Program-made: the position numbers and the translations under genes | In this document: positions 1 through 64,000 of the stretch, one piece after another | Layout: each line of letters opens with the position of its first letter | Numbering within the stretch: position 1 is the stretch's first letter | NCBI GenBank assembly: GCA_049968235.1 | Contig: JBMFRC010000012.1 | Location: 1-64,000, forward strand | Direction of reading: 5' to 3' | Source: Candidatus Hydrogenedens sp. | GTDB lineage: Bacteria; Hydrogenedentota; Hydrogenedentia; Hydrogenedentales; Hydrogenedentaceae | Length of the DNA stretch: 64,000 nt | The notes under the pieces: generated by a model | Databases searched by the model: none | What the model was told of the DNA's origin: nothing | Seen by the model: the letters and a program-made list of their open reading frames with translations, nothing else

Positions 1-2396
1 CTGAGATAATACATGAAGAAGAATTTACTAGAAAAACATCTGGAGAAGAAGCAAAGAAAAAAAAGAAAGCAAAAGAACAAAATATTGGGATTAGTATTGG
101 AGCAGCTGTAGAAGAAGAACCTGTTGTAGAGATTGTACTTTCTGATGGCACAAGGGCTCGTATTGATGATATTGATTTAGAACAAAAGTTATCAGCAACA
201 CACCCCCCAGAAGATATAACAGCCGAAGAAACAGATGTTATTGATGAAGGGGACGAGTATGAACTCGATTGGTATAAGAAACGTAAGAAATTAATAAAAC
301 ATCCCCCTATACCTGACCCTGAGGTGGTAGCAAAAGTAAAGAAGGAGTCTGAGGAACGATTAAGGAAGAAAAAAGAGAAAAATAAAGGGAAAAGTGTTGT
401 TGTAATAGATAAAGAAACATTATTTGCTAGGAAAGATGAACGAAAAGGAAAATTCGATAAAAAAGATAAGAAGAAAGGAAAATTGGCAAAACATGAACTC
501 CTAATGGATGATGAAACAATGTTAAAAGAGGCGGCTGCAGCAGTAAAAGAATTCGAAACTTTTGGTTCATCTCTTCATTTGAAGAAGCGAAAAAAGAGAA
601 AGGAAAAAACATCATCTTTTGATGAAACTATGGAAAAAATTGAAGTTCCAGTTATAGAAGTCTCCGGTCCCATGACCGTTGAAAATGTTGCACAGTTGTT
701 AGAAGTATCATCGTCCGATATTATTATGGACCTGATGGACTTAAATATAATGGCAAATAAAAATCAATTAATTGACCTGGACACTATCCGATTTATTACT
801 AAAAAATACGGTGTGGAAGTGCAGTTAGTAATTCCGGAAGAAGAAGAAGTTTTATTAGAAGAACCGGACAATCCCGAAGATTTAGTCCCCAGAGCCCCTG
901 TTATAACAGTAATGGGACATGTTGACCATGGAAAAACATCATTGTTAGATAAAGTTCGTTCTTCCAATGTAGTTGCTACAGAATCTGGAGGAATTACGCA
1001 ACATATCGCCGCATATGAAGTTCAAACATCCAGCGGTAAAGTTGTTTTTCTTGATACTCCGGGGCATGAAGCCTTTACACAAATGCGGGCAAGAGGTGCA
1101 AAAATTACAGATATTGTAGTCCTTGTTGTTGCAGCAGATGACGGAGTTCAACCTCAAACAATAGAAGCCATTGACCATGCAAAGGCAGCCGAGGTACCAA
1201 TTATAGTGGCAATAAATAAATGTGATAAACCCGATGCCCAGCCCGACCGTGTGCGTCAGGAATTAATTGCTTATGACCTCGTGGATGAAGCATGGGGGGG
1301 GAAAACAATAATGAAAAATATTTCTGCCAAAACAGGGGAAGGAGTAAACGAACTTCTAGAACTTATTATATTGCAATCTCAAATGATGGAACTTAAAGCA
1401 AACCCCAAAAAAAGAGCGAGAGGTTCTATTATTGAAGCCGAAATAAGCCGTGGTTTCGGACCTGTAGCGTGGGTTTTGGTGCAAAATGGAACTTTACATG
1501 TCGGAGATGTATGTCTTGCCGGATGTACTTGGGGAAGAATCCGAGCCATGTTCAATTCACAACAGGAACCTATCCGTGAAGCCCCCCCATCAACCCCCGT
1601 TTTAATATCCGGATTAGAATCAGTTCCAGAAGCAGGAGATACTTTTGTCGTCATAGAAGATGATAGAAAAGCAAGATTAATTGCAGAAAAAAGACAAGAA
1701 ATTAAAAAATTCCAGACAGGTGAAACGGCAAAAATTATTACTCTTGAAGATTTCCATTCACTGGTCGAAGCAGGAGAACAAAAGAAACTAAATATTCTTA
1801 TTAAAGCGGATGTGCAGGGTTCTGCAGATGTCTTGAAATCAAGTTTATCAGGATTAGGTAATGAAGAAGTTGGAGTTGAAATAATCCGTTCCAGTGTAGG
1901 CGAAGTAAACGAGTCAGATATACTGTTAGCTCAAGTAAGCAAAGCCATTATAGTAACTTTCCATGTGGGAATAAATCCCCGTGCTCAGAAATTAGCCGAA
2001 GAAACAGGTGTAGAAATACGCAAATATGAAGTTATTTACGATATTATAGAAGATGTAAGAAAAGCTTTATCAGGGCTGTTAAAACCTATTGTTAATGAAG
2101 TAGTAATAGGGCATGCAGAAATTCGTAAAGTATTCCGTTCCTCTTCATTCGGCAATATTGCAGGTTGTTTCCAACTGGATGGAACAACCATTCGAGGTGC
2201 TTTGGCTCGTATTATTCGTGATGGAAATGTCTTATGTGAAGATAAGATTGGTTCTTTGAAACGAAATAAAGATGATGTTCGTGAAGTTTCTGCTGGTTTC
2301 GAATGTGGAATAAAATTAGAGAAATTTGAAGACATTAGGGAAGGGGATATTATTGAAGTTTACAGGTTAGAAGAAGTAAGACCTTCCTTAAACTGA
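1..2396 (+). CDS. infB: Translation initiation factor IF-2, 5'-truncated by the window edge. The frame is open from nt 3 upstream of the tracked GTG at 324.
   Basis: The frame-0 reading is unbroken from the window start. The GTP-binding region reads [17 protein letters not shown]...[10 protein letters not shown]...NKCD, and the C-terminal IF-2 domains follow. The synteny with DUF503 and rbfA fits. Confidence 0.93.
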
Positions 2397-2452
2397 TTAT
2401 AATGAATAAAAATTAAACAGAGGAGATTGGTTTTGGGGTAGCAATAGGTATA

Positions 2453-2719
2453 TTGCATTTAGATTTTTTTATACACGGTGCCAGGTCCTTAAAGGAAAAA
2501 CGGCGCGTTGTAAAAAGTTTGATTGGTCAGATACGAAATAAATTCAATTGCTCTATTGCAGAGACAGATTATCTCGATTTATGGCAAAGAGCCCATATTA
2601 CCGTTTGTGTAGTTTCAAATAAAAATAAATTTACAAATACCCAATTAAATGAAATTGCAAAATATGCATCAACACATGCAGATGCAGAAATACTGGATTA
2701 TAGGATTGAGATGTTATGA
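2453..2719 (+). CDS. DUF503-family small protein (YlxP-like) of the nusA-infB-rbfA cluster
   Basis: 88 aa, sitting between infB and rbfA as is typical for DUF503. Only the size and position support this call. Confidence 0.6.
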   Translation: MHLDFFIHGARSLKEKRRVVKSLIGQIRNKFNCSIAETDYLDLWQRAHITVCVVSNKNKFTNTQLNEIAKYASTHADAEILDYRIEML

Positions 2720-4059
2720 CACCCAAAGGAAGAACAGAAAGAGTAGCCGAATACATTCGAGAAGAAATTGCTAAACTTTTAATTGATGGAATAAAAGATC
2801 CCCGATTGGGTTTTGTTTCTGTAATGGGGGTAAAGATGTCAAAAGATTTACGATATGCGAATGTGTATGTAAGTCTTTACGGGGACGAAAAACAGCGGAA
2901 AAGTTCACTGATAGCCTTACAAAATTCAGCAGGTTGGGTAAAAGCCATGATTTCTCAGAATCTCCACATGAGATATATTCCCGACATACGCTTTTTCCCT
3001 GATGACAGTCTGGATAGAGTTTATGCGATGGAAGAAGTTTTTAGTATGATTCATCAAAAAAAGATAGAACAACCCTTTATAAAATTAGACCTATCTACAG
3101 TTATCGAAGAAATAAAATCTTCAGACCGTATTATGATAACAACACATGAAAGACCTGATGGAGACGCTCTGGGAAGCCTTATAGGTCTCTGGTATTGGTT
3201 AGAGTCGCAAGGGAAAAGTCAAATAATTCCATTAATAGAGAAACCTGTCCCTAAAATGTATTCATTTCTTCCGAGAGCCAATAAAATATATCATTTAGAA
3301 GATGAAAAACTTCCACGAATTGATGTGGATACTGTAATTATTGTAGATGTCGCATCATTAGAAAGAATTGGAGGAGTTTCCGAGAAGGTTCAAGCAAAAC
3401 ATAAGGTATTGGTTATTGACCATCATGAGACATTAGAAAATAATGGTTTAATGGGTTTTGCGGATCCCTCTTATGCTGCTTGTGGAGAAATTATCGCAGA
3501 ATTGTTTATTAACACAGAAACACCTTTTACCGAAGAATCAGCCACTTGTTTATATGTAGCACAGGCAACAGATACAGGAGGTTACCGATTTTCTAATACA
3601 AATGCGCGTTCCCATAGAATTGCCTCCTCCCTGATGGAAGCAAAATTTGACCTTGAAGAAATAAATGCAAAAATATTTGATACAATATCTATCCCTCAAT
3701 TTGAATTGCTAAAAAGAATGTTAAGTAGAACAAAATTAGAAGTTCAAGGAAAGGTATCTTATAGTTATTTAACGCAGAAAGATTTCCAACAAATTGGAGC
3801 AACAATAGAAGATTGTCATAATTTAGTAAATACTCTGAGAGATATAGAAGGTGTTTCAATAGGGATATTATTCACAGAGGTAAATTCCGAAAAAATAAAG
3901 ATTAGTATTCGTTCTCGAAAACATTTCCATGCAGGCGAATTTCTAACTAAATATGGAGGTGGTGGGCATCGTTGTGCAGCAGGTGGAACCTTAAATTTAC
4001 CATTGGAAAAAGCGATAGAAGAAATACTACAGGCAATTGAAAGAGAAATGAATGGATAG
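2716..4059 (+). CDS. rbfA: Fusion protein: N-terminal ribosome-binding factor A (RbfA) with a C-terminal DHH/DHHA1 phosphoesterase (NrnA-like nanoRNase / pAp phosphatase)
   Basis: The N-terminus, EYIREEIAKLL...DPRLGFVSVMGVKMSKDLRYANVYVS, is RbfA-like. From about residue 130 a DHH domain begins (HERPDGDALGS, VIDHHE) and is followed by a DHHA1 GGGGH motif (KYGGGGHRCAAGG). It is one uninterrupted 447-aa ORF. Its start overlaps the DUF503 stop (ATGA). Confidence 0.82.
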   Translation: MTPKGRTERVAEYIREEIAKLLIDGIKDPRLGFVSVMGVKMSKDLRYANVYVSLYGDEKQRKSSLIALQNSAGWVKAMISQNLHMRYIPDIRFFPDDSLDRVYAMEEVFSMIHQKKIEQPFIKLDLSTVIEEIKSSDRIMITTHERPDGDALGSLIGLWYWLESQGKSQIIPLIEKPVPKMYSFLPRANKIYHLEDEKLPRIDVDTVIIVDVASLERIGGVSEKVQAKHKVLVIDHHETLENNGLMGFADPSYAACGEIIAELFINTETPFTEESATCLYVAQATDTGGYRFSNTNARSHRIASSLMEAKFDLEEINAKIFDTISIPQFELLKRMLSRTKLEVQGKVSYSYLTQKDFQQIGATIEDCHNLVNTLRDIEGVSIGILFTEVNSEKIKISIRSRKHFHAGEFLTKYGGGGHRCAAGGTLNLPLEKAIEEILQAIEREMNG

Positions 4060-4963
4060 AGTTAATAAGGTATTTATGAATGGAATTCTATTAATAGATA
4101 AACCTTCAGGAATAACCTCTCACGATGTTGTAGATTATATAAGAAAAAAAACAGGAATAAAAAGAATCGGTCATACTGGAACATTAGACCCCAATGCTAC
4201 TGGACTGCTTATTCTATGCTTAGGTAAAGCAACAAAATTATCCGAGTATTTTGTAGATTTAGACAAGACTTATGAGGGGAAAATGCGATTGGGTCTGGTC
4301 TCAGACTCGCATGATATCGATGGAAATATCAAAGAAAAGAATACATGGGAAGATATATCCGAAAATAAAATAAAAAAATATATTTCCCAATTTGTGGGAG
4401 AGTTAGAACAAATTCCTCCGATGGTTAGTGCTATAAAAGTAGGAGGAAAAAGGTTATATAAAATGGCAAGAGAAGGTTTGACTGTAGAAAGGGAAGCAAG
4501 AAAAGTTATTGTCTATGAATTTTTAGTGCTTAAAATAGAATTGCCGGATATATGGTTTCGGGTATCCTGTTCTAGAGGTACTTATGTTCGAACTTTATGC
4601 CATGATTTCGGACAGAAGATAGGATGTGGAGCGATTCTTACAGAACTTAAAAGAACAAAAATTGGAAACTATAGTGTTGAAAATGCAATTCCTCTTGAAA
4701 CACTTGAAACAAAAGAAGAAATTCAAAAACAACTTATAAATATAGAACAATCTCTCGATTTACCGCGTGTTATTCTTTCATCTTTTGGGGAAAATTTATT
4801 TGTTCATGGAAACAAAGTTCAGTCTGACGAGATTTTAGAAATGAAGGATGGAACTAAAGAACTTGTTCAGGTGTTTAATAAACAAGGTATATTTTTAGGA
4901 GTTGCAAGTGTTACACGAACCGCTGTAGGTCCTTCCCTCATCCCCAAAAAAGTATTTATCTAA
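4052..4963 (+). CDS. truB: tRNA pseudouridine(55) synthase
   Basis: The protein contains GILLIDKPSGITSHDVV and HTGTLDPNATGLLILCLGKATK, with the catalytic Asp motif. It overlaps the upstream gene by 8 nt. Confidence 0.93.
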   Translation: MDRVNKVFMNGILLIDKPSGITSHDVVDYIRKKTGIKRIGHTGTLDPNATGLLILCLGKATKLSEYFVDLDKTYEGKMRLGLVSDSHDIDGNIKEKNTWEDISENKIKKYISQFVGELEQIPPMVSAIKVGGKRLYKMAREGLTVEREARKVIVYEFLVLKIELPDIWFRVSCSRGTYVRTLCHDFGQKIGCGAILTELKRTKIGNYSVENAIPLETLETKEEIQKQLINIEQSLDLPRVILSSFGENLFVHGNKVQSDEILEMKDGTKELVQVFNKQGIFLGVASVTRTAVGPSLIPKKVFI

Positions 4964-4974
4964 GTGAAGATAAT

Positions 4975-5922
4975 ATGATAATCATTGAAGATATACGCAA
5001 GACAAAAATAAAAGATAACAATGTTGTCCTAACAATAGGTAGTTTTGACGGTGTTCATTTGGGCCATCTCGAAATATTAAAAGAGGTAGTATCTTTAGCC
5101 CACATTAATAATGGAACTCCATGCGTTATGGTGCTTCGCCCTCATCCCCGAACTTATTTTTCTCCAACCATTCCCTTAAAAATACTTACAAGTGATGAAA
5201 AACAACAAAGTTTATTCAGTCAAAATGGAATTGAAATTACAACCATTCTTCCATTTAATCAAGAAACAGCTAATTTATCTGCCGAAGAGTTTATAACAAA
5301 AATCCTACTTAACTTTGAACATCTCTATGCAGTAGTAGTAGGGCATGATTTCCGATTTGGGAAGAATGCCGAAGGGGATTTCAATTTATTAAAAAGATAT
5401 GGGAAAAAATATGAATTTAAAGTAAAACAAATACCTCCCTTAATTATTCAAGGAGAAAGAGTCAGTAGTTCTCTTATAAGAGAATTGGTGTTAGATGGAG
5501 AAATGGGAAAAATAATTGATTTTTTAGGGAGAAGATATTCTCTTTCAGGAAGAGTAATAAAAGGGAGAGGGATAGGTCAACAATTAGGTTTCCCCACTGC
5601 TAACATTGTACCATTTCATAGTGCCATTCCTCCACATGGCGTTTATTCTGCTGAATGTGTATTAGAAGATGGAAGGATTTTCCCTTCTGCTGTAAATATC
5701 GGAATTGCCCCTACCATCCGACAAGAGGATTTCGCAATTGAAGCCCATATAATTGATTTTAATGAAGAAATATTAAACAAGAAGATAGAAATCGTTTTTC
5801 ATAAACACATAAGACCTGAAAAGAAATTTGCCAGTCGAGAAGAACTTATACAAGCCATCCGGGAAGATGTGGAAAATATTAGACAGTATTTTAGTGGAAA
5901 TATGAATTCTATAAAACCATAG
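4975..5922 (+). CDS. ribF: Bifunctional riboflavin kinase / FMN adenylyltransferase
   Basis: GSFDGVHLGHLEIL marks the nucleotidyltransferase domain. The C-terminal riboflavin kinase domain carries GRVIKGRGIGQQLGFPTANI. Confidence 0.9.
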   Translation: MIIIEDIRKTKIKDNNVVLTIGSFDGVHLGHLEILKEVVSLAHINNGTPCVMVLRPHPRTYFSPTIPLKILTSDEKQQSLFSQNGIEITTILPFNQETANLSAEEFITKILLNFEHLYAVVVGHDFRFGKNAEGDFNLLKRYGKKYEFKVKQIPPLIIQGERVSSSLIRELVLDGEMGKIIDFLGRRYSLSGRVIKGRGIGQQLGFPTANIVPFHSAIPPHGVYSAECVLEDGRIFPSAVNIGIAPTIRQEDFAIEAHIIDFNEEILNKKIEIVFHKHIRPEKKFASREELIQAIREDVENIRQYFSGNMNSIKP

Positions 5923-5967
5923 TAGGAATAAAACAGTCTTTATACAAAACATCAAATAGAAAAGACC

Positions 5968-7809
5968 ATGACAAAACAAAATCAAATTCTAAATATATCA
6001 AAGATATTGCTGGTTTTATCTATGTGTGTAATTATAGCACTGTCCCTTTCTTCCTGTTCTAAAGATAGATACAAAAAATCTGCTGATAAAGAAGCACTCC
6101 AAATAATTAAAGCAAAAAGTGAAGAAGTTCCGGGTATGTTAAAAGATTTTAGTATAGAAACAAAACAGGATTATAAACCATTAGAAAATCTGCCCATATA
6201 TATAGAAACTGATGAAGCCTTTGGATCGAGTAAAAATCAATCTCAGGAATATTACTTGCTTTCCCTTGAAAAAGCACTTGAAATAGCAATGAATTGTAGT
6301 AGGGAATATCTAACACGGAAAGAGACATTATATCTTTCTGCACTGAGTTTGACTTTAGAAAGATATAAATATACTCCAATATTTTCCAATAAAAATAAAG
6401 TTAGTGTTGCCCAGCAAACCTATGATAAAAATATTCCTTCGGATTATACCCGTGCATTAGATGCTTTAGAAACATCAATACCCAATATCCATGCTCTTAC
6501 AGGGACATCAGCACAATTATTAAGACAGTATCATCAAATATTAGAGCAAGCGGGAGATGTCGCAGGATGGACAAAACCGGATGTTGAAATAGTAGATAGA
6601 CAATCTGCAAAAGGTTCCTTGCAAACAGGGGTATCAATGCTGTTACTAGGGGGAGGAAGATTGGCTTTACAACTAACCAACAACTTCTTCCGATTTTTAA
6701 ACAGTAATGCTAATGAAGAAGCAGGAAGTATTTTATCTTCTTCGTTTACACAACCTTTATGGAGAGGAAGAGGCAGGCAGATTTCTGCAGAACGATTAAC
6801 ACAAGCAGAGAGAGATGTCTTATATGATTTGCGCGATTTTACCCGATATCGCCAGGAGTTTGTAGTTCGAATATGTAAAGCCTACTATTCAGTTTTGGAA
6901 CAGCGAGATATTGTAAAAAATAACTATCAAAGTTATTTGAATTTCAAAGCAAGTTATGAGCGTGAAAATGCTTTCGCACAGGAAGGGAGAAAAACTCTAA
7001 CAGAAATTGGTCGTATTCAACAAGCCTTATTGAGTTCAGAAGATACATGGATAAATTCGTTAAGAAGATATAAAGAGTCATTAGATGAATTTAAAATATC
7101 CATTGGTTTATCTACAGATAGTCCCGTAATGCTTGATTCTAATGAATTAGTAAAACTAAAAGAAGAAGGATTAAAACATCCTAAAATTACCGATGATGAA
7201 GCAGTAAAAGTTGCTTTGGTTACACGATTAGAAATATATACACAGAAAGATATTGTGGAAGATGCCGAAAGAAAGATAAAAATTGCAGAAAATGCCCTAA
7301 AACCAGGTGTAGATTTATTTTTAGAAGGAACTGTAACCAATCACGGAAAAACCAATTTTGAAGATTTAGATTTTAGAAGAGGAGTTTATAGTGGTGGAAT
7401 AAATCTCGATTTACCGCTAAACCAGAAAGAAGAAAGAAATGCATACCGAACTGCTTTAATAAATTACGAAAGAGTAAAACGAGAACTATCTTTGAAGGAA
7501 GACGAAGTGAAACTTGATGTTAGAACATCATGGAGAAATCTTGAACAAGCACGTAGAAATTACGAAATAGCCCAAAAAAGTGTCGAACTGAGCCAACGCC
7601 GTGTAGAGGAACAGAATCTACTTGCCGAATTAGGAAGAGCAACAGCATTAGATTTGGTAGATGCCCAGAACGATTTAACAAAAGCACAAAACAATTTAAC
7701 CTCTGCAATAATAGCCCACAATATAGCCCGTCTCGAATTCTGGAAAAATATAGGAATTTTATATATCAAACCAGACGGCAAGTGGGAGGAGATAAAAGAT
7801 GTTAAGTAA
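5968..7809 (+). CDS. TolC-like outer-membrane efflux factor (lipoprotein)
   Basis: It has a signal peptide with an LSSC lipobox. The body is long and alpha-helical, repeat-rich and TolC-like, and the gene heads a four-gene efflux operon. Confidence 0.72.
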   Translation: MTKQNQILNISKILLVLSMCVIIALSLSSCSKDRYKKSADKEALQIIKAKSEEVPGMLKDFSIETKQDYKPLENLPIYIETDEAFGSSKNQSQEYYLLSLEKALEIAMNCSREYLTRKETLYLSALSLTLERYKYTPIFSNKNKVSVAQQTYDKNIPSDYTRALDALETSIPNIHALTGTSAQLLRQYHQILEQAGDVAGWTKPDVEIVDRQSAKGSLQTGVSMLLLGGGRLALQLTNNFFRFLNSNANEEAGSILSSSFTQPLWRGRGRQISAERLTQAERDVLYDLRDFTRYRQEFVVRICKAYYSVLEQRDIVKNNYQSYLNFKASYERENAFAQEGRKTLTEIGRIQQALLSSEDTWINSLRRYKESLDEFKISIGLSTDSPVMLDSNELVKLKEEGLKHPKITDDEAVKVALVTRLEIYTQKDIVEDAERKIKIAENALKPGVDLFLEGTVTNHGKTNFEDLDFRRGVYSGGINLDLPLNQKEERNAYRTALINYERVKRELSLKEDEVKLDVRTSWRNLEQARRNYEIAQKSVELSQRRVEEQNLLAELGRATALDLVDAQNDLTKAQNNLTSAIIAHNIARLEFWKNIGILYIKPDGKWEEIKDVK

Positions 7810-9628
7810 TGTGAAAAATAAAAGAAAAAAATATTGGTGGTTTACAGTTCTATTAGTAATTATAATTGTAATCTTCTATCCTTTTCTTAAAAGAATCTCT
7901 AACAAACCTCAAATGGATGTTAATGTGGTTTTTCCTGTTACTAAAGGAAATTTTGAGGTAACCATTTTAGAAGGGGGAAGTATAGAAGCAAAAGAATCTT
8001 TACAGATTAAATCAGAAGTTCAAGGAGAAACCAAAATATTAAGTATTGTAGAAGAAGGGTATTATATTACTCCGGAAGATGTCCAGGCAGGAAAGGTATT
8101 GGTGGAATTAGATGCTAAAAAATTATTAGACCAGCAAACAGAAGAGGAATTGCGATTTCAGAATGCAAAAGCAAGTTTAGCCAACGCAGAAGAACAATAT
8201 GAAATCCAGAAAAATCAGAACGAAATTGATATTCGACAAAATGAACTGGCTATGAAATTTGCTCGAATGGATATAGAAAAATATTTAGGTATTGATACAA
8301 CAAACGAAATTACAAAAAAAATAGGAATAGATGAAGCAGGTATTCAAAAGTTAATTCTTTTAGAAAAAGAAAAGCATAATACCGGAAATGAAGAAAATGG
8401 ATTGAAAGAAAAGAAGAAAAAAAATGGGAAAGAGAATATCACAGAACCAAATCAAAATAACACTATAAAAAATTCTATTGAAAATAATGAGGGTATAAAT
8501 ATAACTTCTGAAGAAAGAGAAGAGGATAACTCTGCAACACTCCTTATTTCTTCAATAACTTCTGAAGGTATTGACTTTAAAAAATATGCTGATTCCGCAT
8601 TGTTGGGTGATGGTGTCGCCCAACAGACATTACAGAAATATACAACAGATGTGATATTGGCAGAGGAAGATGTAAAACTATCACAGAAAAAATTAGAAGG
8701 GACACGAAGATTATTCGAAAAAGCGTTCGTAACACAAACTGACCTTGAAACCGATGAGTTAACATTAAAAAGAAAGGAGGTCGCATTAGAACAGGCAAAT
8801 ACCAATAAATCCCTTTTTATCCAATATGAATTTCCAAAGCAAGCAGAAAGACTTGTCTCTGAATATATTGAAGCAGTTTGGAAATACATTCGAATACAAA
8901 AACTGGCAATATCGCGTTTAGCACAAGCGGAAGCAAATTTAAACTCAGCAAAAGCCCAATTTGCTCTTGAATCCCGTAAAAAAAGAGAACTTGAAGAACA
9001 AATACAGAAGTGTACTATACGTGCAACCAAACCGGGATTGGTTGTATATGGTGGAGAAGAAGACCGTTTTATGCAAGAACAAATAAAGGAAGGTACTACT
9101 GTGCGGGAAAGACAAATTATAATCACAATACCCGATACCTCTGTGATGCAGGTGCGTTCAAAAATACATGAATCGAACATAAAGAGAGTAAAACAAGGAC
9201 AAAAGGCTAAAATACGGGTAGACGCGTTCCCCGATGAATTATTAACAGGAAAAGTTGAAAAAGTAGCGGTTTTACCCAATGCCCAAAATAGGTGGCTCAA
9301 TCCGGATTTAAAGGTATACGATACATTTATCCTTATAGATGGAACACATTCCTGGTTAAAACCCGGTATGACTGCACAGGTAGAGATACAGATTGCAGAA
9401 CTAAAAGATGTCCTGTATGTGCCATTACAAAGTGTATTTAATATTGACAACCAGCAGGTATGCTATGTGCAAAAAGGAAATGAAATAGAAATGAGGGTTG
9501 TGAAAACAGGTGAATTCAATGACTCTTTTATTGAAATCAAAGAAGGGTTGAAAGAAGGTGAAAAAGTTCTTTTATATACACCGGGCAAATCAATTCCTAC
9601 AAGGACGAAAAAGAATCAGGAAATATAA
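7799..9628 (+). CDS. HlyD/MacA-family periplasmic adaptor (membrane fusion protein) with an unusually long, low-complexity coiled-coil hairpin insert
   Basis: There is an N-terminal TM segment. A lipoyl-like domain, an alpha-hairpin and a beta-barrel are present (KIRVDAFPDELLTGKVEKVAVLPN...LKPGMTAQVEI). At 609 aa it exceeds the usual ~370 aa. Confidence 0.78.
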   Translation: MLSNVKNKRKKYWWFTVLLVIIIVIFYPFLKRISNKPQMDVNVVFPVTKGNFEVTILEGGSIEAKESLQIKSEVQGETKILSIVEEGYYITPEDVQAGKVLVELDAKKLLDQQTEEELRFQNAKASLANAEEQYEIQKNQNEIDIRQNELAMKFARMDIEKYLGIDTTNEITKKIGIDEAGIQKLILLEKEKHNTGNEENGLKEKKKKNGKENITEPNQNNTIKNSIENNEGINITSEEREEDNSATLLISSITSEGIDFKKYADSALLGDGVAQQTLQKYTTDVILAEEDVKLSQKKLEGTRRLFEKAFVTQTDLETDELTLKRKEVALEQANTNKSLFIQYEFPKQAERLVSEYIEAVWKYIRIQKLAISRLAQAEANLNSAKAQFALESRKKRELEEQIQKCTIRATKPGLVVYGGEEDRFMQEQIKEGTTVRERQIIITIPDTSVMQVRSKIHESNIKRVKQGQKAKIRVDAFPDELLTGKVEKVAVLPNAQNRWLNPDLKVYDTFILIDGTHSWLKPGMTAQVEIQIAELKDVLYVPLQSVFNIDNQQVCYVQKGNEIEMRVVKTGEFNDSFIEIKEGLKEGEKVLLYTPGKSIPTRTKKNQEI

Positions 9629-9640
9629 GAAAGGACACCC

Positions 9641-10351
9641 TTGAATAACTGTGTAATAAAATTAGAAGAATTAAGGAAGAATTATAAAATGGGAAGTGTT
9701 GATATTTATGCATTAAGGGGGATAAATATGGAAATATCGGAAGGGGAATTTGTTTGTATTATGGGACCCTCCGGATGTGGAAAGTCCACATTGTTGAATA
9801 TGTTGGGTTGTCTGGACAAACCTACAGAGGGAAAATATTACTTGAATGGTTGCGATATTTCATTACTAGATGATGATACTTTATCCAATATGCGGTGTAA
9901 CTATCTTGGTTTTGTTTTTCAATCCTACAATCTCATTCCACAACTGTCTGTGGTGGAAAATATAGAAATACCCCTATACTATCAGGGTATTTCGCCTAAT
10001 GAAAGTAGAAAAAAAGCAATTGAAATGGCATCACGCGTTGGATTGGCAGAACGGTTATATCATAAACCCACAGAACTTTCCGGTGGTCAGCAACAAAGGG
10101 TAGGTATTGCCCGTGCTTTAGTGAATAATCCATTAGTCATTCTTGCTGATGAACCCACAGGAAATCTGGATTCAAAATCCGGAAAAGAAATTATGAATAT
10201 TTTTATAGAACTTCATACACAGGGGAAAACGGTTATTATGGTAACACACGATGAAAATATAGCTCGATATGGTGAAAGAATCATACGTTTAAAAGATGGC
10301 TTAATAGAAAAAGATGAAAAAGTACTATCAAGAATAGGTGTCTTAACATAA
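9641..10351 (+). CDS. ABC transporter ATP-binding protein (MacB/LolD-like)
   Basis: The Walker A motif is GPSGCGKST. The signature is LSGGQQQRVGIARAL, the Walker B motif is ILADEPTGNLD, and there is an H-loop. Confidence 0.9.
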   Translation: MNNCVIKLEELRKNYKMGSVDIYALRGINMEISEGEFVCIMGPSGCGKSTLLNMLGCLDKPTEGKYYLNGCDISLLDDDTLSNMRCNYLGFVFQSYNLIPQLSVVENIEIPLYYQGISPNESRKKAIEMASRVGLAERLYHKPTELSGGQQQRVGIARALVNNPLVILADEPTGNLDSKSGKEIMNIFIELHTQGKTVIMVTHDENIARYGERIIRLKDGLIEKDEKVLSRIGVLT

Positions 10352-10365
10352 AAAAATAAGAAAAA

Positions 10366-11757
10366 ATGTTTAGTTTCTTCTCCATATATCGCTGGATACG
10401 AATAGTTAAAATGGGCTTTAAAAGTCTATGGCTACACAGACTACGCTCGTTGTTAACTATGTTAGGAATTGTGTTTGGTGTGGCTTCTGTAATTGCTATG
10501 TTAGCAGTTGGAGAAGGAGCAAGTCAGGTAGCCCAGGAACAAATTCGCAGGTTAGGTAGTAAGAATATCATTGTGCGTAGTGTTAAACCTTCTTTAGAAC
10601 AAAAAGCCACTGGACAACGGAGCCGTGCAATTGAATATGGAATAACATGGGAAGATGCAACAAGAATACGCTCATCCATCCTGGATGTGGAAGTTTTGGT
10701 CCCAAATAGAATTATTCGAGATGTCGTCTGGAATACACAATGGAGGGTAGATGCACAAATTGTAGGAACAGTAAATTGGTATCCCGAGATGAGACAATTA
10801 AAAATTATTGAGGGACGATATTTTACAGAAACAGAAGTTACAAATGTAAAAAATGTGTGTGTTTTGTCAATAGATACTATAAAAACTTTGTTCCCCAATG
10901 GAAGTCCTGTGGGTAAAAGTGTTCGTATTGGTTCAGATTACTATAAAGTAATTGGAATTATTGAAGATGAAGGAGGAATTGGAATAACGCCTCAATCACA
11001 AAACTTCCTCATGCAAACTTCAGAAACTAAAAATACAAAAGAGACAAGAGATAATATCCCGTCTCCTAAAATAGAAATGGAGAAAAGTGACGGAAGAAAA
11101 GGACCCTTAGCCACGCCTCAATCTCGAATTTATATTCCTATTACTGCTGCACAAAAAAGATTCGGTGAAACATTAGTCCGAAGAACAACAGGAACATTTG
11201 AAGCAGAAAGAGTTGAATTACACGAATTAATTGTAATGGTAAATGAAGAAAATAGGGTGGAGGAAGTTGCAATGATTATCGATAATATACTCCAAAAGTA
11301 TCATAAACAGAGAGATTATGAATTAACAATACCGTTAGAACTTCTACGGCAGGCAGAACGAACCAAACAAATTTTTAATCTCGTTTTAGGAACCATTGCC
11401 GGTATATCATTGTTAGTTGGGGGAATAGGAATAATGAATATCATGCTTGCCACCGTTACAGAAAGGACTCGAGAAATAGGTATTCGAAGAGCATTAGGAG
11501 CAAAAAAAAGAGATATTATCCTTCAATTCCTTGTAGAAACAATCATTATGTCAGGAACAGGTGGACTTATGGGAATTGGTTTGGGTTTATTTATTCCTTA
11601 TCTCATAACCTATTTTGCTTCAATGCCGACTATTATCCGTTTATGGAGTCCTTTAATAGCATTTGGAATATCAGCAGGAATAGGAATTATTTTCGGAATA
11701 TATCCCGCACTTCGTGCTGCGAATATGGATCCTGTTGAAGCACTTCGACATGAATAA
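10366..11757 (+). CDS. ABC transporter permease, MacB/FtsX-like
   Basis: It has an N-terminal TM segment, a large periplasmic domain and a C-terminal FtsX-like four-TM bundle. It lies immediately downstream of the ATPase. Confidence 0.82.
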   Translation: MFSFFSIYRWIRIVKMGFKSLWLHRLRSLLTMLGIVFGVASVIAMLAVGEGASQVAQEQIRRLGSKNIIVRSVKPSLEQKATGQRSRAIEYGITWEDATRIRSSILDVEVLVPNRIIRDVVWNTQWRVDAQIVGTVNWYPEMRQLKIIEGRYFTETEVTNVKNVCVLSIDTIKTLFPNGSPVGKSVRIGSDYYKVIGIIEDEGGIGITPQSQNFLMQTSETKNTKETRDNIPSPKIEMEKSDGRKGPLATPQSRIYIPITAAQKRFGETLVRRTTGTFEAERVELHELIVMVNEENRVEEVAMIIDNILQKYHKQRDYELTIPLELLRQAERTKQIFNLVLGTIAGISLLVGGIGIMNIMLATVTERTREIGIRRALGAKKRDIILQFLVETIIMSGTGGLMGIGLGLFIPYLITYFASMPTIIRLWSPLIAFGISAGIGIIFGIYPALRAANMDPVEALRHE

Positions 11758-11835
11758 AATAAATTAGCACTTCATCCCTCCTTCTTATATAATTAGTAAG
11801 TAAAACAAATTATTAAATAAATAATAATAATACAT

Positions 11836-13056
11836 ATGTTGTCAGAAAATATTGAAATAAGAGGTGCCAAAACACAACAGGAAGTAAATGAAGCCATCCA
11901 ATTAATGGCAAGTATATCCCGACAGGACTTCTATGTCGCCAGTGATTGGTTGGCAAATATCGGGGCAAATTATCCGAACTTCCAGAATGAACATATCCGT
12001 ATCGCCTTATATAAAGGGAAGATTATATCTACACTAAGAATTACAACAGATATAATTCGTATCGGCGAAGCAAGATTAAAAATGGGGGGAGTGGGATGGG
12101 TGTCAACCGCAGGACATTTTAGAAATAAAGGTATTGCCAGCAAATTAATTCAAAATGCAGTGCAATACATGAGAGCCAATGCTTACCATGTTTCTATGCT
12201 TTTTGGCATCCCCAATTTTTATCATCGCTTTGGCTTCGCTACTACACTACCTGAATATTATGTAAACATAACAACAAAGGAGGTTCTAACAATTCAGCCT
12301 GTTCCACATAAAGTACGAAAAGTAAAGCCAGGGGATATTGTTCTATTGCGAAAGATTCACCATGAGAATGATGAAGATGTCGCATGTTCTTTAATAAGAA
12401 CACAGGCACATTTTGCTGTTAAATGGAGAGAATGGGAACATGGGAAAACAGTGATGGATATGAATGGAAAAATATTAGGATACTTTTTGCCAAGAACGCA
12501 GAATAGCGATACATTATTTATTCAAGAAATGGGTTCAACAGATATAGAATCATCAAAAGTGGTGTTATATGCTATTGGTAAATTAGCAGAAAAGGAAAAA
12601 GTAGGTAAAATACAACTTGCCACTCCTCCATGTCATCCTATAGCTCGACTCTTGATAAAACATTACTCGATTCAAGAGATTCACTATAAAAGAAATGAAG
12701 GAGGAATGATGGCTGTTGTAAACGAAGAAGAAACATTAGAATGTATGATTCCTGAATGGGAAAAACAAATACAGCAAAAAACATTTACCCAACAGGATGA
12801 CGAAGTAACGCTACTTATTTCAGGTGTCCCATATTGTATCCATTACCGAAAAGGTTCCATTAGCGTCATTAAAAAATCAGGGAAAAACAAGGTTTCTATG
12901 GATAAAGTAGATTTAGCACAACTTTTAGCAGGATATATCTATATCGCAGATATTTTAGACAAAAAACGATTTTCAATTTCCGCTGAAGCGAGAAATTTTT
13001 TATTCACAATATTTCCAAAAAGGTTTCCATATGTGTGGCAGATGGACCGATTTTAG
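11836..13056 (+). CDS. Eis-like GNAT N-acetyltransferase (GNAT plus sterol-carrier-like C-terminal domain)
   Basis: The acetyl-CoA motif is GGVGWVSTAGHFRNKGIASKL. The ~400 aa length and a C-terminus ending in Phe fit the Eis family. Confidence 0.7.
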   Translation: MLSENIEIRGAKTQQEVNEAIQLMASISRQDFYVASDWLANIGANYPNFQNEHIRIALYKGKIISTLRITTDIIRIGEARLKMGGVGWVSTAGHFRNKGIASKLIQNAVQYMRANAYHVSMLFGIPNFYHRFGFATTLPEYYVNITTKEVLTIQPVPHKVRKVKPGDIVLLRKIHHENDEDVACSLIRTQAHFAVKWREWEHGKTVMDMNGKILGYFLPRTQNSDTLFIQEMGSTDIESSKVVLYAIGKLAEKEKVGKIQLATPPCHPIARLLIKHYSIQEIHYKRNEGGMMAVVNEEETLECMIPEWEKQIQQKTFTQQDDEVTLLISGVPYCIHYRKGSISVIKKSGKNKVSMDKVDLAQLLAGYIYIADILDKKRFSISAEARNFLFTIFPKRFPYVWQMDRF

Positions 13057-13067
13057 TGAGGTAATAC

Positions 13068-14945
13068 ATGAAAATAAATAATAGTATCAAATTTAGATTT
13101 ATTGGTAATCTGATTATCGTTTTTATTTTCTTAACATTACTTATCTCTACTTTACAGGTTATTTTGATAAACAACCTTGTTATTAAGGCTTCCAATGAGA
13201 GAATAAAATTAAATATAAGGTCGGGTTGGTATTACTTTGAAGAAAAGAAACGAAAATTAGAGATGATTCTTGATTTTTTACAGAACAATATACTCTTAAT
13301 ACAGGGTAATGTGGAGACAATTCTTGAAAATATGCAGAATATATTGGTTAAATATGCGGAGAACAAGGATATGGATTATCTATGGATAATTCCAACCGAT
13401 ATGTGCGAATTAGATAAAAATATATTGCAGGAAATAAATGATTTCTTTAATAAAAAAAATCCAACGAGTTCATCAGGATACATAAAGAAAAATTTTAAAA
13501 AGTTAAGTGAAAAGGTTCCCTTTATTTTCCAATCCCATGCCAATATTCCAGAAGGAGAACTGATTTCTATTTTTTCAAGTAAAAGGTTCCCTTTAGAAAA
13601 CTCAAATAAAGGACATAACACAGAGATAATTTTAATTGCGGGTAGTTGGTTAGACGGGGCAAATTATTTCGTTGACCAGATACAAAATCTCGTATTTGAA
13701 GACCGCTTTTATAAAGGACGAAGAGTCGGTACCGTAACAATTTTTAATGGTTCTCAACGAGTTGCTACTACCGTATTATTACCTGATGGGCAGAGAGCTA
13801 TAGGAACACAGGTATCCGAAGAGGTAAAAGAACAAACTCTGATAAAAGGTATTCCATGGATAGGTAGAGCAAAAGTTCTGGATAATTGGTATTTAACCTG
13901 TTACCAGCCCATTCGCGATATTCACGAGAATATCATTGGTATGTTATACATGGGCGAATTAGAAGCGGTAACAAAAGATACCCGAACTTTTGTTGTTCTG
14001 ACAACCATAGTAATTATTCTATTTATTATGACTATTGCTCTTGTTGTGCGATTGGGACAAACTACCCGATTATTAAAACGAATTTATAAACTAAGAAACT
14101 CTGCTAATGAGTTCGCAAATGGCAATTATTCCATTAGAGTAGAAAATGATACTGTCGGAGATGAATTATCCGAATTGATTGCAGTTTTCAATTCTATGTT
14201 AGAGACTATTGAGAAAGATAGAGAACAACTCATTAAACAACAAGAACTAATTGAAGAAGCAAATGCCAACTATCTCGACATGTTAGGATTTGTAACTCAT
14301 GAACTACGAAATAGTTTAGGTTCAGCTCTATTCAACATAGCCTCCCTAAAGGAAGGGGCATTCGGAGAAGTTTCCCCGGAGGTAAAAGAAGGCATTGATA
14401 TTGTTGAAGATAGCCTGAAATACTTAAAGGAAATAACCAATAACTACCTACAACTATCTCGTTTAGAACAGGGAGATTTATACTTTGAGAAAAGCGAAGT
14501 AAATCTACTAAATGACATAATTCAGCCCGTTTTAAGTGAAGTTTCAAAACTACTGGAAACAAAAAAAATGAGTGTCATAAATGAGGTAACAGAAAAATTT
14601 ACTATGCCTGCCGATATAAATTTAATGAGGGTTGTTTATGAGAATCTATTGGGGAATGCTATTAAATATGGAAAAGAAGGCGGGAATATCAAAATTTCAG
14701 CAAAACGAATGGATGACAAAATTCAATTGATTATATGGAATGATGGAGTACCTATCGAACCTAAGATAATAACATCACTATTCCACCGTTTCAGAAGATA
14801 TGATACACAGACCACAGAAGGGAAAAAAGGAACGGGTTTAGGGTTATTCATTGTAAGACGGATAATAGAATTACACGGCGGAGAAATTACCATCCAATCA
14901 ACTCCGGAAAACGGGACCTATTTCATAATAACCATCCCATGTTGA
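13068..14945 (+). CDS. Sensor histidine kinase with a large periplasmic sensor domain; no response regulator gene adjacent
   Basis: Two TM segments flank a sensor domain of about 280 aa. These are followed by a HAMP-like segment, an H-box (THELRNSLGS), and N, G1 and G2 boxes (GTGLGLFIVRRIIELHGG). Confidence 0.85.
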   Translation: MKINNSIKFRFIGNLIIVFIFLTLLISTLQVILINNLVIKASNERIKLNIRSGWYYFEEKKRKLEMILDFLQNNILLIQGNVETILENMQNILVKYAENKDMDYLWIIPTDMCELDKNILQEINDFFNKKNPTSSSGYIKKNFKKLSEKVPFIFQSHANIPEGELISIFSSKRFPLENSNKGHNTEIILIAGSWLDGANYFVDQIQNLVFEDRFYKGRRVGTVTIFNGSQRVATTVLLPDGQRAIGTQVSEEVKEQTLIKGIPWIGRAKVLDNWYLTCYQPIRDIHENIIGMLYMGELEAVTKDTRTFVVLTTIVIILFIMTIALVVRLGQTTRLLKRIYKLRNSANEFANGNYSIRVENDTVGDELSELIAVFNSMLETIEKDREQLIKQQELIEEANANYLDMLGFVTHELRNSLGSALFNIASLKEGAFGEVSPEVKEGIDIVEDSLKYLKEITNNYLQLSRLEQGDLYFEKSEVNLLNDIIQPVLSEVSKLLETKKMSVINEVTEKFTMPADINLMRVVYENLLGNAIKYGKEGGNIKISAKRMDDKIQLIIWNDGVPIEPKIITSLFHRFRRYDTQTTEGKKGTGLGLFIVRRIIELHGGEITIQSTPENGTYFIITIPC

Positions 14946-15126
14946 TTTAAAATAATTCAAATCAAAATACAGACCAATTAAATTATTGCATAATATTCAA
15001 CAGGAAGAATTTTATTACAATTGTGCTCTAAATATAAGCATTTTCTGAATTAAAATTTACCCCATATAAACATTTGATATTCTGGGGATGGTAGGTAAAA
15101 GAATAGGTAATGGTTTGTTTTTGAAG

Positions 15127-17403
15127 TTATGTGTCTTTTTTAGAAAATAGATTCCTTATTATGTTTAGTGCACCACCTGCTTTGTACCATTCAATTTGTA
15201 TGGCATTGTAGGAGTGGTTTGCTAATATAACCTCGTTTGTGCCGTCTGTATGGTGAATAATGACGGTTAGCGGTTTTTGCGTAGAAAAAGTATCGAGACC
15301 TAATATGTCGATTTTATCATCTTCACAAATTTTATCGTAGTCATTAGGGTCTGCAAAGGTTAGAGCGAGTATTCCCTGTTTTTTTAGGTTTGTTTCATGA
15401 ATTCTGGCGAAACTACGAACAAGGATAACTTTTACGCCTAAATATCGCGGTTCCATTGCTGCGTGTTCGCGTGAAGAACCTTCTCCATAATTTTCATCAC
15501 CAATTACAATTGTTCCTATCCCTTTTTGTTTATAAAATCGTTGAACCTCCGATACAGTTCCGTACTTACCTGTTATTTGGTTTTTTACATAATTTGTTTT
15601 ATTGTTGAATGCATTAATAGCGCCCATGAAACAATTGTTGGAGATATTATCAAGATGTCCACGATATTTTAACCATGGTCCCGCGGGTGAGATATGGTCT
15701 GTGGTGCATTTTCCTTTGATTTTTAATAGTACATTCAAACCTATGAGGTCTCCATTATTTGGTGGGAATGGTTCCAGTAATTGTAATCGTTGTGAGTCTG
15801 GTCTAACATCTACTTTTAGGTCTTTTGATTGCTCAGCAGGGGGAACATAACCGGGATTGGAACATGTAAAACCATTTTTGGGGAATTCATCACCTACGGG
15901 AGGTTGCAACATTACTTCAACACCTTCTTCATTAAGTAATTTATCGGTTAATGGGTTGAAAGTAATATTTCCGGCTAAAACTAATGCAGTTACTATCTCC
16001 GGGGAAGCAACAAAAGCATGTGTTTTAGGATTACCATCATTTCTTTTTGCGAAGTTTCTGTTAAATGAGGTTACGATTGTATTCGGTTCATCTTCGGAAC
16101 CATAACGATGTCTTGCCCATTGACCAATGCAGGGACCACATGCATTAGCAAGAACAACGCCATGGATACTTTCGAAATCTTTAAGTATGCCATCTCTTTC
16201 AATTGTTTCGCGTATTTGTTCTGACCCGGGAGTGATTATAAATTCTGCTTTTGCCTTTAGCTTGTTGGAGATTGCTTGTCGTGCAATGGATGCTGACCTG
16301 CTTAAATCTTCATAGGAAGAATTTGTGCAGGAGCCTATTAATCCCACTTCCACTTTAATGGGCCAATTATTGGTTATAGCCTTCTCTTTAATTTGTGAGA
16401 TAGGAGTGGCTAAATCAGGTGTAAATGGACCATTTAGATATGGTTCCAGAGTGGATAAATCTATCTCTATTACCAAATCGTAATAACTTTCAGGATTTAG
16501 CACAACTTCTTTATCGGGACAGAGTTCATGGCTTAATACTTCACATAATTGTGCCACTTTTTCTCTGCCTGTATGAATTAAATAATCCTTCATTCGTTCG
16601 TCGTAAGGGAAAATGGAACATGTTGCCCCTACTTCTGCACCCATATTGCATATTGTTGCTTTTCCCGTGCATGAAATAGTTTCTGTGCCAGGTCCAAAAT
16701 ATTCAATAATAAATCCTGTTCCTCCTTTAACAGTAAGAATACCTGCTAATTTTAGTATTACATCCTTAGGGGATGTCCAGCCATTTAATTCTCCAGTGAG
16801 TTTAACACCCATAATTTTGGGGAATTTCAATTCCCATGGCAGACCTGCCATAACATCTACGGCATCAGCACCCCCTACACCTATGGCTATCATTCCTAAC
16901 CCGCCTGCATTAGGAGTATGGGAATCTGTTCCAATCATCATACCTCCGGGAAAAGCGTAGTTCTCTAAAATAACCTGATGAATGATTCCTGCCCCCGGCT
17001 TCCAGAAACCTATCCCATATTTTTGTGAAACGCTATATAGAAAATTATAGACCTCTTCATTATCTGTCAAGGCTTTTTGCAAATCAGATGTTGCCCCTTT
17101 TTCTGCTAAAATTAAATGGTCACAGTGAACCGTAGTAGGGACTGCAACTTTAGGTCTACCTGCTTGCATGAATTGTAATAATGCCATTTGTGCGGTAGCA
17201 TCTTGCATAGCAACACGGTCGGGATTAAATTCAATATATTCATTGCCTCTCTGAATTTCACGAATATCGGCTCTATTAGGTACATGGCTAAATAGAATTT
17301 TTTCTGTAAGGGTTAATGGACGATTTAATTTATATCGAATTTCTTTTAATGTGTTCTGATAGTTATTTAATGTGTTTGCAATTAATTCAAAATCAAATAA
17401 CAT
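15127..17403 (-). CDS. acn: Aconitate hydratase (mitochondrial-type / AcnA-family, ~758 aa)
   Basis: [14 protein letters not shown] is present. The Fe-S ligand region carries [12 protein letters not shown], and a C-terminal swivel domain follows. Confidence 0.88.
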
Positions 17404-17470
17404 AGGAGTATCTCCATTGAAAAAAGGGGAACATTTATAGGAAATAATGACAAAATTATAAATGATAAAA

Positions 17471-19270
17471 CTACTCTTTTTCTAATATATAAACGACTTC
17501 TTCTGCTGTAAGATTATTGAGATAATGAACAGTACCCTTAGAATTTAGAGAAATTTCTTTAAGTATTTTTATTTTCATATCTTTACAAAGAGCACGAAAA
17601 TCTTTCAATGTGAAGAAATGCCTATTAGGACTTTCATACCAGGAATAAGGAAGATTGGGTGTAACAGGAGAAGCACCTTTAAATAAGATATAAGAGCGTA
17701 CTTTCCAGTGTCCGAAATTAGGGAAACTTACTATTCCTCTTTTTCCTATACGGAGCATTTCCTTTAGTACAAGGTCAGGTCGTTTTATAACCTGCAAAGT
17801 CATGCTCAATATAACATAGTCGAAGCAATTATCAGGTAGTTCGGAAAGTCCTTCATCAATATCTGCCTGGATAACGGGTAGTCCACAAGAAATGGCACTT
17901 ATAACATTATGCTGATTGTTTTCAATCCCCAATCCATTAGTTTTCTTCTCACGGTCAAGGCGACACAAAAGTGTGCCTGCACCACAGCCAAGGTCTAATA
18001 TTCGAGCATTATATTCTATGAGTTTAACTATCAAATCCAGGTCAATTCGAGACCCCGAGTAGATACTATTTGATACAACTTGTTTAGGTTCGACTTTTTC
18101 TTGCCTGTCGTTGGCTAAACACTTGGGACAGGGTCGGTCAGGAAAATAGACATGTTTAAGGAAACCACTGATAAGTTCTGTCGTACTTTTGTAGTCAATA
18201 AGAAAAGAATCATGTCCATAGGGAGATTGAATATTGCAATAACTGACATTTTTTCTCTGTCGTGCAAGGGCGAAGACAATCTCTCTTGACTTTTCCGGAG
18301 GATATAACCAGTCCGAAGAAAATGAAATTACTAATGTTTTCCCTTGAACTCTATTCAAAGCATCATCTAAATTATTATATCCTCGAGAAATATCAAAGTA
18401 ATCAATGGCTTTTGTTATATAGAGATAAGAATTAGCATCAAAACGATTAACAAATTTTTCGCCTTGATAATCTAAATAACTTTCTATGGAAAATTCTTTA
18501 TTCACATCATAACGAAATTGTTCGCCGTTCTGGAGTTTCCTGCCAAATTTATTCTTCATCGAGTCGTCCGAAAGATAAGTAATGTGGGATAACATGCGTG
18601 CAACAGCCAATCCATTAGTTGGACCGGGTGATGGATAATATTTGCTGTTGGTAAATTTTGGGTCAGAAAGTATAGCATGCCTTCCTACTGCGTGAAAAGC
18701 AATCTGTTGGGTTTCACTAACAGGAGGTGCAGAAATTACAACAATCGACTTTGTTCTATCGGGATAACGGACACTCCATTCCAATGCCTGCATACCGCCC
18801 ATCGAACCACCGATAACACAAAGCCATTTAGAAATGTCTAAATATTTCATTAGTTCATATTGGGCTTTGACCATATCCCCAATAGTTACAAAAGGGAAAT
18901 CTGTGCCATAAGGTTGCCCTGTTTCGGGATTGATGGACATGGGTCCTGTAGAACCAGCACATCCTCCCAATGTATTGGAACAAACAACAAAGTATAGATT
19001 GGTGTCAAGTGCCTTTCCGGGACCTATCATAGGGTCCCACCAGCCGGGTTTAGTATCTTCCTTGCTATGATAACCCGCTGCATGAGCATCGCCGGATAAA
19101 GCGTGACATACAAGGATGGCGTTATCTTTTTTTTCGGATAAGACCCCGTAGGTTTCATATGCAATTGTAACTGGACTTAATTTTGCACCACTCTCCAGAG
19201 TAAGATACTCCGGAGGATGGGCAAATGTATAGTATTTTGTTTCAACAATTCCTACACTTCCTGTTTCCAT
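17471..19270 (-). CDS. metX: Homoserine O-acetyltransferase MetX fused to methionine-biosynthesis protein MetW
   Basis: The N-terminal ~370 aa form an alpha/beta-hydrolase MetX with a GGSMGG nucleophile elbow. The C-terminal ~200 aa match MetW ([11 protein letters not shown]...[12 protein letters not shown]...[17 protein letters not shown]). Confidence 0.85.
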
Positions 19271-19290
19271 AACTTAATAAAACCTGGAAT

Positions 19291-20598
<1,308 letters not shown>

Positions 20599-20623
20599 TC
20601 ATTTATTTTTTTATTTATTGTTT

Positions 20624-21556
20624 TTATTGTCCATTAAATAGAGATGTAGATAAATAGCGTTCACCGGAATCGGGAAGGATAACTACGAAAGTCTTATACT
20701 CAAATTCTTCTCTCTGTGCTAATCGAAGAGCAACAGCCATTGCAGCACCAGAACTTATTCCAGCAATAATCCCCTCTTCTTTTGCTAGTCGGCGAGCCGT
20801 TTCGAAGGCTTCTTCGTCTGTTACGGTTTCGATACGGTCTATCAAATTTAAATCCAATATATCGGGTTTAAATCCTGCTCCAATTCCTTGTATTTTGTGA
20901 GGACCTGGAGAACCACCGGATAAGACAGGCGAACCTGCAGGTTCAATACCCACACTTATAATTTTTTTCCCACATACTTCCTTTATATATCTGCTTACTC
21001 CTGTTATTGTTCCACCGGTACCTATACCTGCCACAAATACATCAACAGTCCCATCCGTATCATTCCAAATCTCCGGTCCTGTTGTTCTAAAATGTATAGC
21101 TGGATTTGCTGGATTTTTAAATTGTTGAGGCATAAAGTAGTTTGGATTTTCACGGGCAATTCTTTCTGCTTCTGCGATAGCACCTCGCATTCCTTTATCA
21201 CCGGGAGTAAGAATGATTTCCGCTCCAAACGCTTTTAACATAGCCCTGCGTTCTAAACTCATAGTTTCGGGCATGGTTAGAATTAAACGATATCCGCGTG
21301 CTGCAGAAACAAAAGCAAGGGCAATACCTGTGTTGCCCGATGTAGGTTCAATAATAGTACCCCCAGGTTTTAGTAGCCCTTTATTTTCAGCATCCCATAT
21401 CATTGCGGAACCAATACGGCATTTCACAGAATAACCCGGGTTTCTTCCTTCAATTTTTACAAAAATTTTATCTGTTTTTGCCCCCTGATTGAGTTTATTT
21501 ATTTTTATCATAGGTGTATTTCCAATGGATTGACTGTTGTCTGTAAATACTTTCAT
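20624..21556 (-). CDS. cysK: Cysteine synthase A (O-acetylserine sulfhydrylase)
   Basis: The N-terminus reads [16 protein letters not shown]-lysine is present, and the nucleotide-binding loop reads [10 protein letters not shown]. Confidence 0.9.
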
Positions 21557-21998
21557 TTTAAAATCCTCCTTAAATTTATAGATTTATAATTGATTGCAAA
21601 ATTAGTTAAAGAAGAAAAAATAGGAGAGAGGAAAACTAACACATGAAGGGGGTACATCGGCAGGAAAAAACGAAGACATCAAATTTTACAAAATATATGT
21701 GTTCCATTTTTTTGATTTTGATACCTGTGTTAGTTGTTTTAATAAAAATATTTTTTAGTTTAACATATTTTACTTTTATAAACAAATTTTAATAAATATA
21801 TATTTCCGAAGAATAAAAATTTGCAATTGCAACTGGTATGTGATATAGTATGACTTGTAATTGAATATGTCAAAGGGGTTTATTAGTTAGGGATGTACTA
21901 AAAATCCTGTGATTCATTGGTTCCCCGCCTGAATAAAGCAGAGTGCTATATGATAACAGGTTTTGAGGGTACAGGCTGGTAAACTTCTGTGACAGAAT

Positions 21999-22307
21999 GT
22001 GTATGTTTTAGGAGATGCACAAGTGAATATTTTTGTAGGAAATCTGCCGTATTCATCCACCGAACAGCAATTAGAAGAAATGTTCGGAAGATACGGCAAA
22101 GTAGACTCTGCGCGAATAATTTCAGACCGTAATACGCGTAGGTCTCGTGGCTTTGCGTTTGTAGAAATGCCTGATGACAATGAGGCAAAATCAGCAATCG
22201 AAGCACTCAACGGTACCAGTTTAGGTGGAAGAGAACTTAAAATTAACGAAGCTAGACCTAAGGAGGAATTTGCACCGCGCAGAAATCGTAATCGTTATAG
22301 ACAATAA
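21999..22307 (+). CDS. RRM-type RNA-binding protein (glycine/arginine-rich tail). The true start is probably the GTG at 22023, which is preceded by GGAG.
   Basis: RNP2 is NIFVGNLPY and RNP1 is RGFAFVEM. The C-terminus is rich in R/N. Confidence 0.85.
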   Translation: MYVLGDAQVNIFVGNLPYSSTEQQLEEMFGRYGKVDSARIISDRNTRRSRGFAFVEMPDDNEAKSAIEALNGTSLGGRELKINEARPKEEFAPRRNRNRYRQ

Positions 22308-22340
22308 CTCAAAAAGAGTTTATATAGAACGATTATAAAA

Positions 22341-22378
22341 ATATGCTCACTTCCAAAGAAGTGAGCATATTCATTTTT
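22341..22378. terminator. Bidirectional intrinsic terminator between the convergent RRM and acylase genes
   Basis: The stem ATATGCTCACTTC / GAAGTGAGCATAT is a perfect 13 bp with a CAAA loop. It is followed by TCATTTTT, and the opposite strand is A-rich upstream. Confidence 0.8.
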
Positions 22379-22391
22379 ATGATAACTAATC

Positions 22392-24566
22392 TTATTTTTC
22401 TTTTCCAGGTTTGTATTCTTTCGTGATATGTTCTTTTAAATCATCAAAGTCCCAATGAACCGGTCTCATCTTTCGTTGAGCAAAAAGATATGACTGGTCT
22501 GCGTAATGGGGAGAATTTTCATCCTGTGTAGCAGTTCCGAATTGATGTAATGCCTGAGAATGAACTTTACCATCTTTATCCCATATTACTAGAAGAATGT
22601 AAGAATCTCCTGCCCTTCCTTCCAGATATTTACCTGTCCATTCTCCATATACGCAATATAATAAATCGGGTCCTCCACCCAAACCGATATTTACTTTACC
22701 CCGAACGAGACGGTTAAGCTCTTTCCACGGAACATCAACTTTGCCGTGTATTGAGTGAATTAAACGAATCTTTTCTTTAAATGTGACAAATAAATCAGGG
22801 ATAGGACGATTGAACATTTCTGCACGAACTACAGGTTCTAATGTTAATATGGCAATACCTGCAGATAAATTATCGGGGTCTGCTTTTAAGTCCCAATTTT
22901 TCAGAAGTTCTAATGCTTGTTGTTCAATATCATTTTCGGGCTGAAATTCATTTAATAATTTCTGAATATATTTTTTGGCTATTGAATTTGTAGAGTATGT
23001 CCAATCAAATTTATATTCATAAAATTCTTCTTTTGTTATAGAATCATCTCCTCCCAGAAGTTCTAATAATCGTAAAGCACGGTTCGTCATATGGTCCACT
23101 GGTTCAATTCCAAATGTTGGGGAATAGTCATTAGGGTTAGGGTTATCGGCACCTATGGTTGTCTGAAAAGGTGTAGAGTTACAATTCTGTATAAAACCGG
23201 ATTGAGGATTTTTTACTTGAGGTAATTTCTCAAGGGGCAAATATTCCGTCCAGAGCGTTTCAGATGTATCTCCCGGTAAATAGCCTTTCCAATCATATTT
23301 TTCAGAACGGATAGGTAAAAGGGCATTATATATATACCAGATATTTCCTTGATAGTCTGCATAACCAATATTGAAAGAGGGTATACCACGTATTTTCAAT
23401 GCTTCTTCAAATTCTCGAATATTTGTTGCTCTATTCATTCGATACCATTGTTCTACCTGTTTTATATTTTTATATCCTGCATAACGAAGTGCATAGACCC
23501 CGTGAGAACGGCGTATAGCAGGTCCGTATTTACAAAAAAGTATTTCTCGTGGGATTTTAATTATATATTTTTCAAAAATTTTAACGGGAATATAAATTAC
23601 CTTCCTTTCAAAGTTTTCCCACTGTCCATCGAAACGATACTGGCCCGCGTTATCAGGGTTGATAGTTAGTTCATAAACATCTACAAGGTCTGGCATATTA
23701 ACGGTATGTGCCCAACCTAAATACGGATTATGTCCATGAAGAATAACAGGAGCCCCGGGAAAAACTCCTCCTGTAATGTTCCATCCTTCTTCACTTTTAA
23801 GGCGTGCTTCGTACCATGCTACAGGACCTGTCCATGGTTGGTGTGAGTTTATATCTAAAAAGGTAAAGCCATCTGCACTCCGTTTGGGACTTACTGCAAA
23901 TGTATTAGAACCTAATGGAAAATTTTCAAGAATCCCTTTAATAATCATTGTTTCATCGTTTCTCCCTAACATTTTAGGTCGTGCAATTTGGGGCTTTTGT
24001 CGGGATTTAAAAAGAGGTTCGATATAACGGTTTAGTCCAAAAAAGAGAGGTGCTTTTAATACAAACCCCGCAACAATATCTTTACCGGTGGCTGGAAATA
24101 CATTCCAACAGATAACTTTGTCCAGATGAAGTCCTGCATAATGATTAACTCCTTCCGCATAAGCCTCACAAATATCTCGTACTTCAGGAGATAAATCTGT
24201 TTCATATTGTTTGTTTACAATGTCCCACACATTTAAGAATTCCAGCATATAATCAAAAATAAATCCATTAAATCCATTTACTATTCCACTTTTCCCTCGA
24301 ATTAAAATCTGTCCTTCCTGTACTGTTTTAAAATCGTCTTCACATTGAGCATATGCTAATCCATAGGCAACATCTATATCCCTTTTCCCATATATATGAG
24401 GAACACCCCATTCATCGCGATATATCGTAACATCGTATTTACCTTCGGAAGGGATGAGTTGTTCAAGAGGTGGGGGGGATGCTTTTTCAATTTTTTCACA
24501 ACCTGTGAATAAAATAAATAGAGTAAGAAAAATTGAAGATAATAAAAGAAAAAAAGGTCTGTTCAT
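22392..24566 (-). CDS. Penicillin-acylase-family Ntn-hydrolase lipoprotein (penicillin amidase / AHL-acylase-like)
   Basis: It has a signal peptide with an FTGC lipobox. The SNTFAV beta-subunit N-terminal nucleophile motif is present. The ~724 aa size fits the family. Confidence 0.75.
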   Translation of the reverse strand: MNRPFFLLLSSIFLTLFILFTGCEKIEKASPPPLEQLIPSEGKYDVTIYRDEWGVPHIYGKRDIDVAYGLAYAQCEDDFKTVQEGQILIRGKSGIVNGFNGFIFDYMLEFLNVWDIVNKQYETDLSPEVRDICEAYAEGVNHYAGLHLDKVICWNVFPATGKDIVAGFVLKAPLFFGLNRYIEPLFKSRQKPQIARPKMLGRNDETMIIKGILENFPLGSNTFAVSPKRSADGFTFLDINSHQPWTGPVAWYEARLKSEEGWNITGGVFPGAPVILHGHNPYLGWAHTVNMPDLVDVYELTINPDNAGQYRFDGQWENFERKVIYIPVKIFEKYIIKIPREILFCKYGPAIRRSHGVYALRYAGYKNIKQVEQWYRMNRATNIREFEEALKIRGIPSFNIGYADYQGNIWYIYNALLPIRSEKYDWKGYLPGDTSETLWTEYLPLEKLPQVKNPQSGFIQNCNSTPFQTTIGADNPNPNDYSPTFGIEPVDHMTNRALRLLELLGGDDSITKEEFYEYKFDWTYSTNSIAKKYIQKLLNEFQPENDIEQQALELLKNWDLKADPDNLSAGIAILTLEPVVRAEMFNRPIPDLFVTFKEKIRLIHSIHGKVDVPWKELNRLVRGKVNIGLGGGPDLLYCVYGEWTGKYLEGRAGDSYILLVIWDKDGKVHSQALHQFGTATQDENSPHYADQSYLFAQRKMRPVHWDFDDLKEHITKEYKPGKEK

Positions 24567-24662
24567 ACGGTCTCCTTTGTTAGTAAAATCCTAAAAACTC
24601 TGGTTAGTATGACAAAGAAAATATGTAAATAGTTTCAGAAGGTAGGAAGGAAAAGAGAAAAT

Positions 24663-25316
24663 TTATTTAATAGGAAAAATAGGAAACCAGATAGATAGTT
24701 TTTGTCGGGGAGACAAAAACGCCCCATTAAAATTTGCGTTTGTTATAATGGCACCTTCAAGGAGAGCATCTTTAAGAAAAGCATTAGAAAAGTTAGCACC
24801 GCTTAGATTTGCACCTCTCAAATCTACCTGTGAAAGGTTTGCCATGAAGAAATCTGATTCACCTAAATAGGCTTGCCGGAAACTACTTCTTGTTAGGTCA
24901 CAGCTTTTAAATATTGCCCTGTATAAATTTGCCCCGGAAAAGTCGAATTGTTTCATTATGCGATTTGAAAAATCTACTTCATTAAGAACGGTATGGGAGA
25001 AAATACATCCATCTAAGATGGTATCTATAAACTTTACCATTGTTAAATCTGCTTGAGAAAAATTAGTGTCTCTTATATCAGACTTTATAAAAGATGCAGA
25101 GTGTAAATACGCCTTCTGAAAATTGGCTTGTCTTAAATCTGTTTCGTTAAAAATACACTGTCGCAAATCGCACATCCTAAAATTTATGCCTGAAAGATTT
25201 TTTTTTGTAAAATGTAATCCACTTAAATCTGGAGAAATAGCCGGGTCTGATGCTCTCCATTGATTCCAAACTTGAATACCCGCCTCTAATATTTTTATAT
25301 GTTCTTTATATGCCAT
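24663..25316 (-). CDS. Pentapeptide-repeat protein
   Basis: A(D/N)LxxA-type 5-residue repeats run through residues 30-190. Confidence 0.85.
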   Translation of the reverse strand: MAYKEHIKILEAGIQVWNQWRASDPAISPDLSGLHFTKKNLSGINFRMCDLRQCIFNETDLRQANFQKAYLHSASFIKSDIRDTNFSQADLTMVKFIDTILDGCIFSHTVLNEVDFSNRIMKQFDFSGANLYRAIFKSCDLTRSSFRQAYLGESDFFMANLSQVDLRGANLSGANFSNAFLKDALLEGAIITNANFNGAFLSPRQKLSIWFPIFPIK

Positions 25317-25451
25317 TTGTTATTTCCAAAAAAAGATAAATAATTAATATGTAATATTATTCTTATAATAATATATTTGAACAGTATTTTTAAAATGGTT
25401 TATAAAAATAAATAATGTTTAACATACAGAAAGGATATTTTTTATAACTTT

Positions 25452-26561
25452 TTATTGCTGTATGTAATTTAGATGTTCAAATGATAATAAATTAGGGCGG
25501 GAAATGGATGTTATTAATGAGATTATTTGCTGTTCTTCTATTGATTTATGTATTCCTTCCATAATCTCTACGATATGTAACGCCAATTCACCTGTGGCAC
25601 AATAAGAGGAATTTGTTTGTAAAGCATGAGCCATATCGCTAATACCCAATCCTCTCATATTTGTAAAATAATTAAAACAGGTCGGGAATTCGGACCATTC
25701 TTTCTTAAACTGATTATAGAAAAGTATCTTTCCCCCAAATTGATTTGGGTCAGGAAGGGATAAAGAACCTGTTTCGCCATGTATCTCTATATATGGTAGA
25801 TGATGTGACCATGTATCAAAACTCATAATAAGTGAACAAATAACACCAGATTCAAAAGATAATATTGCATGAATATCCGTTAAAACTTCTACATGTATTT
25901 TTTGTCCATATTTTGGTGGGCTTGTAATTGTTCGCGTATTGAAATTTATTTTTCCCTTTGCAAAAACTGATTTTACAGGTCCTAATAAAAATACAAGCGA
26001 TGTTAAATAATATGGACCCATATCAAATAAAGGACCACCACCTCTTTGATAGTAAAATTCGGGAGAAGGGTGCCACGATTCATGCCCTCTGCACAGCATA
26101 AAAGCGGTTGCAGAAAGGGGAGACCCTATCCAATTATCATCAATAATTTTTCTTGCTGTTTGCCAACTTCCTCCTAAAAAGGTATCTGGAGCACAACCTA
26201 TAAACAAATGGTTCTTTTGGGCTGTTTTCAAAAGTAGTTGGGCTTGTTCAAAAGTAAGAGCAAGAGGTTTCTCGCTATATATATGTTTGCCCTGTTCTAA
26301 TGATTTTAAAGAAACATCGAAATGGGATGATGGATTGGTTAAATTAATAATTAATGGAATATCATTTGATTGGAGAATATCATCAACAGTATATACTTTA
26401 ATATTATATTTTATTCCTTTTTCTTCGGCTTTTTCTCTAATAGCATCAGCACAAGCAATTAAATTTAAATTGTCAAATCGCAATATATTCTCAATATATA
26501 ATTCAGATATATTCCCACAACCGATAATAGCACAATTTATGGGTTTTAATTGCTGTCCCAT
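25452..26561 (-). CDS. Gfo/Idh/MocA-family NAD(P)-dependent oxidoreductase
   Basis: The N-terminal Rossmann motif is AIIGCGNISELY. A C-terminal alpha/beta dimerisation domain is present. Confidence 0.8.
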   Translation of the reverse strand: MGQQLKPINCAIIGCGNISELYIENILRFDNLNLIACADAIREKAEEKGIKYNIKVYTVDDILQSNDIPLIINLTNPSSHFDVSLKSLEQGKHIYSEKPLALTFEQAQLLLKTAQKNHLFIGCAPDTFLGGSWQTARKIIDDNWIGSPLSATAFMLCRGHESWHPSPEFYYQRGGGPLFDMGPYYLTSLVFLLGPVKSVFAKGKINFNTRTITSPPKYGQKIHVEVLTDIHAILSFESGVICSLIMSFDTWSHHLPYIEIHGETGSLSLPDPNQFGGKILFYNQFKKEWSEFPTCFNYFTNMRGLGISDMAHALQTNSSYCATGELALHIVEIMEGIHKSIEEQQIISLITSISRPNLLSFEHLNYIQQ

Positions 26562-26582
26562 ATCTTTTACTTTCTTTATTAG

Positions 26583-27164
26583 TTACTTTTCACAAATATA
26601 AACATGGCATGGAGGGAAGTTTTTGAATATAAGAGGGGAACATGAATACTTGTTATTGAATTTTTTAGGAAGTTTGTATTTCAAAAACTTTTTCCCCGAA
26701 GGAACCCATGGACTAAAAAAATAAGCAAAAGTTAAAAACTTTCCTTTATCGCGAAGACATTCGTAGGTAGCATTTAGTAGTTTGTCCTGCAATTCATCCT
26801 CAAATCTTGTCCATGGTAAACCAGAGATAATTACATCACAGGAATCATATCCTGCCTCTTTTAAGTATTTCAATGTGTTTTCAGCGGAATCCTGAACAAC
26901 ATTAACATCTGGGCATCGCTCTTTCGTAGCCTTAGCGAAAACGGGATTAATTTCCATTGCAAGAAAATAAGCATCAGGTCGTTTTTTCTTTTGAATGTAT
27001 TCAGTAAAAATTCCTGTTCCAGGACCGAATTCAACAATTACTTTTGCATCTTCTAAGAATGCTAAGTCTGTTATACAATCTGCCAGAGCAGGACCACTGG
27101 GTGCTAATGCCCCAGTTGTCTTATTGGCTCTAAAAATCTCTCCTACAAAAGTCCAAAATGACAT
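26583..27164 (-). CDS. Class I SAM-dependent methyltransferase (small; phospholipid / rRNA-adenine-MTase-like)
   Basis: Motif I reads VIVEFGPGTGIFT. The 193-aa length fits a small class I methyltransferase. Confidence 0.55.
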   Translation of the reverse strand: MSFWTFVGEIFRANKTTGALAPSGPALADCITDLAFLEDAKVIVEFGPGTGIFTEYIQKKKRPDAYFLAMEINPVFAKATKERCPDVNVVQDSAENTLKYLKEAGYDSCDVIISGLPWTRFEDELQDKLLNATYECLRDKGKFLTFAYFFSPWVPSGKKFLKYKLPKKFNNKYSCSPLIFKNFPPCHVYICEK

Positions 27165-27266
27165 GGGTCCACCTTTCTTGTAAGTTTAAATTGTTTGGAA
27201 AAGTAAGATATAAAATTATAATAATTTTGAATTCCGTTTTCATAATTTTTTTCACTCTAAAAAAAC

Positions 27267-27295
27267 TTGATTTTTTTAAAGAAATATGGTAATAT
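27267..27295 (+). promoter_or_regulatory. Candidate sigma70 promoter, TTGATT - 17 nt - TGnTAATAT, for the dockerin/EF-hand gene pair
   Basis: The -35 element is at 27267-27272 and the extended -10 at 27287-27295. These lie about 20 nt upstream of a GAGGAAAG Shine-Dalgarno sequence and the ATG at 27312. Confidence 0.45.
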
Positions 27296-27311
27296 CATCT
27301 AGAGGAAAGTT

Positions 27312-27818
27312 ATGAATAAGAACGCATTAAAAAAATATTTGACTTTATCATTGATTGTTGGGGTATGCGCAGGGAGTTTTTATCCTTTACATCAAAAAAA
27401 TATGGATATAAATAAAGATGGGATTATAGATGTTTGTGATGTTCAACAGTTAGTATCCGCTATTATTTCAAATGATATAAATGTTCTCCCGGATATAAAT
27501 AATGATGGAAAGATAGATGTAAAAGATTTGCAAATCCTTATGAAAAATATGGGTAAGAAGCAAACAACAGGAAAATTAAAACCTGAAATACTTAGCAACA
27601 TCCCAAGAACAAATTATAATAACCAGCAATTAAAAAAGACATGGACATATAATTCTTTTATTAATTCCAATTTAATATGTGAAAGTAAAAAATTTGATGT
27701 TCTATCAAAAAGATTTGCACAAAATAGAGAGGATAGAGAAAGTATTGTTTCTTCAAAATTATATGGGGAAAAGTACCTCGCCTACCATATCAGTGCAAAA
27801 TCCCCTCCCAACAATTAA
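27312..27818 (+). CDS. Small secreted protein with a dockerin-type double Ca-binding segment
   Basis: It has a signal peptide. Two loops follow (DINKDGIIDVCDVQQLVSAI and DINNDGKIDVKDLQILMKNM) in the DxNxDGxIDxxD-hydrophobic pattern of type-I dockerins. Confidence 0.55.
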   Translation: MNKNALKKYLTLSLIVGVCAGSFYPLHQKNMDINKDGIIDVCDVQQLVSAIISNDINVLPDINNDGKIDVKDLQILMKNMGKKQTTGKLKPEILSNIPRTNYNNQQLKKTWTYNSFINSNLICESKKFDVLSKRFAQNREDRESIVSSKLYGEKYLAYHISAKSPPNN

Positions 27819-27892
27819 TATACATTTTTTATTGTAATATTTAGTTCGAAATAATTTAAAATAATAAATATAAATCATAAGGAGAACAAGAT

Positions 27893-30715
27893 ATGATTAG
27901 AACAACGCATAAAAGTATTATGGGGGTTGTGCTGTTAACCGTAACAATAGTATTTACCCCATTTATAAGTAGAGCAGTAGAACCATGTCCTCTACCGTCT
28001 GATAATAGTGCCTTATTAGATTTACTATGGCCTATGTTTGACTCCAATAAAGATGGAGGATTATCAAAGGGAGAATTGTCTGCAATTTATTCAGTTCCGG
28101 ATCAGTATTTTAATATGTTAGATACAAATAAAGATGGAAAAATTGACCGTATGGAGTTTCAGCCTATCCTTGCTCTATTGCAAGTATATTTGCCCGGTGG
28201 ACTTTTATCCCTTGTGGACGCTAACAGGAACCAACTTATTGAATTCCAGGAAGTATCCAGTTATGTAAATCAACAGCAGTTTCAATTGTTGGATAGGAAT
28301 GGGAATGGTGTTATAGATTGTGGTGATATTGGTGAATTGCCACCCGTGGAGGGTGAACCCGGTGTAGAAGGTGAAATTATTATAGAGGGTGAACCTCCTG
28401 TTCCCGAAACAGACCCTTGTGATTGGGTAGAGATGGCATTAAACGAATTTGTAAACCTTGACCAGAACAATGATGGTGTAATTACCCGTGATGAGTTGAA
28501 TTTCCCTATTATTATGATTTACCCCCCTATTGTCGATTTCGATGTGTTATTCCAAGAATTTGACCTGGATAGCAATGGTGCTATTACAAAAGCCGAATTA
28601 GAAGCATGGGCGGATATGTGTGATATTGATACAGGAAATAATGGTGAATGTCCACTACCTACAATGACACTTCAGTCAATATTAGAATTAGTCTTTCCAT
28701 ATATTGACCAGAATGGTGATGGAAAGTTAAGTCCTGATGAGGTAAGAAACATATACCCGGATGTGGATAATGCGTTAAGTCAGTATAATTTTACATTGGA
28801 ACAAATTTATTTCATAGTAGATGGAAATCATGACGGAGGAGTAACAATTAATGAATTAATGCCGATTTTGAGCATGTTAGCACCTCAAATAGGACTTGAC
28901 CCCAATAATGTTCTCTCTATAATTGATAAGAATGGAGACTTAATGATTAGTTATGAAGAAGTCTCCGAATATGTAACAGCAGAACAGTTCGCTTATGTAG
29001 ATTCCAATGGTAATGGTTATATAGATTGTAATGATTTGGACCAAATTGTCATTCCTCCATGGGAAGGCGAACTTCCTCCATGGGAAGGCGAACTTCCTCC
29101 ATGGGAAGGCGAACTTCCTCCATGGGAAGGTGAACTTCCTCCATGGGAAGGCGAAATGCCACCTATAAACTGGAATACTTGTGAATTAGGAGCAATTGCT
29201 CTTCAATATTTTGATATTCTTGATGTAAATTCTGATGGTGCTATCACATTGGAAGAGTTATTGTCTACTCCTGTGATTACCGTAATTCCACTACCTATTG
29301 ACCCTGCTATTGTAGGAAAAGTATTTGACATTTTTGATGTGAATGCGGATGGGAAAATCATCAAAGATGAGATTAAATCCATTATAGATGCCTGTCCAGA
29401 ACTTCCTCCGATAGAGGGAGAACCTCCTATACCTATAGAAGGTGAGTTTGAAATTCCAACGGACCCATGTGTAATTGCACCTCTTGCTCTTAAATACTTT
29501 GATTGGATTGACCGAAATAAAGATGGTCGTATTACTATGGATGAACTTACAGGTCCTGTAATTATGACAGTTTCATTACCGATAGATATTTCTGTAATAT
29601 CGGAAGTGTTCAGGAAATTTGACCTGAATGGAGATGAAGCCATCATTAAGGATGAAATAAAATCTGTATTAGATACATGTAGCGGAGGTCCCGTCGAAGG
29701 TGAACCGACAGATGAGGGAGAAATTGTAATATTCCCTGACCTATGGAATCCGTGTTCTCTGGCTTTTTATGCAATCCAAATGTTTAATACTATAGACCAG
29801 AATAAAGACGGGGTAATAGATATGAACGAGATAATAACCGCTATTACATCCGTCTATATGATGCCTATAGACCAAACATGGCTAACACGTATTTTAAGTA
29901 TGCTTGACCTTGATAATAATGGTGCGATTACTTTAAATGAATTGCAATCTATCAGTGAAAGATGTCAGTCACAATCTTCCGAAACAGGTGGTCCAGGACC
30001 CGGTCCAGGTGGTAATGAACCACCTACATCTTTGATTTTAGAACGAGCAGTTTCAGGAAACCGCAGATATTGGTCTGGACAAACATTGACAGTGATCCTG
30101 ACCATTAGAAATCCTATTCACTTAAATGTTTCTGCTTTAGGTTTGAAAGAAACACTCCCGACAGGGTGGGTATTACAATCTGTCGTGGAAACCAGCAATG
30201 CAGTTGTTGTTCCTTCTAATGGTGCAACAGGCACATTAGAATTTGCATGGATGGATATACCCCCATTCCCTGTTAAAGTTGTATATAATGTATCTGTTCC
30301 TAATGATGCCGATGGACAGGCTGTAATTAGTGGATATGTTCTCTACAGAACTGTCGATAGTGAAGAATTATCTTCTCCTGTCGTTGATACAGTCCTGTTA
30401 AAAGGCTGGTCACCTGATAGAGCCCACTCTGCTGATTCCAATCGTGATTGGTCCATATCTCTGACAGAAATGTTACGAGTAATACAAATGTTCAATTTCG
30501 GTGGTTATAGCTGTGATGACACCTCTGAAGATGGATTTGGACCTGGTGAAGGCAAGAATAGAAATTGTGTTCCTCATTCGGGAGATTATCAACCTCAGGA
30601 TTGGAAGTTTAATTTGTCCGAATTATTACGGCAAATTCAATTGTATAATGCACCTGGTAAAGGATATATTCTTCAGGAAGGAACAGAAGATGGTTTCGCT
30701 CCACTTCTAAACTAA
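27893..30715 (+). CDS. Large secreted modular Ca-binding protein. It has six Cys-bracketed EF-hand modules, acidic GE/P-rich linkers and a C-terminal beta-rich domain, then ends in two DW..(L/F)..L(R)xIQ.(F/Y)N repeats.
   Basis: It has a signal peptide. There are about sixteen canonical 12-residue EF loops (DxNxDGxIxxxE), for example DSNKDGGLSKGE, DTNKDGKIDRME, DQNGDGKLSPDE and DRNKDGRITMDE. Each module starts and ends with a Cys. The linkers read VEGEPGVEGEIIIEGEPP, PPWEGEL x5 and IEGEPPIPIEGE. Confidence 0.7.
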   Translation: MIRTTHKSIMGVVLLTVTIVFTPFISRAVEPCPLPSDNSALLDLLWPMFDSNKDGGLSKGELSAIYSVPDQYFNMLDTNKDGKIDRMEFQPILALLQVYLPGGLLSLVDANRNQLIEFQEVSSYVNQQQFQLLDRNGNGVIDCGDIGELPPVEGEPGVEGEIIIEGEPPVPETDPCDWVEMALNEFVNLDQNNDGVITRDELNFPIIMIYPPIVDFDVLFQEFDLDSNGAITKAELEAWADMCDIDTGNNGECPLPTMTLQSILELVFPYIDQNGDGKLSPDEVRNIYPDVDNALSQYNFTLEQIYFIVDGNHDGGVTINELMPILSMLAPQIGLDPNNVLSIIDKNGDLMISYEEVSEYVTAEQFAYVDSNGNGYIDCNDLDQIVIPPWEGELPPWEGELPPWEGELPPWEGELPPWEGEMPPINWNTCELGAIALQYFDILDVNSDGAITLEELLSTPVITVIPLPIDPAIVGKVFDIFDVNADGKIIKDEIKSIIDACPELPPIEGEPPIPIEGEFEIPTDPCVIAPLALKYFDWIDRNKDGRITMDELTGPVIMTVSLPIDISVISEVFRKFDLNGDEAIIKDEIKSVLDTCSGGPVEGEPTDEGEIVIFPDLWNPCSLAFYAIQMFNTIDQNKDGVIDMNEIITAITSVYMMPIDQTWLTRILSMLDLDNNGAITLNELQSISERCQSQSSETGGPGPGPGGNEPPTSLILERAVSGNRRYWSGQTLTVILTIRNPIHLNVSALGLKETLPTGWVLQSVVETSNAVVVPSNGATGTLEFAWMDIPPFPVKVVYNVSVPNDADGQAVISGYVLYRTVDSEELSSPVVDTVLLKGWSPDRAHSADSNRDWSISLTEMLRVIQMFNFGGYSCDDTSEDGFGPGEGKNRNCVPHSGDYQPQDWKFNLSELLRQIQLYNAPGKGYILQEGTEDGFAPLLN
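29054..29158 (+). repeat. 5 x 21-bp near-perfect in-frame tandem repeat (CCTCCATGGGAAGGCGAACTT), encoding (PPWEGEL)5
   Basis: Units 1-3 are identical. Unit 4 has one synonymous change (GGT). Unit 5 ends GAAATG. The repeat lies inside CDS 27893..30715. Confidence 0.9.
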
Positions 30716-30736
30716 TATATTAAAAAGGATATATTT

Positions 30737-30771
30737 GGGAGATAAGATTCATTTCTTATCTCCCTTTTTTA
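30737..30771. terminator. Bidirectional intrinsic terminator
   Basis: The stem GGGAGATAAGA / TCTTATCTCCC is 11 bp with a TTCATT loop. It is followed by TTTTTT, and the flanking genes are convergent. Confidence 0.8.
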
Positions 30772-31686
30772 TTAGTAGTATTGAAAAATAGGAATACCTT
30801 CAGGGTATATCTCTTTGGAGATGTAAATACCACACGCTCCTCCTGTTGAAAAAATGTGCCCCGAAACTTCTTTTATAGTTAATTCCCCCGATAAAAAAAC
30901 GCCATCTTTCTTGATATATGTCCTCAATATTCTTTCAAGAATAAGTGGAGTAAAGCCCGAAGAATAACATGTAAAAAGAATAAATAAAGGAGAACCCTTA
31001 CAAAGAAGCATTAAATCTTCAAATAAATGTGAGATATGTTGTTCTAATTTCCATATTTCGTTTTTAACACCTCTTCCAAAAGAAGGTGGGTCGAGAATAA
31101 ATCCATTATAAAATTTGCCTCTTTTAATTTCTCTACCAACAAATTTTTTTACATCATCTACTATCCATCTCACAGAGTTTTCGTTCAAATGGTTGAGGGT
31201 TAAATTCATTTTCGCCAATTCAACCATCCCTTTTGAAGAATCTACATGGCATACTTGAAAGCCTTTTTTGACACTTGCTATCGTTGAAAGACCTGTATAT
31301 GCAAAAAGGTTTAAAACATTTATTGTATCAGTGTTTTTTATTTTGAGATTTAACAATAAATTCCATAAACGAAGATGTTCCGGGAAAAAGCCAATATGTC
31401 CAAAACCTGTTATTTTTGCATACATATTAAAATCATGAATACAGATGGGGAATTGCTGAGGTATAAGAGTCTGATATTCCCAATGTCCTCCACCTTCATC
31501 TGACCGAACATATATAGCGCCTATTCCTTTTTTCCATAAATCCGGGAAACTTTTAGGATAACATGCTTCTGGTGCTGGACGAATAATCTTATATGGTCCT
31601 ATTTGTTCCAACTTAAGTCGTTCACCCGAATCTATTAAACGATAACAATTATTATTTTTAAAATTTCTCTCTATATCTTTTAACAT
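30772..31686 (-). CDS. Class I SAM-dependent methyltransferase, RlmI/YccW-like (DPPSF motif)
   Basis: Motif I reads LNLFAYTGLSTIA and motif IV reads ILDPPSFGRG. Confidence 0.6.
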   Translation of the reverse strand: MLKDIERNFKNNNCYRLIDSGERLKLEQIGPYKIIRPAPEACYPKSFPDLWKKGIGAIYVRSDEGGGHWEYQTLIPQQFPICIHDFNMYAKITGFGHIGFFPEHLRLWNLLLNLKIKNTDTINVLNLFAYTGLSTIASVKKGFQVCHVDSSKGMVELAKMNLTLNHLNENSVRWIVDDVKKFVGREIKRGKFYNGFILDPPSFGRGVKNEIWKLEQHISHLFEDLMLLCKGSPLFILFTCYSSGFTPLILERILRTYIKKDGVFLSGELTIKEVSGHIFSTGGACGIYISKEIYPEGIPIFQYY

Positions 31687-31809
31687 GGTCTTTTTTTTGT
31701 TAAAGTTTCACTACAAAATAGTTGAAAAAATACATAAGATATATTATACTATTTTCAGGATTAGGGTTGGGGAGAAATGTGTAAACTATATAACTGTTAA
31801 AGAAGGAGT

Positions 31810-33198
31810 GTGTATATGAAGAAGTATGTAGTTATTCTGATTGTTGTTGGTATTCTTTTAGCATTAGCTTTTCCTATAATAAATCTTATTGTAGGTCCTC
31901 CTGTTGGAACAACGATTACAAACCAAAAAGTAAACGACCCTGCATTTGCAAAGGTATTACCCATATTAGAGAAAAAATGTGTGAATTGCCATACTCAGGA
32001 ATATAAACTTCCTTTCTATGCCAATTTTCCCATAGCCAAAGGAATTATAGAAGCAGATATTAAATTGGGTCTATTTTATATGAATATGGTAAAGGAACTA
32101 TTTCCGGGAGAGAACAAACCAACTACAGAAGTAGCATTAGCAAAAATAGAATATACAACATTAATGAACGAGATGCCTCCATTACGATATGTTGCTTTAC
32201 ATTGGGATAGTATGTTGTCGAAAGAAGAACAGAATTTAATTTTAACATGGGTGAAATCTACTCGTGCCAAATATTATGCTACGGAGGGTATTCCCGAAAA
32301 TCTAAAGGAGGAAGTTGTCCAACCTTTACCCCAAAAAGTAAGTGTTGAAGAGAAGAAAGTAGCACTGGGAAATAAACTGTATCATGATAAAAGATTGTCT
32401 AAGGACAATAGTCTTGCTTGTGCAGGTTGTCATGATTTAGGAACGGGAGGCGTTGACCGCAAGAAAACATCAGAAGGCGTTGGAGGAGCCATTGGTCCAA
32501 TAAATGCTCCCACAGTTTACAATGCACTATTTAACTTTGTCCAGTTCTGGGATGGCAGAGCAAAAGATTTGCAAGACCAGGCTGATGGTCCCGTTAATAA
32601 TCCTATCGAAATGGCTTCCAATTGGGAAGAAGTAACATCGAAACTTAATCAGGATGCGGAATTTACTCAGGCATTTTTGGAAGTCTATCCATCAGGGTAT
32701 AACAAAGATAATTTTACAAACGCTATTGCAGAATTTGAAAAGACATTAATAACTCCTAATTCCCGATTCGACCAATTCTTATTAGGTAAAACAGATGCTT
32801 TAGATGCCGATGAAAAAGAAGGATATGCTCTTTTTAAGAAATATAGATGTGCTACCTGTCATGTTGGCAAAGCCATGGGTGGACAATCCTTTGAGAAAAT
32901 GGGTTTGAAAGCAGATTACTTTAAGGACCGTGGTGGAGAAATAAAAGAAGCCGATTTGGGAAGATATAATGTAACGAAAAGAGAAGAAGATAAACATAAG
33001 TTCAAAGTGCCATTACTTCGCAATATTGCAGTTACACAACCATATCTTCATGATGGTTCTACCGATGACTTACAAAAAGTTGTAAATATCATGCTGAAAT
33101 ATCAGGTAGGTAAACAAGTTCCCAAAGTAGAAGAGGAAAAAATCACAAGGTTCTTAAAAACCCTGACAGGAGAATATCAAGGAAAATTATTACAATAA
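31810..33198 (+). CDS. Tri-haem cytochrome c peroxidase (CCP/MauG family with an extra N-terminal haem c domain)
   Basis: It has an N-terminal TM segment or signal. Three CxxCH motifs are present (CVNCH, CAGCHD, CATCHV), and the CCP core includes PLLRNIAVTQPYLHDGS. Confidence 0.82.
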   Translation: MYMKKYVVILIVVGILLALAFPIINLIVGPPVGTTITNQKVNDPAFAKVLPILEKKCVNCHTQEYKLPFYANFPIAKGIIEADIKLGLFYMNMVKELFPGENKPTTEVALAKIEYTTLMNEMPPLRYVALHWDSMLSKEEQNLILTWVKSTRAKYYATEGIPENLKEEVVQPLPQKVSVEEKKVALGNKLYHDKRLSKDNSLACAGCHDLGTGGVDRKKTSEGVGGAIGPINAPTVYNALFNFVQFWDGRAKDLQDQADGPVNNPIEMASNWEEVTSKLNQDAEFTQAFLEVYPSGYNKDNFTNAIAEFEKTLITPNSRFDQFLLGKTDALDADEKEGYALFKKYRCATCHVGKAMGGQSFEKMGLKADYFKDRGGEIKEADLGRYNVTKREEDKHKFKVPLLRNIAVTQPYLHDGSTDDLQKVVNIMLKYQVGKQVPKVEEEKITRFLKTLTGEYQGKLLQ

Positions 33199-33313
33199 AA
33201 ACGCTTTTTATATCGCACCTTGTCAGTATATGAAGGATATATCAGTATATTTGATGACAGAATCAAGTATAGTGGTATTGTATTACAATATAAGTTTATT
33301 CCGATAAGTAGTT

Positions 33314-33349
33314 AGAGGGGCAGATTATATATCGCCCCTCTAATTTTTC
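33314..33349. terminator. Bidirectional intrinsic terminator
   Basis: The stem AGAGGGGC / GCCCCTCT is 8 bp with a 12-nt loop. It is followed by AATTTTTCT, and the flanking genes are convergent. Confidence 0.65.
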
Positions 33350-33400
33350 TGTTATCAATGATATATGAGATATTTAACTTATTAAGTAGCATTGTAATTA

Positions 33401-34381
33401 TTAAATAAACATACCTATGACTTCAGCCATGCCTGCATTTACAGGAGGAGTTCCGGCACCAGTTGGGTTTAATGGGTCTTCCGCAACATAACGGATAAAT
33501 TCCACATGCCCATCCATATATAGAACATTGGAACCTCCGGGGATATGATTAAATCCTTCAGGTTTGGTAGAAACATGGTCAAGCATAATCCATACAGAAC
33601 TCTGCGCCTGTGCGGAAGATGCTGGATTATTAATATCTGTAATTAAGAATCTTTCAATACCTTCTCTTAGGCGATATACAGTACTACCACCACCATTACC
33701 ATTACCTGCCGTTACAGTTACATCCTTGTCAACAAGATTAGGCCATTGTGCAGGATTCGCAAAAACAGGAACGAGGGTATTTAGTGCAAGTTCAATAAAT
33801 TGACCGGGTCCGGTTACAGGCTGATTAATTAATGGAGGAACTGCAGGTAGTGTCATCGGATTGTCTGTAGTTTTAGCACGGTCTAAAACCCAGCCGATAT
33901 ATACATAACTTTCGTCTATTGCAGCAGCACCATAGTGTTCGTTAGTGCATAGCCAGCCTGCGGTGTTTTCTCCTGTTGCATCATTAGTAATATCTTTGAT
34001 TGTGCTTTGTGCATCGGATGGACAAAAAATTATTGCCGGATCAGTTAAATATTCCGGATACAAAGTCGTTAAATCGGGACCCATAGCAAGGAATACAGAC
34101 CTTTGAAAAGTGGTGTATGCTGGATTGGCAACATCACAATCTCTATAAATAGGTTGTGAGCCTTCCCTTACGAGAATTCTTGGGAATCTTTCACCTTTTG
34201 ATTCCCCACAATACATTTTGAACACTAATCCCCATTGCTTCAAGTTATTTTGACAACTTGACCTTCTTGCCGCTTCGCGAGCCCTTGCTAACGCAGGCAG
34301 TAAAATAGCAGCAAGAATTCCGATAATAGCAATGACGACTAACAATTCGATTAAAGTAAAACCTTTTTTACTTTTCTTCAT
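33401..34381 (-). CDS. Prepilin-type N-terminal cleavage/methylation domain protein of the DUF1559 / H-X9-DG-like family
   Basis: The N-terminus [45 protein letters not shown] is a class III signal (G|FTLIE). The C-terminus reads [17 protein letters not shown]. Confidence 0.8.
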
Positions 34382-34653
34382 ATAGGACCTCCTATCGTTA
34401 GTTTGTTAATTTTTTAATGAAACTATTTAAGATTAAAAATAGAATTATTATAAGAAGAAAAATATGAAAAGTCAAATTTAAATTTTCTTTTCTTTTATAG
34501 TTGTATTGTAGATATTATTATTTGTAAAAGTGAAAATAAGTATCTTTTTTGTTGAAGATTCTTATTTGTTGTATTTTAATAATATTATTATAAATTGATA
34601 AGAATAATGTGTTTTTTGATTATTTTTAATTTAATTAATAGGAAAATTTATTA

Positions 34654-35571
34654 ATGCAAAGAAGAGAACCTATATATTTAAATATTAATAAAGATAAAGA
34701 AGAAGAGTACCTTGAATGGGCAAGAAAATCTCTTCAAAATTGTTATGCATGTCCAAGACACTGTGGTGTTAATAGATATAAAAATCAATCGGGTCATTGT
34801 AAGATAGGTCAGTATGCACGAGTTTCAAGTGCTTTTCCTCACTTTGGGGAGGAATCGTGTTTAGTCGGTTGGCATGGTTCCGGTACAATTTTTTTTAGCG
34901 GATGTAATTTGAATTGTGTTTTTTGTCAAAATTATGAGATTAGCCAGTATCCATCAGGAGCGGAGTGTTCAGCAGAAATTATTGCAGAGATGATGTTAAA
35001 CTTACAGTCTTTAGGTTGCCATAATATCAATCTTGTTACTCCTTCTCATGTAATTCCTCAAATTATCGAAGTGCTGATTATTGCCAAACGAAGTGGATTA
35101 CAAATCCCTATTGTTTATAACACAAATGCTTATGATAATATTGAATCATTAAAAATCCTTGAAAACTGGATTGATATCTATATGCCTGATATAAAATATT
35201 GGGAAGAAGAAACAGCATGTAAATATTCGAATGCTAAAAATTATCCGGATATAGCAAAAGAGTCTATAAAAGAGATGCATCGTCAGGTAGGAGATTTAAT
35301 TATAAATTCTGATGGAATTGCTCAACGGGGATTATTGGTGAGGCATCTTGTGATGCCCGGATTAATTCATGAAACGAAAGAGATTCTGAAATGGATAGCA
35401 TCCGATATTTCTAAAAATACATATATTAATATCATGGGACAATACCGTCCCACATATAAAGTTCCTCATAATCCCTGTTATCTTAAAATTTCTCGAAGAC
35501 CAATGCGTGAGGAAATTGAAGAAGTTATTCATTTTTCCAAATTATGTGGATTAACGAGAATTGCAGAATAA
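34654..35571 (+). CDS. Radical SAM protein (PflX / activating-enzyme-like)
   Basis: The radical-SAM cluster motif is CNLNCVFCQN (CxxxCxxC). An additional N-terminal Cys cluster is present (CYACPRHC...HC). Confidence 0.72.
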   Translation: MQRREPIYLNINKDKEEEYLEWARKSLQNCYACPRHCGVNRYKNQSGHCKIGQYARVSSAFPHFGEESCLVGWHGSGTIFFSGCNLNCVFCQNYEISQYPSGAECSAEIIAEMMLNLQSLGCHNINLVTPSHVIPQIIEVLIIAKRSGLQIPIVYNTNAYDNIESLKILENWIDIYMPDIKYWEEETACKYSNAKNYPDIAKESIKEMHRQVGDLIINSDGIAQRGLLVRHLVMPGLIHETKEILKWIASDISKNTYINIMGQYRPTYKVPHNPCYLKISRRPMREEIEEVIHFSKLCGLTRIAE

Positions 35572-35572
35572 A

Positions 35573-35613
35573 AACCCCTTAAACACAAAGTATATTTAAG
35601 GGGTTTTTTTTTC
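35573..35613. terminator. Bidirectional intrinsic terminator
   Basis: The stem AACCCCTTAAA / TTTAAGGGGTT is a perfect 11 bp with an 11-nt loop. An A-tract precedes it and T9 follows. Confidence 0.85.
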
Positions 35614-35620
35614 TGATTTT

Positions 35621-37843
35621 TTATCTTACATATTGTTTTCTGATATGTAATGCAGAACAGAAAGTCATTACACATACAATTAATACAATTGTTAATGTTG
35701 AACTAACAGGAACTTCATCTGAAATGATAACATGAAATTCATAAGTAGCATTGGTTTTCTGTCCATCATCATATTCACAAATGTATATTCCTGTATCCTC
35801 AATTTGTGCGTTGGGAATCCAGAGGGAACGGCAATGAGTATTTAATCCTCTTTCTTCTAAACTACCATTTAGTTTGGACCAATTAAATGAAGAATTCATA
35901 GATACAGGTTCCGGAACACGCAAGCATATATCAGACCCTGCTTTGAAAATTCCGCCCAATGTTGAAGAAGAATGGCATTCTTCACAATCCGAACCGGGAT
36001 ATACAACAGGATTTAATGCAGAATTAATATATGCCTGTTTTTTCTCTTCATAACTCATATGTGAACGGACAAAATATTCATATTCCTGTTTATTTGTCCA
36101 GCCATCCCCATCCGCATCACCATCAGGACCGAAAAATTGAGGTAGAAGTTGATAGAAGGTAGGAACAATGATATTTACATGTATATTGAAACTGGGGTCT
36201 ATAGCCTGTGCTGCTATAGAAATTACAGTCGGTATCATCGTGGATTCTTGATTACCTAAGGTCATGTATCCTGCTAACATTTGTGGCAAACCATAAAATA
36301 TGGTATTTACGATACTTCCTTCACCACCACAGTCTGTAATCATTCGTTGCATGTTTTGGTTGAAAGCATTCACAGCAATTTGATGACTTATACCGCCATT
36401 GGCAGTAAAATCAATAGATGTATTGTTATAACATTCCGTGATAAGTGAAAATTCTAACGAATCTAACATGCCATTTCCGGAAATAACAATAGGGTCTATA
36501 GATATTTGTCCACCATTCAAATCACATTCTTCAGGACTAAACGAAAGTCCTTCTGCTCCCTGGTCTCCTAATAAAACATAATATGCACTTAAATTTTCAT
36601 GTAAATATTGCATACCTGCTACAATTTCATGGTCAGGTTGCCTTATAAAATCATGATACTCCCAAACGCCGTTATAACAAAAATCTCCATTGCCTTCTGT
36701 ATTTCCCGTGCCGGGTCCTCCTAATGGTTTTGAAGTGCTATCTACAATAGTATCATCATCAATTACACAAAGTGTAACATTTCCTACTGCCCCTGCAGTA
36801 TCTACAACCACATTGTAAACTTGATTACCCTGAACATTATTGACAGATAAGATAGAAAGGGGAGAGGATAAACTATCCTTTGCATTAAAATCAGATGTAT
36901 CAACATTAGAAACAGGTTCACTAAAAGTTACAGAAAAAGTCATTGTATTTCCGTTAGAAGAAATACTATTAATTAAATAAACTTTTGGATAATCCAACCA
37001 TTGACTAATGAATTCCGACATGCATCTCTGGGCTAATATTTTATAACCTGCTTGAGATAAATGTATATCCCCATCAAACAGTCCATCAGGATGAACTAAT
37101 GAACATGGGTCTCCTCCGGGAAAAGGTGTATAGGTGGGATAATTACCTGGATAAGGGACAGAATGAGGGGGCAAATTTGTGGGAGTTGATGTCCCAAAAT
37201 GATATTGCATTAACCCAAGATTATGAACATAATAAACTCGTGGCTTGCTATCTGCCAGAGCCTTTTTGGCTTGTTCAAATCTTACAAAAGCATTTTGCTG
37301 GTCACATATTGAACAACCACCACGGTCTCTGCCTGCAAAAGTATATCCACAAAGAGCAACGCGAATATCGGGACGAACTGAAAGAATTTCATCAATAATA
37401 CCACTCATATAATTTACAATCGTATTAATAATGTATTCTTCCTGGGATGGATTAGAAAGCATATCACAATTCCAACGAGATGTTTGTGGAGTTCCTCGAA
37501 GGAAATCATTTCCTCCTAATGTTATCAATACAATATCAATTGTAGGATATTTTGCTAATTCTTCCTTTACATTTTGAATATAATTATATTCTTCAGGGTA
37601 AAATTCAAATGCTCGTGCTCCCATAATAGCAGTACGACTACCTATCTCTCTTAAATGTTCCATTCCAGGTGTTTCGTTAAAAATTTCTTTAAAGGTTCTA
37701 AATGCCCACATAAAACCAGTCCAACTATCACCGACTAATAGAACCCGTGGAATTTCCTCTTGAGAAAATGCAACAGAACTATCTATGAGAATAAGTAAAG
37801 ATAAGAAACAAATCAAGAATAAACTTAAAATACTATGTTTCAT
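35621..37843 (-). CDS. Secreted SGNH/GDSL-family hydrolase with Ig-like C-terminal domains and a C-terminal TM anchor
   Basis: It has a signal peptide. The SGNH blocks are block I LLVGDSWT, block II ITLGGNDF and block V DGDIHLS. An acidic Ca-type loop (DGDADGDGWTNKQE) and a C-terminal hydrophobic helix are present. Confidence 0.7.
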   Translation of the reverse strand: MKHSILSLFLICFLSLLILIDSSVAFSQEEIPRVLLVGDSWTGFMWAFRTFKEIFNETPGMEHLREIGSRTAIMGARAFEFYPEEYNYIQNVKEELAKYPTIDIVLITLGGNDFLRGTPQTSRWNCDMLSNPSQEEYIINTIVNYMSGIIDEILSVRPDIRVALCGYTFAGRDRGGCSICDQQNAFVRFEQAKKALADSKPRVYYVHNLGLMQYHFGTSTPTNLPPHSVPYPGNYPTYTPFPGGDPCSLVHPDGLFDGDIHLSQAGYKILAQRCMSEFISQWLDYPKVYLINSISSNGNTMTFSVTFSEPVSNVDTSDFNAKDSLSSPLSILSVNNVQGNQVYNVVVDTAGAVGNVTLCVIDDDTIVDSTSKPLGGPGTGNTEGNGDFCYNGVWEYHDFIRQPDHEIVAGMQYLHENLSAYYVLLGDQGAEGLSFSPEECDLNGGQISIDPIVISGNGMLDSLEFSLITECYNNTSIDFTANGGISHQIAVNAFNQNMQRMITDCGGEGSIVNTIFYGLPQMLAGYMTLGNQESTMIPTVISIAAQAIDPSFNIHVNIIVPTFYQLLPQFFGPDGDADGDGWTNKQEYEYFVRSHMSYEEKKQAYINSALNPVVYPGSDCEECHSSSTLGGIFKAGSDICLRVPEPVSMNSSFNWSKLNGSLEERGLNTHCRSLWIPNAQIEDTGIYICEYDDGQKTNATYEFHVIISDEVPVSSTLTIVLIVCVMTFCSALHIRKQYVR

Positions 37844-37993
37844 TTTTGTCTCCTTTTTATTTATGTTATGTAATAAAAAACAATAATTAAACTAAATAAA
37901 TTATAGCAATAAAAAAAGAAAAAAATCAATAAAATATACTTAAGAGATATTTTTTTAATAAAAGAAAAAATTTTAATGAAAAGTATTTTAAAT

Positions 37994-38022
37994 TTGACAA
38001 GGAGTAAACAGTGTGCTATAAT
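37994..38022 (+). promoter_or_regulatory. Consensus sigma70 promoter, TTGACA - 17 nt - (TGc)TATAAT, upstream of rex
   Basis: TTGACA lies at 37994-37999 and TATAAT at 38017-38022. The TG of the extended -10 is at 38014-38015. Confidence 0.65.
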
Positions 38023-38084
38023 TTGTTCATAAATTCACAATTATACTTACAGGTAAGTATATAAATTTGTTTGTAAATTCACAA
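38023..38084 (+). promoter_or_regulatory. Two direct-repeat Rex-box-like operators (TTGTTCATAAATTCACAA and TTGTTTGTAAATTCACAA) flanking a perfect 7-2-7 palindrome TACTTACAGGTAAGTA
   Basis: The boxes are at 38023-38040 and 38067-38084. Each has a perfect TTCACAA right half-site and a degenerate left half-site, compared with the Rex consensus TTGTGAAnnnnTTCACAA. Box 1 abuts the -10 element. Confidence 0.55.
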
Positions 38085-38101
38085 TTAAAAGTATAAAGTA
38101 T

Positions 38102-38797
38102 ATGGTATCTGAGAAAACAGTAGAAAGATTAAGTTTATACCGCCGAATACTTCAACAATTGAGGGTCGAGAGTAAAGAAACTATAATGTCCCATGAACTT
38201 GCGAATATGTTACACATAAAGCCAGCACAGGTACGCAGGGATATTATGCAATTAGGTTATTCAGGAATACCTAATAGTGGTTATAGAATTCGACCTCTTT
38301 TAGAGAGTATTGCAAATTTTTTAGATTCCCCGTTGCCTCAGAGTGCTGTTTTAGTAGGTGTTGGACATTTAGGACTTGCGTTATTGGCTAACTTTGCAGG
38401 ACGATGGAGGCAATTAGCTATTCGTGCCTCTTTTGATAAAGACCCTGCAAAAGTAGGACAGACTTTTCATGGTTGTCGTTGTTATGCTATGTGTGATTTG
38501 CAAAAAGTAATTGCGGAGACAAAAAGTGTAGTAGGCATCCTGGCAATACCGGGTGAAAGTGCCCAATCTGTTTGTGACCTTCTTGTTCAGTCAGGTATTA
38601 GTGGCGTATTAAATTTTTCCCCATTGCGAATTAAAGTGCCTGATAATGTCTTTATAGAACATGTTGACCTTTCCGCTACGTTTGAAAAAGTTTCGTTCTT
38701 TGCAAGAAGAATGAAACATTATGCAGAAGAAGAAAAACGGAAAGTAGAAAATGAAATTACTGAGGGTGAATACGAAACATTAACAACCAATCAATAA
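38102..38797 (+). CDS. rex: Redox-sensing transcriptional repressor Rex
   Basis: The N-terminal winged helix reads TVERLSLYRRIL. The Rossmann fold reads AVLVGVGHLGLALL, and a C-terminal swap helix is present. Confidence 0.85.
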   Translation: MVSEKTVERLSLYRRILQQLRVESKETIMSHELANMLHIKPAQVRRDIMQLGYSGIPNSGYRIRPLLESIANFLDSPLPQSAVLVGVGHLGLALLANFAGRWRQLAIRASFDKDPAKVGQTFHGCRCYAMCDLQKVIAETKSVVGILAIPGESAQSVCDLLVQSGISGVLNFSPLRIKVPDNVFIEHVDLSATFEKVSFFARRMKHYAEEEKRKVENEITEGEYETLTTNQ

Positions 38798-38823
38798 ATA
38801 AAAAATTTTGTAGGAGATAGAAT

Positions 38824-39348
38824 ATGAATGAAGAATCAAAGCATGCGTGTATGGAAGAAGCAAGTGAAGAAGAACTGCTTGCTCGGCTTGATGAAGTAAT
38901 TGCAGAATATAAGGACAAGCCCGGTGCTCTTATTCCTGTTCTGCAGATTGCTCAGGCTATGTTTGGTTATCTACCCGAAAGTGCATTAAAAAAGATTAGT
39001 TTGGGACTGAACAAACCGTATAGTGAAGTTGCAGGTGTGGTAACATTTTACTCATTCTTTTCAACCCAGCCTCGTGGAAAACATATGATTCGTGTCTGTT
39101 TAGGAACTGCTTGTTATGTCCGTGGTGGCAAACAGGTTCTTTCTGCAATTAAGGATAAACTCCATATTGATGTTGGAGAGACCACGAAAGACCGTATGTT
39201 CTCTTTAGAGGTGGCTCGTTGTTTTGGTGCTTGTGGGCTTGCTCCTGCCATTATGGTGGATAACGATGTGCATCAACGGGTAAAACCTGCCCGAATTCAG
39301 GCTATTTTAGACCAGTATTTAGACAAAAACACAGAAAAAAATAAATAA
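38824..39348 (+). CDS. hndA: NuoE-like [2Fe-2S] subunit of an NAD(P)-linked [FeFe]-hydrogenase (HndA / HydC-like)
   Basis: It has a thioredoxin-like fold with 2Fe-2S Cys ligands (CLGTACYVRG...CFGACGLAP). It is ~174 aa, and its RBS is AGGAGA. Confidence 0.82.
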   Translation: MNEESKHACMEEASEEELLARLDEVIAEYKDKPGALIPVLQIAQAMFGYLPESALKKISLGLNKPYSEVAGVVTFYSFFSTQPRGKHMIRVCLGTACYVRGGKQVLSAIKDKLHIDVGETTKDRMFSLEVARCFGACGLAPAIMVDNDVHQRVKPARIQAILDQYLDKNTEKNK

Positions 39349-39370
39349 GAAATAAATAAGGAGAAAAGCC

Positions 39371-39742
39371 ATGTCAAATATTATTCATTCTCCAGAAGAC
39401 CTTAATGCTTTACGAGAAAAGGCAATTAAGGACATTGAGATTCGTAATTCACATAAAGATTTGGTGATTACTGTTCACATGGGAACATGTGGTATTGCTG
39501 CGGGTGCCAGAGAAGTATTAAAAAATATCATCTCTGAAATTTCTGCTATAGGTATAACCAATGTTACAGTCCGTCAATCTGGATGTGCAGGTCTCTGCGA
39601 CCGTGAACCCATGATTACGGTTACTCATAAATCCTCCGGTTCTGAATATCGTTATGGAAAATTAAACACGGAAAAGATACGAGAAATTGTGAAACAGCAT
39701 ATTGCAGAAGGTAAACCTGTGATGGAATATTTAATTTCCTGA
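39371..39742 (+). CDS. hndB: Small thioredoxin-like [2Fe-2S] ferredoxin subunit (HndB-like)
   Basis: The 2Fe-2S ligand motifs are HMGTCGIAAGA and SGCAGLCDREPM. It is 123 aa, and its RBS is AAGGAGA. Confidence 0.72.
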   Translation: MSNIIHSPEDLNALREKAIKDIEIRNSHKDLVITVHMGTCGIAAGAREVLKNIISEISAIGITNVTVRQSGCAGLCDREPMITVTHKSSGSEYRYGKLNTEKIREIVKQHIAEGKPVMEYLIS

Positions 39743-39825
39743 TGAAGAAATACAGGGTAAATTCGGATTCCCATAAAGTGGTTGAGATGAACATGTATAG
39801 CAAAATAAGAAAGAATGATATAGAA

Positions 39826-41271
39826 ATGAAAATGAACATATTACATCTATTTCTTATTTTATTTTTATGTTCATCCGCAACCTTTACTGAAATATCTGAT
39901 TGGGAAACCATCTCACTTTCGGATACAGGAGAAGCATTACAAAATCCCGGCATGGGATGGGTATTACATTTTTACGATAATGTTCCTGAAAATTATGGTT
40001 CTAAATTAGCCCCTTCAGATACTGTTGATGAATTCCCTGCCCTTTCAGTTATTTATTTGCGAATAGCATGGTCGTTTTTAGAACCTGAAGAAGGAAAGTA
40101 TAACTGGTCTATATTGGATACTCCTTCTCAACGATGGATTTCTAAAGGGAAACAAATTGCTTTGCGCATTACCTGTAGTGAAACTCCTATTCCATGGGCG
40201 ACACCAAAATGGGTTTATGAAGCAGGAGCCAAAGGTAATTTCTTCATTCCTACCCAGGGGATAAAAGAAAATGGGACACATTGGGAACCCGAATTTGATG
40301 ACCCTGTTTTCTTGGATAAGTTGGATAATTTTTTAGCAGTGTTAGCAAAGAGATATGATGAAAATCCGGAAATAGCCTTCATAGATATGGGTTCATTAGG
40401 AGTGTGGGGAGAAGGTCATGTATGGCATTCCACACAAAAACATATTTCGACGGAAACCATAAAAAAACACATTGATTTGCACATAAAGCACTTTAAAAAC
40501 ACAATAATTGCTCTAAATGATGACCTTATCACAAATGGGCAAAAATTGGATGTAATTCCCGAAGAGAAAAAAGAACTCCTCAATTATGCTATCAAAAATG
40601 GGTTAACACTTCGCGATGATAGTATTCTTGTTCAGGGTGGAGATAATGTATATTTTAGTGCAAGCCTTGCGGAATACTTCTGGCGAAATAGACCTATCAT
40701 TTTAGAATCTGAACATTATGGACCATCAAAGGCTGAAAGGCATTGGGGGGACGGAAGTAAATATTTACAGGCTGTAGAAGATTACCATGCAAGTTATACT
40801 TCTATTCATTGGTGGCCAAGGGAGTTTTTACAAGAAAACAAAGATTTGATAGATAAAATCAATCTTCGTTTGGGGTATCGTATTGTCCCTACCGAAGTTA
40901 AATGGCAAAAGACAGTAAAAATATCCGAGAAAAAATGGGATATATCCTACCGTTGGGCAAATAAAGGAGTGGCACCTTGTTATCGGGATGTATATCCCAT
41001 TATTACATGGAAAGATGAGAAAGGAGGAATTGTTGCTGTTTTTACAGATGAGACATTTAATCTCAAACAATTACCAATAGGGAAGCAGGATGAATTAAAA
41101 GAAATTGAGGTAAAAAAATCTTTTTTTATTCCTTTTTTATTGAAAGAAGGAAATTATACAGTATTCATTTCAGCGGGTTCTATTACGGGCACGCCTGAAA
41201 TTCAATTACCGTTAAACAACACAGACCATGAAAAAAGATATGTTATAGGTAAAGTTAATGTTGTTTTGTGA
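39826..41271 (+). CDS. Secreted clan GH-A TIM-barrel glycoside-hydrolase-like protein (GH42/GH35-like N-terminal signature). The tracked ORF begins at 39742; the start at 39826 gives a clean signal peptide.
   Basis: The signal peptide is MKMNILHLFLILFLCSSATF. NPGMGW is present. IAWSFLEPEEGKYNW resembles the GH42 signature AWSxxEPxEGxY. MGSLGVWGEGHVWHS is also present. Confidence 0.55.
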   Translation: MKMNILHLFLILFLCSSATFTEISDWETISLSDTGEALQNPGMGWVLHFYDNVPENYGSKLAPSDTVDEFPALSVIYLRIAWSFLEPEEGKYNWSILDTPSQRWISKGKQIALRITCSETPIPWATPKWVYEAGAKGNFFIPTQGIKENGTHWEPEFDDPVFLDKLDNFLAVLAKRYDENPEIAFIDMGSLGVWGEGHVWHSTQKHISTETIKKHIDLHIKHFKNTIIALNDDLITNGQKLDVIPEEKKELLNYAIKNGLTLRDDSILVQGGDNVYFSASLAEYFWRNRPIILESEHYGPSKAERHWGDGSKYLQAVEDYHASYTSIHWWPREFLQENKDLIDKINLRLGYRIVPTEVKWQKTVKISEKKWDISYRWANKGVAPCYRDVYPIITWKDEKGGIVAVFTDETFNLKQLPIGKQDELKEIEVKKSFFIPFLLKEGNYTVFISAGSITGTPEIQLPLNNTDHEKRYVIGKVNVVL

Positions 41272-41342
41272 AAAAAAATATAAAGATATAAATAAAAACT
41301 TCAGAAATGAAGCATACACAAGTTATGGAAAGGAGAAAAAAA

Positions 41343-44300
41343 ATGAGTCCATTTCGAAGTCATGTATTAATCTGTGCAGGTGCAGGATGCGTGGCATCAG
41401 GTTCGATGGAAGTAAGTTCCGCCTTTTCGGAGGCACTTGCCAAACATGGGCTAAATGAAGAAATTCAAGTAGTCCATACAGGATGTTTAGGACCCTGTGC
41501 TATTGGTCCCGTGGTCGTGATTTATCCAGATGCTATTTTTTATCAAGGTGTTAAAACAACAGATGTTGAAGATATTGTTGTTGAGCATCTGTTAAAAGGT
41601 CGGCCTGTTAGTCGCTTGAATTTCAAATCTACTACCACATCACAAATTATTCCTGCACTGCAGGAGATTGGTTTTTTCAAGCAACAGACAAAGATAGTTT
41701 TAAGGAACTGTGGTATTATAGACCCTACAAAAATTGAGGAGTATATTGCGAGAGATGGGTATCAGGCTTTAGCAAAAGTACTGACAAAAATGACTCCACA
41801 GCAGGTAGTAGAAGAAGTGAAAAAATCTGGACTTCGGGGAAGAGGTGGTGCAGGATTCCCAACAGGTATAAAGTGGGAGTTAACTCAAAAAGCCCACGGA
41901 GATAAGAAATATGTTCTTTGTAATGCTGATGAAGGTGACCCGGGCGCATTTATGGACAGAAGTGTTTTGGAAGGTGACCCCCATAGTGTTATTGAAGCTA
42001 TGATTATAGCAGGATATGCCATTGGTTCTGACCAGGGATATATTTATGTTCGAGCAGAATATCCTTTAGCGGTAGAGAGATTAAATATAGCGATAAAGCA
42101 AGCCAGAGAATATGGTTTGTTAGGTAAGAATATTATGGGAACGAATTTTAATTTCGACCTTGAAATACGAATGGGTTCAGGTGCTTTTGTGTGTGGAGAA
42201 GAAACCGCATTGATGCGTTCTATCGAAGGGAAACGCGGAGAACCCAGACCCCGTCCACCGTTCCCTGCATATAAAGGTTTATGGGAAAAACCCAGTTTAT
42301 TAAATAATGTAGAAACCTATGCAAACATCCCTGTAATTATATTAAAAGGTGCTGATTGGTTTGCTTCCATAGGAACAGGTAAAAGTAAAGGAACAAAAGT
42401 GTTTGCCTTAGCAGGTGCTGTAAACAACACAGGATTGGTCGAAATTCCGATTGGTACACCATTAGGTGAAATTATTTATGATATTGGCGGTGGAATTCCG
42501 CGAGGCAAACAATTTAAGGCAGCGCAAATTGGAGGTCCTTCCGGCGGTTGTATTCCAAAACAACATCTGAATGTGCCGGTAGATTACGAGTCATTACAGG
42601 AATTAGGAGCGATTATGGGTTCCGGTGGATTAATTGTTATGGATGAAGACACATGTATGGTCGATATGGCTCGTTTCTTCCTTGACTTTGTTCAGGATGA
42701 GTCATGTGGAAAATGTGTCCCATGCCGGGTCGGAACGAAAAGAATGTTGGAAATTGTGACAAGGATTTGTGAGGGTCGGGGAGAAGAAGGCGATATTGAA
42801 AAACTTATTGAATTAGGACAACAGATTAAAGATGCATCGTTATGTGGATTAGGGCAGACAGCTCCAAACCCTGTTCTTTCTGCAATACGGCACTTCCGTG
42901 ATGAATTTGAAATTCATATTCGTGAACATAAATGTCCGGCGGGTGTCTGTCCATCTCTTGTTCGTGCTCCTTGTATGAGTGCTTGCCCGGCAAATGTTTA
43001 CATTCCGGGTTTTGTCTCATTAATATCTGAAAAACGATATGCGGAAGCACTTCGTGTGCATCGTGACCAGAACCCCTTTGCATCTGTATGTGCCCGTGTG
43101 TGTTTCCATACTTGTGAGGACAAATGTAGAAGAGCTACTCTGGATGAAGCGGTATCCATACGCGGATTGAAGCGATTTATGGTAGAGCAAGAAGTTACAA
43201 TACAACTACCTGAAATTCGTGAAAATGAACAAAATCTTCGCAAAAAGGTGGCTATTATAGGAGCAGGTCCTGCAGGTCTAACCTGTGCTTATTTCCTTGC
43301 ACGATTAGGCTATCAACCCCGTGTTTTTGAATCTGCACCCAGGCCCGGCGGTATGTTAGTTCAAACAATTCCCGCTTATCGGTTACCCCGAGAAGAATTG
43401 GCTCGAGAAATTCGTATGATAGAAAGAATGGGCGTTGTCATAGAAACTGAAAAAGCCTTAGGTCGTGATTTTACATTACAAAGCCTTCGTGATGATGGAT
43501 ATGAGGCTATTTTTCTCGGAATAGGTGCTCCATCAGGTCAAAAATTGAGAATTCCAGGCGAAGATGCGGATGGCGTTGTCGAAGCCATAGACTTCCTTCG
43601 TGAATACAATCTCCGTGGTTCTGTTCCTGTAGGGAAAAATGTTGTTATTATAGGAGGTGGTAATGCAGCTATTGATGCGGCAAGAACTGCCATTCGTTTA
43701 GGAGCAAAAAAAGCAACGATTCTTTACCGCAGAACAAGAGAAGAGATGCCTGCGTATAAAGAAGAGATCGAAGAAGCAGTTAATGAAGGTGTTATTTTAA
43801 AAATGTTAGTAACTCCACTGGAGATTTTGACAGAAAACGGAAAAGTTGTTGGTGTAAAATGTCAACACATGTGGTTAGGAGAATATGACCGTTCCGGTAG
43901 AAGAAGACCTGAAGCCAAAAAGGGTGAAGAACCCTTTGTTGAAGAAGCAGACCAGGTTATTGCAGCAATAGGGCAAACTGTTGATTTAAAACGTTACCTG
44001 GATGGATTAAATGTTAAGTTAACACCTTCTGGTTTCTTGTGGGTAGACCAATTATATGGTCAGACCTCTATTGAATGGTTATTTGCAGGTGGTGATATTA
44101 GTTCAGGTCCTTCTTCCGTAGCAGAAGCAATCGGTGCTGGTGAAAGAGCTGCAGTTGGAATTGATAAGTATCTTACTGGAGAAGAACATGCTTTCTGGCG
44201 CGAACCCTATATGGTAGATACAGAATTTGACCCAGATTCCGACCCGGTAGATTTCCCAAGAGCAAAAATGAAACTTTTACCTGTTGAAAAGAGGGTACAC

Positions 44301-44414
44301 AACTTTAATGAAGTTGAAATCCCGTTTACGGAAACATTAGCGGTAAGAGAGGCACGCCGTTGCTTACGTTGTGATTATCGTGAAACAAAAATAAGTTTAA
44401 ATACACAACAATAA
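41343..44414 (+). CDS. hndC: NuoF-like flavoprotein subunit (HndC-like) fused to a C-terminal GltD/NfnB-like NAD(P)H oxidoreductase. The tracked ORF starts at 41307; the RBS-supported start is 41343.
   Basis: The N-terminal thioredoxin-like 2Fe-2S domain reads LICAGAGCVASG...CLGPCAIGP. The NuoF core carries GRGGAGFPTGIKW and ESCGKCVPCRVGT. A 2x[4Fe-4S] region follows, then the GltD-like part: CARVCFHTCEDKCRR, FAD GxGxxG (AIIGAGPAGLTCAYFLA) and NAD(P) GxGxxA (VVIIGGGNAAIDAAR). AAGGAG lies 7 nt before the 41343 ATG. Confidence 0.85.
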   Translation: MSPFRSHVLICAGAGCVASGSMEVSSAFSEALAKHGLNEEIQVVHTGCLGPCAIGPVVVIYPDAIFYQGVKTTDVEDIVVEHLLKGRPVSRLNFKSTTTSQIIPALQEIGFFKQQTKIVLRNCGIIDPTKIEEYIARDGYQALAKVLTKMTPQQVVEEVKKSGLRGRGGAGFPTGIKWELTQKAHGDKKYVLCNADEGDPGAFMDRSVLEGDPHSVIEAMIIAGYAIGSDQGYIYVRAEYPLAVERLNIAIKQAREYGLLGKNIMGTNFNFDLEIRMGSGAFVCGEETALMRSIEGKRGEPRPRPPFPAYKGLWEKPSLLNNVETYANIPVIILKGADWFASIGTGKSKGTKVFALAGAVNNTGLVEIPIGTPLGEIIYDIGGGIPRGKQFKAAQIGGPSGGCIPKQHLNVPVDYESLQELGAIMGSGGLIVMDEDTCMVDMARFFLDFVQDESCGKCVPCRVGTKRMLEIVTRICEGRGEEGDIEKLIELGQQIKDASLCGLGQTAPNPVLSAIRHFRDEFEIHIREHKCPAGVCPSLVRAPCMSACPANVYIPGFVSLISEKRYAEALRVHRDQNPFASVCARVCFHTCEDKCRRATLDEAVSIRGLKRFMVEQEVTIQLPEIRENEQNLRKKVAIIGAGPAGLTCAYFLARLGYQPRVFESAPRPGGMLVQTIPAYRLPREELAREIRMIERMGVVIETEKALGRDFTLQSLRDDGYEAIFLGIGAPSGQKLRIPGEDADGVVEAIDFLREYNLRGSVPVGKNVVIIGGGNAAIDAARTAIRLGAKKATILYRRTREEMPAYKEEIEEAVNEGVILKMLVTPLEILTENGKVVGVKCQHMWLGEYDRSGRRRPEAKKGEEPFVEEADQVIAAIGQTVDLKRYLDGLNVKLTPSGFLWVDQLYGQTSIEWLFAGGDISSGPSSVAEAIGAGERAAVGIDKYLTGEEHAFWREPYMVDTEFDPDSDPVDFPRAKMKLLPVEKRVHNFNEVEIPFTETLAVREARRCLRCDYRETKISLNTQQ

Positions 44415-44431
44415 TAAAAGGAGAATAAGCC

Positions 44432-46204
44432 ATGCCAAAATTAACTATAGATGGAATTCCCGTAGAAGTTCCGGAAGGAACAACAATACTTCAAGCGGCA
44501 AAGCAAATAGGATTAAAAATACCGACACTTTGTTATCTTGAAGAAGTTCAAGCCATCGGTGCCTGTCGTGTTTGCGTTGTTGAAGTTGAAGGAGCACGAA
44601 CTTTGGTCGCTTCTTGTGTTGCTCCTGTTGCGGAAGGAATGAAAGTCCATACAAATTCAAAAAGAGCCCGTGAGGCACGAAAAACAGTTGTAGAATTGTT
44701 ACTATCCGACCATGATGGCGATTGCCAGATTTGTGTTCGAAATGAAGATTGTGAACTTCAGGAATTGGCACGAACACTTGGGATAAAGGAAATTCGCTAT
44801 CAAGGTGAGAAGAGAAAACGGATTGTGGATGAAAGCACTCCCGCTGTTGTTCGTGATACATCGAAATGTGTCTTATGTAGAAGATGTATAACGGTTTGCA
44901 ATGAGGTTCAGGGTGTTGGCGGACTGTTCCCACAAAATCGTGGCTTTGAAACGGTAATAGGTCCCGCATTTTGTAGTGATTTGGATGATGTCGTATGTGT
45001 TCAGTGTGGTCAATGTAGTGCGGTTTGTCCTGTGGGTGCTATTGTAGAAAGAGACCAGATTGCGGATGTCTTTTCTGCATTAGATGACCCGACAAAAACA
45101 GTCGTTGTCCAGACAGCCCCTGCAATTCGTGCCGCATTGGGAGAATGTTTTGGTTTACCACCCGGAACTTTAGTAACAGGGAAGATGGTTACCGCACTTC
45201 GTAGACTGGGTTTCCATGCCGTTTTTGATACTAACTTTGCCGCTGACCTTTGTATTATGGAAGAAGGTACAGAACTGCTAACTCGATTGAAGAAAAAACT
45301 GGTAGATGGGGAGAATATTGCTCTTCCTATGTTTACCAGTTGTTCTCCGGGGTGGATTAAGTTTTTAGAACATTTCTACCCGGATATGATTCCAAATGTA
45401 TCTACATGCAAATCCCCACAGCAAATGTTTGGTGCTATAGCAAAGACCTATTATTCCAAGAAAATTGGTAAGAAACCCGAAGATATTGTTGTTGTTTCTA
45501 TTATGCCCTGTACAGCGAAGAAATATGAACATCAGCGTCCCGAGATGAACAGTTCCGGTGTTCGTGATGTGGACTATGTGCTTACAACGCGTGAATTGGG
45601 TCGGATGATAAAACAGGCAGGCATTGATTTTGTAAATCTACCCGATGACAAGCAAGACTCACCATTAGGACTATCCTCTGGTGCTGCGGATATTTTTGCG
45701 AATACCGGGGGTGTTATGGAAGCGGCAATTCGAACTGTTTATGAAATAGTAACAGGACGCGAATTACCATTCGATGGACTTCATGTTGCTCCTATCGAAG
45801 GATTAGAAGGAATCAAGGAAGCCTCCTTGAAGATAGAAAAATGTGTGCCTGAATGGTCTTTCTTAGAAGGGGCTACCGTAAATGTTGCTGTGGCTCATGG
45901 ATTGGGTAATGCCAGAGCATTAATAGAGCGAGTTCGCTCAGGTGAAAAGGCGTATCACTTTATAGAAATTATGACCTGTCCCGGTGGATGTATTGGTGGA
46001 GGAGGACAACCTCGCTTTACAGATAATTCAGTTCGTCTTGCTCGTATTCAGGCCATATACAAAGAGGATGAAGGGAAACAACTTCGTAAGTCCCATGTAA
46101 ATCCTGACATACAAAAATTGTATAAGGAATTTTTAGGACATCCGAATAGTGAAGTTTCACATCATCTATTACATACGCATTACAATCCGAGAACAAAAGT
46201 ATAA
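44432..46204 (+). CDS. hndD: [FeFe]-hydrogenase catalytic subunit, M3 architecture (HndD/HydA-like), with non-canonical L1 motif TSCSPGW
   Basis: It has an N-terminal 2Fe-2S domain, a His-ligated 4Fe-4S (HDGDCQICVRNEDC) and two ferredoxin-like 4Fe-4S clusters. The H-cluster motifs are L2 MPCTAKKYE and L3 EIMTCPGGCIGG. The L1 motif reads FTSCSPGW. Confidence 0.88.
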   Translation: MPKLTIDGIPVEVPEGTTILQAAKQIGLKIPTLCYLEEVQAIGACRVCVVEVEGARTLVASCVAPVAEGMKVHTNSKRAREARKTVVELLLSDHDGDCQICVRNEDCELQELARTLGIKEIRYQGEKRKRIVDESTPAVVRDTSKCVLCRRCITVCNEVQGVGGLFPQNRGFETVIGPAFCSDLDDVVCVQCGQCSAVCPVGAIVERDQIADVFSALDDPTKTVVVQTAPAIRAALGECFGLPPGTLVTGKMVTALRRLGFHAVFDTNFAADLCIMEEGTELLTRLKKKLVDGENIALPMFTSCSPGWIKFLEHFYPDMIPNVSTCKSPQQMFGAIAKTYYSKKIGKKPEDIVVVSIMPCTAKKYEHQRPEMNSSGVRDVDYVLTTRELGRMIKQAGIDFVNLPDDKQDSPLGLSSGAADIFANTGGVMEAAIRTVYEIVTGRELPFDGLHVAPIEGLEGIKEASLKIEKCVPEWSFLEGATVNVAVAHGLGNARALIERVRSGEKAYHFIEIMTCPGGCIGGGGQPRFTDNSVRLARIQAIYKEDEGKQLRKSHVNPDIQKLYKEFLGHPNSEVSHHLLHTHYNPRTKV

Positions 46205-46223
46205 GATAAGATTTAATAATAAA

Positions 46224-46247
46224 GGGGAGTGTGAGTGAGCACTCCCC
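46224..46247 (+). terminator. Stable hairpin after hndD: 8-bp GC-rich stem GGGGAGTG / CACTCCCC with an 8-nt loop and no U-tract
   Basis: It lies 20 nt downstream of the hndD stop. It may be a partial terminator or an RNA-stability element. Confidence 0.4.
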
Positions 46248-46329
46248 ATACAATCCTATGAAGTTGTATAATAGGAATATAGGTAGGAGTAAGTAGGTTT
46301 ATGAGTGTCTAATATTTAGGAAAGAAAAA

Positions 46330-46725
46330 ATGGAAAATAAAATTATAATGGTCGTTGATGATGATATTGATGTTCAGGATTTCTGTAAAATTGTATTAGG
46401 AAGAGAGGATTATCAGGTTATAACATTTTCCAACTCAGAGAGTGCACTCGAATATTTATCGTCGAACACTCCCTCTGTAATTATTACCGATTTAATGATG
46501 GGTGGAATTGATGAGGGTGTCCAATTTGTTAATAAGATTAGAGGATTCGATAATGAGAAGGCAAAAATTCCAATTATAATGATTACAGGCATAAATTCAA
46601 AATTAGGATATGACATCACTCCCCGTTCCGATGAAGAAAAAAAACAAATGAAAATCGATGAATTTATATCAAAACCTTTAAATCCAAAACAGTTAATAAC
46701 AGCACTAAAAAAAGTAATCAAATAG
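46330..46725 (+). CDS. Stand-alone response-regulator receiver (REC) domain protein
   Basis: The acidic pocket reads VVDDD. The phospho-acceptor Asp lies in VIITDLMM, and a conserved Lys is present. It is 131 aa with no output domain. Confidence 0.8.
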   Translation: MENKIIMVVDDDIDVQDFCKIVLGREDYQVITFSNSESALEYLSSNTPSVIITDLMMGGIDEGVQFVNKIRGFDNEKAKIPIIMITGINSKLGYDITPRSDEEKKQMKIDEFISKPLNPKQLITALKKVIK

Positions 46726-46777
46726 AAATTTGTTTCGTATAGATACTGTTTAATTTATAAATATAAGGAAATGAGTT

Positions 46778-48175
46778 ATGAGTTCAAATGTAGAAACTGT
46801 TCCTATTAATGAGGAATTTATTTTTGATACTTTAAAAAATAGTGTCAAGAAAGATGCGGTTTACATCAAAGAAATTCTTGCAAAAGCCCTTGAATTAAAG
46901 GGATTAGATGCGACAGAAGTAGCCACGCTTGCAACAATAAGTGACCCTGACCTGTTAAAAGAACTTTTCGATACAGCCCGAAAAGTCAAAGAGGAGATTT
47001 ACGGTAAACGATTAGTTCTTTTTGCCCCACTTTATGTATCAAATCTTTGCAAGAATGAATGCTTATATTGTGCTTTCCGTAAAAGTAACAAGATGGTTCG
47101 TAGAAAAGCATTGACACAAGAAGAAGTCCGTAGAGAGGTTGAAACATTGGTTGACCAGGGGCATAAACGCATTCTATTAGTGGCAGGCGAGTCCTATCCT
47201 TCCGAAGGATTTGATTATGTTATTCATTGTATCGAAACAATATATAGTGTAAAGCGGGATAGGGGAGAGATACGACGCGTAAATGTGAATATAGCACCCT
47301 TATCGTTAGAGGAATTTAAAAGGCTGAAATCAGCAAAAATTGGGACATATCAGTTATTTCAAGAAACATACCACAGAGAAACATACCAAAAAGTCCATGT
47401 AGGTGGACTTAAAAAGGATTTTGACTGGAGAATTACCGCTATGGACCGTGCTATGAAAGCTGGCATTGATGATGTGGGTGTTGGCGTTCTTTTTGGCTTA
47501 TTTGATTGGAGATTTGAAATACTTGCTTTAATGCAACATATTAAACATTTAGAAGATACCTTCGGTGTAGGATGTCACACGATAAGTGTACCTCGCCTTG
47601 AACCTGCTATAGGTTCAGACCTGGCTTCACATCCCCCTTATCCGGTATCAGACCTTGATTTCAGAAAAATTGTAGCTATACTAAGACTTGCTGTGCCCTA
47701 TACAGGAATAATAATGTCCACTCGTGAAACTCCCAATATACGAAGAGAAACCTTTGCACTGGGTGTATCACAAATATCAGCAGGCAGTAGAACGAATCCA
47801 GGTGGGTATACAGGCAGTGAAGAAGAGGATATGAGCCAATTCTCATTAGGTGACCATCGCAGTCTGGATGAGGTTATTCGTGATGTTACAAAATTAGGTT
47901 ATATCCCATCCTTCTGCACGGCTTGTTATCGTTTAGGCAGAACAGGTGCTGACTTTATGGACCTTGCCAAGCCGGGTCTTATCAAGAACCATTGTGAAGT
48001 TAATGCTTTAAGCACTTTTGCTGAATATCTGGAAGATTATGCATCCTCCGAAACAAAACAAATAGGTTGGGCAAAGATTGAGGAAATTTTAAATACAATG
48101 CCTGAAGTTCGGAAAAAACGTACCGAAGGGATGTTGGCTCGTGTAAAAGCCGGTGAACGGGATGTATATGTGTAA
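46778..48175 (+). CDS. hydG: [FeFe]-hydrogenase maturase HydG (radical SAM tyrosine lyase, ThiH-like)
   Basis: The radical SAM motif is CKNECLYC. The ~465 aa length and a C-terminal auxiliary-cluster Cys motif (FCTACYRLGRTG) fit HydG. It sits in the hyd cluster. Confidence 0.85.
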   Translation: MSSNVETVPINEEFIFDTLKNSVKKDAVYIKEILAKALELKGLDATEVATLATISDPDLLKELFDTARKVKEEIYGKRLVLFAPLYVSNLCKNECLYCAFRKSNKMVRRKALTQEEVRREVETLVDQGHKRILLVAGESYPSEGFDYVIHCIETIYSVKRDRGEIRRVNVNIAPLSLEEFKRLKSAKIGTYQLFQETYHRETYQKVHVGGLKKDFDWRITAMDRAMKAGIDDVGVGVLFGLFDWRFEILALMQHIKHLEDTFGVGCHTISVPRLEPAIGSDLASHPPYPVSDLDFRKIVAILRLAVPYTGIIMSTRETPNIRRETFALGVSQISAGSRTNPGGYTGSEEEDMSQFSLGDHRSLDEVIRDVTKLGYIPSFCTACYRLGRTGADFMDLAKPGLIKNHCEVNALSTFAEYLEDYASSETKQIGWAKIEEILNTMPEVRKKRTEGMLARVKAGERDVYV

Positions 48176-48180
48176 ATCTT

Positions 48181-49602
48181 ATGTCAGACTACCGAATTGA
48201 AACCGACTTATTGGGTGAAAAAAAGATACCTGCGGATGTCTATTGGGGTATACATACTGCTCGTGCAGTAGAAAATTTTCCTGTTTCCCGACTCTCGGTT
48301 CATTCAGAATTAATCCAATCTTATGGAATTGTAAAACTTGCATGTGCAAAAATAAATTATTCGTTAGGATACTTATTACATCCTCCTGATAAATCATCTG
48401 CCATATTTAACGCTTGCGAAGAAGTAGCAATTGGTAAATGGAATGACCATATTATCGTGGATGCTCTACAGGGTGGAGCAGGAACCAGCACAAATATGAA
48501 TATTAATGAGGTTATTGCCAACCGTGCCCTAGAAATATTGGGCTTACCACGGGCAAAATATGACATTATTTCCCCATTAGATGATATAAATCTTCACCAA
48601 TCGACTAACGATACTTATCCTACCGCCCTGAAACTTGCTACGATAAGGATGTTAAGAAAATTAGAATCAGAAATTATTCTTCTTTTAGAGACATTTCAAA
48701 CACTTGAAAAACAATTTTCGGACATAGTAAAAATTGGAAGGACAGAACTTCAAGATGCAACGCCTATTACATTAGGTAGGGAGATGGGTGCTTATGCAGA
48801 TGCCCTAGTAAGAGACCGTTGGCGTATCTATAAGTGTGAAGAAAGATTGCGAGTAGTTAATTTAGGAGGCACCGCAATAGGAACAGGTTTAGGAGCACCA
48901 AGGGATTATATTTTCCGTGTTGTAGATAATCTGCGAGAGTTATCAAATATCGGTTTTTCGCGAGCAGAAAATTTAGTAGATGCAACTCAAAATCTCGATG
49001 TATTTGGGGAAGTATCAGGTATCATTCGTTCCTATGCCATAACGCTTAATAAAATAGCCAATGATTTGAGACTAATGTCATCCGGACCCGAAGCAGGTCT
49101 CCGTGAAATTCAACTTCCACAATTACAAGCGGGTTCATCTATTATGCCAGGGAAAGTGAACCCTGTTTTGCCTGAAGCGGTATGCCAGGTTGCAATGCTA
49201 ACATTTGGATTCGACCAGATTATCACATATGGCTGTTCTTCCGGAAACCTTGAACTAAATCCTTTTGTCCCTTTGATTGCTCATTGTTTGTTAAATATGA
49301 TTGAAATGTTAACAAATGTAACAAAATTATTTACGGAAAAATGTATTAAAGGAATTTCGCCGAACCGAGAGGTTTGTGTTTCCTATGTGAATAATTCTAC
49401 AGCAACTCTAACCGCACTTATACAGAAGATAGGATATGAAAAAGCATGTATGATTGCTAAAAAAACAAGTAATTTGAAAAAGAGTATTCGAGAAATTGTA
49501 TTGGAAGAAGGAGTTTTGACTCCTGAAGAATTTGATACTCTTTTAAGTCCTGAGTCCGTTTGTAAATTAGGATTTGTTGACACCAGTAATGAGATAGATT
49601 AG
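48181..49602 (+). CDS. aspA: Aspartate ammonia-lyase-like protein (fumarase/aspartase superfamily)
   Basis: The N-terminus IETDLLGEKKIPADVYWGIHTARAVENF is aspartase-like. The superfamily signature GSSIMPGKVNP is present. Confidence 0.78.
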   Translation: MSDYRIETDLLGEKKIPADVYWGIHTARAVENFPVSRLSVHSELIQSYGIVKLACAKINYSLGYLLHPPDKSSAIFNACEEVAIGKWNDHIIVDALQGGAGTSTNMNINEVIANRALEILGLPRAKYDIISPLDDINLHQSTNDTYPTALKLATIRMLRKLESEIILLLETFQTLEKQFSDIVKIGRTELQDATPITLGREMGAYADALVRDRWRIYKCEERLRVVNLGGTAIGTGLGAPRDYIFRVVDNLRELSNIGFSRAENLVDATQNLDVFGEVSGIIRSYAITLNKIANDLRLMSSGPEAGLREIQLPQLQAGSSIMPGKVNPVLPEAVCQVAMLTFGFDQIITYGCSSGNLELNPFVPLIAHCLLNMIEMLTNVTKLFTEKCIKGISPNREVCVSYVNNSTATLTALIQKIGYEKACMIAKKTSNLKKSIREIVLEEGVLTPEEFDTLLSPESVCKLGFVDTSNEID

Positions 49603-49611
49603 GAAGGAAAT

Positions 49612-50865
49612 ATGCTTAGAGCATCACCAAAATCATTTCGACTGCATATTGGTTTTTTTGGTAGAAGGAATGTTGGAAAATCCAGTTTACTTAATGCAAT
49701 TACACGACAAAATGTCTCAATTGTTTCTGAATCCGCAGGAACCACAACAGACCCCGTGGAAAAACCTATGGAACTACTACCTTTAGGTCCTGTTCTATTC
49801 ATTGATACTGCGGGCATTGATGATATAGGTGCTTTAGGAGAATTACGGATACAAAAAACAAGACAAATTTTTGACCGAACCGATGTTGCGGTTGTTGTTA
49901 CAGAAGCCGGTATATGGGGAGAATTTGAGGAAGGCTTGTGTAATGAGTTTAAGTCAAGAAATGTTCCTATCGTAGTTGTGTTTAACAAAGTGGACCTGCA
50001 TGAACCTGATGAAACATTGTGTAATAGGTTGAAAAATGAGAAAATTCTATATGTAAAGACTATTGCATCAAAGCAGGATGGTATTAGTGAACTCAAAAAT
50101 GCACTTATTTCTTCAGCCCCCGATGATTTTATAAATAGTCCAACGATTTTAGGAGATTTGGTAGCTCCTGGTGAATTGGCTGTGCTTGTCGTGCCTATAG
50201 ATAAAGAAGCACCTAAAGGAAGACTTATTATGCCTCAGGTTCAATCCATCCGTGATTTGTTAGATAACGATGCTATGTGTGTTGTCGTAAAAGAAAGAGA
50301 ACTCCGGCGAATTTTAGAACAATTAAAAATTCTTCCAAAGATTGTTGTTACTGATTCCCAGGCATTCTTAAAAGTCGTCGCAGATACTCCTTCCAATGTA
50401 TGGGTTACAAGTTTTTCAATATTATTTTCAAGATTCCGCGGAGATTTAATTACACAGGTGGAAGGAACACTTGCTATCGAATCATTGAAACCCGGAGATA
50501 AAATACTTATTGCAGAATCATGCTCGCATCACCCTATTGCCGATGATATAGGAAGGGTTAAAATACCAAGATGGTTAATGCAATATATCGGTGGAAAATT
50601 AGAATTTGATACTGTTCAGGGAAATGATTTTTTTTCAGATTTAACAAAATATAAAATGGTTATACACTGTGGAGCATGCACACTCAATCGCCGTGCTATG
50701 TTAAATCGTATTATGCATTGCAAAAAACAAGGGATACCAATAAGTAATTACGGGTTAACTATAGCCTATTCTTTAGGTATCCTCGAAAGGGCATTAGAAC
50801 CATTCCCATCCGCATTGGAAATATATAAACAGAAAACAACAAAAAAGTTGCAAAACATTAAATAA
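49612..50865 (+). CDS. hydF: [FeFe]-hydrogenase maturation GTPase/scaffold HydF
   Basis: The P-loop is GRRNVGKSSLLN with NKVD alongside. The C-terminal Fe-S motif is CSHHP...HCGACT (CxHx~50HCxxC). Confidence 0.85.
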   Translation: MLRASPKSFRLHIGFFGRRNVGKSSLLNAITRQNVSIVSESAGTTTDPVEKPMELLPLGPVLFIDTAGIDDIGALGELRIQKTRQIFDRTDVAVVVTEAGIWGEFEEGLCNEFKSRNVPIVVVFNKVDLHEPDETLCNRLKNEKILYVKTIASKQDGISELKNALISSAPDDFINSPTILGDLVAPGELAVLVVPIDKEAPKGRLIMPQVQSIRDLLDNDAMCVVVKERELRRILEQLKILPKIVVTDSQAFLKVVADTPSNVWVTSFSILFSRFRGDLITQVEGTLAIESLKPGDKILIAESCSHHPIADDIGRVKIPRWLMQYIGGKLEFDTVQGNDFFSDLTKYKMVIHCGACTLNRRAMLNRIMHCKKQGIPISNYGLTIAYSLGILERALEPFPSALEIYKQKTTKKLQNIK

Positions 50866-50873
50866 AATAAAAC

Positions 50874-51926
50874 ATGGATAAAAAAAATATTATTAATTGG
50901 CTTCGTGAAAAAAACGAAGATAAATTAAACGAACTATGGGAATTGGCGGATTCTATCCGCAGTAAATATGTAGGAGAAGAGGTGCATCTTCGAGGTTTGA
51001 TAGAAATATCAAACTATTGCAAAAAAAACTGTCTATACTGTGGAATACGAATTTCTAATAGAAAATTAACCCGATATAGAATGGAAGACAGCGAGATTTT
51101 GGAATGTGTGGAATTTGCCAAAAGAAATGGCTATGGAACAATAGTCCTTCAATCCGGCGAAGACCCCGATTTTACAAAAGAAAAAATCGCCGAATTAATT
51201 AGAAAAATAAAAGAAAATGCAAATGTGGCTATTACATTAAGTTTAGGAGAGCAGGAAAAACACACATTAGAATTATGGAAATCTGCCGGAGCCAATCGTT
51301 ATCTTCTTCGTTTTGAAACCTCAGATGAAATCCTATTTAAAAGAATCCATTCGTCAGAACAAGCAAAAAGTTTAGAGAATAGAATTAAACAACTAAAAAT
51401 ACTTAAACAATTAGGCTACGAAGCAGGAAGTGGGATAATGATTGGAATACCCTATCAAACTTATGAAAGCATCGCTAATGATATCCTACTTTTCAAACAA
51501 TTAGACCTTGATATGATAGGAATAGGACCATACATTCCTCATCCCGATACACCTTTAGGACAGGAATATCTTAATAAATATAAAAAAGATGATGAAAAAT
51601 TTGTCCCAAACACAGAATTAATGACATATAAAGTCCTTGCATTAACCCGAATTATATGTCCAACCGTAAACATTCCTGCCACCACTGCCCTTGCAACTGT
51701 GAATACACGAGAAGGTCGCATTTTAGCCCTGAAGAGGGGAGCCAATGTTATCATGCCGAATCTCACTCCACCAAAATATAAAAAATTGTATGAAATTTAT
51801 CCAGGTAAATCGTCTGCTGATGAACCTCCAGAAATTATTCATCAAAGTATAATGAAGATTATAGAAAAGGCAGGAAGAAAAGTAGGAACAGGGATGGGAA
51901 ATCGCAAAAAAATCATAGATATTTAA
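50874..51926 (+). CDS. hydE: [FeFe]-hydrogenase maturase HydE (radical SAM, BioB-like)
   Basis: The radical SAM motif is CKKNCLYC. It is ~350 aa, and the TIM-barrel radical SAM core resembles BioB/HydE. Confidence 0.85.
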   Translation: MDKKNIINWLREKNEDKLNELWELADSIRSKYVGEEVHLRGLIEISNYCKKNCLYCGIRISNRKLTRYRMEDSEILECVEFAKRNGYGTIVLQSGEDPDFTKEKIAELIRKIKENANVAITLSLGEQEKHTLELWKSAGANRYLLRFETSDEILFKRIHSSEQAKSLENRIKQLKILKQLGYEAGSGIMIGIPYQTYESIANDILLFKQLDLDMIGIGPYIPHPDTPLGQEYLNKYKKDDEKFVPNTELMTYKVLALTRIICPTVNIPATTALATVNTREGRILALKRGANVIMPNLTPPKYKKLYEIYPGKSSADEPPEIIHQSIMKIIEKAGRKVGTGMGNRKKIIDI

Positions 51927-52553
51927 TATAAACATATATTGATTAATCAGCAAAAAATAATTGCTAACATTCAATAGAATATCTTTCTACGTAACACAAA
52001 CGCCCTACCTGTTTTTTTTAATGTTCAATTCTTTCCTCCATATCCTCTGTGATTCATTTATTTTCCAAATGTAAGTGTAGTGGGAGCATCCCTGCTCCCT
52101 TAAAAAAATAAACATTGATATGCAATCTATCCATTTGGTAGCAAGGATAAGTCTGTTACATACATTCACTCTTCAGGGCAGACGCATGGGTCTGCTACTA
52201 CAAATAATTCCTCACGGGCAGGAGTGCCTATGGTAATTTATAAGACATAATTTTTTTTAAGTTGTTAGGAATATCTGTGTTCTTTTTAAGATTAAATTGT
52301 CTCAAAACTTTATTCTTCATCTTTTATACATCTACATCCTCCACATAAAGAATTATGCCAAGAAATACGCAAATTGTAATATATGAATTACAGAAGAGCT
52401 TTGGACATAAAGGATAAAGAGAATTTATGGATAGATAACAAGGTAATTTATAAAAGGAAAGATATGATTAAAGTTTGTTATAATATTACCCCTTCTTGAT
52501 GAAATAAAATTGTAAAGAGTAAGATTATATTTATAAATAAGAAAGGAAATGCA

Positions 52554-53966
52554 ATGCCAAAAAACATTTATGAAAAGATATGGGATGCACATTTGGTTCA
52601 TACACCTGATGACCAGGACCCTATTATCTATATCGACAGGCACTATATCCATGAAGTAACATCACCGCAAGCATTTGAAGGACTAAGAATTACTGGTAGA
52701 AAAGTGCGTCGTCCTGATTTGACTTTTGCTACGATGGACCATAATATACCGACAACGAATCGTGATAAACCGATTGCAGACCCGATGTCTGCGTTACAGG
52801 TAGAGACATTAAAAAATAATTGCAAGGAATTTGGTATCCAGTGTTTTGATATGTATGACCCACGAAATGGGATAGTTCATGTTGTGGGTCCGGAGTTAGG
52901 ATTAACACAACCAGGGATGACGATTGTTTGTGGAGATTCTCATACTTCAACACACGGTGCTTTTGGTGCACTTGCGTTTGGTATTGGAACAAGTGAAGTG
53001 GAGCATGTCCTTGCTACGCAAACATTATTGCAAAGAAAATCTAAGACAATGGAAATTCGTATCACAGGCAAACTACCTATAGGTGTTACTGCAAAAGACC
53101 TTATTATGCATATTATCGGGAAAATAGGAACAGATGGTGGCACGGGTTATGTAATTGAATACACAGGAGAAGTTGTTAGAAACCTTTCTATGGAAGGTCG
53201 TATGACTTTGTGCAATATGACCATAGAGGCAGGTGCACGAGCAGGGCTAATTTCTCCTGATGAGACGACTGTGAAATATTTATTAGGAAGACCTTATATT
53301 CCAAAACATATCCCCGAAGAAGAACTGATAAAACTCTGGTTGTCATGGGCATCTGACTCTGGCTGTTCTTATGATAAAACAATAATTATTAATGCTAAGG
53401 ATGTAGAACCGCAAGTAACATGGGGAACATCTCCCGAAATGGTTGCTCCTATTTCAGGCAGAGTTCCTGTGTTAAATGAGATACAGGATACAAACCGCAG
53501 AAATGCGGTTAACAAAGCCCTCCAATATATGGGTCTTGAAGAAGGAACTCCTATCGAAGCCATCGAAGTCGATAAGATATTTATTGGTTCCTGTACAAAT
53601 GGAAGAATTGAAGATTTACGAGAAGTGGCAAAAGTTGTGAAGGGTTATAAAGTTAACCAAAGAATAAAGCAGGCAATAATTGTTCCAGGTTCGATGTTAG
53701 TAAAGGGACAAGCAGAACAGGAAGGATTACACAATATTTTTATAGAAGCAGGTTTTGAATGGAGAGAACCAGGTTGCTCCATGTGCCTCGCAATGAACGA
53801 TGACCGATTAAATCCGGGGGAACGTTGTGCCTCCACTTCAAATCGTAACTTTGAAGGTCGTCAAGGTAAAGGAGGACGCACACACCTTGTTAGTCCAGCC
53901 ATGGCTGGAGCCTGTGCTATTACTGGACATTTCGTTGATATTCGCAAATGGAAATTTAATGAATAA
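52554..53966 (+). CDS. leuC: 3-isopropylmalate dehydratase large subunit
   Basis: The aconitase-family Fe-S ligand motifs GSCTNGR and CSMCLAMN are present. The 470-aa size and adjacency to leuD fit. Confidence 0.88.
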
Positions 53967-53980
53967 AAGGAGATAGAACA

Positions 53981-54580
53981 GTGGAGAAATTTACTGTATT
54001 AAAAGGAATTGTCGCACCTTTAGATGCGAGAAATGTGGATACAGACCAGATAGTTCCGAAACAATTTTTGAAACGAATACAGAGAACAGGTTATGAAGAT
54101 GTCCTTTTTTATGATTGGCGTTATCTCAATGATGGGAAAACACTCAATCCGCAATTTGAGATGAACGCACTACGTTATAAAGGTGCTACTATTTTATTGA
54201 CACGTGACAATTTCGGTTGTGGTTCATCACGCGAGCATGCACCATGGGCATTAAAAGATTATGGTTTCCGTTGTATTCTGGCTATTTCATTTGCTGATAT
54301 TTTTTACAATAATTGTTTTAACAATGGAATTTTACCCATTACTCTTTCTCTGGAAGTTATTGAACAACTTTTTATAGAAGTTCGTTCGCAAGAAAATTAT
54401 ATGTTAGAAATAGATTTAGTAAATCAATTAATTACAAAACCGGATGGAAAACAGATTCATTTTGACATCCATTCGTTTCTTAAAGAGCGTTTATTAAATG
54501 GATGGGACCAGATAGGTCTTACATTACGATATGAACAATTAATAAGCGAATTTGAACAAAAGCATCCACTGAAATTGTGA
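53981..54580 (+). CDS. leuD: 3-isopropylmalate dehydratase small subunit
   Basis: The sequence has [16 protein letters not shown]...[13 protein letters not shown]. Confidence 0.88.
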
Positions 54581-54610
54581 AAAACATGATTTAAGAAAGG
54601 AGAAAGGAAC

Positions 54611-54910
54611 ATGCCTTTATACACATATCAGGTAATTCACAAAGATGGTAGCGAAGGTGAGATTATCGAGGTGTTTCAAAAGGCAGGTGAGCCTCCTTTA
54701 CAATTTCATCCACAAACAGGCGAAAAAGTAATTCGGATATTTAAGCCTGCACATATTGCAGGTTGGGCTAATGAACGGATGGCAAAACAAATGTTAAGTG
54801 ACAAAAACCTTGCTGAAAAAGGTTTTGCAAAGTATGTTCGCTCAGGTAAAGGTTATTATGAAAAGACAACAGGAAAAGAAGGACCCCCAACAATCAATAT
54901 AAATGACTGA
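54611..54910 (+). CDS. Hypothetical protein with an FmdB-like N-terminal pattern but lacking the zinc-ribbon cysteines
   Basis: MPLYTYQVIHKDG...HPQTGE follows the MPxYxYxCxxCG...CPxCG pattern with all four Cys replaced. Confidence 0.4.
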   Translation: MPLYTYQVIHKDGSEGEIIEVFQKAGEPPLQFHPQTGEKVIRIFKPAHIAGWANERMAKQMLSDKNLAEKGFAKYVRSGKGYYEKTTGKEGPPTININD

Positions 54911-54989
54911 TACTGAGTTTGATTATACACATATTACTTTTATATGCTTTATTAAAATCTACATGAATACCAATTTAGGAGGATAAAGA

Positions 54990-55493
54990 ATGAAAAGTAT
55001 AAAAAGATATTTTTCAACAGTAGTAATTATAATGTTGCTTTCTACTTTACTAATGTCTTTGGGATGTGGTTCTATGCCATGGAAAAAGAAAAATGAGCAA
55101 CCTCCTCCTGTCGAATTATTAGATGAAACAAAAACGGAAAACACAAACACATTACCGGGAGAAGGTACTACTCTTGTTCCGGGACCACAACGATTTAAAG
55201 ATGTTCCATTACCGGATAAAGTAAAAGAAGATTTTGACCGCTCTTATGTCTATGAATCAAGCACATTACAGGTAGGCAGGATGGTGTATTCTATTCGTGC
55301 CGATGCCAATGATGTAGCACAATTTTATGTAAAAGAATGTCCCAAATATGGTTGGAAATTAGATAATGTAATACAAGGTGATGGAGTGCAGTTAAATTAT
55401 TCTAAAGAAGGTAAAAAATTACAGGTAAATGTTCGACCTCAGGGAATTGGAAGACCCAAACAGTTAGTTTTAATTTTAACACCGTCAGAATAA
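54990..55493 (+). CDS. Hypothetical lipoprotein
   Basis: It has a signal peptide with an LGCGS lipobox. No recognised catalytic motif is present. Confidence 0.45.
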   Translation: MKSIKRYFSTVVIIMLLSTLLMSLGCGSMPWKKKNEQPPPVELLDETKTENTNTLPGEGTTLVPGPQRFKDVPLPDKVKEDFDRSYVYESSTLQVGRMVYSIRADANDVAQFYVKECPKYGWKLDNVIQGDGVQLNYSKEGKKLQVNVRPQGIGRPKQLVLILTPSE

Positions 55494-55503
55494 AATTACT
55501 TCG

Positions 55504-56013
55504 ATGAAAATAATAAGAAATAGAAAATTAAGAGAATCATATTTTAAAGGTGTTCTATTTGTTTTTTCTTTACAATTATCTCTTTTTCTTTTCTCCTGTG
55601 GAACCATAAAAAAAATAGATATTCCTCTTATAAATAGAAATTCTTCTACGGAGCAGGAAAAAATCGCTACCATTTTAGATACAGTAGAAAAACTAATAGA
55701 GCGGAAACAGGTAAAAAAAATAATGGTTTATGTTTCTCTTGAATATCGAGATGAACAAAATCGAAAATATAATGATATTAGAGAATATCTTCAAAGTATA
55801 GTTAGAGATTACAGAGTAATTCGAATTACAAGAGCAACTCCGGATATAAAAATAGACGGGAACACTGCAACGGTTATAGATACCTTTGGAACAGTTGCAG
55901 AACCTTATGACCCGGTTCAAGGCGTTCCTGTGAATGTGCAGGGTAAAGTTATTATTTCCCTGCAAAAAGAGCCTGATGGCTGGAAAATTAAATCGTGGAG
56001 TCCACTTTTGTAA
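55504..56013 (+). CDS. Hypothetical lipoprotein (SnoaL/NTF2-like fold suspected)
   Basis: It has a signal peptide with an FSCGT lipobox. The C-terminal segment is beta-rich. Confidence 0.4.
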   Translation: MKIIRNRKLRESYFKGVLFVFSLQLSLFLFSCGTIKKIDIPLINRNSSTEQEKIATILDTVEKLIERKQVKKIMVYVSLEYRDEQNRKYNDIREYLQSIVRDYRVIRITRATPDIKIDGNTATVIDTFGTVAEPYDPVQGVPVNVQGKVIISLQKEPDGWKIKSWSPLL

Positions 56014-56084
56014 TTTTATTCTGACCACTCTTAATTATTATAATCCATAACCTTAGAAACAATAAAAGAAGGGAATTTGTATCT

Positions 56085-56906
56085 ATGCCTATTCGCAGAC
56101 AGAAAAAAAGAAAAACGGAAGTAAAAGACATTATACCCAACATTGATGAACCCAAGAATCAACTACTTCTTTGGTGGTCACACATTAGAGAAAACTTATA
56201 TTTATATATCTTTTCAACATTGTTTATCCTTTTATGTGTTGTAATAGGGCTAATTTATGGTTCATACAATAATTGGAAAAGTAAGGACATTATGACCCGC
56301 TATGCCAGTGCTGTCCTTAAAGAAGATTTACAGGAAAAATTAGATGCTCTAAAACCTCTTGTGGATACAAATTCATCGTTAACCCCAGAAATTCTTTATG
56401 TTTACGCAGAGACTGCTTTTACATTGGGAAAAATTGATGAAGCGGAGACTATATGGAAAAAACTTTGTGATAAATACCCTCAGTCCGAATGGGTTCCCAA
56501 TGCAAAAGAAGGACTGGGCTATTTAGAAGAATTAAGAAAGAATTATGATAATGCTATAAATATTTACAGAGAAATAAAAGAAAAATGGGGTAATTCGTTT
56601 ATAGCAAAAAGACAATCTTTTAATATTGGACGGGTGTTAGAAGCAAAACAAGATTTACAAGGTGCTATAGAAGCATATAAAAAACAAGAAGAGGAATTCC
56701 CTGAATCATCAATTGGAAACAAGGCAAAATCGGCTCTTGAAAAAATAAAAAGTGAACACCCGGAACTATTTCCTGAGGAAAAGAAAGAAGAAACCCCACA
56801 AGATACAACAAAGAAAGAGTTAAAAGAAAATACTGCCAGTTTACCAGCAGATACTACTACAAAAGAACAAGAAAATACTCCACCTCCACAACAAAATCAG
56901 CAATAA
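56085..56906 (+). CDS. Membrane-anchored TPR-repeat protein (YbgF/CpoB-like) with a low-complexity C-terminal tail
   Basis: It has one TM segment. Repeated ...YPQSEW / ...FPESS TPR-type motifs are present. The tail is rich in T/E/K/Q/P. Confidence 0.55.
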   Translation: MPIRRQKKRKTEVKDIIPNIDEPKNQLLLWWSHIRENLYLYIFSTLFILLCVVIGLIYGSYNNWKSKDIMTRYASAVLKEDLQEKLDALKPLVDTNSSLTPEILYVYAETAFTLGKIDEAETIWKKLCDKYPQSEWVPNAKEGLGYLEELRKNYDNAINIYREIKEKWGNSFIAKRQSFNIGRVLEAKQDLQGAIEAYKKQEEEFPESSIGNKAKSALEKIKSEHPELFPEEKKEETPQDTTKKELKENTASLPADTTTKEQENTPPPQQNQQ

Positions 56907-56967
56907 AATTAATTTTTCAATATAATCTACATTAAATAAAAACATATCATCAGGGGTCTTTACGATT

Positions 56968-59769
56968 ATGAATCAAGAGAAAAAAACTATTCATGTAGTT
57001 GTCAACACACATTGGGATAGAGAATGGGTTTATCCATTTGAAGAAACGCGATTATTATTGGTTGAGTTTATGGACCAATTAATCCAAATTTTAAAAAATG
57101 ACTCGGATTTCCATTCTTTTACATTGGATTCACAAACGGTGTGTCTTGAAGATTATCTCGAATTGAGACCTGAGAAAAGAGAAGATATTGTAACCTTGGT
57201 TAAATCTGGAAAACTTATAATCGGTCCGTGGTATTCTCTGCCAGAAGAATTTATTGTTAATGGCGAATCATTAGTTCGTAATCTATTAATTGGGCATCGT
57301 GTCGCTCAATCTTTCGGAAAAGTTTCAAAAATTGGATATACTCCTTTCAGTTATGGGCAAACTTCTCAAATGCCACAAATTTATAACGGGTTTGGTATAG
57401 ATACCATTATTTTTTATCGCGGGATTAATACCCCTAAAAGCGAATTTATTTTTGAAGGAGCCGATGGTTCAAGATTATTAGGGATGCGCTTTGGGTGTTT
57501 GAGTCGTTTTAGTTATTACATTTATGTTTATAGAGTGTTGCGATACGGTTCAGACGATGTTTATGCTTTTTATAATTGGGATAGGGGGGCTGGTCCTTTC
57601 CGTCTTGCCTCATCTAACAGACCTCGGGCTCATTATTATATTACAGACCCTTCCAACAAAATGTGGAATGTAGAACCCATTCGGGAACAACTACAGAAAT
57701 TAATTAAAGATGAGTCCCAACATTTCACTACGCCTCATATATGTTGTATGGAAGGGTTTGATAGTTCAGCACCGGATGAAAAAGAGTCCGAAATTATTAA
57801 ATTATGTCAAAAACTTCTAACAGACCATGAAATTCGTCTATCAAATTTAGAAGAATTTATGAACGCAATGCGTAAATATGTAAAAAATCCCCCAGTAATT
57901 TATGGGGAAAGTAGAGACCCGGGAGCAACAGGGAAATGGACACACCTTATGGGAGATGTTATTAGTGCCCGATTCCGTGTTAAAAAGGCAAACCACCAAT
58001 CGGAGATGATTTTACAAAGGGGAGCGGAACCTTGGTGTGCCATATCAAATATATTAGGTAAAGAATATTTTAGAAGTGCATTGACAAGAGCATGGAAACT
58101 TTTACTACAAAATCATCCCCACGACACAATCACAGGTGGTGGTATAGACCAGATGGAAAAAGATGCTATATCAAGAGCAGAGCAAGTGTCTATTATAAGT
58201 GATGGACTAATGCGTCGAGCACTTCAGCATGTTTATTCCCGTATTAATTTATCTGATATATCACCTAAAGAAAGTGTTCTGGTTGTTTTTAACTCAAGTC
58301 CTTTTGAGCGACAACAAGTCATATCCACATATATTGATATACCAGATAATATGGGTTATGAATCATTCCAGATTATAAATCCAGATACTAACACACCATG
58401 TAAGTTACAAATACAACAACAATTTGAAACAGGGACACTTGTAAGAAATCTTCAGGATATTTCTATTGAATTGAGGTCAAAACGATTCTTAACTTATATA
58501 GATGTGGGAAATATACCAGCATTAGGTTATAAAACTTTCTATATTAAGCCTGCTGAAGATACGCCCGTTACGGAGGACAACAATATCTATAAATCTCCAT
58601 TTATACTTGAAAATGAATACCTTTTAGTTTCTTTTAATAATGATGGAACTTTTGACCTTCTAAACAAAGAAACAAATGATAAGTTTTATAATTTGCATTA
58701 TTTTGAGGATACCGGAGAAACAGGACATTCTTGGATACACATGGAACCTGATGAAAATGAAACGATATATTCTCATGGAAGCCCTGCTAAATTTGTTGTA
58801 GAAGTTACGGGTCCCTTATTATCTCGTGTTAGAGTTGATTATGTGTTAATGATACCATCCGGTCTTGAAAGAGATATAACCGAATTGGACAGAGAAGCAG
58901 AGAAAAATCATACGCAAAGAAAAAAAGAAAAAGTAGCATTAGAAATTTCAAGTTATTTTACTTTAAGAAAAGGTAGTCGTCAATTAGAAATTATCACAAA
59001 AGTAAAAAATAATGCTAAAAACCACCGATTAAGAGTTATATTCCCTACAGGTATAAAAAAAGCGACACATAGTTTTGCAGAAGTTGCGTATGATGTCGTT
59101 AAAAGACCTATTCATATTTCTCCGGAGAATCCCTATTACGGTAAGCCAAATCCCCAATACCCGATGCATCGTTTTGTAGATGTATCAGACGAAAGGATGG
59201 GGCTTGCAATATTAAATAACTCGGGGTTAAGAGAATATGAAGTTATGGATGAACCTATACATCCAGTTGCCATAACACTTTTCCGTGCATTTACATTCAG
59301 AAATGCACCTATTTTCGGAAGGTGGGATGTCTATCCGGAAATGGAATTATCTCAGTGTTTAGGAGAACTTGAGTTTTCTTACGCTGTTTACCCACACAAA
59401 GGAAACTGGGAAAATGGTGTTATTAAGGAAGCGGAAAAACTAAATGTAAACTTAGAACCTGTTCAGGCAGGTCCAATAAAAGGAGGTTCATTGCCTCTAT
59501 CCTATAGTTTTATAGAGATAGAAGGAAGTAATTTACAGGTTAATGCCATAAAAATAGCAGAAGATAAAGAGAAAACTTTGATTGTAAGATTCTTTAATCC
59601 TTCGGATAAAGAAGTGATAAGCACTATAAAATTCGGTTTTCCTGTGCAAAGTATATGGATGACAAATTTGAATGAAGAAGCAATCAAAAAAATCTCAGAA
59701 AAGGAACAAACAGTAGAAATAAAAATTAAAGCGAAAAAGATAATTACTTTAGCGATTGAATTTATTTAA
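56968..59769 (+). CDS. Glycoside hydrolase family 38 alpha-mannosidase-like protein
   Basis: The N-terminus VVNTHWDREWVYPFEE is the GH38 HxHxDxxW-type metal site. The protein is ~930 aa. Confidence 0.82.
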   Translation: MNQEKKTIHVVVNTHWDREWVYPFEETRLLLVEFMDQLIQILKNDSDFHSFTLDSQTVCLEDYLELRPEKREDIVTLVKSGKLIIGPWYSLPEEFIVNGESLVRNLLIGHRVAQSFGKVSKIGYTPFSYGQTSQMPQIYNGFGIDTIIFYRGINTPKSEFIFEGADGSRLLGMRFGCLSRFSYYIYVYRVLRYGSDDVYAFYNWDRGAGPFRLASSNRPRAHYYITDPSNKMWNVEPIREQLQKLIKDESQHFTTPHICCMEGFDSSAPDEKESEIIKLCQKLLTDHEIRLSNLEEFMNAMRKYVKNPPVIYGESRDPGATGKWTHLMGDVISARFRVKKANHQSEMILQRGAEPWCAISNILGKEYFRSALTRAWKLLLQNHPHDTITGGGIDQMEKDAISRAEQVSIISDGLMRRALQHVYSRINLSDISPKESVLVVFNSSPFERQQVISTYIDIPDNMGYESFQIINPDTNTPCKLQIQQQFETGTLVRNLQDISIELRSKRFLTYIDVGNIPALGYKTFYIKPAEDTPVTEDNNIYKSPFILENEYLLVSFNNDGTFDLLNKETNDKFYNLHYFEDTGETGHSWIHMEPDENETIYSHGSPAKFVVEVTGPLLSRVRVDYVLMIPSGLERDITELDREAEKNHTQRKKEKVALEISSYFTLRKGSRQLEIITKVKNNAKNHRLRVIFPTGIKKATHSFAEVAYDVVKRPIHISPENPYYGKPNPQYPMHRFVDVSDERMGLAILNNSGLREYEVMDEPIHPVAITLFRAFTFRNAPIFGRWDVYPEMELSQCLGELEFSYAVYPHKGNWENGVIKEAEKLNVNLEPVQAGPIKGGSLPLSYSFIEIEGSNLQVNAIKIAEDKEKTLIVRFFNPSDKEVISTIKFGFPVQSIWMTNLNEEAIKKISEKEQTVEIKIKAKKIITLAIEFI

Positions 59770-59780
59770 TAAAGATATTA

Positions 59781-60881
59781 TTATCCAACTTCTACCTTTT
59801 CGGTGATATTCAAACAGTTTAATATTTCCTTTTCATTCGGTTCTACGGTAATGGGCTGTTCAGCCACAGCAACGGCATTATCTGGGTCTTTCAACCCATG
59901 TCCAGTTAATATACAAACAATTTGCAGTTTCTCGGAGGCAAAAGGTTTCTGATTATCAAAATATCCATTTTCTGCAAGTTTAATAACTCCTGCAATACTT
60001 GCAGCACTTGCAGGTTCTACAAAAACGCCCTCAGTTCGCGCTAATAATTTATAAGCATTGCGAATTTGCTGGTCGGTAACCATTCCAATAACGCCACCCG
60101 ACTCATCCCTTGCGTTTTCTGCACCTTTCCAACTTGCGGGATTCCCTATACGAATAGCCGTTGCAAATGTTTGAGGATTTTCAACAGGATGTCCGAGGAC
60201 AATGGGTGCAGAACCTGAAGCTTGAAATCCTAACATTTTAGGTAAGTTTTTTGACCTTCCTGCTTGATAATATTCTTTATATCCTTTCCAATATGCCGTT
60301 ATATTCCCTGCATTACCTACGGGCATACATTGAAAATCAGGAGCAAAACCATTAAAAGAGTCAACTATTTCAAAAGCACCTGTTTTTTGTCCTTCAATAC
60401 GGTAGGGATTTACAGAATTTACAAGTGCTATGGGGTGGTCATTACATATTTTACGTACCAATCGTAACGCATCATCAAAGTTCCCTTTTATCTGTATAAC
60501 TTTTGCTCCATGTATCATGGCTTGTGATAATTTACCCAGAGCAATTTTCCCTTCAGGTATTAGAACTGCACATTGAAGTCCTGCCCGTGCTGAATATGCT
60601 GCTGCAGAAGCAGATGTATTTCCGGTGGACGCACACATAACTACTTTGTACCCCTCCTCTCTGGCTTTTGTAACTGCAACCGTCATACCTCTATCTTTAA
60701 ATGAGCCTGTTGGGTTCATGCCTTCATATTTTAACCAGATATTTATATGAGGGTGTATCGCAGAACTTAATGCAGGAGCCTGGATTAAAGGAGTTCCACC
60801 TTCATTTAAGGTAACAATGGGTGTGTTAATTCCTACGGGTAGAAATTCACGATAGCGTTCAATGATACCGATGTTTTGCAT
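59781..60881 (-). CDS. thrC: Threonine synthase
   Basis: The PLP site reads [15 protein letters not shown]. Confidence 0.88.
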
Positions 60882-60901
60882 AAAATTACTCCATTATATA
60901 T

Positions 60902-62203
60902 TTATTGTAATACTCTTATTACATGTGTCGGTTCAACAATACAATCTAATTGGTCTATATCTGTTACAGCACTTTGAAGACTTGATTCAATCGATTCATG
61001 AGTCATAATAATCACATGAACAGGAAGTTCTTTATGGTATGATAAAGTCTCTTTTTGGTGACATGAAGAAATACTGACTTGATGTTTTCCAAGAATCGTG
61101 CATATTTGCCCTAATACACCGGGATAGTCCTTAGTTGTGAAACGGAGATAATAGCGACTCCGAAGCAATCCCATATCACGAACATTGAGATTATGATAAT
61201 AAATAAAAGGCGGAAGGGAAGGGGATTCTTTACGATAAGCAAGGTCTAACAAATTGCTAATTACCGCCGTTGCTGTAGGGAATCTTCCTGCTCCTTTGCC
61301 ATAATATAATGTGGGTCCAGCAGAATCACTTTCAACATAAACTGCGTTAAACTCATTTCGAACCGATGCTAATAAATGGTTTTGTGGAACAAGAGTGGGA
61401 TGGACACGTGCTTCAATTTCCCCATTTACTTTACGGATAATTGCAAGTAGTTTAATGACATATCCCATTTCGTTGGCATAATCAACATCATTATGGGTAA
61501 TCTTTGTAATTCCTTCTACATAAATTTTATCAAAGGGTACAGGAGTACCAAAGCATAAACTTGCAAGAATCTGGCATTTGTGTGCGGTATCAAATCCTTC
61601 TATATCCAAATCAGGTGGTGTTTCTGCATACCCATTTGCTTGTGCTTCTTTTAACACAGGTTCAAAATCCAATCCCTCGTAGGTCATTCGGCTGAGGATA
61701 TAATTACATGTCCCGTTAACGATTCCATATATAGATTCTATATGAGTAGTGGATAAAACTTCTTTTAGTGTTTTAATAATTGGAATAACACCGGCTACTG
61801 CCGCTTCATATTTCAACTCTTTTCCTGATTCCTGTGCTATTTTACATAATTCATCACCATATTTAGCCAGAAGCATCTTATTGGCGGTTACTACATGTTT
61901 TCCTGATTTTAATGCTTTGATAATAAAAGTTTTTGCAGGTTCCAATCCTCCTATAAGTTCACAAACGACATCAATATCCGGGTTGTTTATAAGTGTATCA
62001 ATATCGGAGGAGACAGTAACATTGCTTAAATCAAAAGGCTTTAACAAATTGGGTTTTATTTCAACGATATGTTTTAATTCTAATTCTACCCCTGTTTGAT
62101 TTTTTATATGTTCATAATGATTCAAAAGAAGGTGGATTACCCCACCTCCTACAGTACCTGCACCAATAACACCAATTTTCAGTTTCATTAAACAACTCCT
62201 CAT
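60902..62203 (-). CDS. hom: Homoserine dehydrogenase with C-terminal ACT domain
   Basis: The N-terminal Rossmann motif is IGVIGAGTVGGGV. The catalytic region and the ACT domain (LGQICTILGKHQVSI) are present. Confidence 0.88.
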   Translation of the reverse strand: MRSCLMKLKIGVIGAGTVGGGVIHLLLNHYEHIKNQTGVELELKHIVEIKPNLLKPFDLSNVTVSSDIDTLINNPDIDVVCELIGGLEPAKTFIIKALKSGKHVVTANKMLLAKYGDELCKIAQESGKELKYEAAVAGVIPIIKTLKEVLSTTHIESIYGIVNGTCNYILSRMTYEGLDFEPVLKEAQANGYAETPPDLDIEGFDTAHKCQILASLCFGTPVPFDKIYVEGITKITHNDVDYANEMGYVIKLLAIIRKVNGEIEARVHPTLVPQNHLLASVRNEFNAVYVESDSAGPTLYYGKGAGRFPTATAVISNLLDLAYRKESPSLPPFIYYHNLNVRDMGLLRSRYYLRFTTKDYPGVLGQICTILGKHQVSISSCHQKETLSYHKELPVHVIIMTHESIESSLQSAVTDIDQLDCIVEPTHVIRVLQ

Positions 62204-62229
62204 TCATAAAGCAATTATTAAAGGCAAAG

Positions 62230-62484
62230 TTATTCTTCTTTAATATTTATTATACATATAGGATTATCAGGACTAAAAAACTGCCCCTCCTCAATAAAAA
62301 CCTTTTTCAGTATTCCGGATACCGGTGCTGTGATAACATATACTGCTTTATCCGTGCATATTTCTACAAGTTCCATACCTTTTTCCACAGATTCTCCTAC
62401 TTTGAACAACCATTGGGATATTTGAACTTGTAAATCATTTTCTTCAGGTTTGGCTTCTTCTGGAATATAAACCTTATAATCCAT
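62230..62484 (-). CDS. Stand-alone lipoyl-attachment-domain protein (84 aa)
   Basis: The lipoyl-lysine motif reads VEICTDKAVYVITAP (E-x-x-TDKA). It has a lipoyl/biotinyl hammerhead fold. It lies immediately downstream of lipA. Confidence 0.55.
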   Translation of the reverse strand: MDYKVYIPEEAKPEENDLQVQISQWLFKVGESVEKGMELVEICTDKAVYVITAPVSGILKKVFIEEGQFFSPDNPICIINIKEE

Positions 62485-62489
62485 GATTG

Positions 62490-63371
62490 CTATTCCTCTT
62501 GTTCTTTACACCAAAAATCGGCATGATACGAACTTCTAACTTCGGGACCTGCAATAACTTTTAATGATAGATTCTTTCCTGCCCACTCTTCATAAAAACG
62601 AAATTCATCAGGGGATATAAAATTAGATACAGGCAATTGTCGGGGTGTAGGTTGTAGATATTGTCCAATAGTAACTATTGAACAACCAACACTGTCAAGG
62701 TCTTTTAATGTTTGTAAAACTTCATCCTGAGTTTCAGATAAACCTACCATAATACCGGATTTTGTCTTTGTTACCCGCGATATTTCTTTAACTTTATTCA
62801 GGACAGATAAAGAAACCTGATAGGAACATTTTTTATCTCTTACAATAGGGTGTAATCGTTCAACAGTTTCGAGATTATGAGAAAAAACATCGGGATTTGC
62901 TTTAAGAATCGTTTCTAATGAAGACATATTCCCTTGAAAATCAGATACAAGAACTTCAACTTTTCTTTTGGGGAATACTTTTTTGAGAGATGAGACAATC
63001 TCAAAAATATGATTAGCTCCACCATCTAACAAGTCATCTCGAGTTACCATTGTTAAAATAATATATTGTAACCCCATTACCTCGACAGCCTTTAATATTT
63101 TATCTTTTTCAAAAGGGTCCGGTGATAACGGTTGTCCTTTTTTCACTGCACAAAATGAACATCTGCGAGAACATATATCACCAAGAAGTAGAAAAGTGGC
63201 TGTTTTACGCGACCAGCATTCTGCTCGATTAGGACATAAAGCACTTTTACAAACGGTAGATATTCCTAACTCTTCTAATAAAGAAGAAACCTGCTTTATT
63301 CCATTTGTATCAGGAACTCTAAAACGTATCCATTTAGGAAATGATTTCTTTGTATATGTTTTGCAGTCCAT
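62490..63371 (-). CDS. lipA: Lipoyl synthase
   Basis: The auxiliary cluster reads CPNRAECW and the radical SAM motif reads CSRRCSFC. Confidence 0.93.
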   Translation of the reverse strand: MDCKTYTKKSFPKWIRFRVPDTNGIKQVSSLLEELGISTVCKSALCPNRAECWSRKTATFLLLGDICSRRCSFCAVKKGQPLSPDPFEKDKILKAVEVMGLQYIILTMVTRDDLLDGGANHIFEIVSSLKKVFPKRKVEVLVSDFQGNMSSLETILKANPDVFSHNLETVERLHPIVRDKKCSYQVSLSVLNKVKEISRVTKTKSGIMVGLSETQDEVLQTLKDLDSVGCSIVTIGQYLQPTPRQLPVSNFISPDEFRFYEEWAGKNLSLKVIAGPEVRSSYHADFWCKEQEE

Positions 63372-63503
63372 AGGTATGTCTCGTGAGTTGAATTGAAAAG
63401 GAATTATATCATGAATATGTAAAGATGATAAAATGTTTCATATTTGATATAATTAATATCCATAATACAAAATAAATTTAAACTCGTCTAAAAGGATTTG
63501 ATA

Positions 63504-64000
63504 ATGAGCAAGGACGAGGAAAAAAAAGAATCAAAAAGTTTATTTGGGAAACTACGGTTTGGGAATTTAAATGAGGTCTGGTCTGCAAATCGCAAACCTC
63601 AAGAAGAGATTGTAAAACCACAGGAAAAAGTAGAAGAGAAAAAGACCGTAGTTCCACAAGAGCCTACTCGTCAGATAGTTAAAGAAAATGAATCTATAAC
63701 AATCTCAAAACCCCAAAAAACAGGACTTAAAATTATGGTTATTCCCGAGAATGTTTATATTGAAGGTTCCATTAGAGGTGAATGTGATTCGGAAATATAT
63801 GGAAAAATAAATGGAAATATCCAAATAAAAGGAAATCTCGTGTTGGGGAAAACAGCAGAGGTAAAGGGAAGTATTAAATCGATGTCCGCTTCTATTGATG
63901 GTATTGTCGAAGGAAAAATTGAAACTACCAACGATGTAGAAATTGGTCCTAATAGTAAAATTCAAGCAGAATTAATATCAGGACAGAAGATAATTGTATC
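63504..64000 (+). CDS. Bactofilin-like cytoskeletal protein, 3'-truncated by the window edge; this ORF is not in the supplied track
   Basis: The frame is open from the ATG at 63504 to the window end. The N-terminal tail is K/E-rich. Beta-helix repeats follow (IPENVYIEGSIRGECDSEIYGKINGNIQIKGNLVLGKTAEVKGSI). Confidence 0.65.
   Translation, partial: MSKDEEKKESKSLFGKLRFGNLNEVWSANRKPQEEIVKPQEKVEEKKTVVPQEPTRQIVKENESITISKPQKTGLKIMVIPENVYIEGSIRGECDSEIYGKINGNIQIKGNLVLGKTAEVKGSIKSMSASIDGIVEGKIETTNDVEIGPNSKIQAELISGQKIIV

What the first reader, a model, noticed from the sequence alone, without database searches (positions are those of the whole stretch)
41343..44414. NuoF-like hydrogenase diaphorase subunit fused to a GltD/NfnB-like NAD(P)H oxidoreductase (about 1,020 aa)
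One ORF carries the complete HndC/NuoF module and then a complete glutamate-synthase-small-subunit-like module. The NuoF part has an N-terminal 2Fe-2S domain, an FMN/NADH site, the N3 4Fe-4S cluster and two ferredoxin-like clusters. The GltD-like part has an N-terminal Cys cluster and FAD and NAD(P) Rossmann motifs. GltD-like partners are normally separate genes in the glutamate-synthase-linked class of [FeFe] hydrogenases. NuoF is the flavoprotein of bifurcating trimeric enzymes. A covalent fusion of the two would create a two-flavin, two-nucleotide-site electron hub. It could plausibly work as an NADH/NADPH-coupled or Nfn-like bifurcating/confurcating hydrogenase.
Basis: seen in the sequence. 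Interest (0 to 1): 0.68.

Follow-up and report, generated by a model that had tools for sequence, protein, structure and literature searches.

The report
Hydrogenase flavoprotein with fused NADPH module
The fused gene is real and widespread: an [FeFe]-hydrogenase flavoprotein whose usual ferredoxin-docking end is replaced by an NADPH/FAD module, but this architecture was already described for this bacterial phylum in 2024 and nobody has tested its chemistry.

Summary
The ORF 41343-44414 (+) is intact and encodes 1,023 aa. It has a good ribosome-binding site and lies in a rex-hydC-bfuD-(GH42-like)-bfuB-hydA operon, followed by hydG, hydF and hydE. It is not an assembly artefact. More than 120 protein clusters and 53 genomes from many phyla encode the same full-length fusion, and every cofactor motif is conserved.

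The HydB/HndC C-terminal 2x[4Fe-4S] ferredoxin domain (clusters B3/B4) is absent. The GltD-like module takes its place, seven residues after the zinc hinge.

That module is not a canonical GltD. It is the circularly permuted type found in StnC/NfnA, the BfuA subunit of Nfn-Bfu transhydrogenases. It has the EAxRCLxC element at the C-terminus and the Stn-type Lys, not the NfnB-type Glu, at the cluster next to FAD.

Zheng & Huang (mSystems 2024) already describe this architecture as "sub-type I BfuABDC" of Hydrogenedentota. No biochemistry exists.

The most likely function is a Bfu-type hydrogenase that couples H2 to NAD(H) at FMN and to NADP(H) at a non-bifurcating FAD wired in place of the ferredoxin branch. 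This mechanism is inferred, not shown. Verdict: already known, moderate interest.

The parts
37994..38022 (+). Sigma-70-type promoter (TTGACA-17-TATAAT, with TG extension)
   Evidence: It is the only 12/12 match in 37.8-46.8 kb. It ends one base before the first Rex box.
38023..38084 (+). Two Rex-operator-like inverted repeats, TTGTTCATAAATTCACAA (38023-38040) and TTGTTTGTAAATTCACAA (38067-38084)
   Evidence: The same paired boxes lie upstream of rex in L081, L084 and L085, and one lies upstream of the Rex homologue in the Omnitrophota locus L050. The refined pattern was derived post hoc. The loose consensus alone is not above chance in the window.
38102..38797 (+). rex (redox-sensing repressor, 231 aa)
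   Evidence: Pfam Put_DNA-bind_N plus CoA_binding.
38824..39348 (+). hydC/bfuC (NuoE-like, carries the C1 [2Fe-2S] cluster, 174 aa)
   Evidence: Pfam 2Fe-2S_thioredx at E=1.9e-51, full length. The CLGTAC...CFGAC cysteines are present.
39371..39742 (+). bfuD (HndB-like small thioredoxin-fold protein, 123 aa)
   Evidence: Weak Pfam 2Fe-2S_thioredx match. It is present in many but not all fusion loci. It corresponds to BfuD of sub-type I (PMC11406978).
39742..41271 (+). GH42/DUF4832-like gene with an N-terminal signal or lipoprotein-like peptide. It is a lineage-specific insertion in the operon and probably not part of the enzyme.
   Evidence: Pfam DUF4832 at 7.6e-10 and Glyco_hydro_42 at 5e-8. 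The leader reads MKMNILHLFLILFLCSS. The gene is present only in relatives of at least 91% identity. It is absent from L086-L088 and from all 80 genome loci.
41343..44414 (+). bfuB::gltD-like fusion (1,023 aa), the finding itself
41343..41600 (+). N-terminal thioredoxin-like [2Fe-2S] domain (B5), with ligands C11, C16, C48 and C52
41817..42332 (+). FMN/NAD(H) domain (GLRGRGGAGFPTG, NADEGDPGAF, GEETAL)
   Evidence: Pfam Complex1_51K at 2.6e-46. The motifs are invariant.
42663..42917 (+). N3/B1 [4Fe-4S] four-helix domain (C455, C458, C461, C501)
   Evidence: Pfam NADH_4Fe-4S at 2.1e-35. Conserved in 53 of 53 loci.
42915..42962 (+). Zn/'B2' hinge (H525, C531, C536, plus C438 upstream)
   Evidence: Aligns with HIRxxKCPAGVC of solved HydB chains. 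Matches the Tsi NfnB ligands C437, H524, C529 and C534 (PMC12018979). Conserved in 53 of 53 loci.
42963..43193 (+). Fer4_20 (DPD_II) domain carrying 2x[4Fe-4S], in the place of B3/B4. Candidate ligands are C544, C548, C583, C587, C591, C595 and K610.
43242..44141 (+). FAD and NADP(H) Rossmann domains (GAGPAGL 640-646; GGGNAAIDAAR 771-781; YRRTREEMPA 795-804; GGD 916-918)
   Evidence: Pfam Pyr_redox_2 at 3.9e-29. Aligns with NADPH-bound StnC. R796 and R797 are conserved in 52 of 53 loci.
44238..44381 (+). C-terminal tail, which is the permuted N-terminal element of Fer4_20 (NFNEV...EARRCLRC; C1007, C1010)
   Evidence: The tail alone hits Fer4_20 profile positions 1-31 at E=4.9e-5. Joining the tail in silico before residue 541 raises the Fer4_20 score from 71.5 to 98.3 bits and extends coverage to profile 1-109. 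It aligns to StnC ~560-569. The cysteines are conserved in 52 of 52 loci.
44432..46204 (+). hydA/bfuA, the [FeFe]-hydrogenase catalytic subunit (M3-type, 590 aa)
   Evidence: Pfam Fer2_4, NADH-G_4Fe-4S_3, Fer4, Fe_hyd_lg_C (1.1e-98) and Fe_hyd_SSU. Motifs are P1 FTSCSPGW, P2 MPCTAKK and P3 CPGGC.
46224..46247 (.). GC-rich hairpin 20 nt after the hydA stop, a possible end of the transcription unit
46330..46725 (+). Stand-alone response-regulator receiver gene
   Evidence: Pfam Response_reg. It holds the same position after hydA in L081/L082, L087, L088 and L004.
46778..51926 (+). H-cluster maturation genes: hydG (46778-48175), an aspartase/fumarase-like gene (48181-49602), hydF (49612-50865) and hydE (50874-51926)
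   Evidence: Pfam Radical_SAM+BATS, Lyase_1, HydF_dimer/tetramer and Radical_SAM. The order is the same in L081.

Best explanation
This is the BfuB (HydB/HndC-like) flavoprotein of a Bfu-family, group A3-type [FeFe]-hydrogenase. It matches the 'sub-type I BfuABDC' of Hydrogenedentota.

Shown by sequence: the protein keeps the N-terminal [2Fe-2S] domain (B5), the FMN/NAD(H) site, the B1 [4Fe-4S] cluster and the Zn hinge. The mobile ferredoxin-like C-terminal domain (B3/B4) is replaced, seven residues after the hinge, by a ~480-aa StnC/NfnA-type GltD module. That module carries two [4Fe-4S] clusters, FAD and an NADP(H) site. It is circularly permuted and has the Stn-type Lys at the FAD-proximal cluster.

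Inferred mechanism: electrons pass between the H-cluster of HydA and the FMN/B1/C1 centre along the HydA cluster chain. NAD(H) reacts at FMN. The branch that normally runs from C1 through B3/B4 to ferredoxin instead runs from C1 through the two Fer4_20 clusters to FAD, where two single electrons are pooled to reduce NADP+ or are released from NADPH. FAD acts as an ordinary two-electron/one-electron converter, not as a second bifurcation site. The net reaction would be 2 H2 + NAD+ + NADP+ <-> NADH + NADPH + 2 H+, without ferredoxin.

The Rex repressor and its operators in front of the operon suggest expression when NADH accumulates. The physiological direction would then be H2 evolution that drains NADH together with the more reducing NADPH pool.
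For: Identity and reality of the fusion:
- The ORF and its domains are confirmed.
- The HydB-type part scores E about 1e-250 against solved HydB chains.
- More than 120 full-length clusters at 71-98% identity exist.
- 53 full-length genome copies come from more than 15 phyla.
- The neighbours are HydC and HydA.
- The literature describes the same architecture (PMC11406978).

Replacement of B3/B4:
- Alignments to HydB end at about residue 540.
- No Fer4 domain or Fd-type Cys motif is present.

Stn-type module:
- Bit scores are 407, 365 and 342 to 9bov_A, StnC 8oh5_C and NfnA 9n5u_A. They are 291 to NfnB 4ylf_B and 200 to GltD 2vdc_G.
- K610 aligns with StnC K170, where NfnB/NfnL has Glu. The position is K in 44, H in 9 and E in 0 of 53 fusions.
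- StnC K170 is strictly conserved and needed for activity, and the StnC FAD is non-bifurcating (PMC10482914).
- The C-terminal permuted element is confirmed.

NADPH site: the YRRTRxEMPA and GGGNAA motifs are shared with NADPH-bound StnC.

Role of B3/B4 as the low-potential exit to ferredoxin: PMC11829005 and PMC12018979.

Rex control: a perfect promoter abuts two Rex boxes, and the boxes are conserved in relatives and in an Omnitrophota locus.
Against: No activity, cofactor or structural data exist for any member of this sub-type. The wiring from C1 to the Fer4_20 clusters is inferred only from the module occupying the sequence position of B3/B4, and no distances were measured.

The standard potentials of the NAD and NADP couples are equal. 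Any energetic gain from coupling therefore rests on in-vivo pool ratios, which is my own estimate from general knowledge.

Deleting B3/B4 abolishes bifurcation in T. kivui HydABC, and enzymes that naturally lack B3/B4 are non-bifurcating. The complex could therefore be uncoupled.

Ferredoxin docking on the new module is not excluded, because in NfnSL ferredoxin docks near the distal cluster of the homologous subunit.

HydA carries FTSCSPGW instead of TSCCP. The effect of this on catalysis is unknown.
Confidence: 0.55

Rival explanations
1. The enzyme is an uncoupled, non-bifurcating hydrogenase with two donors. Having lost B3/B4, it behaves like the NADH-dependent HydAB(C) of Syntrophomonas and Syntrophus. 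The added module gives a second, independent entry for NADPH, or an exit to NADP+, into the same FeS wire. There is no obligatory 1:1 coupling of NADH and NADPH.
For: Natural or engineered loss of B3/B4 gives non-bifurcating enzymes (PMC11406978 citing S. wolfei; T. kivui deletion cited in PMC11829005). The StnC-type FAD is a simple electron entry point. Both nucleotide motifs are intact.
Against: The protein keeps features that non-bifurcating relatives tend to lose. These are the B5 domain and the Zn hinge (compare the statement that non-bifurcating homologues lack the B2-B5 sites). HydC with C1 is retained in every locus. The module sits exactly at the low-potential exit rather than on HydA, where Nfn-Bfu enzymes place their entry module.
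Confidence: 0.2
2. The enzyme is a four-substrate hub that still uses ferredoxin. The Fer4_20 clusters functionally replace B3/B4 and still reduce or oxidise ferredoxin, while FAD adds NADP(H). One complex would then combine HydABC and Nfn/Stn activities.
For: In the homologous NfnB/NfnL subunit the two [4Fe-4S] clusters lead to ferredoxin (PMC10482914 introduction). In the Tsi NfnABC structure ferredoxin docks between the BfuC C-terminal domain and the cluster-bearing domain of BfuB. Both elements have counterparts here.
Against: The module is Stn-type, and in Stn its clusters are internal wire with no ferredoxin site. The window holds no ferredoxin, PFOR or Rnf gene, although one could lie elsewhere in the genome.
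Confidence: 0.12
3. The FAD is a second, NfnB-like bifurcating centre that works alongside the FMN-FeS centre. This is the postulate of Zheng & Huang 2024 and is close to the first reader's 'Nfn-like' idea.
For: The fold is homologous to the bifurcating NfnB/NfnL subunit. The Arg of the IPxYRL motif (R680) is conserved. The proposal appears in PMC11406978.
Against: The Glu ligand that marks bifurcating NfnB/NfnL is never present. The position is K or H in 53 of 53 fusions. The nearest relatives are StnC and NfnA, whose FAD is experimentally and structurally non-bifurcating. The operon has no NfnA/NfnS-like partner to take the high-potential electron.
Confidence: 0.07
4. The fusion is an assembly or sequencing artefact, an indel that joined two ORFs.
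For: None found.
Against: The same single ORF occurs in more than 120 protein clusters and 53 species-level genomes from independent projects. The junction residues are invariant or nearly so. GC content does not change across the junction, at 0.415 versus 0.419. The domain boundary is a clean swap of the C-terminal domain at the Zn hinge.
Confidence: 0.01

Closest known systems
Sub-type I BfuABDC group A3 [FeFe]-hydrogenase of Hydrogenedentota (Zheng & Huang, mSystems 2024, PMC11406978)
   Same: The phylum-level origin matches: the closest named homologues are Candidatus Hydrogenedens/Hydrogenedentes. The gene order is C-D-B-A. BfuB has the B3/B4 domain replaced by DPD_II (Fer4_20) plus an FAD/NAD(P) domain. 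HydA is M3-type with Ser at P1 position 5.
   Different: There is no essential difference; the window encodes a member of this sub-type. The window and its relatives of at least 91% identity carry an extra GH42/DUF4832-like gene between bfuD and bfuB. The paper did not report the Stn-type affinity, the Lys ligand or the circular permutation of the module.
StnABC / NfnABC (Nfn-Bfu) transhydrogenases: Sporomusa ovata 8oh5, Caldicellulosiruptor 9n5u, Thermococcus sibiricus
   Same: The BfuB/BfuC core is the same: StnB 8oh5_B scores E=7e-210 over residues 12-540. The GltD-like module is the same permuted, Lys-bearing type with FAD and NADPH motifs.
   Different: In Nfn-Bfu the module is inserted in BfuA, at the mid-potential entry. 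BfuB keeps B3/B4 and reduces ferredoxin, and there is no H-cluster. Here the module is on BfuB in place of B3/B4, and BfuA is a true hydrogenase.
Electron-bifurcating HydABC / HndABCD [FeFe]-hydrogenases and NiFe-HydABCSL (T. maritima 7p5h, T. kivui / A. woodii 7q4v and 8a5e, 8a6t, A. mobile 7t2r)
   Same: The subunit set is HydA, HydB and HydC, with an HndB-like fourth gene. About 60-68% identity to unfused Firmicutes HydB extends over residues 1-540. The B5, FMN, B1 and Zn-hinge sites are all conserved.
   Different: The C-terminal ferredoxin-like domain (B3/B4) is missing. That domain accepts the low-potential electron and faces ferredoxin.
NfnAB / NfnSL (T. maritima 4ylf, P. furiosus 5jca)
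   Same: Homologous Fer4_20 plus FAD/NADPH fold (291 bits).
   Different: NfnB/NfnL has the canonical, unpermuted order and a Glu ligand at the proximal cluster. It has a bifurcating FAD and an NfnA/NfnS partner. None of these is present here.
Group A2 'glutamate-synthase-linked' [FeFe]-hydrogenases (HydDB class; from my own knowledge, not checked here)
   Same: A GltD-like NAD(P)H module is associated with an [FeFe]-hydrogenase.
   Different: In that class a separate GltD-like gene sits next to hydA without NuoE/NuoF-like subunits. Here the module is part of a NuoF-like BfuB in a HydABC-type operon.

Membership tests
Bfu family (bifurcating BfuABC; HydABC-type), as defined by Schut et al. 2022 and the 2025 cryo-EM papers | BfuB with an FMN/NAD(H) site and the B1 [4Fe-4S] cluster | tested here: met
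   Complex1_51K at 2.6e-46 and NADH_4Fe-4S at 2.1e-35. The motifs are invariant.
Bfu family (bifurcating BfuABC; HydABC-type) | BfuC (NuoE-like) with the C1 [2Fe-2S] cluster, encoded alongside | tested here: met
   hydC at 38824-39348, 2Fe-2S_thioredx at 1.9e-51. Present wherever sequence upstream of the fusion is available.
Bfu family (bifurcating BfuABC; HydABC-type) | Zn/'B2' site (His plus 3 Cys) between the core and the C-terminal domain, and an N-terminal B5 site | tested here: met
   C438, H525, C531 and C536 are conserved in 53 of 53 loci. C11, C16, C48 and C52 are present.
Bfu family (bifurcating BfuABC; HydABC-type) | BfuB C-terminal ferredoxin-like domain with the B3 and B4 [4Fe-4S] clusters | tested here: not met
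   No Fer4 domain or CxxCxxCxxxCP motif is present. HydB alignments end at about residue 540. The domain is replaced by Fer4_20 plus Pyr_redox_2.
Bfu family (bifurcating BfuABC; HydABC-type) | Ferredoxin- and NAD-dependent bifurcating or confurcating activity | not testable with these tools
   This needs enzyme assays.
Sub-type I BfuABDC (Zheng & Huang 2024) | BfuB with DPD_II (2x[4Fe-4S]) plus an FAD/NAD(P) domain in place of B3/B4 | tested here: met
.
Sub-type I BfuABDC (Zheng & Huang 2024) | Gene cluster C-D-B-A with an M3a-type BfuA carrying H-cluster motifs P1-P3 | tested here: met
   The order is hydC, bfuD, (an inserted gene), bfuB, hydA. P1 is FTSCSPGW, P2 is MPCTAKK and P3 is CPGGC.
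Sub-type I BfuABDC (Zheng & Huang 2024) | Phylogenetic placement within their sub-type I clade | tested here: inconclusive
   The closest named homologues are Candidatus Hydrogenedens/Hydrogenedentes at 75-91% identity. Their tree and accession list were not available to me, and I built only a rough NJ tree of my own loci.
Nfn-Bfu / StnABC transhydrogenase | GltD-like module with FAD and NADPH motifs and the strictly conserved Lys (StnC K170) at the proximal cluster | tested here: met
   K610 aligns with K170. The position is K in 44 and H in 9 of 53 loci.
Nfn-Bfu / StnABC transhydrogenase | The module is embedded in BfuA (NuoG-like, no H-cluster), and BfuB retains B3/B4 | tested here: not met
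   The module is at the C-terminus of BfuB. BfuA is a hydrogenase with Fe_hyd_lg_C at 1.1e-98.
NfnAB / NfnSL | Glu ligand at the FAD-proximal [4Fe-4S] cluster and the canonical N-terminal EAxRCLxC order | tested here: not met
   The position is Lys, not Glu. The EAxRCLxC element lies at the C-terminus.
NfnAB / NfnSL | NfnA/NfnS partner ([2Fe-2S] plus FAD, an FNR-like subunit) | tested here: not met
   No such gene is in the operon or in the 64-kb window. The rest of the genome is not available.
Group A2 glutamate-synthase-linked [FeFe]-hydrogenase | A separate GltD-like gene adjacent to hydA, with no NuoE/NuoF-type subunits | tested here: not met
   The GltD-like module is fused to a NuoF-like protein, and a NuoE-like hydC is present. 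The class definition comes from my own knowledge.

The most novel reading that the evidence does not exclude
The complex is a ferredoxin-independent hydrogenase that bifurcates or confurcates between two pyridine nucleotides. NADP(H), through the fused FAD module, takes the place of ferredoxin on the low-potential branch of the Bfu flavin-FeS centre. H2 production would then be driven jointly by NADH and NADPH in an obligatory 1:1 ratio. No enzyme with this reaction has been characterised. It would also serve as a natural rewiring experiment on how the Bfu centre splits electron pairs.
Probability: 0.3. Interest if true: 0.7.

Novelty: already known. Interest (0 to 1): 0.4.

Why it matters
How Bfu-family enzymes split electron pairs at an FMN-FeS centre is still unresolved. 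Every characterised member sends the low-potential electron to ferredoxin through B3/B4.

This is a widespread natural variant in which that exit is replaced by an FAD/NADP(H) module. It occurs with hydrogenase partners, with formate-dehydrogenase-like partners and, in one Asgard-archaeon bin, with glutamate-synthase-like partners. It offers a way to test what the low-potential branch requires.

It could also reveal a hydrogenase that links H2 directly to both nicotinamide pools.

The architecture is already published, so the remaining value is biochemical. The sequence-level additions made here are the Stn-type origin, the Lys ligand and the circular permutation. They narrow the hypotheses but do not settle them.

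Tried and rejected
(1) Frameshift or assembly artefact: rejected, because the single ORF is conserved in more than 150 independent assemblies and GC is continuous across the junction.

(2) Simple end-to-end fusion of hydB with a canonical gltD/nfnB gene: rejected. The Fer4_20 match starts at profile position 23-24, and the missing N-terminal element sits at the C-terminus. The best matches are StnC and NfnA, not GltD or NfnB.

(3) 'Complete HndC plus GltD': rejected, because B3/B4 is absent.

(4) NfnB-like bifurcating FAD: disfavoured by Lys or His at the Glu position in 53 of 53 fusions.

(5) The Schut 2022 Bfu catalogue was searched for GltD, fusion and NfnB terms. It does not mention this variant.

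(6) Literature searches for NuoF+GltD+fused and for HydB+glutamate synthase found no earlier biochemical report.

(7) The loose Rex consensus with 2 mismatches is not above chance in the window, at 4 matches against 5.1 expected. Only the position of the two sites and their conservation in relatives give them weight. The refined pattern was derived post hoc.

(8) A rough NJ tree of the NuoF parts nests unfused Firmicutes HydB among fused forms. This hints at more than one C-terminal-domain swap. The tree is a query-anchored, uncorrected-sample NJ tree, and I do not rely on it.

(9) Structure prediction was not run. The tools return no coordinates, so the decisive cofactor distances could not have been measured.

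(10) A literature search for the HydA 'TSCSP' motif gave only one relevant mention, in Melainabacteria.

Full report
OBSERVATION

The ORF is present and intact. An AGGAG sits 8 nt upstream of the ATG at 41343. Homologues of exactly 1,023 aa cover 100% of the query, so 41343 is the likely start.

Pfam places these domains along the protein:
- 2Fe-2S_thioredx at residues 6-79
- Complex1_51K at 159-330
- SLBB at 354-402
- NADH_4Fe-4S at 441-525
- Fer4_20 at 535-617
- Pyr_redox_2 at 634-933

The fusion of a NuoF/HydB-type flavoprotein with a GltD-type FAD/NAD(P)H module is therefore real.

A complete HydB/HndC ends in a ~55-residue 2x[4Fe-4S] ferredoxin-like domain, which carries clusters B3 and B4. 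That domain is absent here.
- Alignments to every solved HydB/StnB/NfnB chain stop at query residue ~540, right after HIREHKCPAGVCPSL. They leave the last ~55 residues of those chains unmatched.
- Pfam finds no Fer4 domain in this protein, although it finds them in the neighbouring HydA.
- The only CxxCxxC run among the 26 cysteines is the N3/B1 site.

Seven residues after the last hinge cysteine (C536), the Fer4_20 motif APC544MSAC548P begins. The 'two ferredoxin-like clusters' and the 'N-terminal Cys cluster of the GltD part' are the same cysteines. The module replaces B3/B4 rather than being added after it.

ARTEFACT TEST

The same single ORF is the top result of a search of 5.8 billion proteins. 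The best 120 clusters are nearly all full length (~1,010-1,060 aa, 96-100% coverage, 71-98% identity; four are truncated copies). The source names that exist are Candidatus Hydrogenedens/Hydrogenedentes, Phycisphaerae, Planctomycetota, Pirellulales and FCB group.

A scan of one genome per species, truncated at 600 candidates, returned 53 full-length copies at 43-76% identity. They come from bins labelled Verrucomicrobiota, Spirochaetaceae, Bacteroidales, Armatimonadota, Anaerolineae/Dehalococcoidia, Desulfobacterales, Smithella, Halanaerobiales, Clostridiales, Acidobacteriota, Omnitrophota and Gemmatimonadaceae, plus two archaeal bins.

GC content is the same on both sides of the junction, at 0.415 and 0.419. 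An indel artefact is excluded for practical purposes.

COFACTOR SITES

In an alignment of 13 fusions the following are invariant or nearly so:
- B5: C11, C16, C48, C52
- FMN/NADH site: GLRGRGGAGFPTG, NADEGDPGAF, GEETAL
- B1: C455, C458, C461, C501
- Hinge: C438, H525, C531, C536
- Fer4_20: C544, C548, C583, C587, C591, C595
- FAD: GAGPAGL
- NADP(H): GGGNAAxDAAR and YRRTRxEMPA
- GGD
- C-terminal tail: C1007, C1010

Across the 53 genome copies, B1, the hinge, six Fer4_20 cysteines and the tail cysteines are conserved in every copy in which they could be read. The RR of YRR is present in 52 of 53. Both leading B5 cysteines (C11 and C16) are kept in about two thirds of the copies; roughly a dozen have substitutions there and the rest are unread.

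The hinge residues correspond to the Zn site of T. sibiricus NfnB (C437, H524, C529, C534; PMC12018979). The refutation condition 'degenerate C-terminal domain' is therefore not met.

WHAT KIND OF GltD MODULE IT IS

Residues 521-1023 were searched against solved structures. The bit scores were:
- 407 to 9bov_A
- 365 to StnC 8oh5_C
- 342 to NfnA 9n5u_A
- 291 to T. maritima NfnB 4ylf_B
- 290 to P. furiosus NfnL 5jca_L
- 200 to glutamate synthase GltD
- 173 to dihydropyrimidine dehydrogenase

The three best matches all fall in residues ~101-567 of the large BfuA subunits of Nfn-Bfu/Stn transhydrogenases.

Two diagnostic features agree with this.

First, K610 aligns with StnC K170, while NfnB/NfnL has Glu at that position. 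K170 ligates the FAD-proximal cluster. It is strictly conserved in StnC and needed for activity, and the Glu-to-Lys difference is one of two changes linked to the loss of bifurcation by the StnC FAD (PMC10482914). The same is noted for Tsi NfnA. In 53 fusions this position is K in 44, H in 9 and E in none.

Second, the module is circularly permuted relative to GltD/NfnB. The Pfam Fer4_20 match begins only at profile position 23-24. The C-terminal tail (residues 966-1023) on its own matches Fer4_20 positions 1-31 at E=4.9e-5. Joining the tail in silico in front of residue 541 raises the score from 71.5 to 98.3 bits and gives coverage of positions 1-109. StnC and NfnA have the same arrangement, with RCLEC/RCMSC after the Rossmann domains.

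The fusion is therefore not a read-through between adjacent hydB and gltD genes. It is a swap of the C-terminal domain that uses a module type already circulating in the Bfu family.

CONTEXT IN THE WINDOW

The genes, in order, are:
- rex (38102-38797)
- hydC/bfuC (38824-39348)
- an HndB-like bfuD (39371-39742)
- a GH42/DUF4832-like gene (39742-41271)
- the fusion (41343-44414)
- hydA (44432-46204), with Fe_hyd_lg_C at 1e-98 and an M3 architecture
- a stand-alone receiver-domain gene
- hydG, an aspartase-like gene, hydF and hydE

A perfect sigma-70 promoter (37994-38022) abuts two inverted repeats, TTGTTCATAAATTCACAA and TTGTTTGTAAATTCACAA. The same boxes precede rex in three related loci, and one precedes the Rex homologue of an Omnitrophota locus. 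A GC-rich hairpin follows hydA.

From established knowledge of Rex, which represses its targets until NADH rises, this points to expression under NADH excess and hence to H2 evolution. This step is an inference.

The GH42-like gene has an export or lipoprotein-like leader. It occurs only in relatives of at least 91% identity. It is missing at 81%, 77% and 73% identity and in all 80 genome loci, where bfuD is directly followed by bfuB. I treat it as a lineage-specific insertion and not as a subunit.

PARTNERS ELSEWHERE

The 53 full-length fusions divide as follows:
- 18 are followed by a full-length HydA.
- 28 lie next to (downstream in most, a few kilobases upstream in six) a NuoG-like gene that matches only the N-terminal FeS part of HydA.
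- 7 sit at contig ends.

I inspected two of the 28. L027 has a formate-dehydrogenase-like subunit interrupted by an in-frame TGA within ...CARL-TGA-HSS..., consistent with selenocysteine. The Asgard bin L040 has a small [2Fe-2S] protein, a GltB-like (Glu_synthase) gene and flanking glutamate dehydrogenases.

The fused BfuB is thus a reusable module of the Bfu family and not a hydrogenase-specific oddity. HydC precedes it wherever sequence upstream of the fusion is available.

LITERATURE

Zheng & Huang (mSystems 2024, PMC11406978) catalogued 195 BfuABC clusters in 179 Hydrogenedentota genomes. They define sub-type I as 'BfuABDC'. [quoted passage not shown] They postulate a possible second bifurcating FAD centre and state that biochemistry is lacking.

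They also report relatives in Spirochaetota, Pseudomonadota, Planctomycetota, Verrucomicrobiota, Kiritimatiellota and Thermodesulfobacteriota, and they note that Ser is common at P1 position 5 of BfuA. The window matches this description in every tested respect.

The 2022 Bfu catalogue (PMC9304861) does not mention the variant, and I found no biochemical study. The finding is therefore already known as an architecture and uncharacterised as an enzyme.

MECHANISM

In characterised Bfu enzymes, electrons from BfuA reach a B1-FMN-C1 centre and NAD(H) reacts at FMN. The low-potential electron leaves on the mobile C1 domain of BfuC to B3/B4 and then to ferredoxin. Loss of B3/B4 abolishes bifurcation (PMC11829005 and PMC12018979).

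In the present protein the only redox centres after the Zn hinge are the two Fer4_20 clusters and FAD with an NADP(H) site.

The simplest reading, which I hold at about 0.55, is this. These clusters take over the B3/B4 position. FAD pools two single electrons, and NADP(H) replaces ferredoxin. The stoichiometry would be 2 H2 + NAD+ + NADP+ <-> NADH + NADPH + 2 H+. The Stn-type features argue that FAD is a plain two-electron/one-electron converter.

Energetically the coupling would pay only through the in-vivo difference between the NADPH and NADH pools. This is my estimate from general knowledge, not computed from data here.

The rivals are:
- an uncoupled enzyme with two independent donors (0.2)
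- retention of ferredoxin docking on the new module, giving a four-substrate hub (0.12)
- an assembly artefact (0.01 or less)

None of the first three can be excluded without enzyme assays or a structure.

VERDICT

Novelty: already known as sub-type I BfuB, published in 2024.

The additions made here are the StnC/NfnA-type origin, the conserved Lys/His and absent Glu, the circular permutation with C-terminal ligand cysteines, the use of the module with non-hydrogenase partners, and the Rex-controlled promoter.

Interest is 0.4. This is a good biochemical target bearing on an open mechanism, but it is not a surprise to specialists.

Noticed in passing
window 45335-45358 (HydA residues 302-309): The HydA P1 motif is FTSCSPGW instead of the canonical TSCCP. 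By one-to-one alignment with CpI, DdH and solved HydABC HydA chains, the Ser sits where the second Cys lies. From my own knowledge, that Cys (CpI C300, DdH C179) is a ligand of the H-cluster's [4Fe-4S]. TSCSP occurs in 35 of 38 HydA genes of related loci, including partners of ordinary unfused HydB. It has been mentioned for Melainabacteria and in the mSystems paper. Its catalytic consequences are unknown.
   Followed up: partly
window 39742-41271: A GH42/DUF4832-like gene with an export or lipoprotein-like leader (MKMNILHLFLILFLCSS) is wedged between bfuD and bfuB of a cytoplasmic hydrogenase operon. It is found only in relatives of at least 91% identity. It is absent from more distant Hydrogenedentota, from Phycisphaerae and from all 80 genome loci.
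   Followed up: partly
window 37994-38084: A perfect sigma-70 promoter (TTGACA-17-TATAAT) is followed directly by two Rex-box-like inverted repeats in front of rex-hydC. The boxes are conserved in L081, L084 and L085, and one is present in the Omnitrophota locus L050.
   Followed up: partly
window 46330-46725: A stand-alone response-regulator receiver gene lies immediately downstream of hydA. Its position is conserved in loci from Hydrogenedentota (L081/L082, L087), Phycisphaerae (L088) and Verrucomicrobiota (L004). Its role is unknown.
   Followed up: no
window 48181-49602: An aspartate ammonia-lyase/fumarase-like gene sits between hydG and hydF. The same position is seen in L081, and a homologue accompanies the maturase genes in the Armatimonadota locus L007.
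   Followed up: no
L040 7439-14749 (Promethearchaeota bin Loki_b31): An archaeal bin encodes NuoE-like, the NuoF::GltD fusion (46% identity), a 237-aa [2Fe-2S] protein, a GltB-like (Glu_synthase domain) protein and flanking glutamate dehydrogenases. This suggests a glutamate-synthase-like enzyme built on the same fused flavoprotein. The binning was not verified.
   Followed up: partly
L027 11067-13766: The fused BfuB is followed by a formate-dehydrogenase-like catalytic subunit interrupted by an in-frame TGA (CARL-TGA-HSS), which is probably selenocysteine. The fusion therefore also serves Fdh-type Bfu complexes.
   Followed up: partly
window 2716-4059: A single ORF combines ribosome-binding factor A (RBFA) with DHH/DHHA1 (NrnA-like phosphoesterase) domains.
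   Followed up: no
window 17471-19270 (- strand): A single ORF combines a MetX-like alpha/beta hydrolase with MetW. It lies next to a Cys/Met PLP enzyme gene.
   Followed up: no
window 27893-30715 and 31810-33198: A 940-aa protein is made almost entirely of EF-hand repeats and is also present in L084/L085. A di-haem cytochrome c peroxidase gene lies a few kilobases upstream of the hydrogenase operon.
   Followed up: no

What the first reader, a model, noticed from the sequence alone, without database searches (positions are those of the whole stretch)
45321..45347. [FeFe]-hydrogenase L1 H-cluster motif reads TSCSPGW instead of canonical TSCCPxW
The catalytic subunit keeps perfect L2 (MPCTAKKYE) and L3 (EIMTCPGGCIGG) motifs, but the L1 motif is FTSCSPGW. 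From memory, in the C. pasteurianum CpI numbering the first Cys of TSCCP (C299) is the proton-relay residue and the second (C300) ligates the [4Fe-4S]H subcluster. A plain register alignment puts the Ser at the C300-equivalent position. That would imply Ser ligation of the H-cluster cubane or an otherwise altered active site. If the register differs instead, it would be a proton-pathway Cys to Ser variant like those discussed for sensory or slow hydrogenases. Either way it predicts altered catalytic or sensing behaviour. The DNA is TGT TCT, one nucleotide away from TGT TGT.
Basis: partly seen in the sequence, partly recalled or inferred. Interest (0 to 1): 0.6.

Follow-up and report, generated by a model that had tools for sequence, protein, structure and literature searches.

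The report
Known serine variant of hydrogenase active-site motif
The hydrogen-producing enzyme in this window really does carry a serine where textbook enzymes have an iron-binding cysteine. This is an inherited, widespread and already published trait, present in a working enzyme of known structure, and is neither an error nor a new kind of active site.

Summary
The 590-aa HydA/BfuA (44432-46204, +) reads F-T-S-C304-S305-P-G-W (45332-45355), with Ser codon TCT at 45344-45346. The L2 and L3 motifs are canonical.

An ungapped alignment to CpI puts C304 on the proton-relay Cys299 and S305 on the [4Fe-4S]H ligand Cys300.

It is not a sequencing error and not an anomaly:
- 112 of the 120 closest protein clusters carry TSCSP.
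- 72 of 81 HydA genes in 80 related genome loci carry TSCSP, using all six Ser codons.
- About 21% of the diverse representatives with a readable L1 motif carry it.

The best PDB match is Acetobacterium woodii HydA1 (7Q4V, 53% identity), which has the same TSCSPGW. Its paper states that Ser301 replaces the Cys ligand and has no apparent effect on the infrared signature of an active enzyme. A 2024 paper on Hydrogenedentota, the phylum this window most likely comes from, already reports Ser as common at this position. It also describes this operon type ("sub-type I" BfuABCD, in which BfuB is fused to a GltD-like FAD/NAD(P) module).

The prediction of altered catalysis or sensing has no support. 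One small new lead: the residue before the Cys499-equivalent ligand (T515) seems to co-vary with the serine.

The parts
44432..46204 (+). hydA/bfuA: 590-aa catalytic subunit of a group A (A3/'A6') [FeFe]-hydrogenase, M3 architecture
   Evidence: Pfam finds Fer2_4, NADH-G_4Fe-4S_3, Fer4, Fe_hyd_lg_C (330 bits) and Fe_hyd_SSU. NCBIfam NF040763 'NADH-dependent [FeFe] hydrogenase, group A6' scores 907 bits against a cutoff of 765. The best PDB hit is 7q4v_A, E=2.5e-194.
45332..45355 (+). L1/P1 motif F301-T-S-C304-S305-P-G-W308 (TSCSPGW variant)
   Evidence: The alignment to CpI PMFTSCCPGW is ungapped.
45341..45343 (+). Cys304 codon (TGT), equivalent to CpI Cys299, the proton-relay Cys next to the adt bridge
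   Evidence: Cys is kept here in 88 of 89 Ser-type sequences.
45344..45346 (+). Ser305 codon (TCT), equivalent to CpI Cys300, T. kivui Cys299 and A. woodii Ser301, the fourth ligand position of the [4Fe-4S]H subcluster
45503..45529 (+). L2/P2 motif MPCTAKKYE (Cys360 = CpI Cys355; Lys363 = CpI Lys358)
45965..46012 (+). L3/P3 motif EIMTCPGGCIGGGGQP (Cys516 = CpI Cys499; Cys520 = CpI Cys503, the bridging Cys)
45974..45976 (+). Thr515 codon (CpI Ala498 position), which appears to co-vary with Ser305
   Evidence: Ser-type sequences have T50/A16/C10/G10 here; Cys-type have A84/S11/T4. Of 10 inferred Ser gains, 5 change this site on the same branch, against 13 of 187 background branches.
41307..44414 (+). 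hydB/bfuB fused to a GltD/NfnB-like module (1035 aa). It holds an N-terminal 2Fe-2S thioredoxin-like domain, a NuoF FMN/NAD core, then Fer4_20 (DPD_II) and an FAD/NAD(P) domain in place of the usual C-terminal 2x[4Fe-4S] domain.
   Evidence: Pfam and NCBIfam nuoF_fam plus NAD(P)-binding/GltD models. Motifs GAGPAG (652) and GGGNAA (783) are present. This matches 'sub-type I BfuB' of PMC11406978.
38824..39348 (+). hydC/bfuC, NuoE-like 2Fe-2S subunit (174 aa)
   Evidence: Pfam 2Fe-2S_thioredx, 174 bits. NuoE/HoxE models hit.
39371..39742 (+). bfuD/hydD-like small 2Fe-2S thioredoxin-like ferredoxin (123 aa)
   Evidence: Weak Pfam and NCBIfam hits. It is conserved at this position in many related loci.
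39742..41271 (+). 509-aa ORF with weak DUF4832/GH42-like similarity, inserted between bfuD and bfuB; function unknown
   Evidence: It is present only in the four closest loci, L006, L044, L047 and L066.
38102..38797 (+). rex, the redox-sensing (NADH/NAD+) repressor, first gene of the cluster
   Evidence: NCBIfam Rex, 192 bits against a cutoff of 126. It is conserved upstream in related loci.
46330..46725 (+). stand-alone response-regulator receiver protein (131 aa)
   Evidence: Pfam Response_reg. It is also present in L006 and L066.
46778..48175 (+). hydG, H-cluster radical-SAM maturase
   Evidence: TIGR03955, 540 bits.
48181..49602 (+). aspartate ammonia-lyase-like gene lying between the maturase genes
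   Evidence: NF008909, 629 bits. The same position is kept in related loci.
49612..50865 (+). hydF, H-cluster scaffold GTPase
   Evidence: Pfam HydF_tetramer, HydF_dimer and MMR_HSR1.
50874..51926 (+). hydE, H-cluster radical-SAM maturase
   Evidence: TIGR03956, 331 bits.

Best explanation
The gene encodes the catalytic subunit (HydA/BfuA) of a multimeric, NAD(P)H-linked group A [FeFe]-hydrogenase of the 'sub-type I BfuABCD' kind, most likely from a Hydrogenedentota bacterium.

Its H-cluster site is canonical except that the fourth ligand position of the [4Fe-4S]H subcluster (CpI Cys300) is a serine, Ser305. The adjacent proton-relay cysteine is kept (Cys304 = CpI Cys299). So are the other three cluster cysteines, the proton-transfer pathway and the CN-binding lysine.

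By homology to A. woodii HydA1, the cubane is held by three Cys plus Ser305 (inferred, probably as an O-donor), and the enzyme is a normally maturated, catalytically competent hydrogenase (inferred).

The serine is a selectively maintained lineage trait. It has been gained and reverted repeatedly within this branch of group A. At most it tunes the cluster subtly; it does not create a different chemistry or a sensor.
For: Register and conservation of the rest of the site:
- Alignments to CpI, T. kivui and A. woodii are ungapped.
- The window protein keeps C304, C360, C516, C520, E278, S324, E281, R285, K363, M358 and M514.

Same motif in a solved, active enzyme:
- 7q4v_A reads ITSCSPGWIKF.
[quoted passage not shown] Lineage trait:
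- 112/120 closest clusters carry TSCSP.
- 72/81 HydA genes in loci from many phyla carry it, with all six Ser codons.
- Relatives at 91-96% identity carry TCT or TCC.
- 25 of about 116 diverse 50%-identity representatives with a readable L1 motif carry it.
- An NJ tree with parsimony infers about 10 gains and about 8 reversions.

Functional context:
- hydG, hydF and hydE lie directly downstream, and hydC, bfuD and hydB::gltD directly upstream.
- The operon is conserved in about 65 loci.
- NCBIfam A6 scores 907 bits.

Against: - No enzyme of this sub-type (BfuB::GltD) has been characterised biochemically. Activity, maturation and Ser-O ligation are inferred from a homologue that is 53% identical.
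- The A. woodii maps are cryo-EM. I did not retrieve their resolution, and serinate ligation there is a modelled assignment, not a spectroscopic proof.
- The engineered equivalent in Chlamydomonas HydA1 (C115S in that paper's numbering) lost most of the [4Fe-4S] cluster and all activity (PMC5855289). Ser is therefore tolerated only in some protein contexts, and this context is untested.
Confidence: 0.85

Rival explanations
1. The TCT codon is a sequencing or assembly error for TGT, and the real protein has canonical TSCCP.
For: TCT is one substitution from TGT. Raw reads are not available to me.
Against: Independent assemblies at 96%, 94%, 91% and 91% identity (L066, L006, L044, L047) all encode Ser here with TCT or TCC. 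So do 112/120 closest clusters and 72/81 HydA genes in related loci, which use all six Ser codons.
Confidence: 0.01
2. The register is shifted. Cys304 would be the cubane ligand and the proton-relay Cys would be missing, giving a slow or sensory (HydS-like) enzyme.
For: Putative sensory group C/D enzymes are described as lacking the proton-relay Cys (my own knowledge, not checked here).
Against: There is no gap anywhere near the motif in phmmer or MAFFT alignments. The invariant flanks P-M-F-T-S and P-x-W are in register with CpI, T. kivui and A. woodii. The residue numbers derived from the alignment reproduce the paper's Ser301Aw and Cys299Tk exactly. The architecture is M3 with no PAS or kinase domain. 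The protein passes the A6 model, not a group C model.
Confidence: 0.03
3. Ser305 is not a ligand. The [4Fe-4S]H cubane would be three-Cys coordinated with water/hydroxide or another residue at the fourth iron, and Ser would only hydrogen-bond.
For: In CrHydA1 the Ala, Asp and Ser substitutions at this position all destabilised the cluster. The authors discuss solvent or neighbouring-Cys coordination, and noted in 2017 that natural Ser ligation of [4Fe-4S] clusters was unknown (PMC5855289). Ten Ser-type sequences carry an extra Cys just before the Cys499-equivalent ('MCC'), which could be a substitute ligand in those proteins. The A. woodii assignment rests on cryo-EM modelling.
Against: The A. 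woodii authors modelled Ser301 as the ligand. Ser, not Ala or Gly, is maintained at this position, which argues that the hydroxyl matters: across 192 aligned sequences the position is 89 Ser, 101 Cys, 1 Ala and 1 gap. The window protein has Thr, not Cys, at position 515.
Confidence: 0.1
4. The protein is a degenerate, non-catalytic hydrogenase homologue that only transfers electrons.
For: Some TSCSPGW-bearing homologues in Melainabacteria also lost an L3 Cys (PMC3787301). A few 50%-identity representatives lack the motifs.
Against: All other H-cluster ligands and proton-pathway residues are intact here. HydG, HydF and HydE are encoded immediately downstream in the same orientation. The window contains no other H-cluster protein for these maturases to serve, although I cannot see the rest of the genome.
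Confidence: 0.02

Closest known systems
Acetobacterium woodii HydA1 of the electron-bifurcating HydABC(D) complex (PDB 7Q4V/7Q4W/8A5E; Katsyv et al. 2023, PMC10021017)
   Same: It is the best PDB match, E=2.5e-194, at 53% identity over 567 aligned residues. It has the same M3 architecture and an identical TSCSPGWIKF motif, with Ser301 at the cubane-ligand position. L2 is identical (MPCTAKKYE).
   Different: A. woodii HydB has the ordinary C-terminal 2x[4Fe-4S] domain, not a GltD module. A. woodii has Ala, not Thr, before the Cys499-equivalent. In my NJ tree it falls outside the large Ser-rich clade that holds the window protein.
Hydrogenedentota 'sub-type I' BfuABC(D) [FeFe]-hydrogenases (mSystems 2024, PMC11406978)
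   Same: The likely phylum is the same: the closest named locus, L047, is Candidatus Hydrogenedens sp. at 91% identity. BfuB carries DPD_II/Fer4_20 plus an FAD/NAD(P) domain in place of the B3/B4 clusters. BfuD is present. Ser is common at the fifth P1 position.
   Different: Nothing substantive differs; this looks like a member. The window and its four closest loci carry an extra 509-aa ORF between bfuD and bfuB. I did not find it mentioned in the parts of the paper I read.
Clostridium pasteurianum CpI and Thermoanaerobacter kivui HydA (8A6T), canonical TSCCP enzymes
   Same: Fold, F-domain clusters, L2, L3, the proton pathway and the proton-relay Cys are all shared.
   Different: They have Cys at the fourth cubane-ligand position (CpI Cys300, Tk Cys299), where the window protein has Ser305.
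Chlamydomonas HydA1 C115S variant, equivalent to CpI C300S (Kertess et al. 2017, PMC5855289)
   Same: The same Cys-to-Ser exchange at the second Cys of TSCCP.
   Different: The engineered variant bound very little [4Fe-4S] and had under 1 unit of activity. Natural Ser-type enzymes such as A. woodii HydA1 are active, which implies that context or co-adaptation matters.
Stn / NfnABC (Bfu-type transhydrogenases)
   Same: They use NuoE-like and NuoF-like subunits together with a GltD/NfnB-like NADP(H)/FAD module (PMC7483475).
   Different: In Stn the GltD module is fused to the NuoG-like subunit, and no H-cluster domain is described for it in the passages I read. Here GltD is fused to the C-terminus of HydB, and a complete H-cluster subunit is present.

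Membership tests
Group A [FeFe]-hydrogenase catalytic subunit (HydA/BfuA; NCBIfam NF040763 'group A6') | H-domain plus small-subunit-like C-terminus, scoring above the curated cutoff | tested here: met
   Fe_hyd_lg_C scores 330 bits and Fe_hyd_SSU 90 bits. NF040763 scores 907 bits against 765, and TIGR02512 scores 533 against 406.
Group A [FeFe]-hydrogenase catalytic subunit (HydA/BfuA; NCBIfam NF040763 'group A6') | Four Cys ligands of [4Fe-4S]H (CpI C300, C355, C499, C503) | tested here: not met
   Three of the four are Cys (C360, C516, C520). The C300 position is Ser305. This deviation is shared by about 21% of diverse relatives with a readable L1 motif and by the active A. woodii enzyme. 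It therefore does not exclude membership in practice.
Group A [FeFe]-hydrogenase catalytic subunit (HydA/BfuA; NCBIfam NF040763 'group A6') | Proton-relay Cys and proton-transfer pathway (CpI C299, E279, S319, E282, R286) and CN-binding Lys358 | tested here: met
   The window has C304, E278, S324, E281, R285 and K363.
Group A [FeFe]-hydrogenase catalytic subunit (HydA/BfuA; NCBIfam NF040763 'group A6') | Dedicated maturases HydE, HydF and HydG available | tested here: met
   hydG is at 46778-48175, hydF at 49612-50865 and hydE at 50874-51926.
Group A [FeFe]-hydrogenase catalytic subunit (HydA/BfuA; NCBIfam NF040763 'group A6') | H2 oxidation/evolution activity and a 2Fe subcluster | not testable with these tools
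   Requires biochemistry.
Ser-ligated H-cluster subclass typified by A. woodii HydA1 | Ser at the CpI-Cys300 position, with the proton-relay Cys retained | tested here: met
   TSC304-S305-PGW aligns without gaps to A. woodii TSC300-S301-PGW.
Ser-ligated H-cluster subclass typified by A. woodii HydA1 | Ser oxygen actually coordinates the cubane iron | not testable with these tools
   It is only modelled in the A. woodii cryo-EM structure. The tools here do not return model coordinates and do not model cofactors.
Hydrogenedentota sub-type I BfuABCD | BfuB with DPD_II (Fer4_20) plus an FAD/NAD(P) domain replacing the B3/B4 2x[4Fe-4S] domain | tested here: met
   The 1035-aa protein has Complex1_51K, SLBB, NADH_4Fe-4S, Fer4_20 (547-629) and Pyr_redox_2 (646-945).
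Hydrogenedentota sub-type I BfuABCD | bfuC-(bfuD)-bfuB-bfuA gene cluster with an M3a-type BfuA | tested here: met
   The window order is rex-hydC-bfuD-(509-aa ORF)-hydB::gltD-hydA. The same order occurs in about 65 loci.
Hydrogenedentota sub-type I BfuABCD | Phylogenetic placement inside the published sub-type I clade | not tested
   The published sequences were not retrieved. Placement is inferred from domain architecture and from 78-91% identity to Hydrogenedentota MAG loci.
Sensory [FeFe]-hydrogenases (group C/D, HydS) | Proton-relay Cys replaced, and an extra signalling domain (PAS or kinase-linked) | tested here: not met
   Cys304 is retained and no PAS or kinase domain is found. These defining features come from my own knowledge and from the group C description in PMC11406978.
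Degenerate HydA-like proteins (for example Melainabacteria ACD20_9246 copies) | Loss of an L2 or L3 cysteine in addition to the L1 change | tested here: not met
   L2 and L3 are intact. Those proteins replaced an L3 Cys with Ile.

The most novel reading that the evidence does not exclude
Ser305 may not be a neutral swap. It could be one half of a co-adapted pair with the residue preceding the Cys499-equivalent ligand (Thr515 here; Thr, Cys or Gly in most Ser-type enzymes; Ala in most Cys-type enzymes).

Together these residues would set the potential or protonation behaviour of the [4Fe-4S]H subcluster in NAD(P)H-coupled Bfu hydrogenases. That would explain why a simple C-to-S exchange destroys CrHydA1 while natural Ser-type enzymes work. 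In the 'MCC' variants the extra Cys might take over as the fourth ligand.

Separately, the BfuB::GltD complex could be a hydrogenase with two nucleotide or flavin sites, a mechanism that is still uncharacterised.
Probability: 0.2. Interest if true: 0.5.

Novelty: already known. Interest (0 to 1): 0.18.

Why it matters
It matters little as a discovery. The Cys-to-Ser exchange at the cubane ligand of the H-cluster is documented as follows:
- It occurs in about a fifth of the putative [FeFe]-hydrogenase sequences surveyed (Winkler 2013, as cited in PMC5855289).
- It has been seen in the A. woodii cryo-EM structure, with normal spectroscopy.
- It has been reported for this very phylum and operon type.

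The useful outcome is negative. This gene should be annotated as a normal catalytic BfuA, not flagged as an error, a sensor or a dead enzyme.

Two questions remain open and are experimentally tractable:
- Why is natural Ser tolerated when the engineered CrHydA1 variant is not? The possible Thr515 co-variation bears on this.
- What does the uncharacterised BfuB::GltD (sub-type I) complex couple H2 to?

Tried and rejected
- A full-text search for 'TSCSP' gave 29 papers, of which only one was relevant (Melainabacteria). Two searches failed on bracket syntax and one paper reading 'find' call failed on a term shorter than 3 characters.
- A mutual-information scan of all columns against Ser/Cys was dominated by clade signal, because most Ser-type sequences belong to one clade. 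I discarded it as evidence, except that it pointed to position 515. I then re-tested that position on tree branches. The uncorrected Fisher p is 7e-4, which does not survive correction for about 375 columns, so I report it only as suggestive.
- I tested whether Ser is tied to the GltD fusion, and it is not. TSCSP also occurs with ordinary HydB (L069, L070, L076, L078, L080 and A. woodii). TSCCP occurs with the fusion in L024, L025 and L028.
- A Rex operator search with a wrong 6-nt spacer found nothing meaningful. With the 4-nt spacer, the total number of matches in the window is not above chance. Two of those matches do sit directly upstream of rex.
- I did not run AlphaFold or Foldseek. The tools return no coordinates and no cofactors, so the model could not test ligation, and an experimental structure of a 53%-identical protein with the same motif exists.
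- The 509-aa ORF gave only marginal GH42/DUF4832 hits and was left unassigned.
Full report
**1. The observation**

The ORF at 44432-46204 (+) encodes a 590-aa protein. Residues 301-308 read F-T-S-C-S-P-G-W, nt 45332-45355. Cys304 is TGT (45341-45343) and Ser305 is TCT (45344-45346). No other H-cluster protein is encoded in the window.

**2. What the protein is**

- Pfam finds the full M3 architecture: Fer2_4, the His-ligated 4Fe-4S domain, two ferredoxin-type clusters, Fe_hyd_lg_C and Fe_hyd_SSU.
- NCBIfam places it above the curated cutoff of NF040763, "NADH-dependent [FeFe] hydrogenase, group A6" (907 bits against 765).
- The best solved relatives are the HydA subunits of the bifurcating HydABC complexes of A. 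woodii (7Q4V, E=2.5e-194) and T. kivui (8A6T), followed by CpI.
- Identities over the MAFFT alignment are 53%, 53% and 42%.

**3. Register**

The phmmer alignments to all three structures are ungapped through L1. A 192-sequence MAFFT alignment agrees. The CpI row ends "...PMFTSCCP 301", so Cys304 corresponds to CpI Cys299, the proton relay, and Ser305 corresponds to CpI Cys300, the [4Fe-4S]H ligand.

The residue numbers I derive for the other two chains, Ser301 in A. woodii and Cys299 in T. kivui, are exactly those used in the structure paper. This confirms the register independently.

Every other functional residue I checked is canonical:
- Cluster ligands: Cys360, Cys516, Cys520.
- Proton pathway: Glu278, Ser324, Glu281, Arg285.
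- H-cluster environment: Lys363, Met358, Met514.
- F-domain ligands.

The second option (a proton-pathway variant of the sensory type) is rejected.

**4. Error or trait?**

- Of the 120 closest 90%-identity clusters (76-94% identical), 112 have TSCSP and 7 have TSCCPAW.
- A scan of one genome per GTDB species returned 80 loci from Hydrogenedentota, Planctomycetota, Lentisphaerota, Verrucomicrobiota, Spirochaetota, Bacteroidota, Bacillota and other phyla.
- 72 of the 81 HydA genes in those loci have TSCSP.
- The Ser is encoded by all six codons: TCG 39, TCT 10, AGC 8, TCC 7, TCA 6, AGT 2.
- The four nearest loci (96, 94, 91 and 91% identity) have TCT or TCC, with other synonymous differences around the codon.

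This excludes a base-call error and shows long-term selection for Ser.

In an exhaustive HMMER search of 1.84 billion 50%-identity representatives, I took the best 150. Of these, 25 read TSCSP and about 91 read TSCCP among those with a readable motif, which is about 21%. A neighbour-joining tree of the H-domain with Fitch parsimony gives a Cys root and a large Ser-rich clade of 81 sequences (91% Ser) that contains the window protein. It also gives roughly ten Cys-to-Ser gains and eight reversions. A. woodii HydA1 falls outside the big clade. The tree is rough, being NJ on Kimura distances with midpoint rooting. The qualitative point, that the two states interconvert repeatedly, is robust to that.

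**5. What is already published**

a. Katsyv et al. [quoted passage not shown] Both enzymes are described as active, typical, bidirectional hydrogenases.

b. Kertess et al. 2017 (PMC5855289) mutated the equivalent Cys of Chlamydomonas HydA1. In their numbering this is C115, and its neighbour C114 is the relay Cys.
- C115A, C115D and C115S bound little [4Fe-4S] and had under 1 unit of activity.
[quoted passage not shown] 2013. My 21% agrees.

c. Di Rienzi et al. 2013 (PMC3787301) noted TSCSPGW in Melainabacteria hydrogenases.

d. [quoted passage not shown]

The finding is therefore already known, including for the lineage this window most probably comes from.

**6. Surroundings**

The gene order is:
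- rex (38102-38797)
- hydC/bfuC (38824-39348)
- a 123-aa 2Fe-2S protein, bfuD (39371-39742)
- a 509-aa ORF of unknown function (39742-41271)
- a 1035-aa HydB (41307-44414)
- hydA (44432-46204)
- a receiver-domain protein (46330-46725)
- hydG (46778-48175), an aspartase-like gene (48181-49602), hydF (49612-50865) and hydE (50874-51926)

In the 1035-aa HydB, the usual C-terminal 2x[4Fe-4S] domain is replaced by Fer4_20 (DPD_II) plus a GltD/NfnB-like FAD/NAD(P) domain. It carries GAGPAG at 652 and GGGNAA at 783; the latter is a GxGxxA motif, which the Stn paper associates with NADP(H).

The hydC-(bfuD)-hydB::gltD-hydA arrangement recurs in about 65 of the 80 loci. It is the "sub-type I BfuABC(D)" of PMC11406978, whose authors propose a possible second, FAD-based bifurcation centre. 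A Vallitalea genome paper noted the same enlarged beta subunit in 2018.

Ser is not tied to this fusion. TSCSP occurs with ordinary HydB (A. woodii, L069, L070, L076, L078, L080). TSCCP occurs with the fusion in three Verrucomicrobiota/Kiritimatiellota loci.

**7. How it most likely works**

*Shown:*
- The sequence has Ser at the fourth cubane-ligand position, and everything else is canonical.
- The trait is conserved.
- Maturases and Bfu partner subunits are co-encoded.

*Inferred by homology to A. woodii HydA1:*
- The cubane is bound by Cys360, Cys516, Cys520 and Ser305.
- The 2Fe subcluster is installed by HydEFG.
- Cys304 relays protons.
- Electrons pass through the F-domain clusters to HydB/HydC.

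*Inferred from general iron-sulfur chemistry (my own knowledge):* an O-donor in place of a thiolate usually shifts the cluster potential modestly. The A. woodii data show no visible effect on the CO/CN bands. I therefore expect subtle tuning at most, not a sensor and not a different chemistry.

What the GltD module adds is unknown. It could be NADP(H) coupling or a second bifurcating flavin.

**8. A small new lead**

The residue just before the Cys499-equivalent ligand (Thr515 here, Ala498 in CpI) differs by type:

| Type | Residues at position 515 |
|---|---|
| Ser-type | T 50, A 16, C 10, G 10, V 1 |
| Cys-type | A 84, S 11, T 4, C 1, G 1 |

- On the tree, 5 of 10 inferred Ser gains change this site on the same branch (to C, G, G, T, C).
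- On branches without a Ser gain, 13 of 187 change it. Fisher p is 7e-4 over all branches and 3.5e-3 on terminal branches only.
- Position 515 is the only slowly evolving column with that behaviour.
- Five of seven Cys sequences nested in the Ser-rich clade have Ala there.
- The p-value does not survive correction for about 375 columns, the tree is crude, and A. woodii itself is Ser plus Ala. This is a hypothesis, not a result.

If real, it could explain why the single C-to-S exchange fails in CrHydA1.

**9. Verdict**

The register and Ser-at-ligand reading are right. The 'anomaly', 'error' and 'altered catalysis or sensing' readings are not supported.
- Novelty: already known.
- Interest is low. 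The gene should simply be annotated as the catalytic subunit of a sub-type I Bfu-type [FeFe]-hydrogenase with the common Ser variant of motif L1.

Noticed in passing
window 39742-41271 (+): A 509-aa ORF sits inside the hydrogenase operon between bfuD and hydB::gltD, and its start overlaps the bfuD stop. It has only marginal DUF4832 and GH42 (beta-galactosidase-like) similarity and no NCBIfam hit. Among the 80 related loci it is present only in the four closest (L006, L044, L047, L066).
   Followed up: partly
window 45974-45976 (Thr515); alignment of 192 HydA sequences: The residue preceding the Cys499-equivalent cubane ligand appears to co-vary with Ser/Cys at position 305. It is Thr, Cys or Gly in Ser-type sequences and Ala in Cys-type. 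Five of ten inferred Ser gains change it on the same branch. The signal is suggestive only and is not corrected for multiple testing.
   Followed up: partly
P0126, P0129, P0175, L076 and others: Ten Ser-type HydA sequences have 'E-x-M-C-C-P/E-G-G-C', an extra Cys directly before the Cys499-equivalent. Only one of 101 Cys-type sequences does. This Cys might act as a substitute thiolate ligand in those proteins.
   Followed up: no
window 38023-38040 and 38067-38084 (+): Two Rex-box-like sites lie within 80 bp upstream of the rex start codon: TTGTTCATAAATTCACAA and TTGTTTGTAAATTCACAA, with 2 and 3 mismatches to TTGTGAA-N4-TTCACAA. This suggests NADH-responsive autoregulation of the operon. The total number of such matches in the window is not above chance (6 against 8.2 expected).
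   Followed up: partly
window 41307-44414 (+): The HydB::GltD fusion ('sub-type I BfuB') is conserved next to this HydA clade in about 65 loci from many phyla. As far as I could find, it has not been characterised biochemically. Its GGGNAA motif suggests an NADP(H) site.
   Followed up: partly
window 27893-30715 (+): A 940-aa protein is packed with EF-hand calcium-binding domains (EF-hand_7, 201 bits, and many EF-hand hits). This is unusual for a bacterium.
   Followed up: no
P0121 (top hit): A 4122-aa predicted protein contains seven tandem H-domains with a period of 444 aa. Each has L1 FTSCCA(S/G)W (Pro replaced by Ala), L2 MPCTVKKTE (MPCTVKKVE in the seventh) and an intact L3. It is either a giant multi-hydrogenase or an assembly or gene-call artefact.
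   Followed up: partly
window 48181-49602 (+): An aspartate ammonia-lyase-like gene lies between hydG and hydF, and the same arrangement is kept in related loci (L006, L008, L038, L044, L066, L068, L079). I have not explained this recurrent association with the H-cluster maturases.
   Followed up: no

What the first reader, a model, noticed from the sequence alone, without database searches (positions are those of the whole stretch)
48181..49602. Aspartate ammonia-lyase-like gene embedded between hydG and hydF
A full-length fumarase/aspartase-superfamily enzyme sits between hydG and hydF, with 5-nt and 9-nt intergenic gaps. Its GSSIMPGKVNP signature and N-terminus are aspartase-like. I recall, from memory only, that aspA-like genes recur next to hydG in some sulfate reducers and other anaerobes. 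The azadithiolate bridgehead nitrogen of the H-cluster requires an ammonia/amine donor. A translationally coupled ammonia-lyase would be a candidate local NH3 supplier. Alternatively it could be a fumarate/aspartate-linked redox partner.
Basis: partly seen in the sequence, partly recalled or inferred. Interest (0 to 1): 0.55.

Follow-up and report, generated by a model that had tools for sequence, protein, structure and literature searches.

The report
Aspartase gene inside hydrogenase maturation operon
A full-length aspartate ammonia-lyase gene sits between the [FeFe]-hydrogenase maturation genes hydG and hydF, an arrangement already published with the same ammonia-donor explanation; what is added here is that these operon-linked aspartases form their own evolutionary branch, separate from housekeeping aspartases.

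Summary
Window 48181-49602 (+) encodes a 473-aa aspartase-type member of the fumarase/aspartase superfamily. It lies 5 nt after hydG and 9 nt before hydF, with hydE next, downstream of a group A6 [FeFe]-hydrogenase.

The hydG-aspA-hydF order was noted in 2012 and 2016. Pagnier et al. 2024 (JBC 300:107760) reported the hyd/aspA association and showed in vitro that E. coli AspA plus 15N-aspartate supplies the bridgehead N of the dithiomethylamine ligand.

In an NJ tree of 168 homologues, one split (96/100 bootstrap) defines a 127-member clade containing the window protein. 121 of those members have a hyd gene within 2 kb. Of the 41 sequences outside (E. coli AspA, Bacillus AspB, FumC, 38 metagenomic), one is hyd-linked.

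All aspartate-binding and catalytic residues are conserved. 27 positions, including the motif NLHQSTND, separate the clade from the other aspartases sampled.

The gene tracks the maturases rather than hydA: 37 of 57 well-flanked loci with a maturase gene have no hydA nearby.

No member of this subfamily has been assayed. Already known; low to moderate interest.

The parts
48181..49602 (+). aspartate ammonia-lyase-like gene (473 aa), member of the hyd-linked aspartase subfamily
49132..49164 (+). SS-loop signature GSSIMPGKVNP (catalytic Ser319; Lys325 and Asn327 in window numbering)
48589..48612 (+). motif NLHQSTND. S141, T142 and N143 are aspartate-binding residues. His139 is characteristic of the subfamily (93% inside the clade, 0% outside)
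46778..48175 (+). hydG (radical SAM maturase); stop codon 5 nt before the aspartase ATG
49612..50865 (+). hydF (GTPase scaffold); ATG 9 nt after the aspartase stop, preceded by GGAAGGA
50874..51926 (+). hydE (radical SAM maturase)
46330..46725 (+). stand-alone response-regulator receiver domain between hydA and hydG
44432..46204 (+). [FeFe]-hydrogenase catalytic subunit, group A6 (NF040763, 907 bits)
41307..44414 (+). NuoF-like flavoprotein fused to a GltD-like NAD(P)-binding domain (hydrogenase diaphorase subunit)
38824..39348 (+). NuoE/HoxE-like 2Fe-2S subunit
38102..38797 (+). Rex redox-sensing repressor at the head of the cluster
37994..38022 (+). perfect sigma-70-type consensus (TTGACA-17-TATAAT with TG) upstream of rex; a consensus match only

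Best explanation
The gene encodes a tetrameric class-II-lyase-fold aspartate ammonia-lyase. It is co-transcribed with hydG, hydF and hydE and acts as an accessory factor for H-cluster biosynthesis. It splits L-aspartate into fumarate and NH4+. The NH4+ is taken up by the glycine-cleavage T-protein, together with methylene-THF and reduced lipoyl-H-protein, to form aminomethyl-lipoyl-H-protein. That intermediate donates the CH2-NH-CH2 unit that HydF uses to build the dithiomethylamine bridge of the [2Fe] subcluster. What is shown here: the gene, its operon-like placement, an intact aspartase active site, and membership of a monophyletic aspartase subfamily that has stayed next to hydG/hydF across many phyla. 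What is shown in the literature: NH4+ is the N source, and E. coli AspA plus 15N-aspartate labels the ligand in a defined in vitro system. What is inferred: that this subfamily is an active aspartase, and that it is the physiological NH4+ source in vivo.
For: Family and active site. The best PDB match is AspB 1J3U (E 4e-129). In AspB numbering, T101, S102, N104, Q139, S140, T141, N142, D143, R186, T187, Q190, D191, G317, S318, S319, M321, P322, K324 and N326 are invariant in 81 close relatives. Position 188 is Gln or Glu; E. coli AspA has Gln there.

Synteny. 78 of the 80 nearest GTDB species loci carry hydG and/or hydF within 10 kb. Four of four more distant relatives (49-59% identity; Desulfonauticus, Thermodesulfobacterium, Thermanaeromonas, Acetivibrio) are hyd-linked. 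Pooled over informative loci, window-type aspartases are 119 linked to 3 unlinked, while AspA/AspB-type are 2 linked to 18 unlinked (Fisher p 9e-18, loci not phylogenetically independent).

Phylogeny. One NJ bipartition with 96/100 bootstrap holds 121 of the 122 hyd-linked sequences and excludes E. coli AspA, AspB and FumC.

Gene order. G-asp-F(-E) and E(-)-G-asp-F dominate. The aspartase tracks the maturases: 57 of 60 well-flanked loci have a maturase gene and only 20 have hydA.

Literature. PMC11736057 reports the hyd/aspA association, and incorporation of 15N from aspartate into DTMA with E. coli AspA. PMC12501116 places AspA in the maturation pathway figure.
Against: No enzyme of the hyd-linked subfamily has been assayed; the in vitro test used housekeeping E. 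coli AspA. The protein scores below the curated aspA equivalog cutoff (516 vs 681 bits). 27 positions differ systematically from the other aspartases sampled, so altered regulation or specificity cannot be excluded. According to PMC11736057, some [FeFe]-hydrogenase organisms lack aspA in the hyd operon, so it is not universally required. Free NH4+ is normally plentiful in cells (general knowledge), which makes a dedicated supplier hard to rationalise without channelling or a special physiological setting. No glycine-cleavage genes lie in this 64-kb window. Three clade members sit in unrelated contexts (L076, L114, L118).
Confidence: 0.72

Rival explanations
1. Metabolic coupling rather than maturation. 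The aspartase feeds aspartate carbon into fermentation, or supplies fumarate as an electron acceptor, so that aspartate use is coordinated with H2 production or consumption. This was proposed for Pelobacter carbinolicus and appears as a secondary idea in Pagnier 2024.
For: PMC3543383 proposes aspartate degradation coupled to H2/formate release. PMC11736057 discusses fumarate as an anaerobic electron acceptor. The window cluster is headed by a Rex redox sensor.
Against: The gene follows the maturases, not the hydrogenase. 37 of 57 well-flanked maturase-linked loci have no hydA within 7.5 kb, and none has hydA without a maturase. No fumarate reductase, C4-dicarboxylate transporter or aspartate transporter was found next to it in the window. 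By contrast, E. coli housekeeping aspA sits next to dcuA.
Confidence: 0.12
2. An ordinary housekeeping aspartase that happens to lie in this operon, with no functional tie to hydrogenase.
For: The active site is fully aspartase-like. Sources annotate it simply as aspartate ammonia-lyase. Three clade members are not hyd-linked.
Against: 119 of 122 informative window-type loci are hyd-linked, and in 88 of 121 linked loci the nearest hyd gene is within 150 nt. The clade is monophyletic with 96% bootstrap and excludes the E. coli and Bacillus housekeeping types. It scores below the aspA equivalog cutoff.
Confidence: 0.03
3. The subfamily has a modified role beyond bulk NH4+ release. Possibilities include direct hand-off of NH3 to the T-protein or HydF through a protein contact, NH4+-gating of the HydF GTPase, or action on a substrate other than free L-aspartate.
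For: 27 subfamily-discriminating positions, including invariant or nearly invariant His139, Trp214, Arg222, Glu176 and Gln173 (window numbering), are absent from the other aspartases sampled. PMC11736057 notes that ammonium stimulates HydF GTP hydrolysis and that aspA is almost always next to hydF. Cross-phylum identity is 60-65%, similar to HydG and HydF and higher than HydE.
Against: All known aspartate-binding and catalytic residues are unchanged. No fusion of the aspartase with any Hyd protein was found among the 10 extended representatives scanned. hydF is directly downstream in only 41 of 101 loci. Heterologous E. coli AspA suffices in vitro. I could not map the discriminating positions onto a structure.
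Confidence: 0.13

Closest known systems
hyd-operon-associated aspartate ammonia-lyase (aspA) as described by Pagnier et al. 2024, JBC 300:107760; earlier noted in Pelobacter carbinolicus (2012), Sulfurospirillum cavolei and Desulfovibrio vulgaris (2016)
   Same: The gene order hydG-aspA-hydF is the same, as is the Pfam architecture and the proposed role as NH4+ donor for the dithiomethylamine ligand through the glycine cleavage H/T proteins.
   Different: Nothing essential differs. This is a further instance in a Candidatus Hydrogenedens MAG. The published analysis was at the Pfam-domain level and used E. coli AspA as the test enzyme. It did not report that the operon-linked genes form a separate subfamily.
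Bacillus sp. YM55-1 aspartase AspB (PDB 1J3U, 3R6V, 3R6Q)
   Same: 47% identity over the full length. It has the same SS loop and the same substrate-binding residues T101, S140, T141, N142, T187, S318, S319, K324 and N326.
   Different: AspB lies outside the hyd-linked clade. AspB has His188, Ser138 and Asn132 where the window protein has Glu, His and Leu. AspB-type metagenomic loci are not hyd-linked (2 of 20).
Escherichia coli AspA (PDB 1JSW)
   Same: 43.5% identity and aspartase motifs. It has Gln at the AspB-188 position, as in 64 of the 81 close relatives.
   Different: It is a housekeeping gene next to dcuA, with no hyd genes nearby. It lies outside the clade. It meets the TIGR00839 type, whereas the window protein scores below that cutoff.
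Class II fumarase FumC
   Same: Same fold, same tetrameric superfamily, and an identical GSSIMPGKVNP loop.
   Different: 39% identity. FumC has GTQSN and QSSND where the window protein has GTSTN and QSTND. The fumC_II model scores 420 against a cutoff of 665.

Membership tests
Fumarase/aspartase (class II lyase) superfamily | Lyase_1 domain plus FumaraseC_C domain over the full length | tested here: met
   PF00206 at 269 bits (residues 12-339) and PF10415 at 60 bits (residues 411-460)
Fumarase/aspartase (class II lyase) superfamily | SS-loop signature GSSxMPxKxN with the catalytic serine | tested here: met
   GSSIMPGKVNP at nt 49132-49164; invariant or nearly so in 81 relatives
Aspartate ammonia-lyase (EC 4.3.1.1) | Aspartate-binding residues of AspB (T101, S140, T141, N142, T187, K324, N326) and aspartase-type motifs GTSxN / QSTND rather than fumarase GTQSN / QSSND | tested here: met
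   All are conserved in the window protein and in 81 of 81 close relatives
Aspartate ammonia-lyase (EC 4.3.1.1) | Score above curated family thresholds | tested here: inconclusive
   The subfamily model NF008909 passes (629 > 510). The equivalog TIGR00839 fails (516 < 681) and NF011092 fails (478 < 876)
Aspartate ammonia-lyase (EC 4.3.1.1) | Catalyses L-aspartate = fumarate + NH4+ | not testable with these tools
   Needs an enzyme assay. No member of the hyd-linked clade has a solved structure or a reported assay in the searched literature
hyd-operon-associated ammonia-lyase (Pagnier et al. 2024) | Ammonia-lyase gene within +/-10 ORFs of hydF, typically adjacent | tested here: met
   9 nt upstream of hydF and 5 nt downstream of hydG
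hyd-operon-associated ammonia-lyase (Pagnier et al. 2024) | Association conserved in relatives rather than a single-genome coincidence | tested here: met
   119 of 122 informative window-type loci are linked; the clade is monophyletic at 96/100 bootstrap
hyd-operon-associated ammonia-lyase (Pagnier et al. 2024) | Supplies the bridgehead N of DTMA during maturation | not testable with these tools
   Shown in vitro only for E. coli AspA (PMC11736057)
Class II fumarase (FumC) | fumC_II equivalog score and fumarase-type motifs | tested here: not met
   TIGR00979 scores 420 < 665; S102 and T141 occupy the positions where FumC has Q and S

The most novel reading that the evidence does not exclude
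The hyd-linked aspartases would be a dedicated fourth maturation factor rather than a generic NH4+ source. They form an ancient subfamily, co-inherited with hydG/hydF, with 27 positions that separate it from the other aspartases sampled (for example His139, Trp214 and Arg222). Those residues could adapt the enzyme to deliver NH3 directly to the T-protein/HydF machinery, or to couple aspartate cleavage to HydF GTPase gating. If so, the E. coli enzyme used in vitro would be only a partial surrogate.
Probability: 0.15. Interest if true: 0.6.

Novelty: already known. Interest (0 to 1): 0.25.

Why it matters
[quoted passage not shown] By 2022-2024 it had been traced to NH4+ delivered through the glycine cleavage H/T proteins, with ammonia-lyases as suppliers. 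This window adds nothing fundamental to that picture; it is one more example, in a Hydrogenedentota MAG. The useful increment is practical. The operon-encoded enzymes are a distinct, well-conserved subfamily that has never been tested. Anyone optimising heterologous or cell-free [FeFe]-hydrogenase maturation, or asking why a dedicated NH4+ source exists at all, should test a member of this clade rather than E. coli AspA.

Tried and rejected
(1) An unusual Glu at the AspB-His188 position (GRTELQDA) looked like a possible specificity change. I rejected it: the clade has Gln in 64 and Glu in 17 sequences, and E. coli AspA also has Gln.

(2) I looked for fusions between the aspartase and Hyd proteins among the long representatives. 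I scanned 10 of the extended ones. Where a second domain was found it was an unrelated partner (cNMP-binding, malic enzyme, S51 peptidase, zinc fingers); none was a Hyd protein.

(3) I looked for glycine-cleavage, glyA, sdaA or ilvA genes in the window. None are present, and the PALP gene at 59781-60881 is threonine synthase.

(4) The Rfam scan of the whole window found nothing.

(5) The promoter/terminator scan gave counts at the level expected from shuffles. No convincing terminator lies between hydG and hydE.

(6) The representative-library search gave tree context, but its proteins cannot be looked up for genomic context. I therefore used a profile search plus look-up of encoding contigs and the metagenome scan.

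(7) I did not run structure prediction. The tool returns no coordinates, and 47% identity to a solved aspartase already fixes the fold. The subfamily-specific positions therefore could not be mapped in 3D.

Full report
OBSERVATION. The window carries a co-directional gene string on the + strand:
- Rex repressor, 38102-38797
- NuoE/HoxE-like 2Fe-2S subunit, 38824-39348
- a 123-aa ferredoxin-like ORF, 39371-39742
- a 509-aa DUF4832/GH42-like ORF, 39742-41271
- a 1035-aa NuoF-GltD fusion, 41307-44414
- a group A6 [FeFe]-hydrogenase, 44432-46204
- a stand-alone receiver domain, 46330-46725
- hydG, 46778-48175
- the gene in question, 48181-49602
- hydF, 49612-50865
- hydE, 50874-51926
- then, after a 627-nt gap, leuC and leuD

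There are 5 nt between the hydG stop and the ATG at 48181, and 9 nt between the stop at 49602 and the hydF ATG. The latter is preceded by GGAAGGA. The hydF-hydE gap is 8 nt. The product is 473 aa and contains GSSIMPGKVNP. An identical protein is on record as 'aspartate ammonia-lyase [Candidatus Hydrogenedens sp.]', so the window comes from a Hydrogenedentota MAG.

WHAT THE PROTEIN IS. It has the Lyase_1 and FumaraseC_C domains. Among solved structures the best match is Bacillus aspartase AspB 1J3U (434 bits, E 4e-129). E. coli AspA scores 390 bits, E. coli FumC about 332 bits, and other class II fumarases up to about 353 bits. I aligned it with 80 close relatives, E. coli AspA, AspB and E. coli FumC. 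Every residue known to bind aspartate or catalyse the reaction in AspB (T101, S140, T141, N142, T187, S318, S319, K324, N326) is invariant. The discriminating motifs are of the aspartase type (GTSxN, QSTND) rather than the fumarase type (GTQSN, QSSND). A Glu at the AspB-His188 position first looked unusual. It is not: the clade has Gln or Glu there, and E. coli AspA has Gln. In NCBIfam the protein passes the broad aspartase subfamily model but falls below the aspA equivalog cutoff. That was the first hint that it is not a canonical housekeeping AspA.

IS IT A HOUSEKEEPING ENZYME OR A HYD-SPECIFIC ONE?

First, a scan of one genome per GTDB species returned the 80 closest loci (59-86% identity). 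They come from Hydrogenedentota, Prolixibacteraceae (Draconibacterium, Maribellus, Mariniphaga, Tangfeifania), Planctomycetota, Acidobacteriota, Limisphaerales, Bacillota and other MAGs. tblastn with the window's Hyd proteins found hydG and/or hydF within 10 kb in 78 of the 80. One exception is a 21-kb Armatimonadia locus with unrelated neighbours (L076). The other is a 5-kb contig that starts at the gene (L077).

Second, a profile search with more distant representatives gave named relatives at 49-59% identity. All four that I looked up are hyd-linked: Desulfonauticus, Thermodesulfobacterium commune, Thermanaeromonas toyohensis and Acetivibrio clariflavus.

Third, a metagenome scan returned 80 further loci. 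These turned out to be a natural mixture of window-type and AspA/AspB-type aspartases. I counted only informative loci, meaning those that are linked or have at least 2.5 kb on both sides. Pooled over all samples, window-type genes are 119 linked to 3 unlinked. AspA/AspB-type genes are 2 linked to 18 unlinked (Fisher p about 9e-18, but the loci are not phylogenetically independent and the sampling was pattern-driven). In 88 of the 121 linked loci the nearest hyd gene is within 150 nt.

Fourth, I built a neighbour-joining tree of 168 sequences rooted on FumC. One bipartition has 96/100 bootstrap support (transfer bootstrap 0.99). It defines a clade of 127 sequences: 121 hyd-linked (including the window), 3 informative unlinked and 3 on short contigs. 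E. coli AspA, AspB, FumC and 38 metagenomic aspartases fall outside, and only one of those (L130) has hydF nearby. A broader tree with 50%-identity representatives gives the same picture: the window clade and a ladder of intermediates sit apart from the AspB and E. coli AspA groups. The gene belongs to a hyd-specific aspartase subfamily.

FEATURES OF THE SUBFAMILY. Twenty-seven alignment positions are at least 85% conserved inside the clade and at most 10% shared outside it. In window numbering they include His139 (motif NLHQSTND), Leu133, Gln173, Glu176, Trp214, Arg222, Arg252 and Arg261. From memory, which I have not verified, Leu133 and His139 lie in the segment that forms the second dicarboxylate ('B') site in FumC. 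I could not map positions in 3D. His139 is not absolute: nine linked loci carry Ser, Cys or Gly there.

Gene order is dominated by E(-)-G-asp-F (32 loci) and G-asp-F-E (22 loci, the window's order). hydG is directly upstream in 73 of 102 loci, and hydF is directly downstream in 41 of 101.

The aspartase tracks the maturases rather than the hydrogenase. Of 60 clade loci with at least 7.5 kb on both sides, 57 carry a maturase gene. Only 20 carry a hydA detectable with the window's HydA, and none has hydA without a maturase. A caveat is that divergent HydA groups may be missed at the 250-bit threshold I used.

HOW IT MOST LIKELY WORKS. The published model fits. Pagnier et al. 2024 (PMC11736057) showed that NH4+ is the source of the DTMA bridgehead nitrogen in a defined maturation system containing HydE/F/G, H-protein, T-protein and SHMT. 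They showed that E. coli AspA with 15N-aspartate, or SdaA with 15N-serine, delivers that nitrogen. They also reported that aspA is strongly associated with hydF in genome neighbourhoods. A 2025 PNAS paper includes AspA in the pathway scheme. The hydG-aspA-hydF order itself had been noted for Pelobacter carbinolicus in 2012, and for Sulfurospirillum cavolei and D. vulgaris in 2016.

My comparative results strengthen the link. They are inference and not proof that this subfamily is an active aspartase, or that it is needed in vivo. The in vitro work used the housekeeping E. coli enzyme, and the bioinformatics was done at the Pfam-domain level. I found no paper in the searchable library that assays an operon-encoded enzyme or describes a distinct subfamily.

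RIVALS. A purely metabolic role (aspartate fermentation, or fumarate as an electron sink) was proposed earlier. It fits poorly with the gene following hydG/E/F even where no hydA is nearby, and with the absence of dicarboxylate transport or fumarate reductase genes next to it. E. coli aspA, by contrast, sits next to dcuA. A hitch-hiking housekeeping gene is essentially excluded. A more specialised role, such as NH3 hand-off or gating of the ammonium-stimulated HydF GTPase, is allowed by the 27 discriminating positions. It has no direct support. No fusions with Hyd proteins were found among the 10 extended representatives scanned, and the active site is unchanged.

OPERON STRUCTURE. A perfect sigma-70 consensus lies upstream of rex at 37994-38022. 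A GC-rich hairpin follows hydA at 46224-46247, without a T-run on the + strand. No convincing terminator lies between hydG and hydE. Overall counts of both site types match the shuffle expectation, so these are weak indications only. Translational coupling is plausible from the 5-9 nt gaps but is not demonstrated.

VERDICT. This is another instance of a known arrangement, in a phylum where it had simply been auto-annotated. The modest new point is that the operon-linked aspartases are a monophyletic, signature-bearing subfamily that has never been tested directly. Novelty: already known. Interest: 0.25.

Noticed in passing
window 59781-60881 (-), next to homoserine dehydrogenase 60902-62203 (-): A PALP-domain enzyme lies within about 10 ORFs of hydF. 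It is threonine synthase (TIGR00260, 333 bits vs cutoff 167), not threonine or serine ammonia-lyase. Counting 'ilvA/sdaA' near hydF by Pfam domain, as in the published neighbourhood analysis, could pick up such genes as false positives.
   Followed up: partly
window 41307-44414 (+) and 39742-41271 (+): The hydrogenase flavoprotein subunit is a 1035-aa fusion of 2Fe-2S, NuoF and GltD-like NAD(P)-binding modules. A 509-aa DUF4832/GH42-like ORF with no NCBIfam match sits inside the hydrogenase gene string, between the NuoE-like and NuoF-like genes. The same fusion is 92-96% conserved in L001-L003.
   Followed up: no
window 46330-46725 (+); L006 12142-14102 (-): A stand-alone response-regulator receiver domain sits between hydA and hydG and is conserved in related Hydrogenedentota loci (L001, L002, L004). 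In Draconibacterium a histidine kinase plus OmpR-type regulator pair sits between the aspartase and hydF. Two-component signalling genes seem to recur within these clusters.
   Followed up: partly
window 27893-30715 (+) and 27312-27818 (+): A 940-aa protein is packed with EF-hand calcium-binding domains (EF-hand_7, 201 bits), which is unusual for a bacterium. It lies next to a small dockerin-domain protein.
   Followed up: no
L083 5756-6004, L086 4681-4932; L083 7735-8004, L084 10917-11177: Small ORFs recur in hyd maturation clusters. A TM1266-like protein (PF21699) lies upstream of hydG in Desulfonauticus and Acetivibrio. Unannotated 86-89-aa ORFs lie right after hydG in Desulfonauticus and Thermodesulfobacterium. 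The window has no counterpart.
   Followed up: no
L130 8001-12258 (human gut metagenome contig): An AspB-type aspartase, outside the hyd-linked clade, lies 1.8 kb upstream of a hydF homologue, with a 136-aa ORF and a non-specific endonuclease in between. This could be an independent recruitment or a coincidence.
   Followed up: partly
protein P0121 (1420 aa; representative library): This protein looks eukaryotic from its composition. It has two cyclic-nucleotide-binding domains, each followed by an aspartase-like domain, and it was the top-scoring representative (595 bits). The second lyase domain has a degenerate SS loop (QTSLIPGKNDP).
   Followed up: no
window 35621-37843 (-), 54990-56013 (+): A 740-aa ORF and two ORFs of about 168 aa have no Pfam match at the thresholds used.
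   Followed up: no
window 46224-46247: A GC-rich 8-bp-stem hairpin (GGGGAGTG...CACTCCCC) lies 20 nt after the hydA stop. It has a T-run only on the minus strand. It may be a transcript-stabilising or partial termination element separating hydA from the regulator and maturase genes.
   Followed up: no
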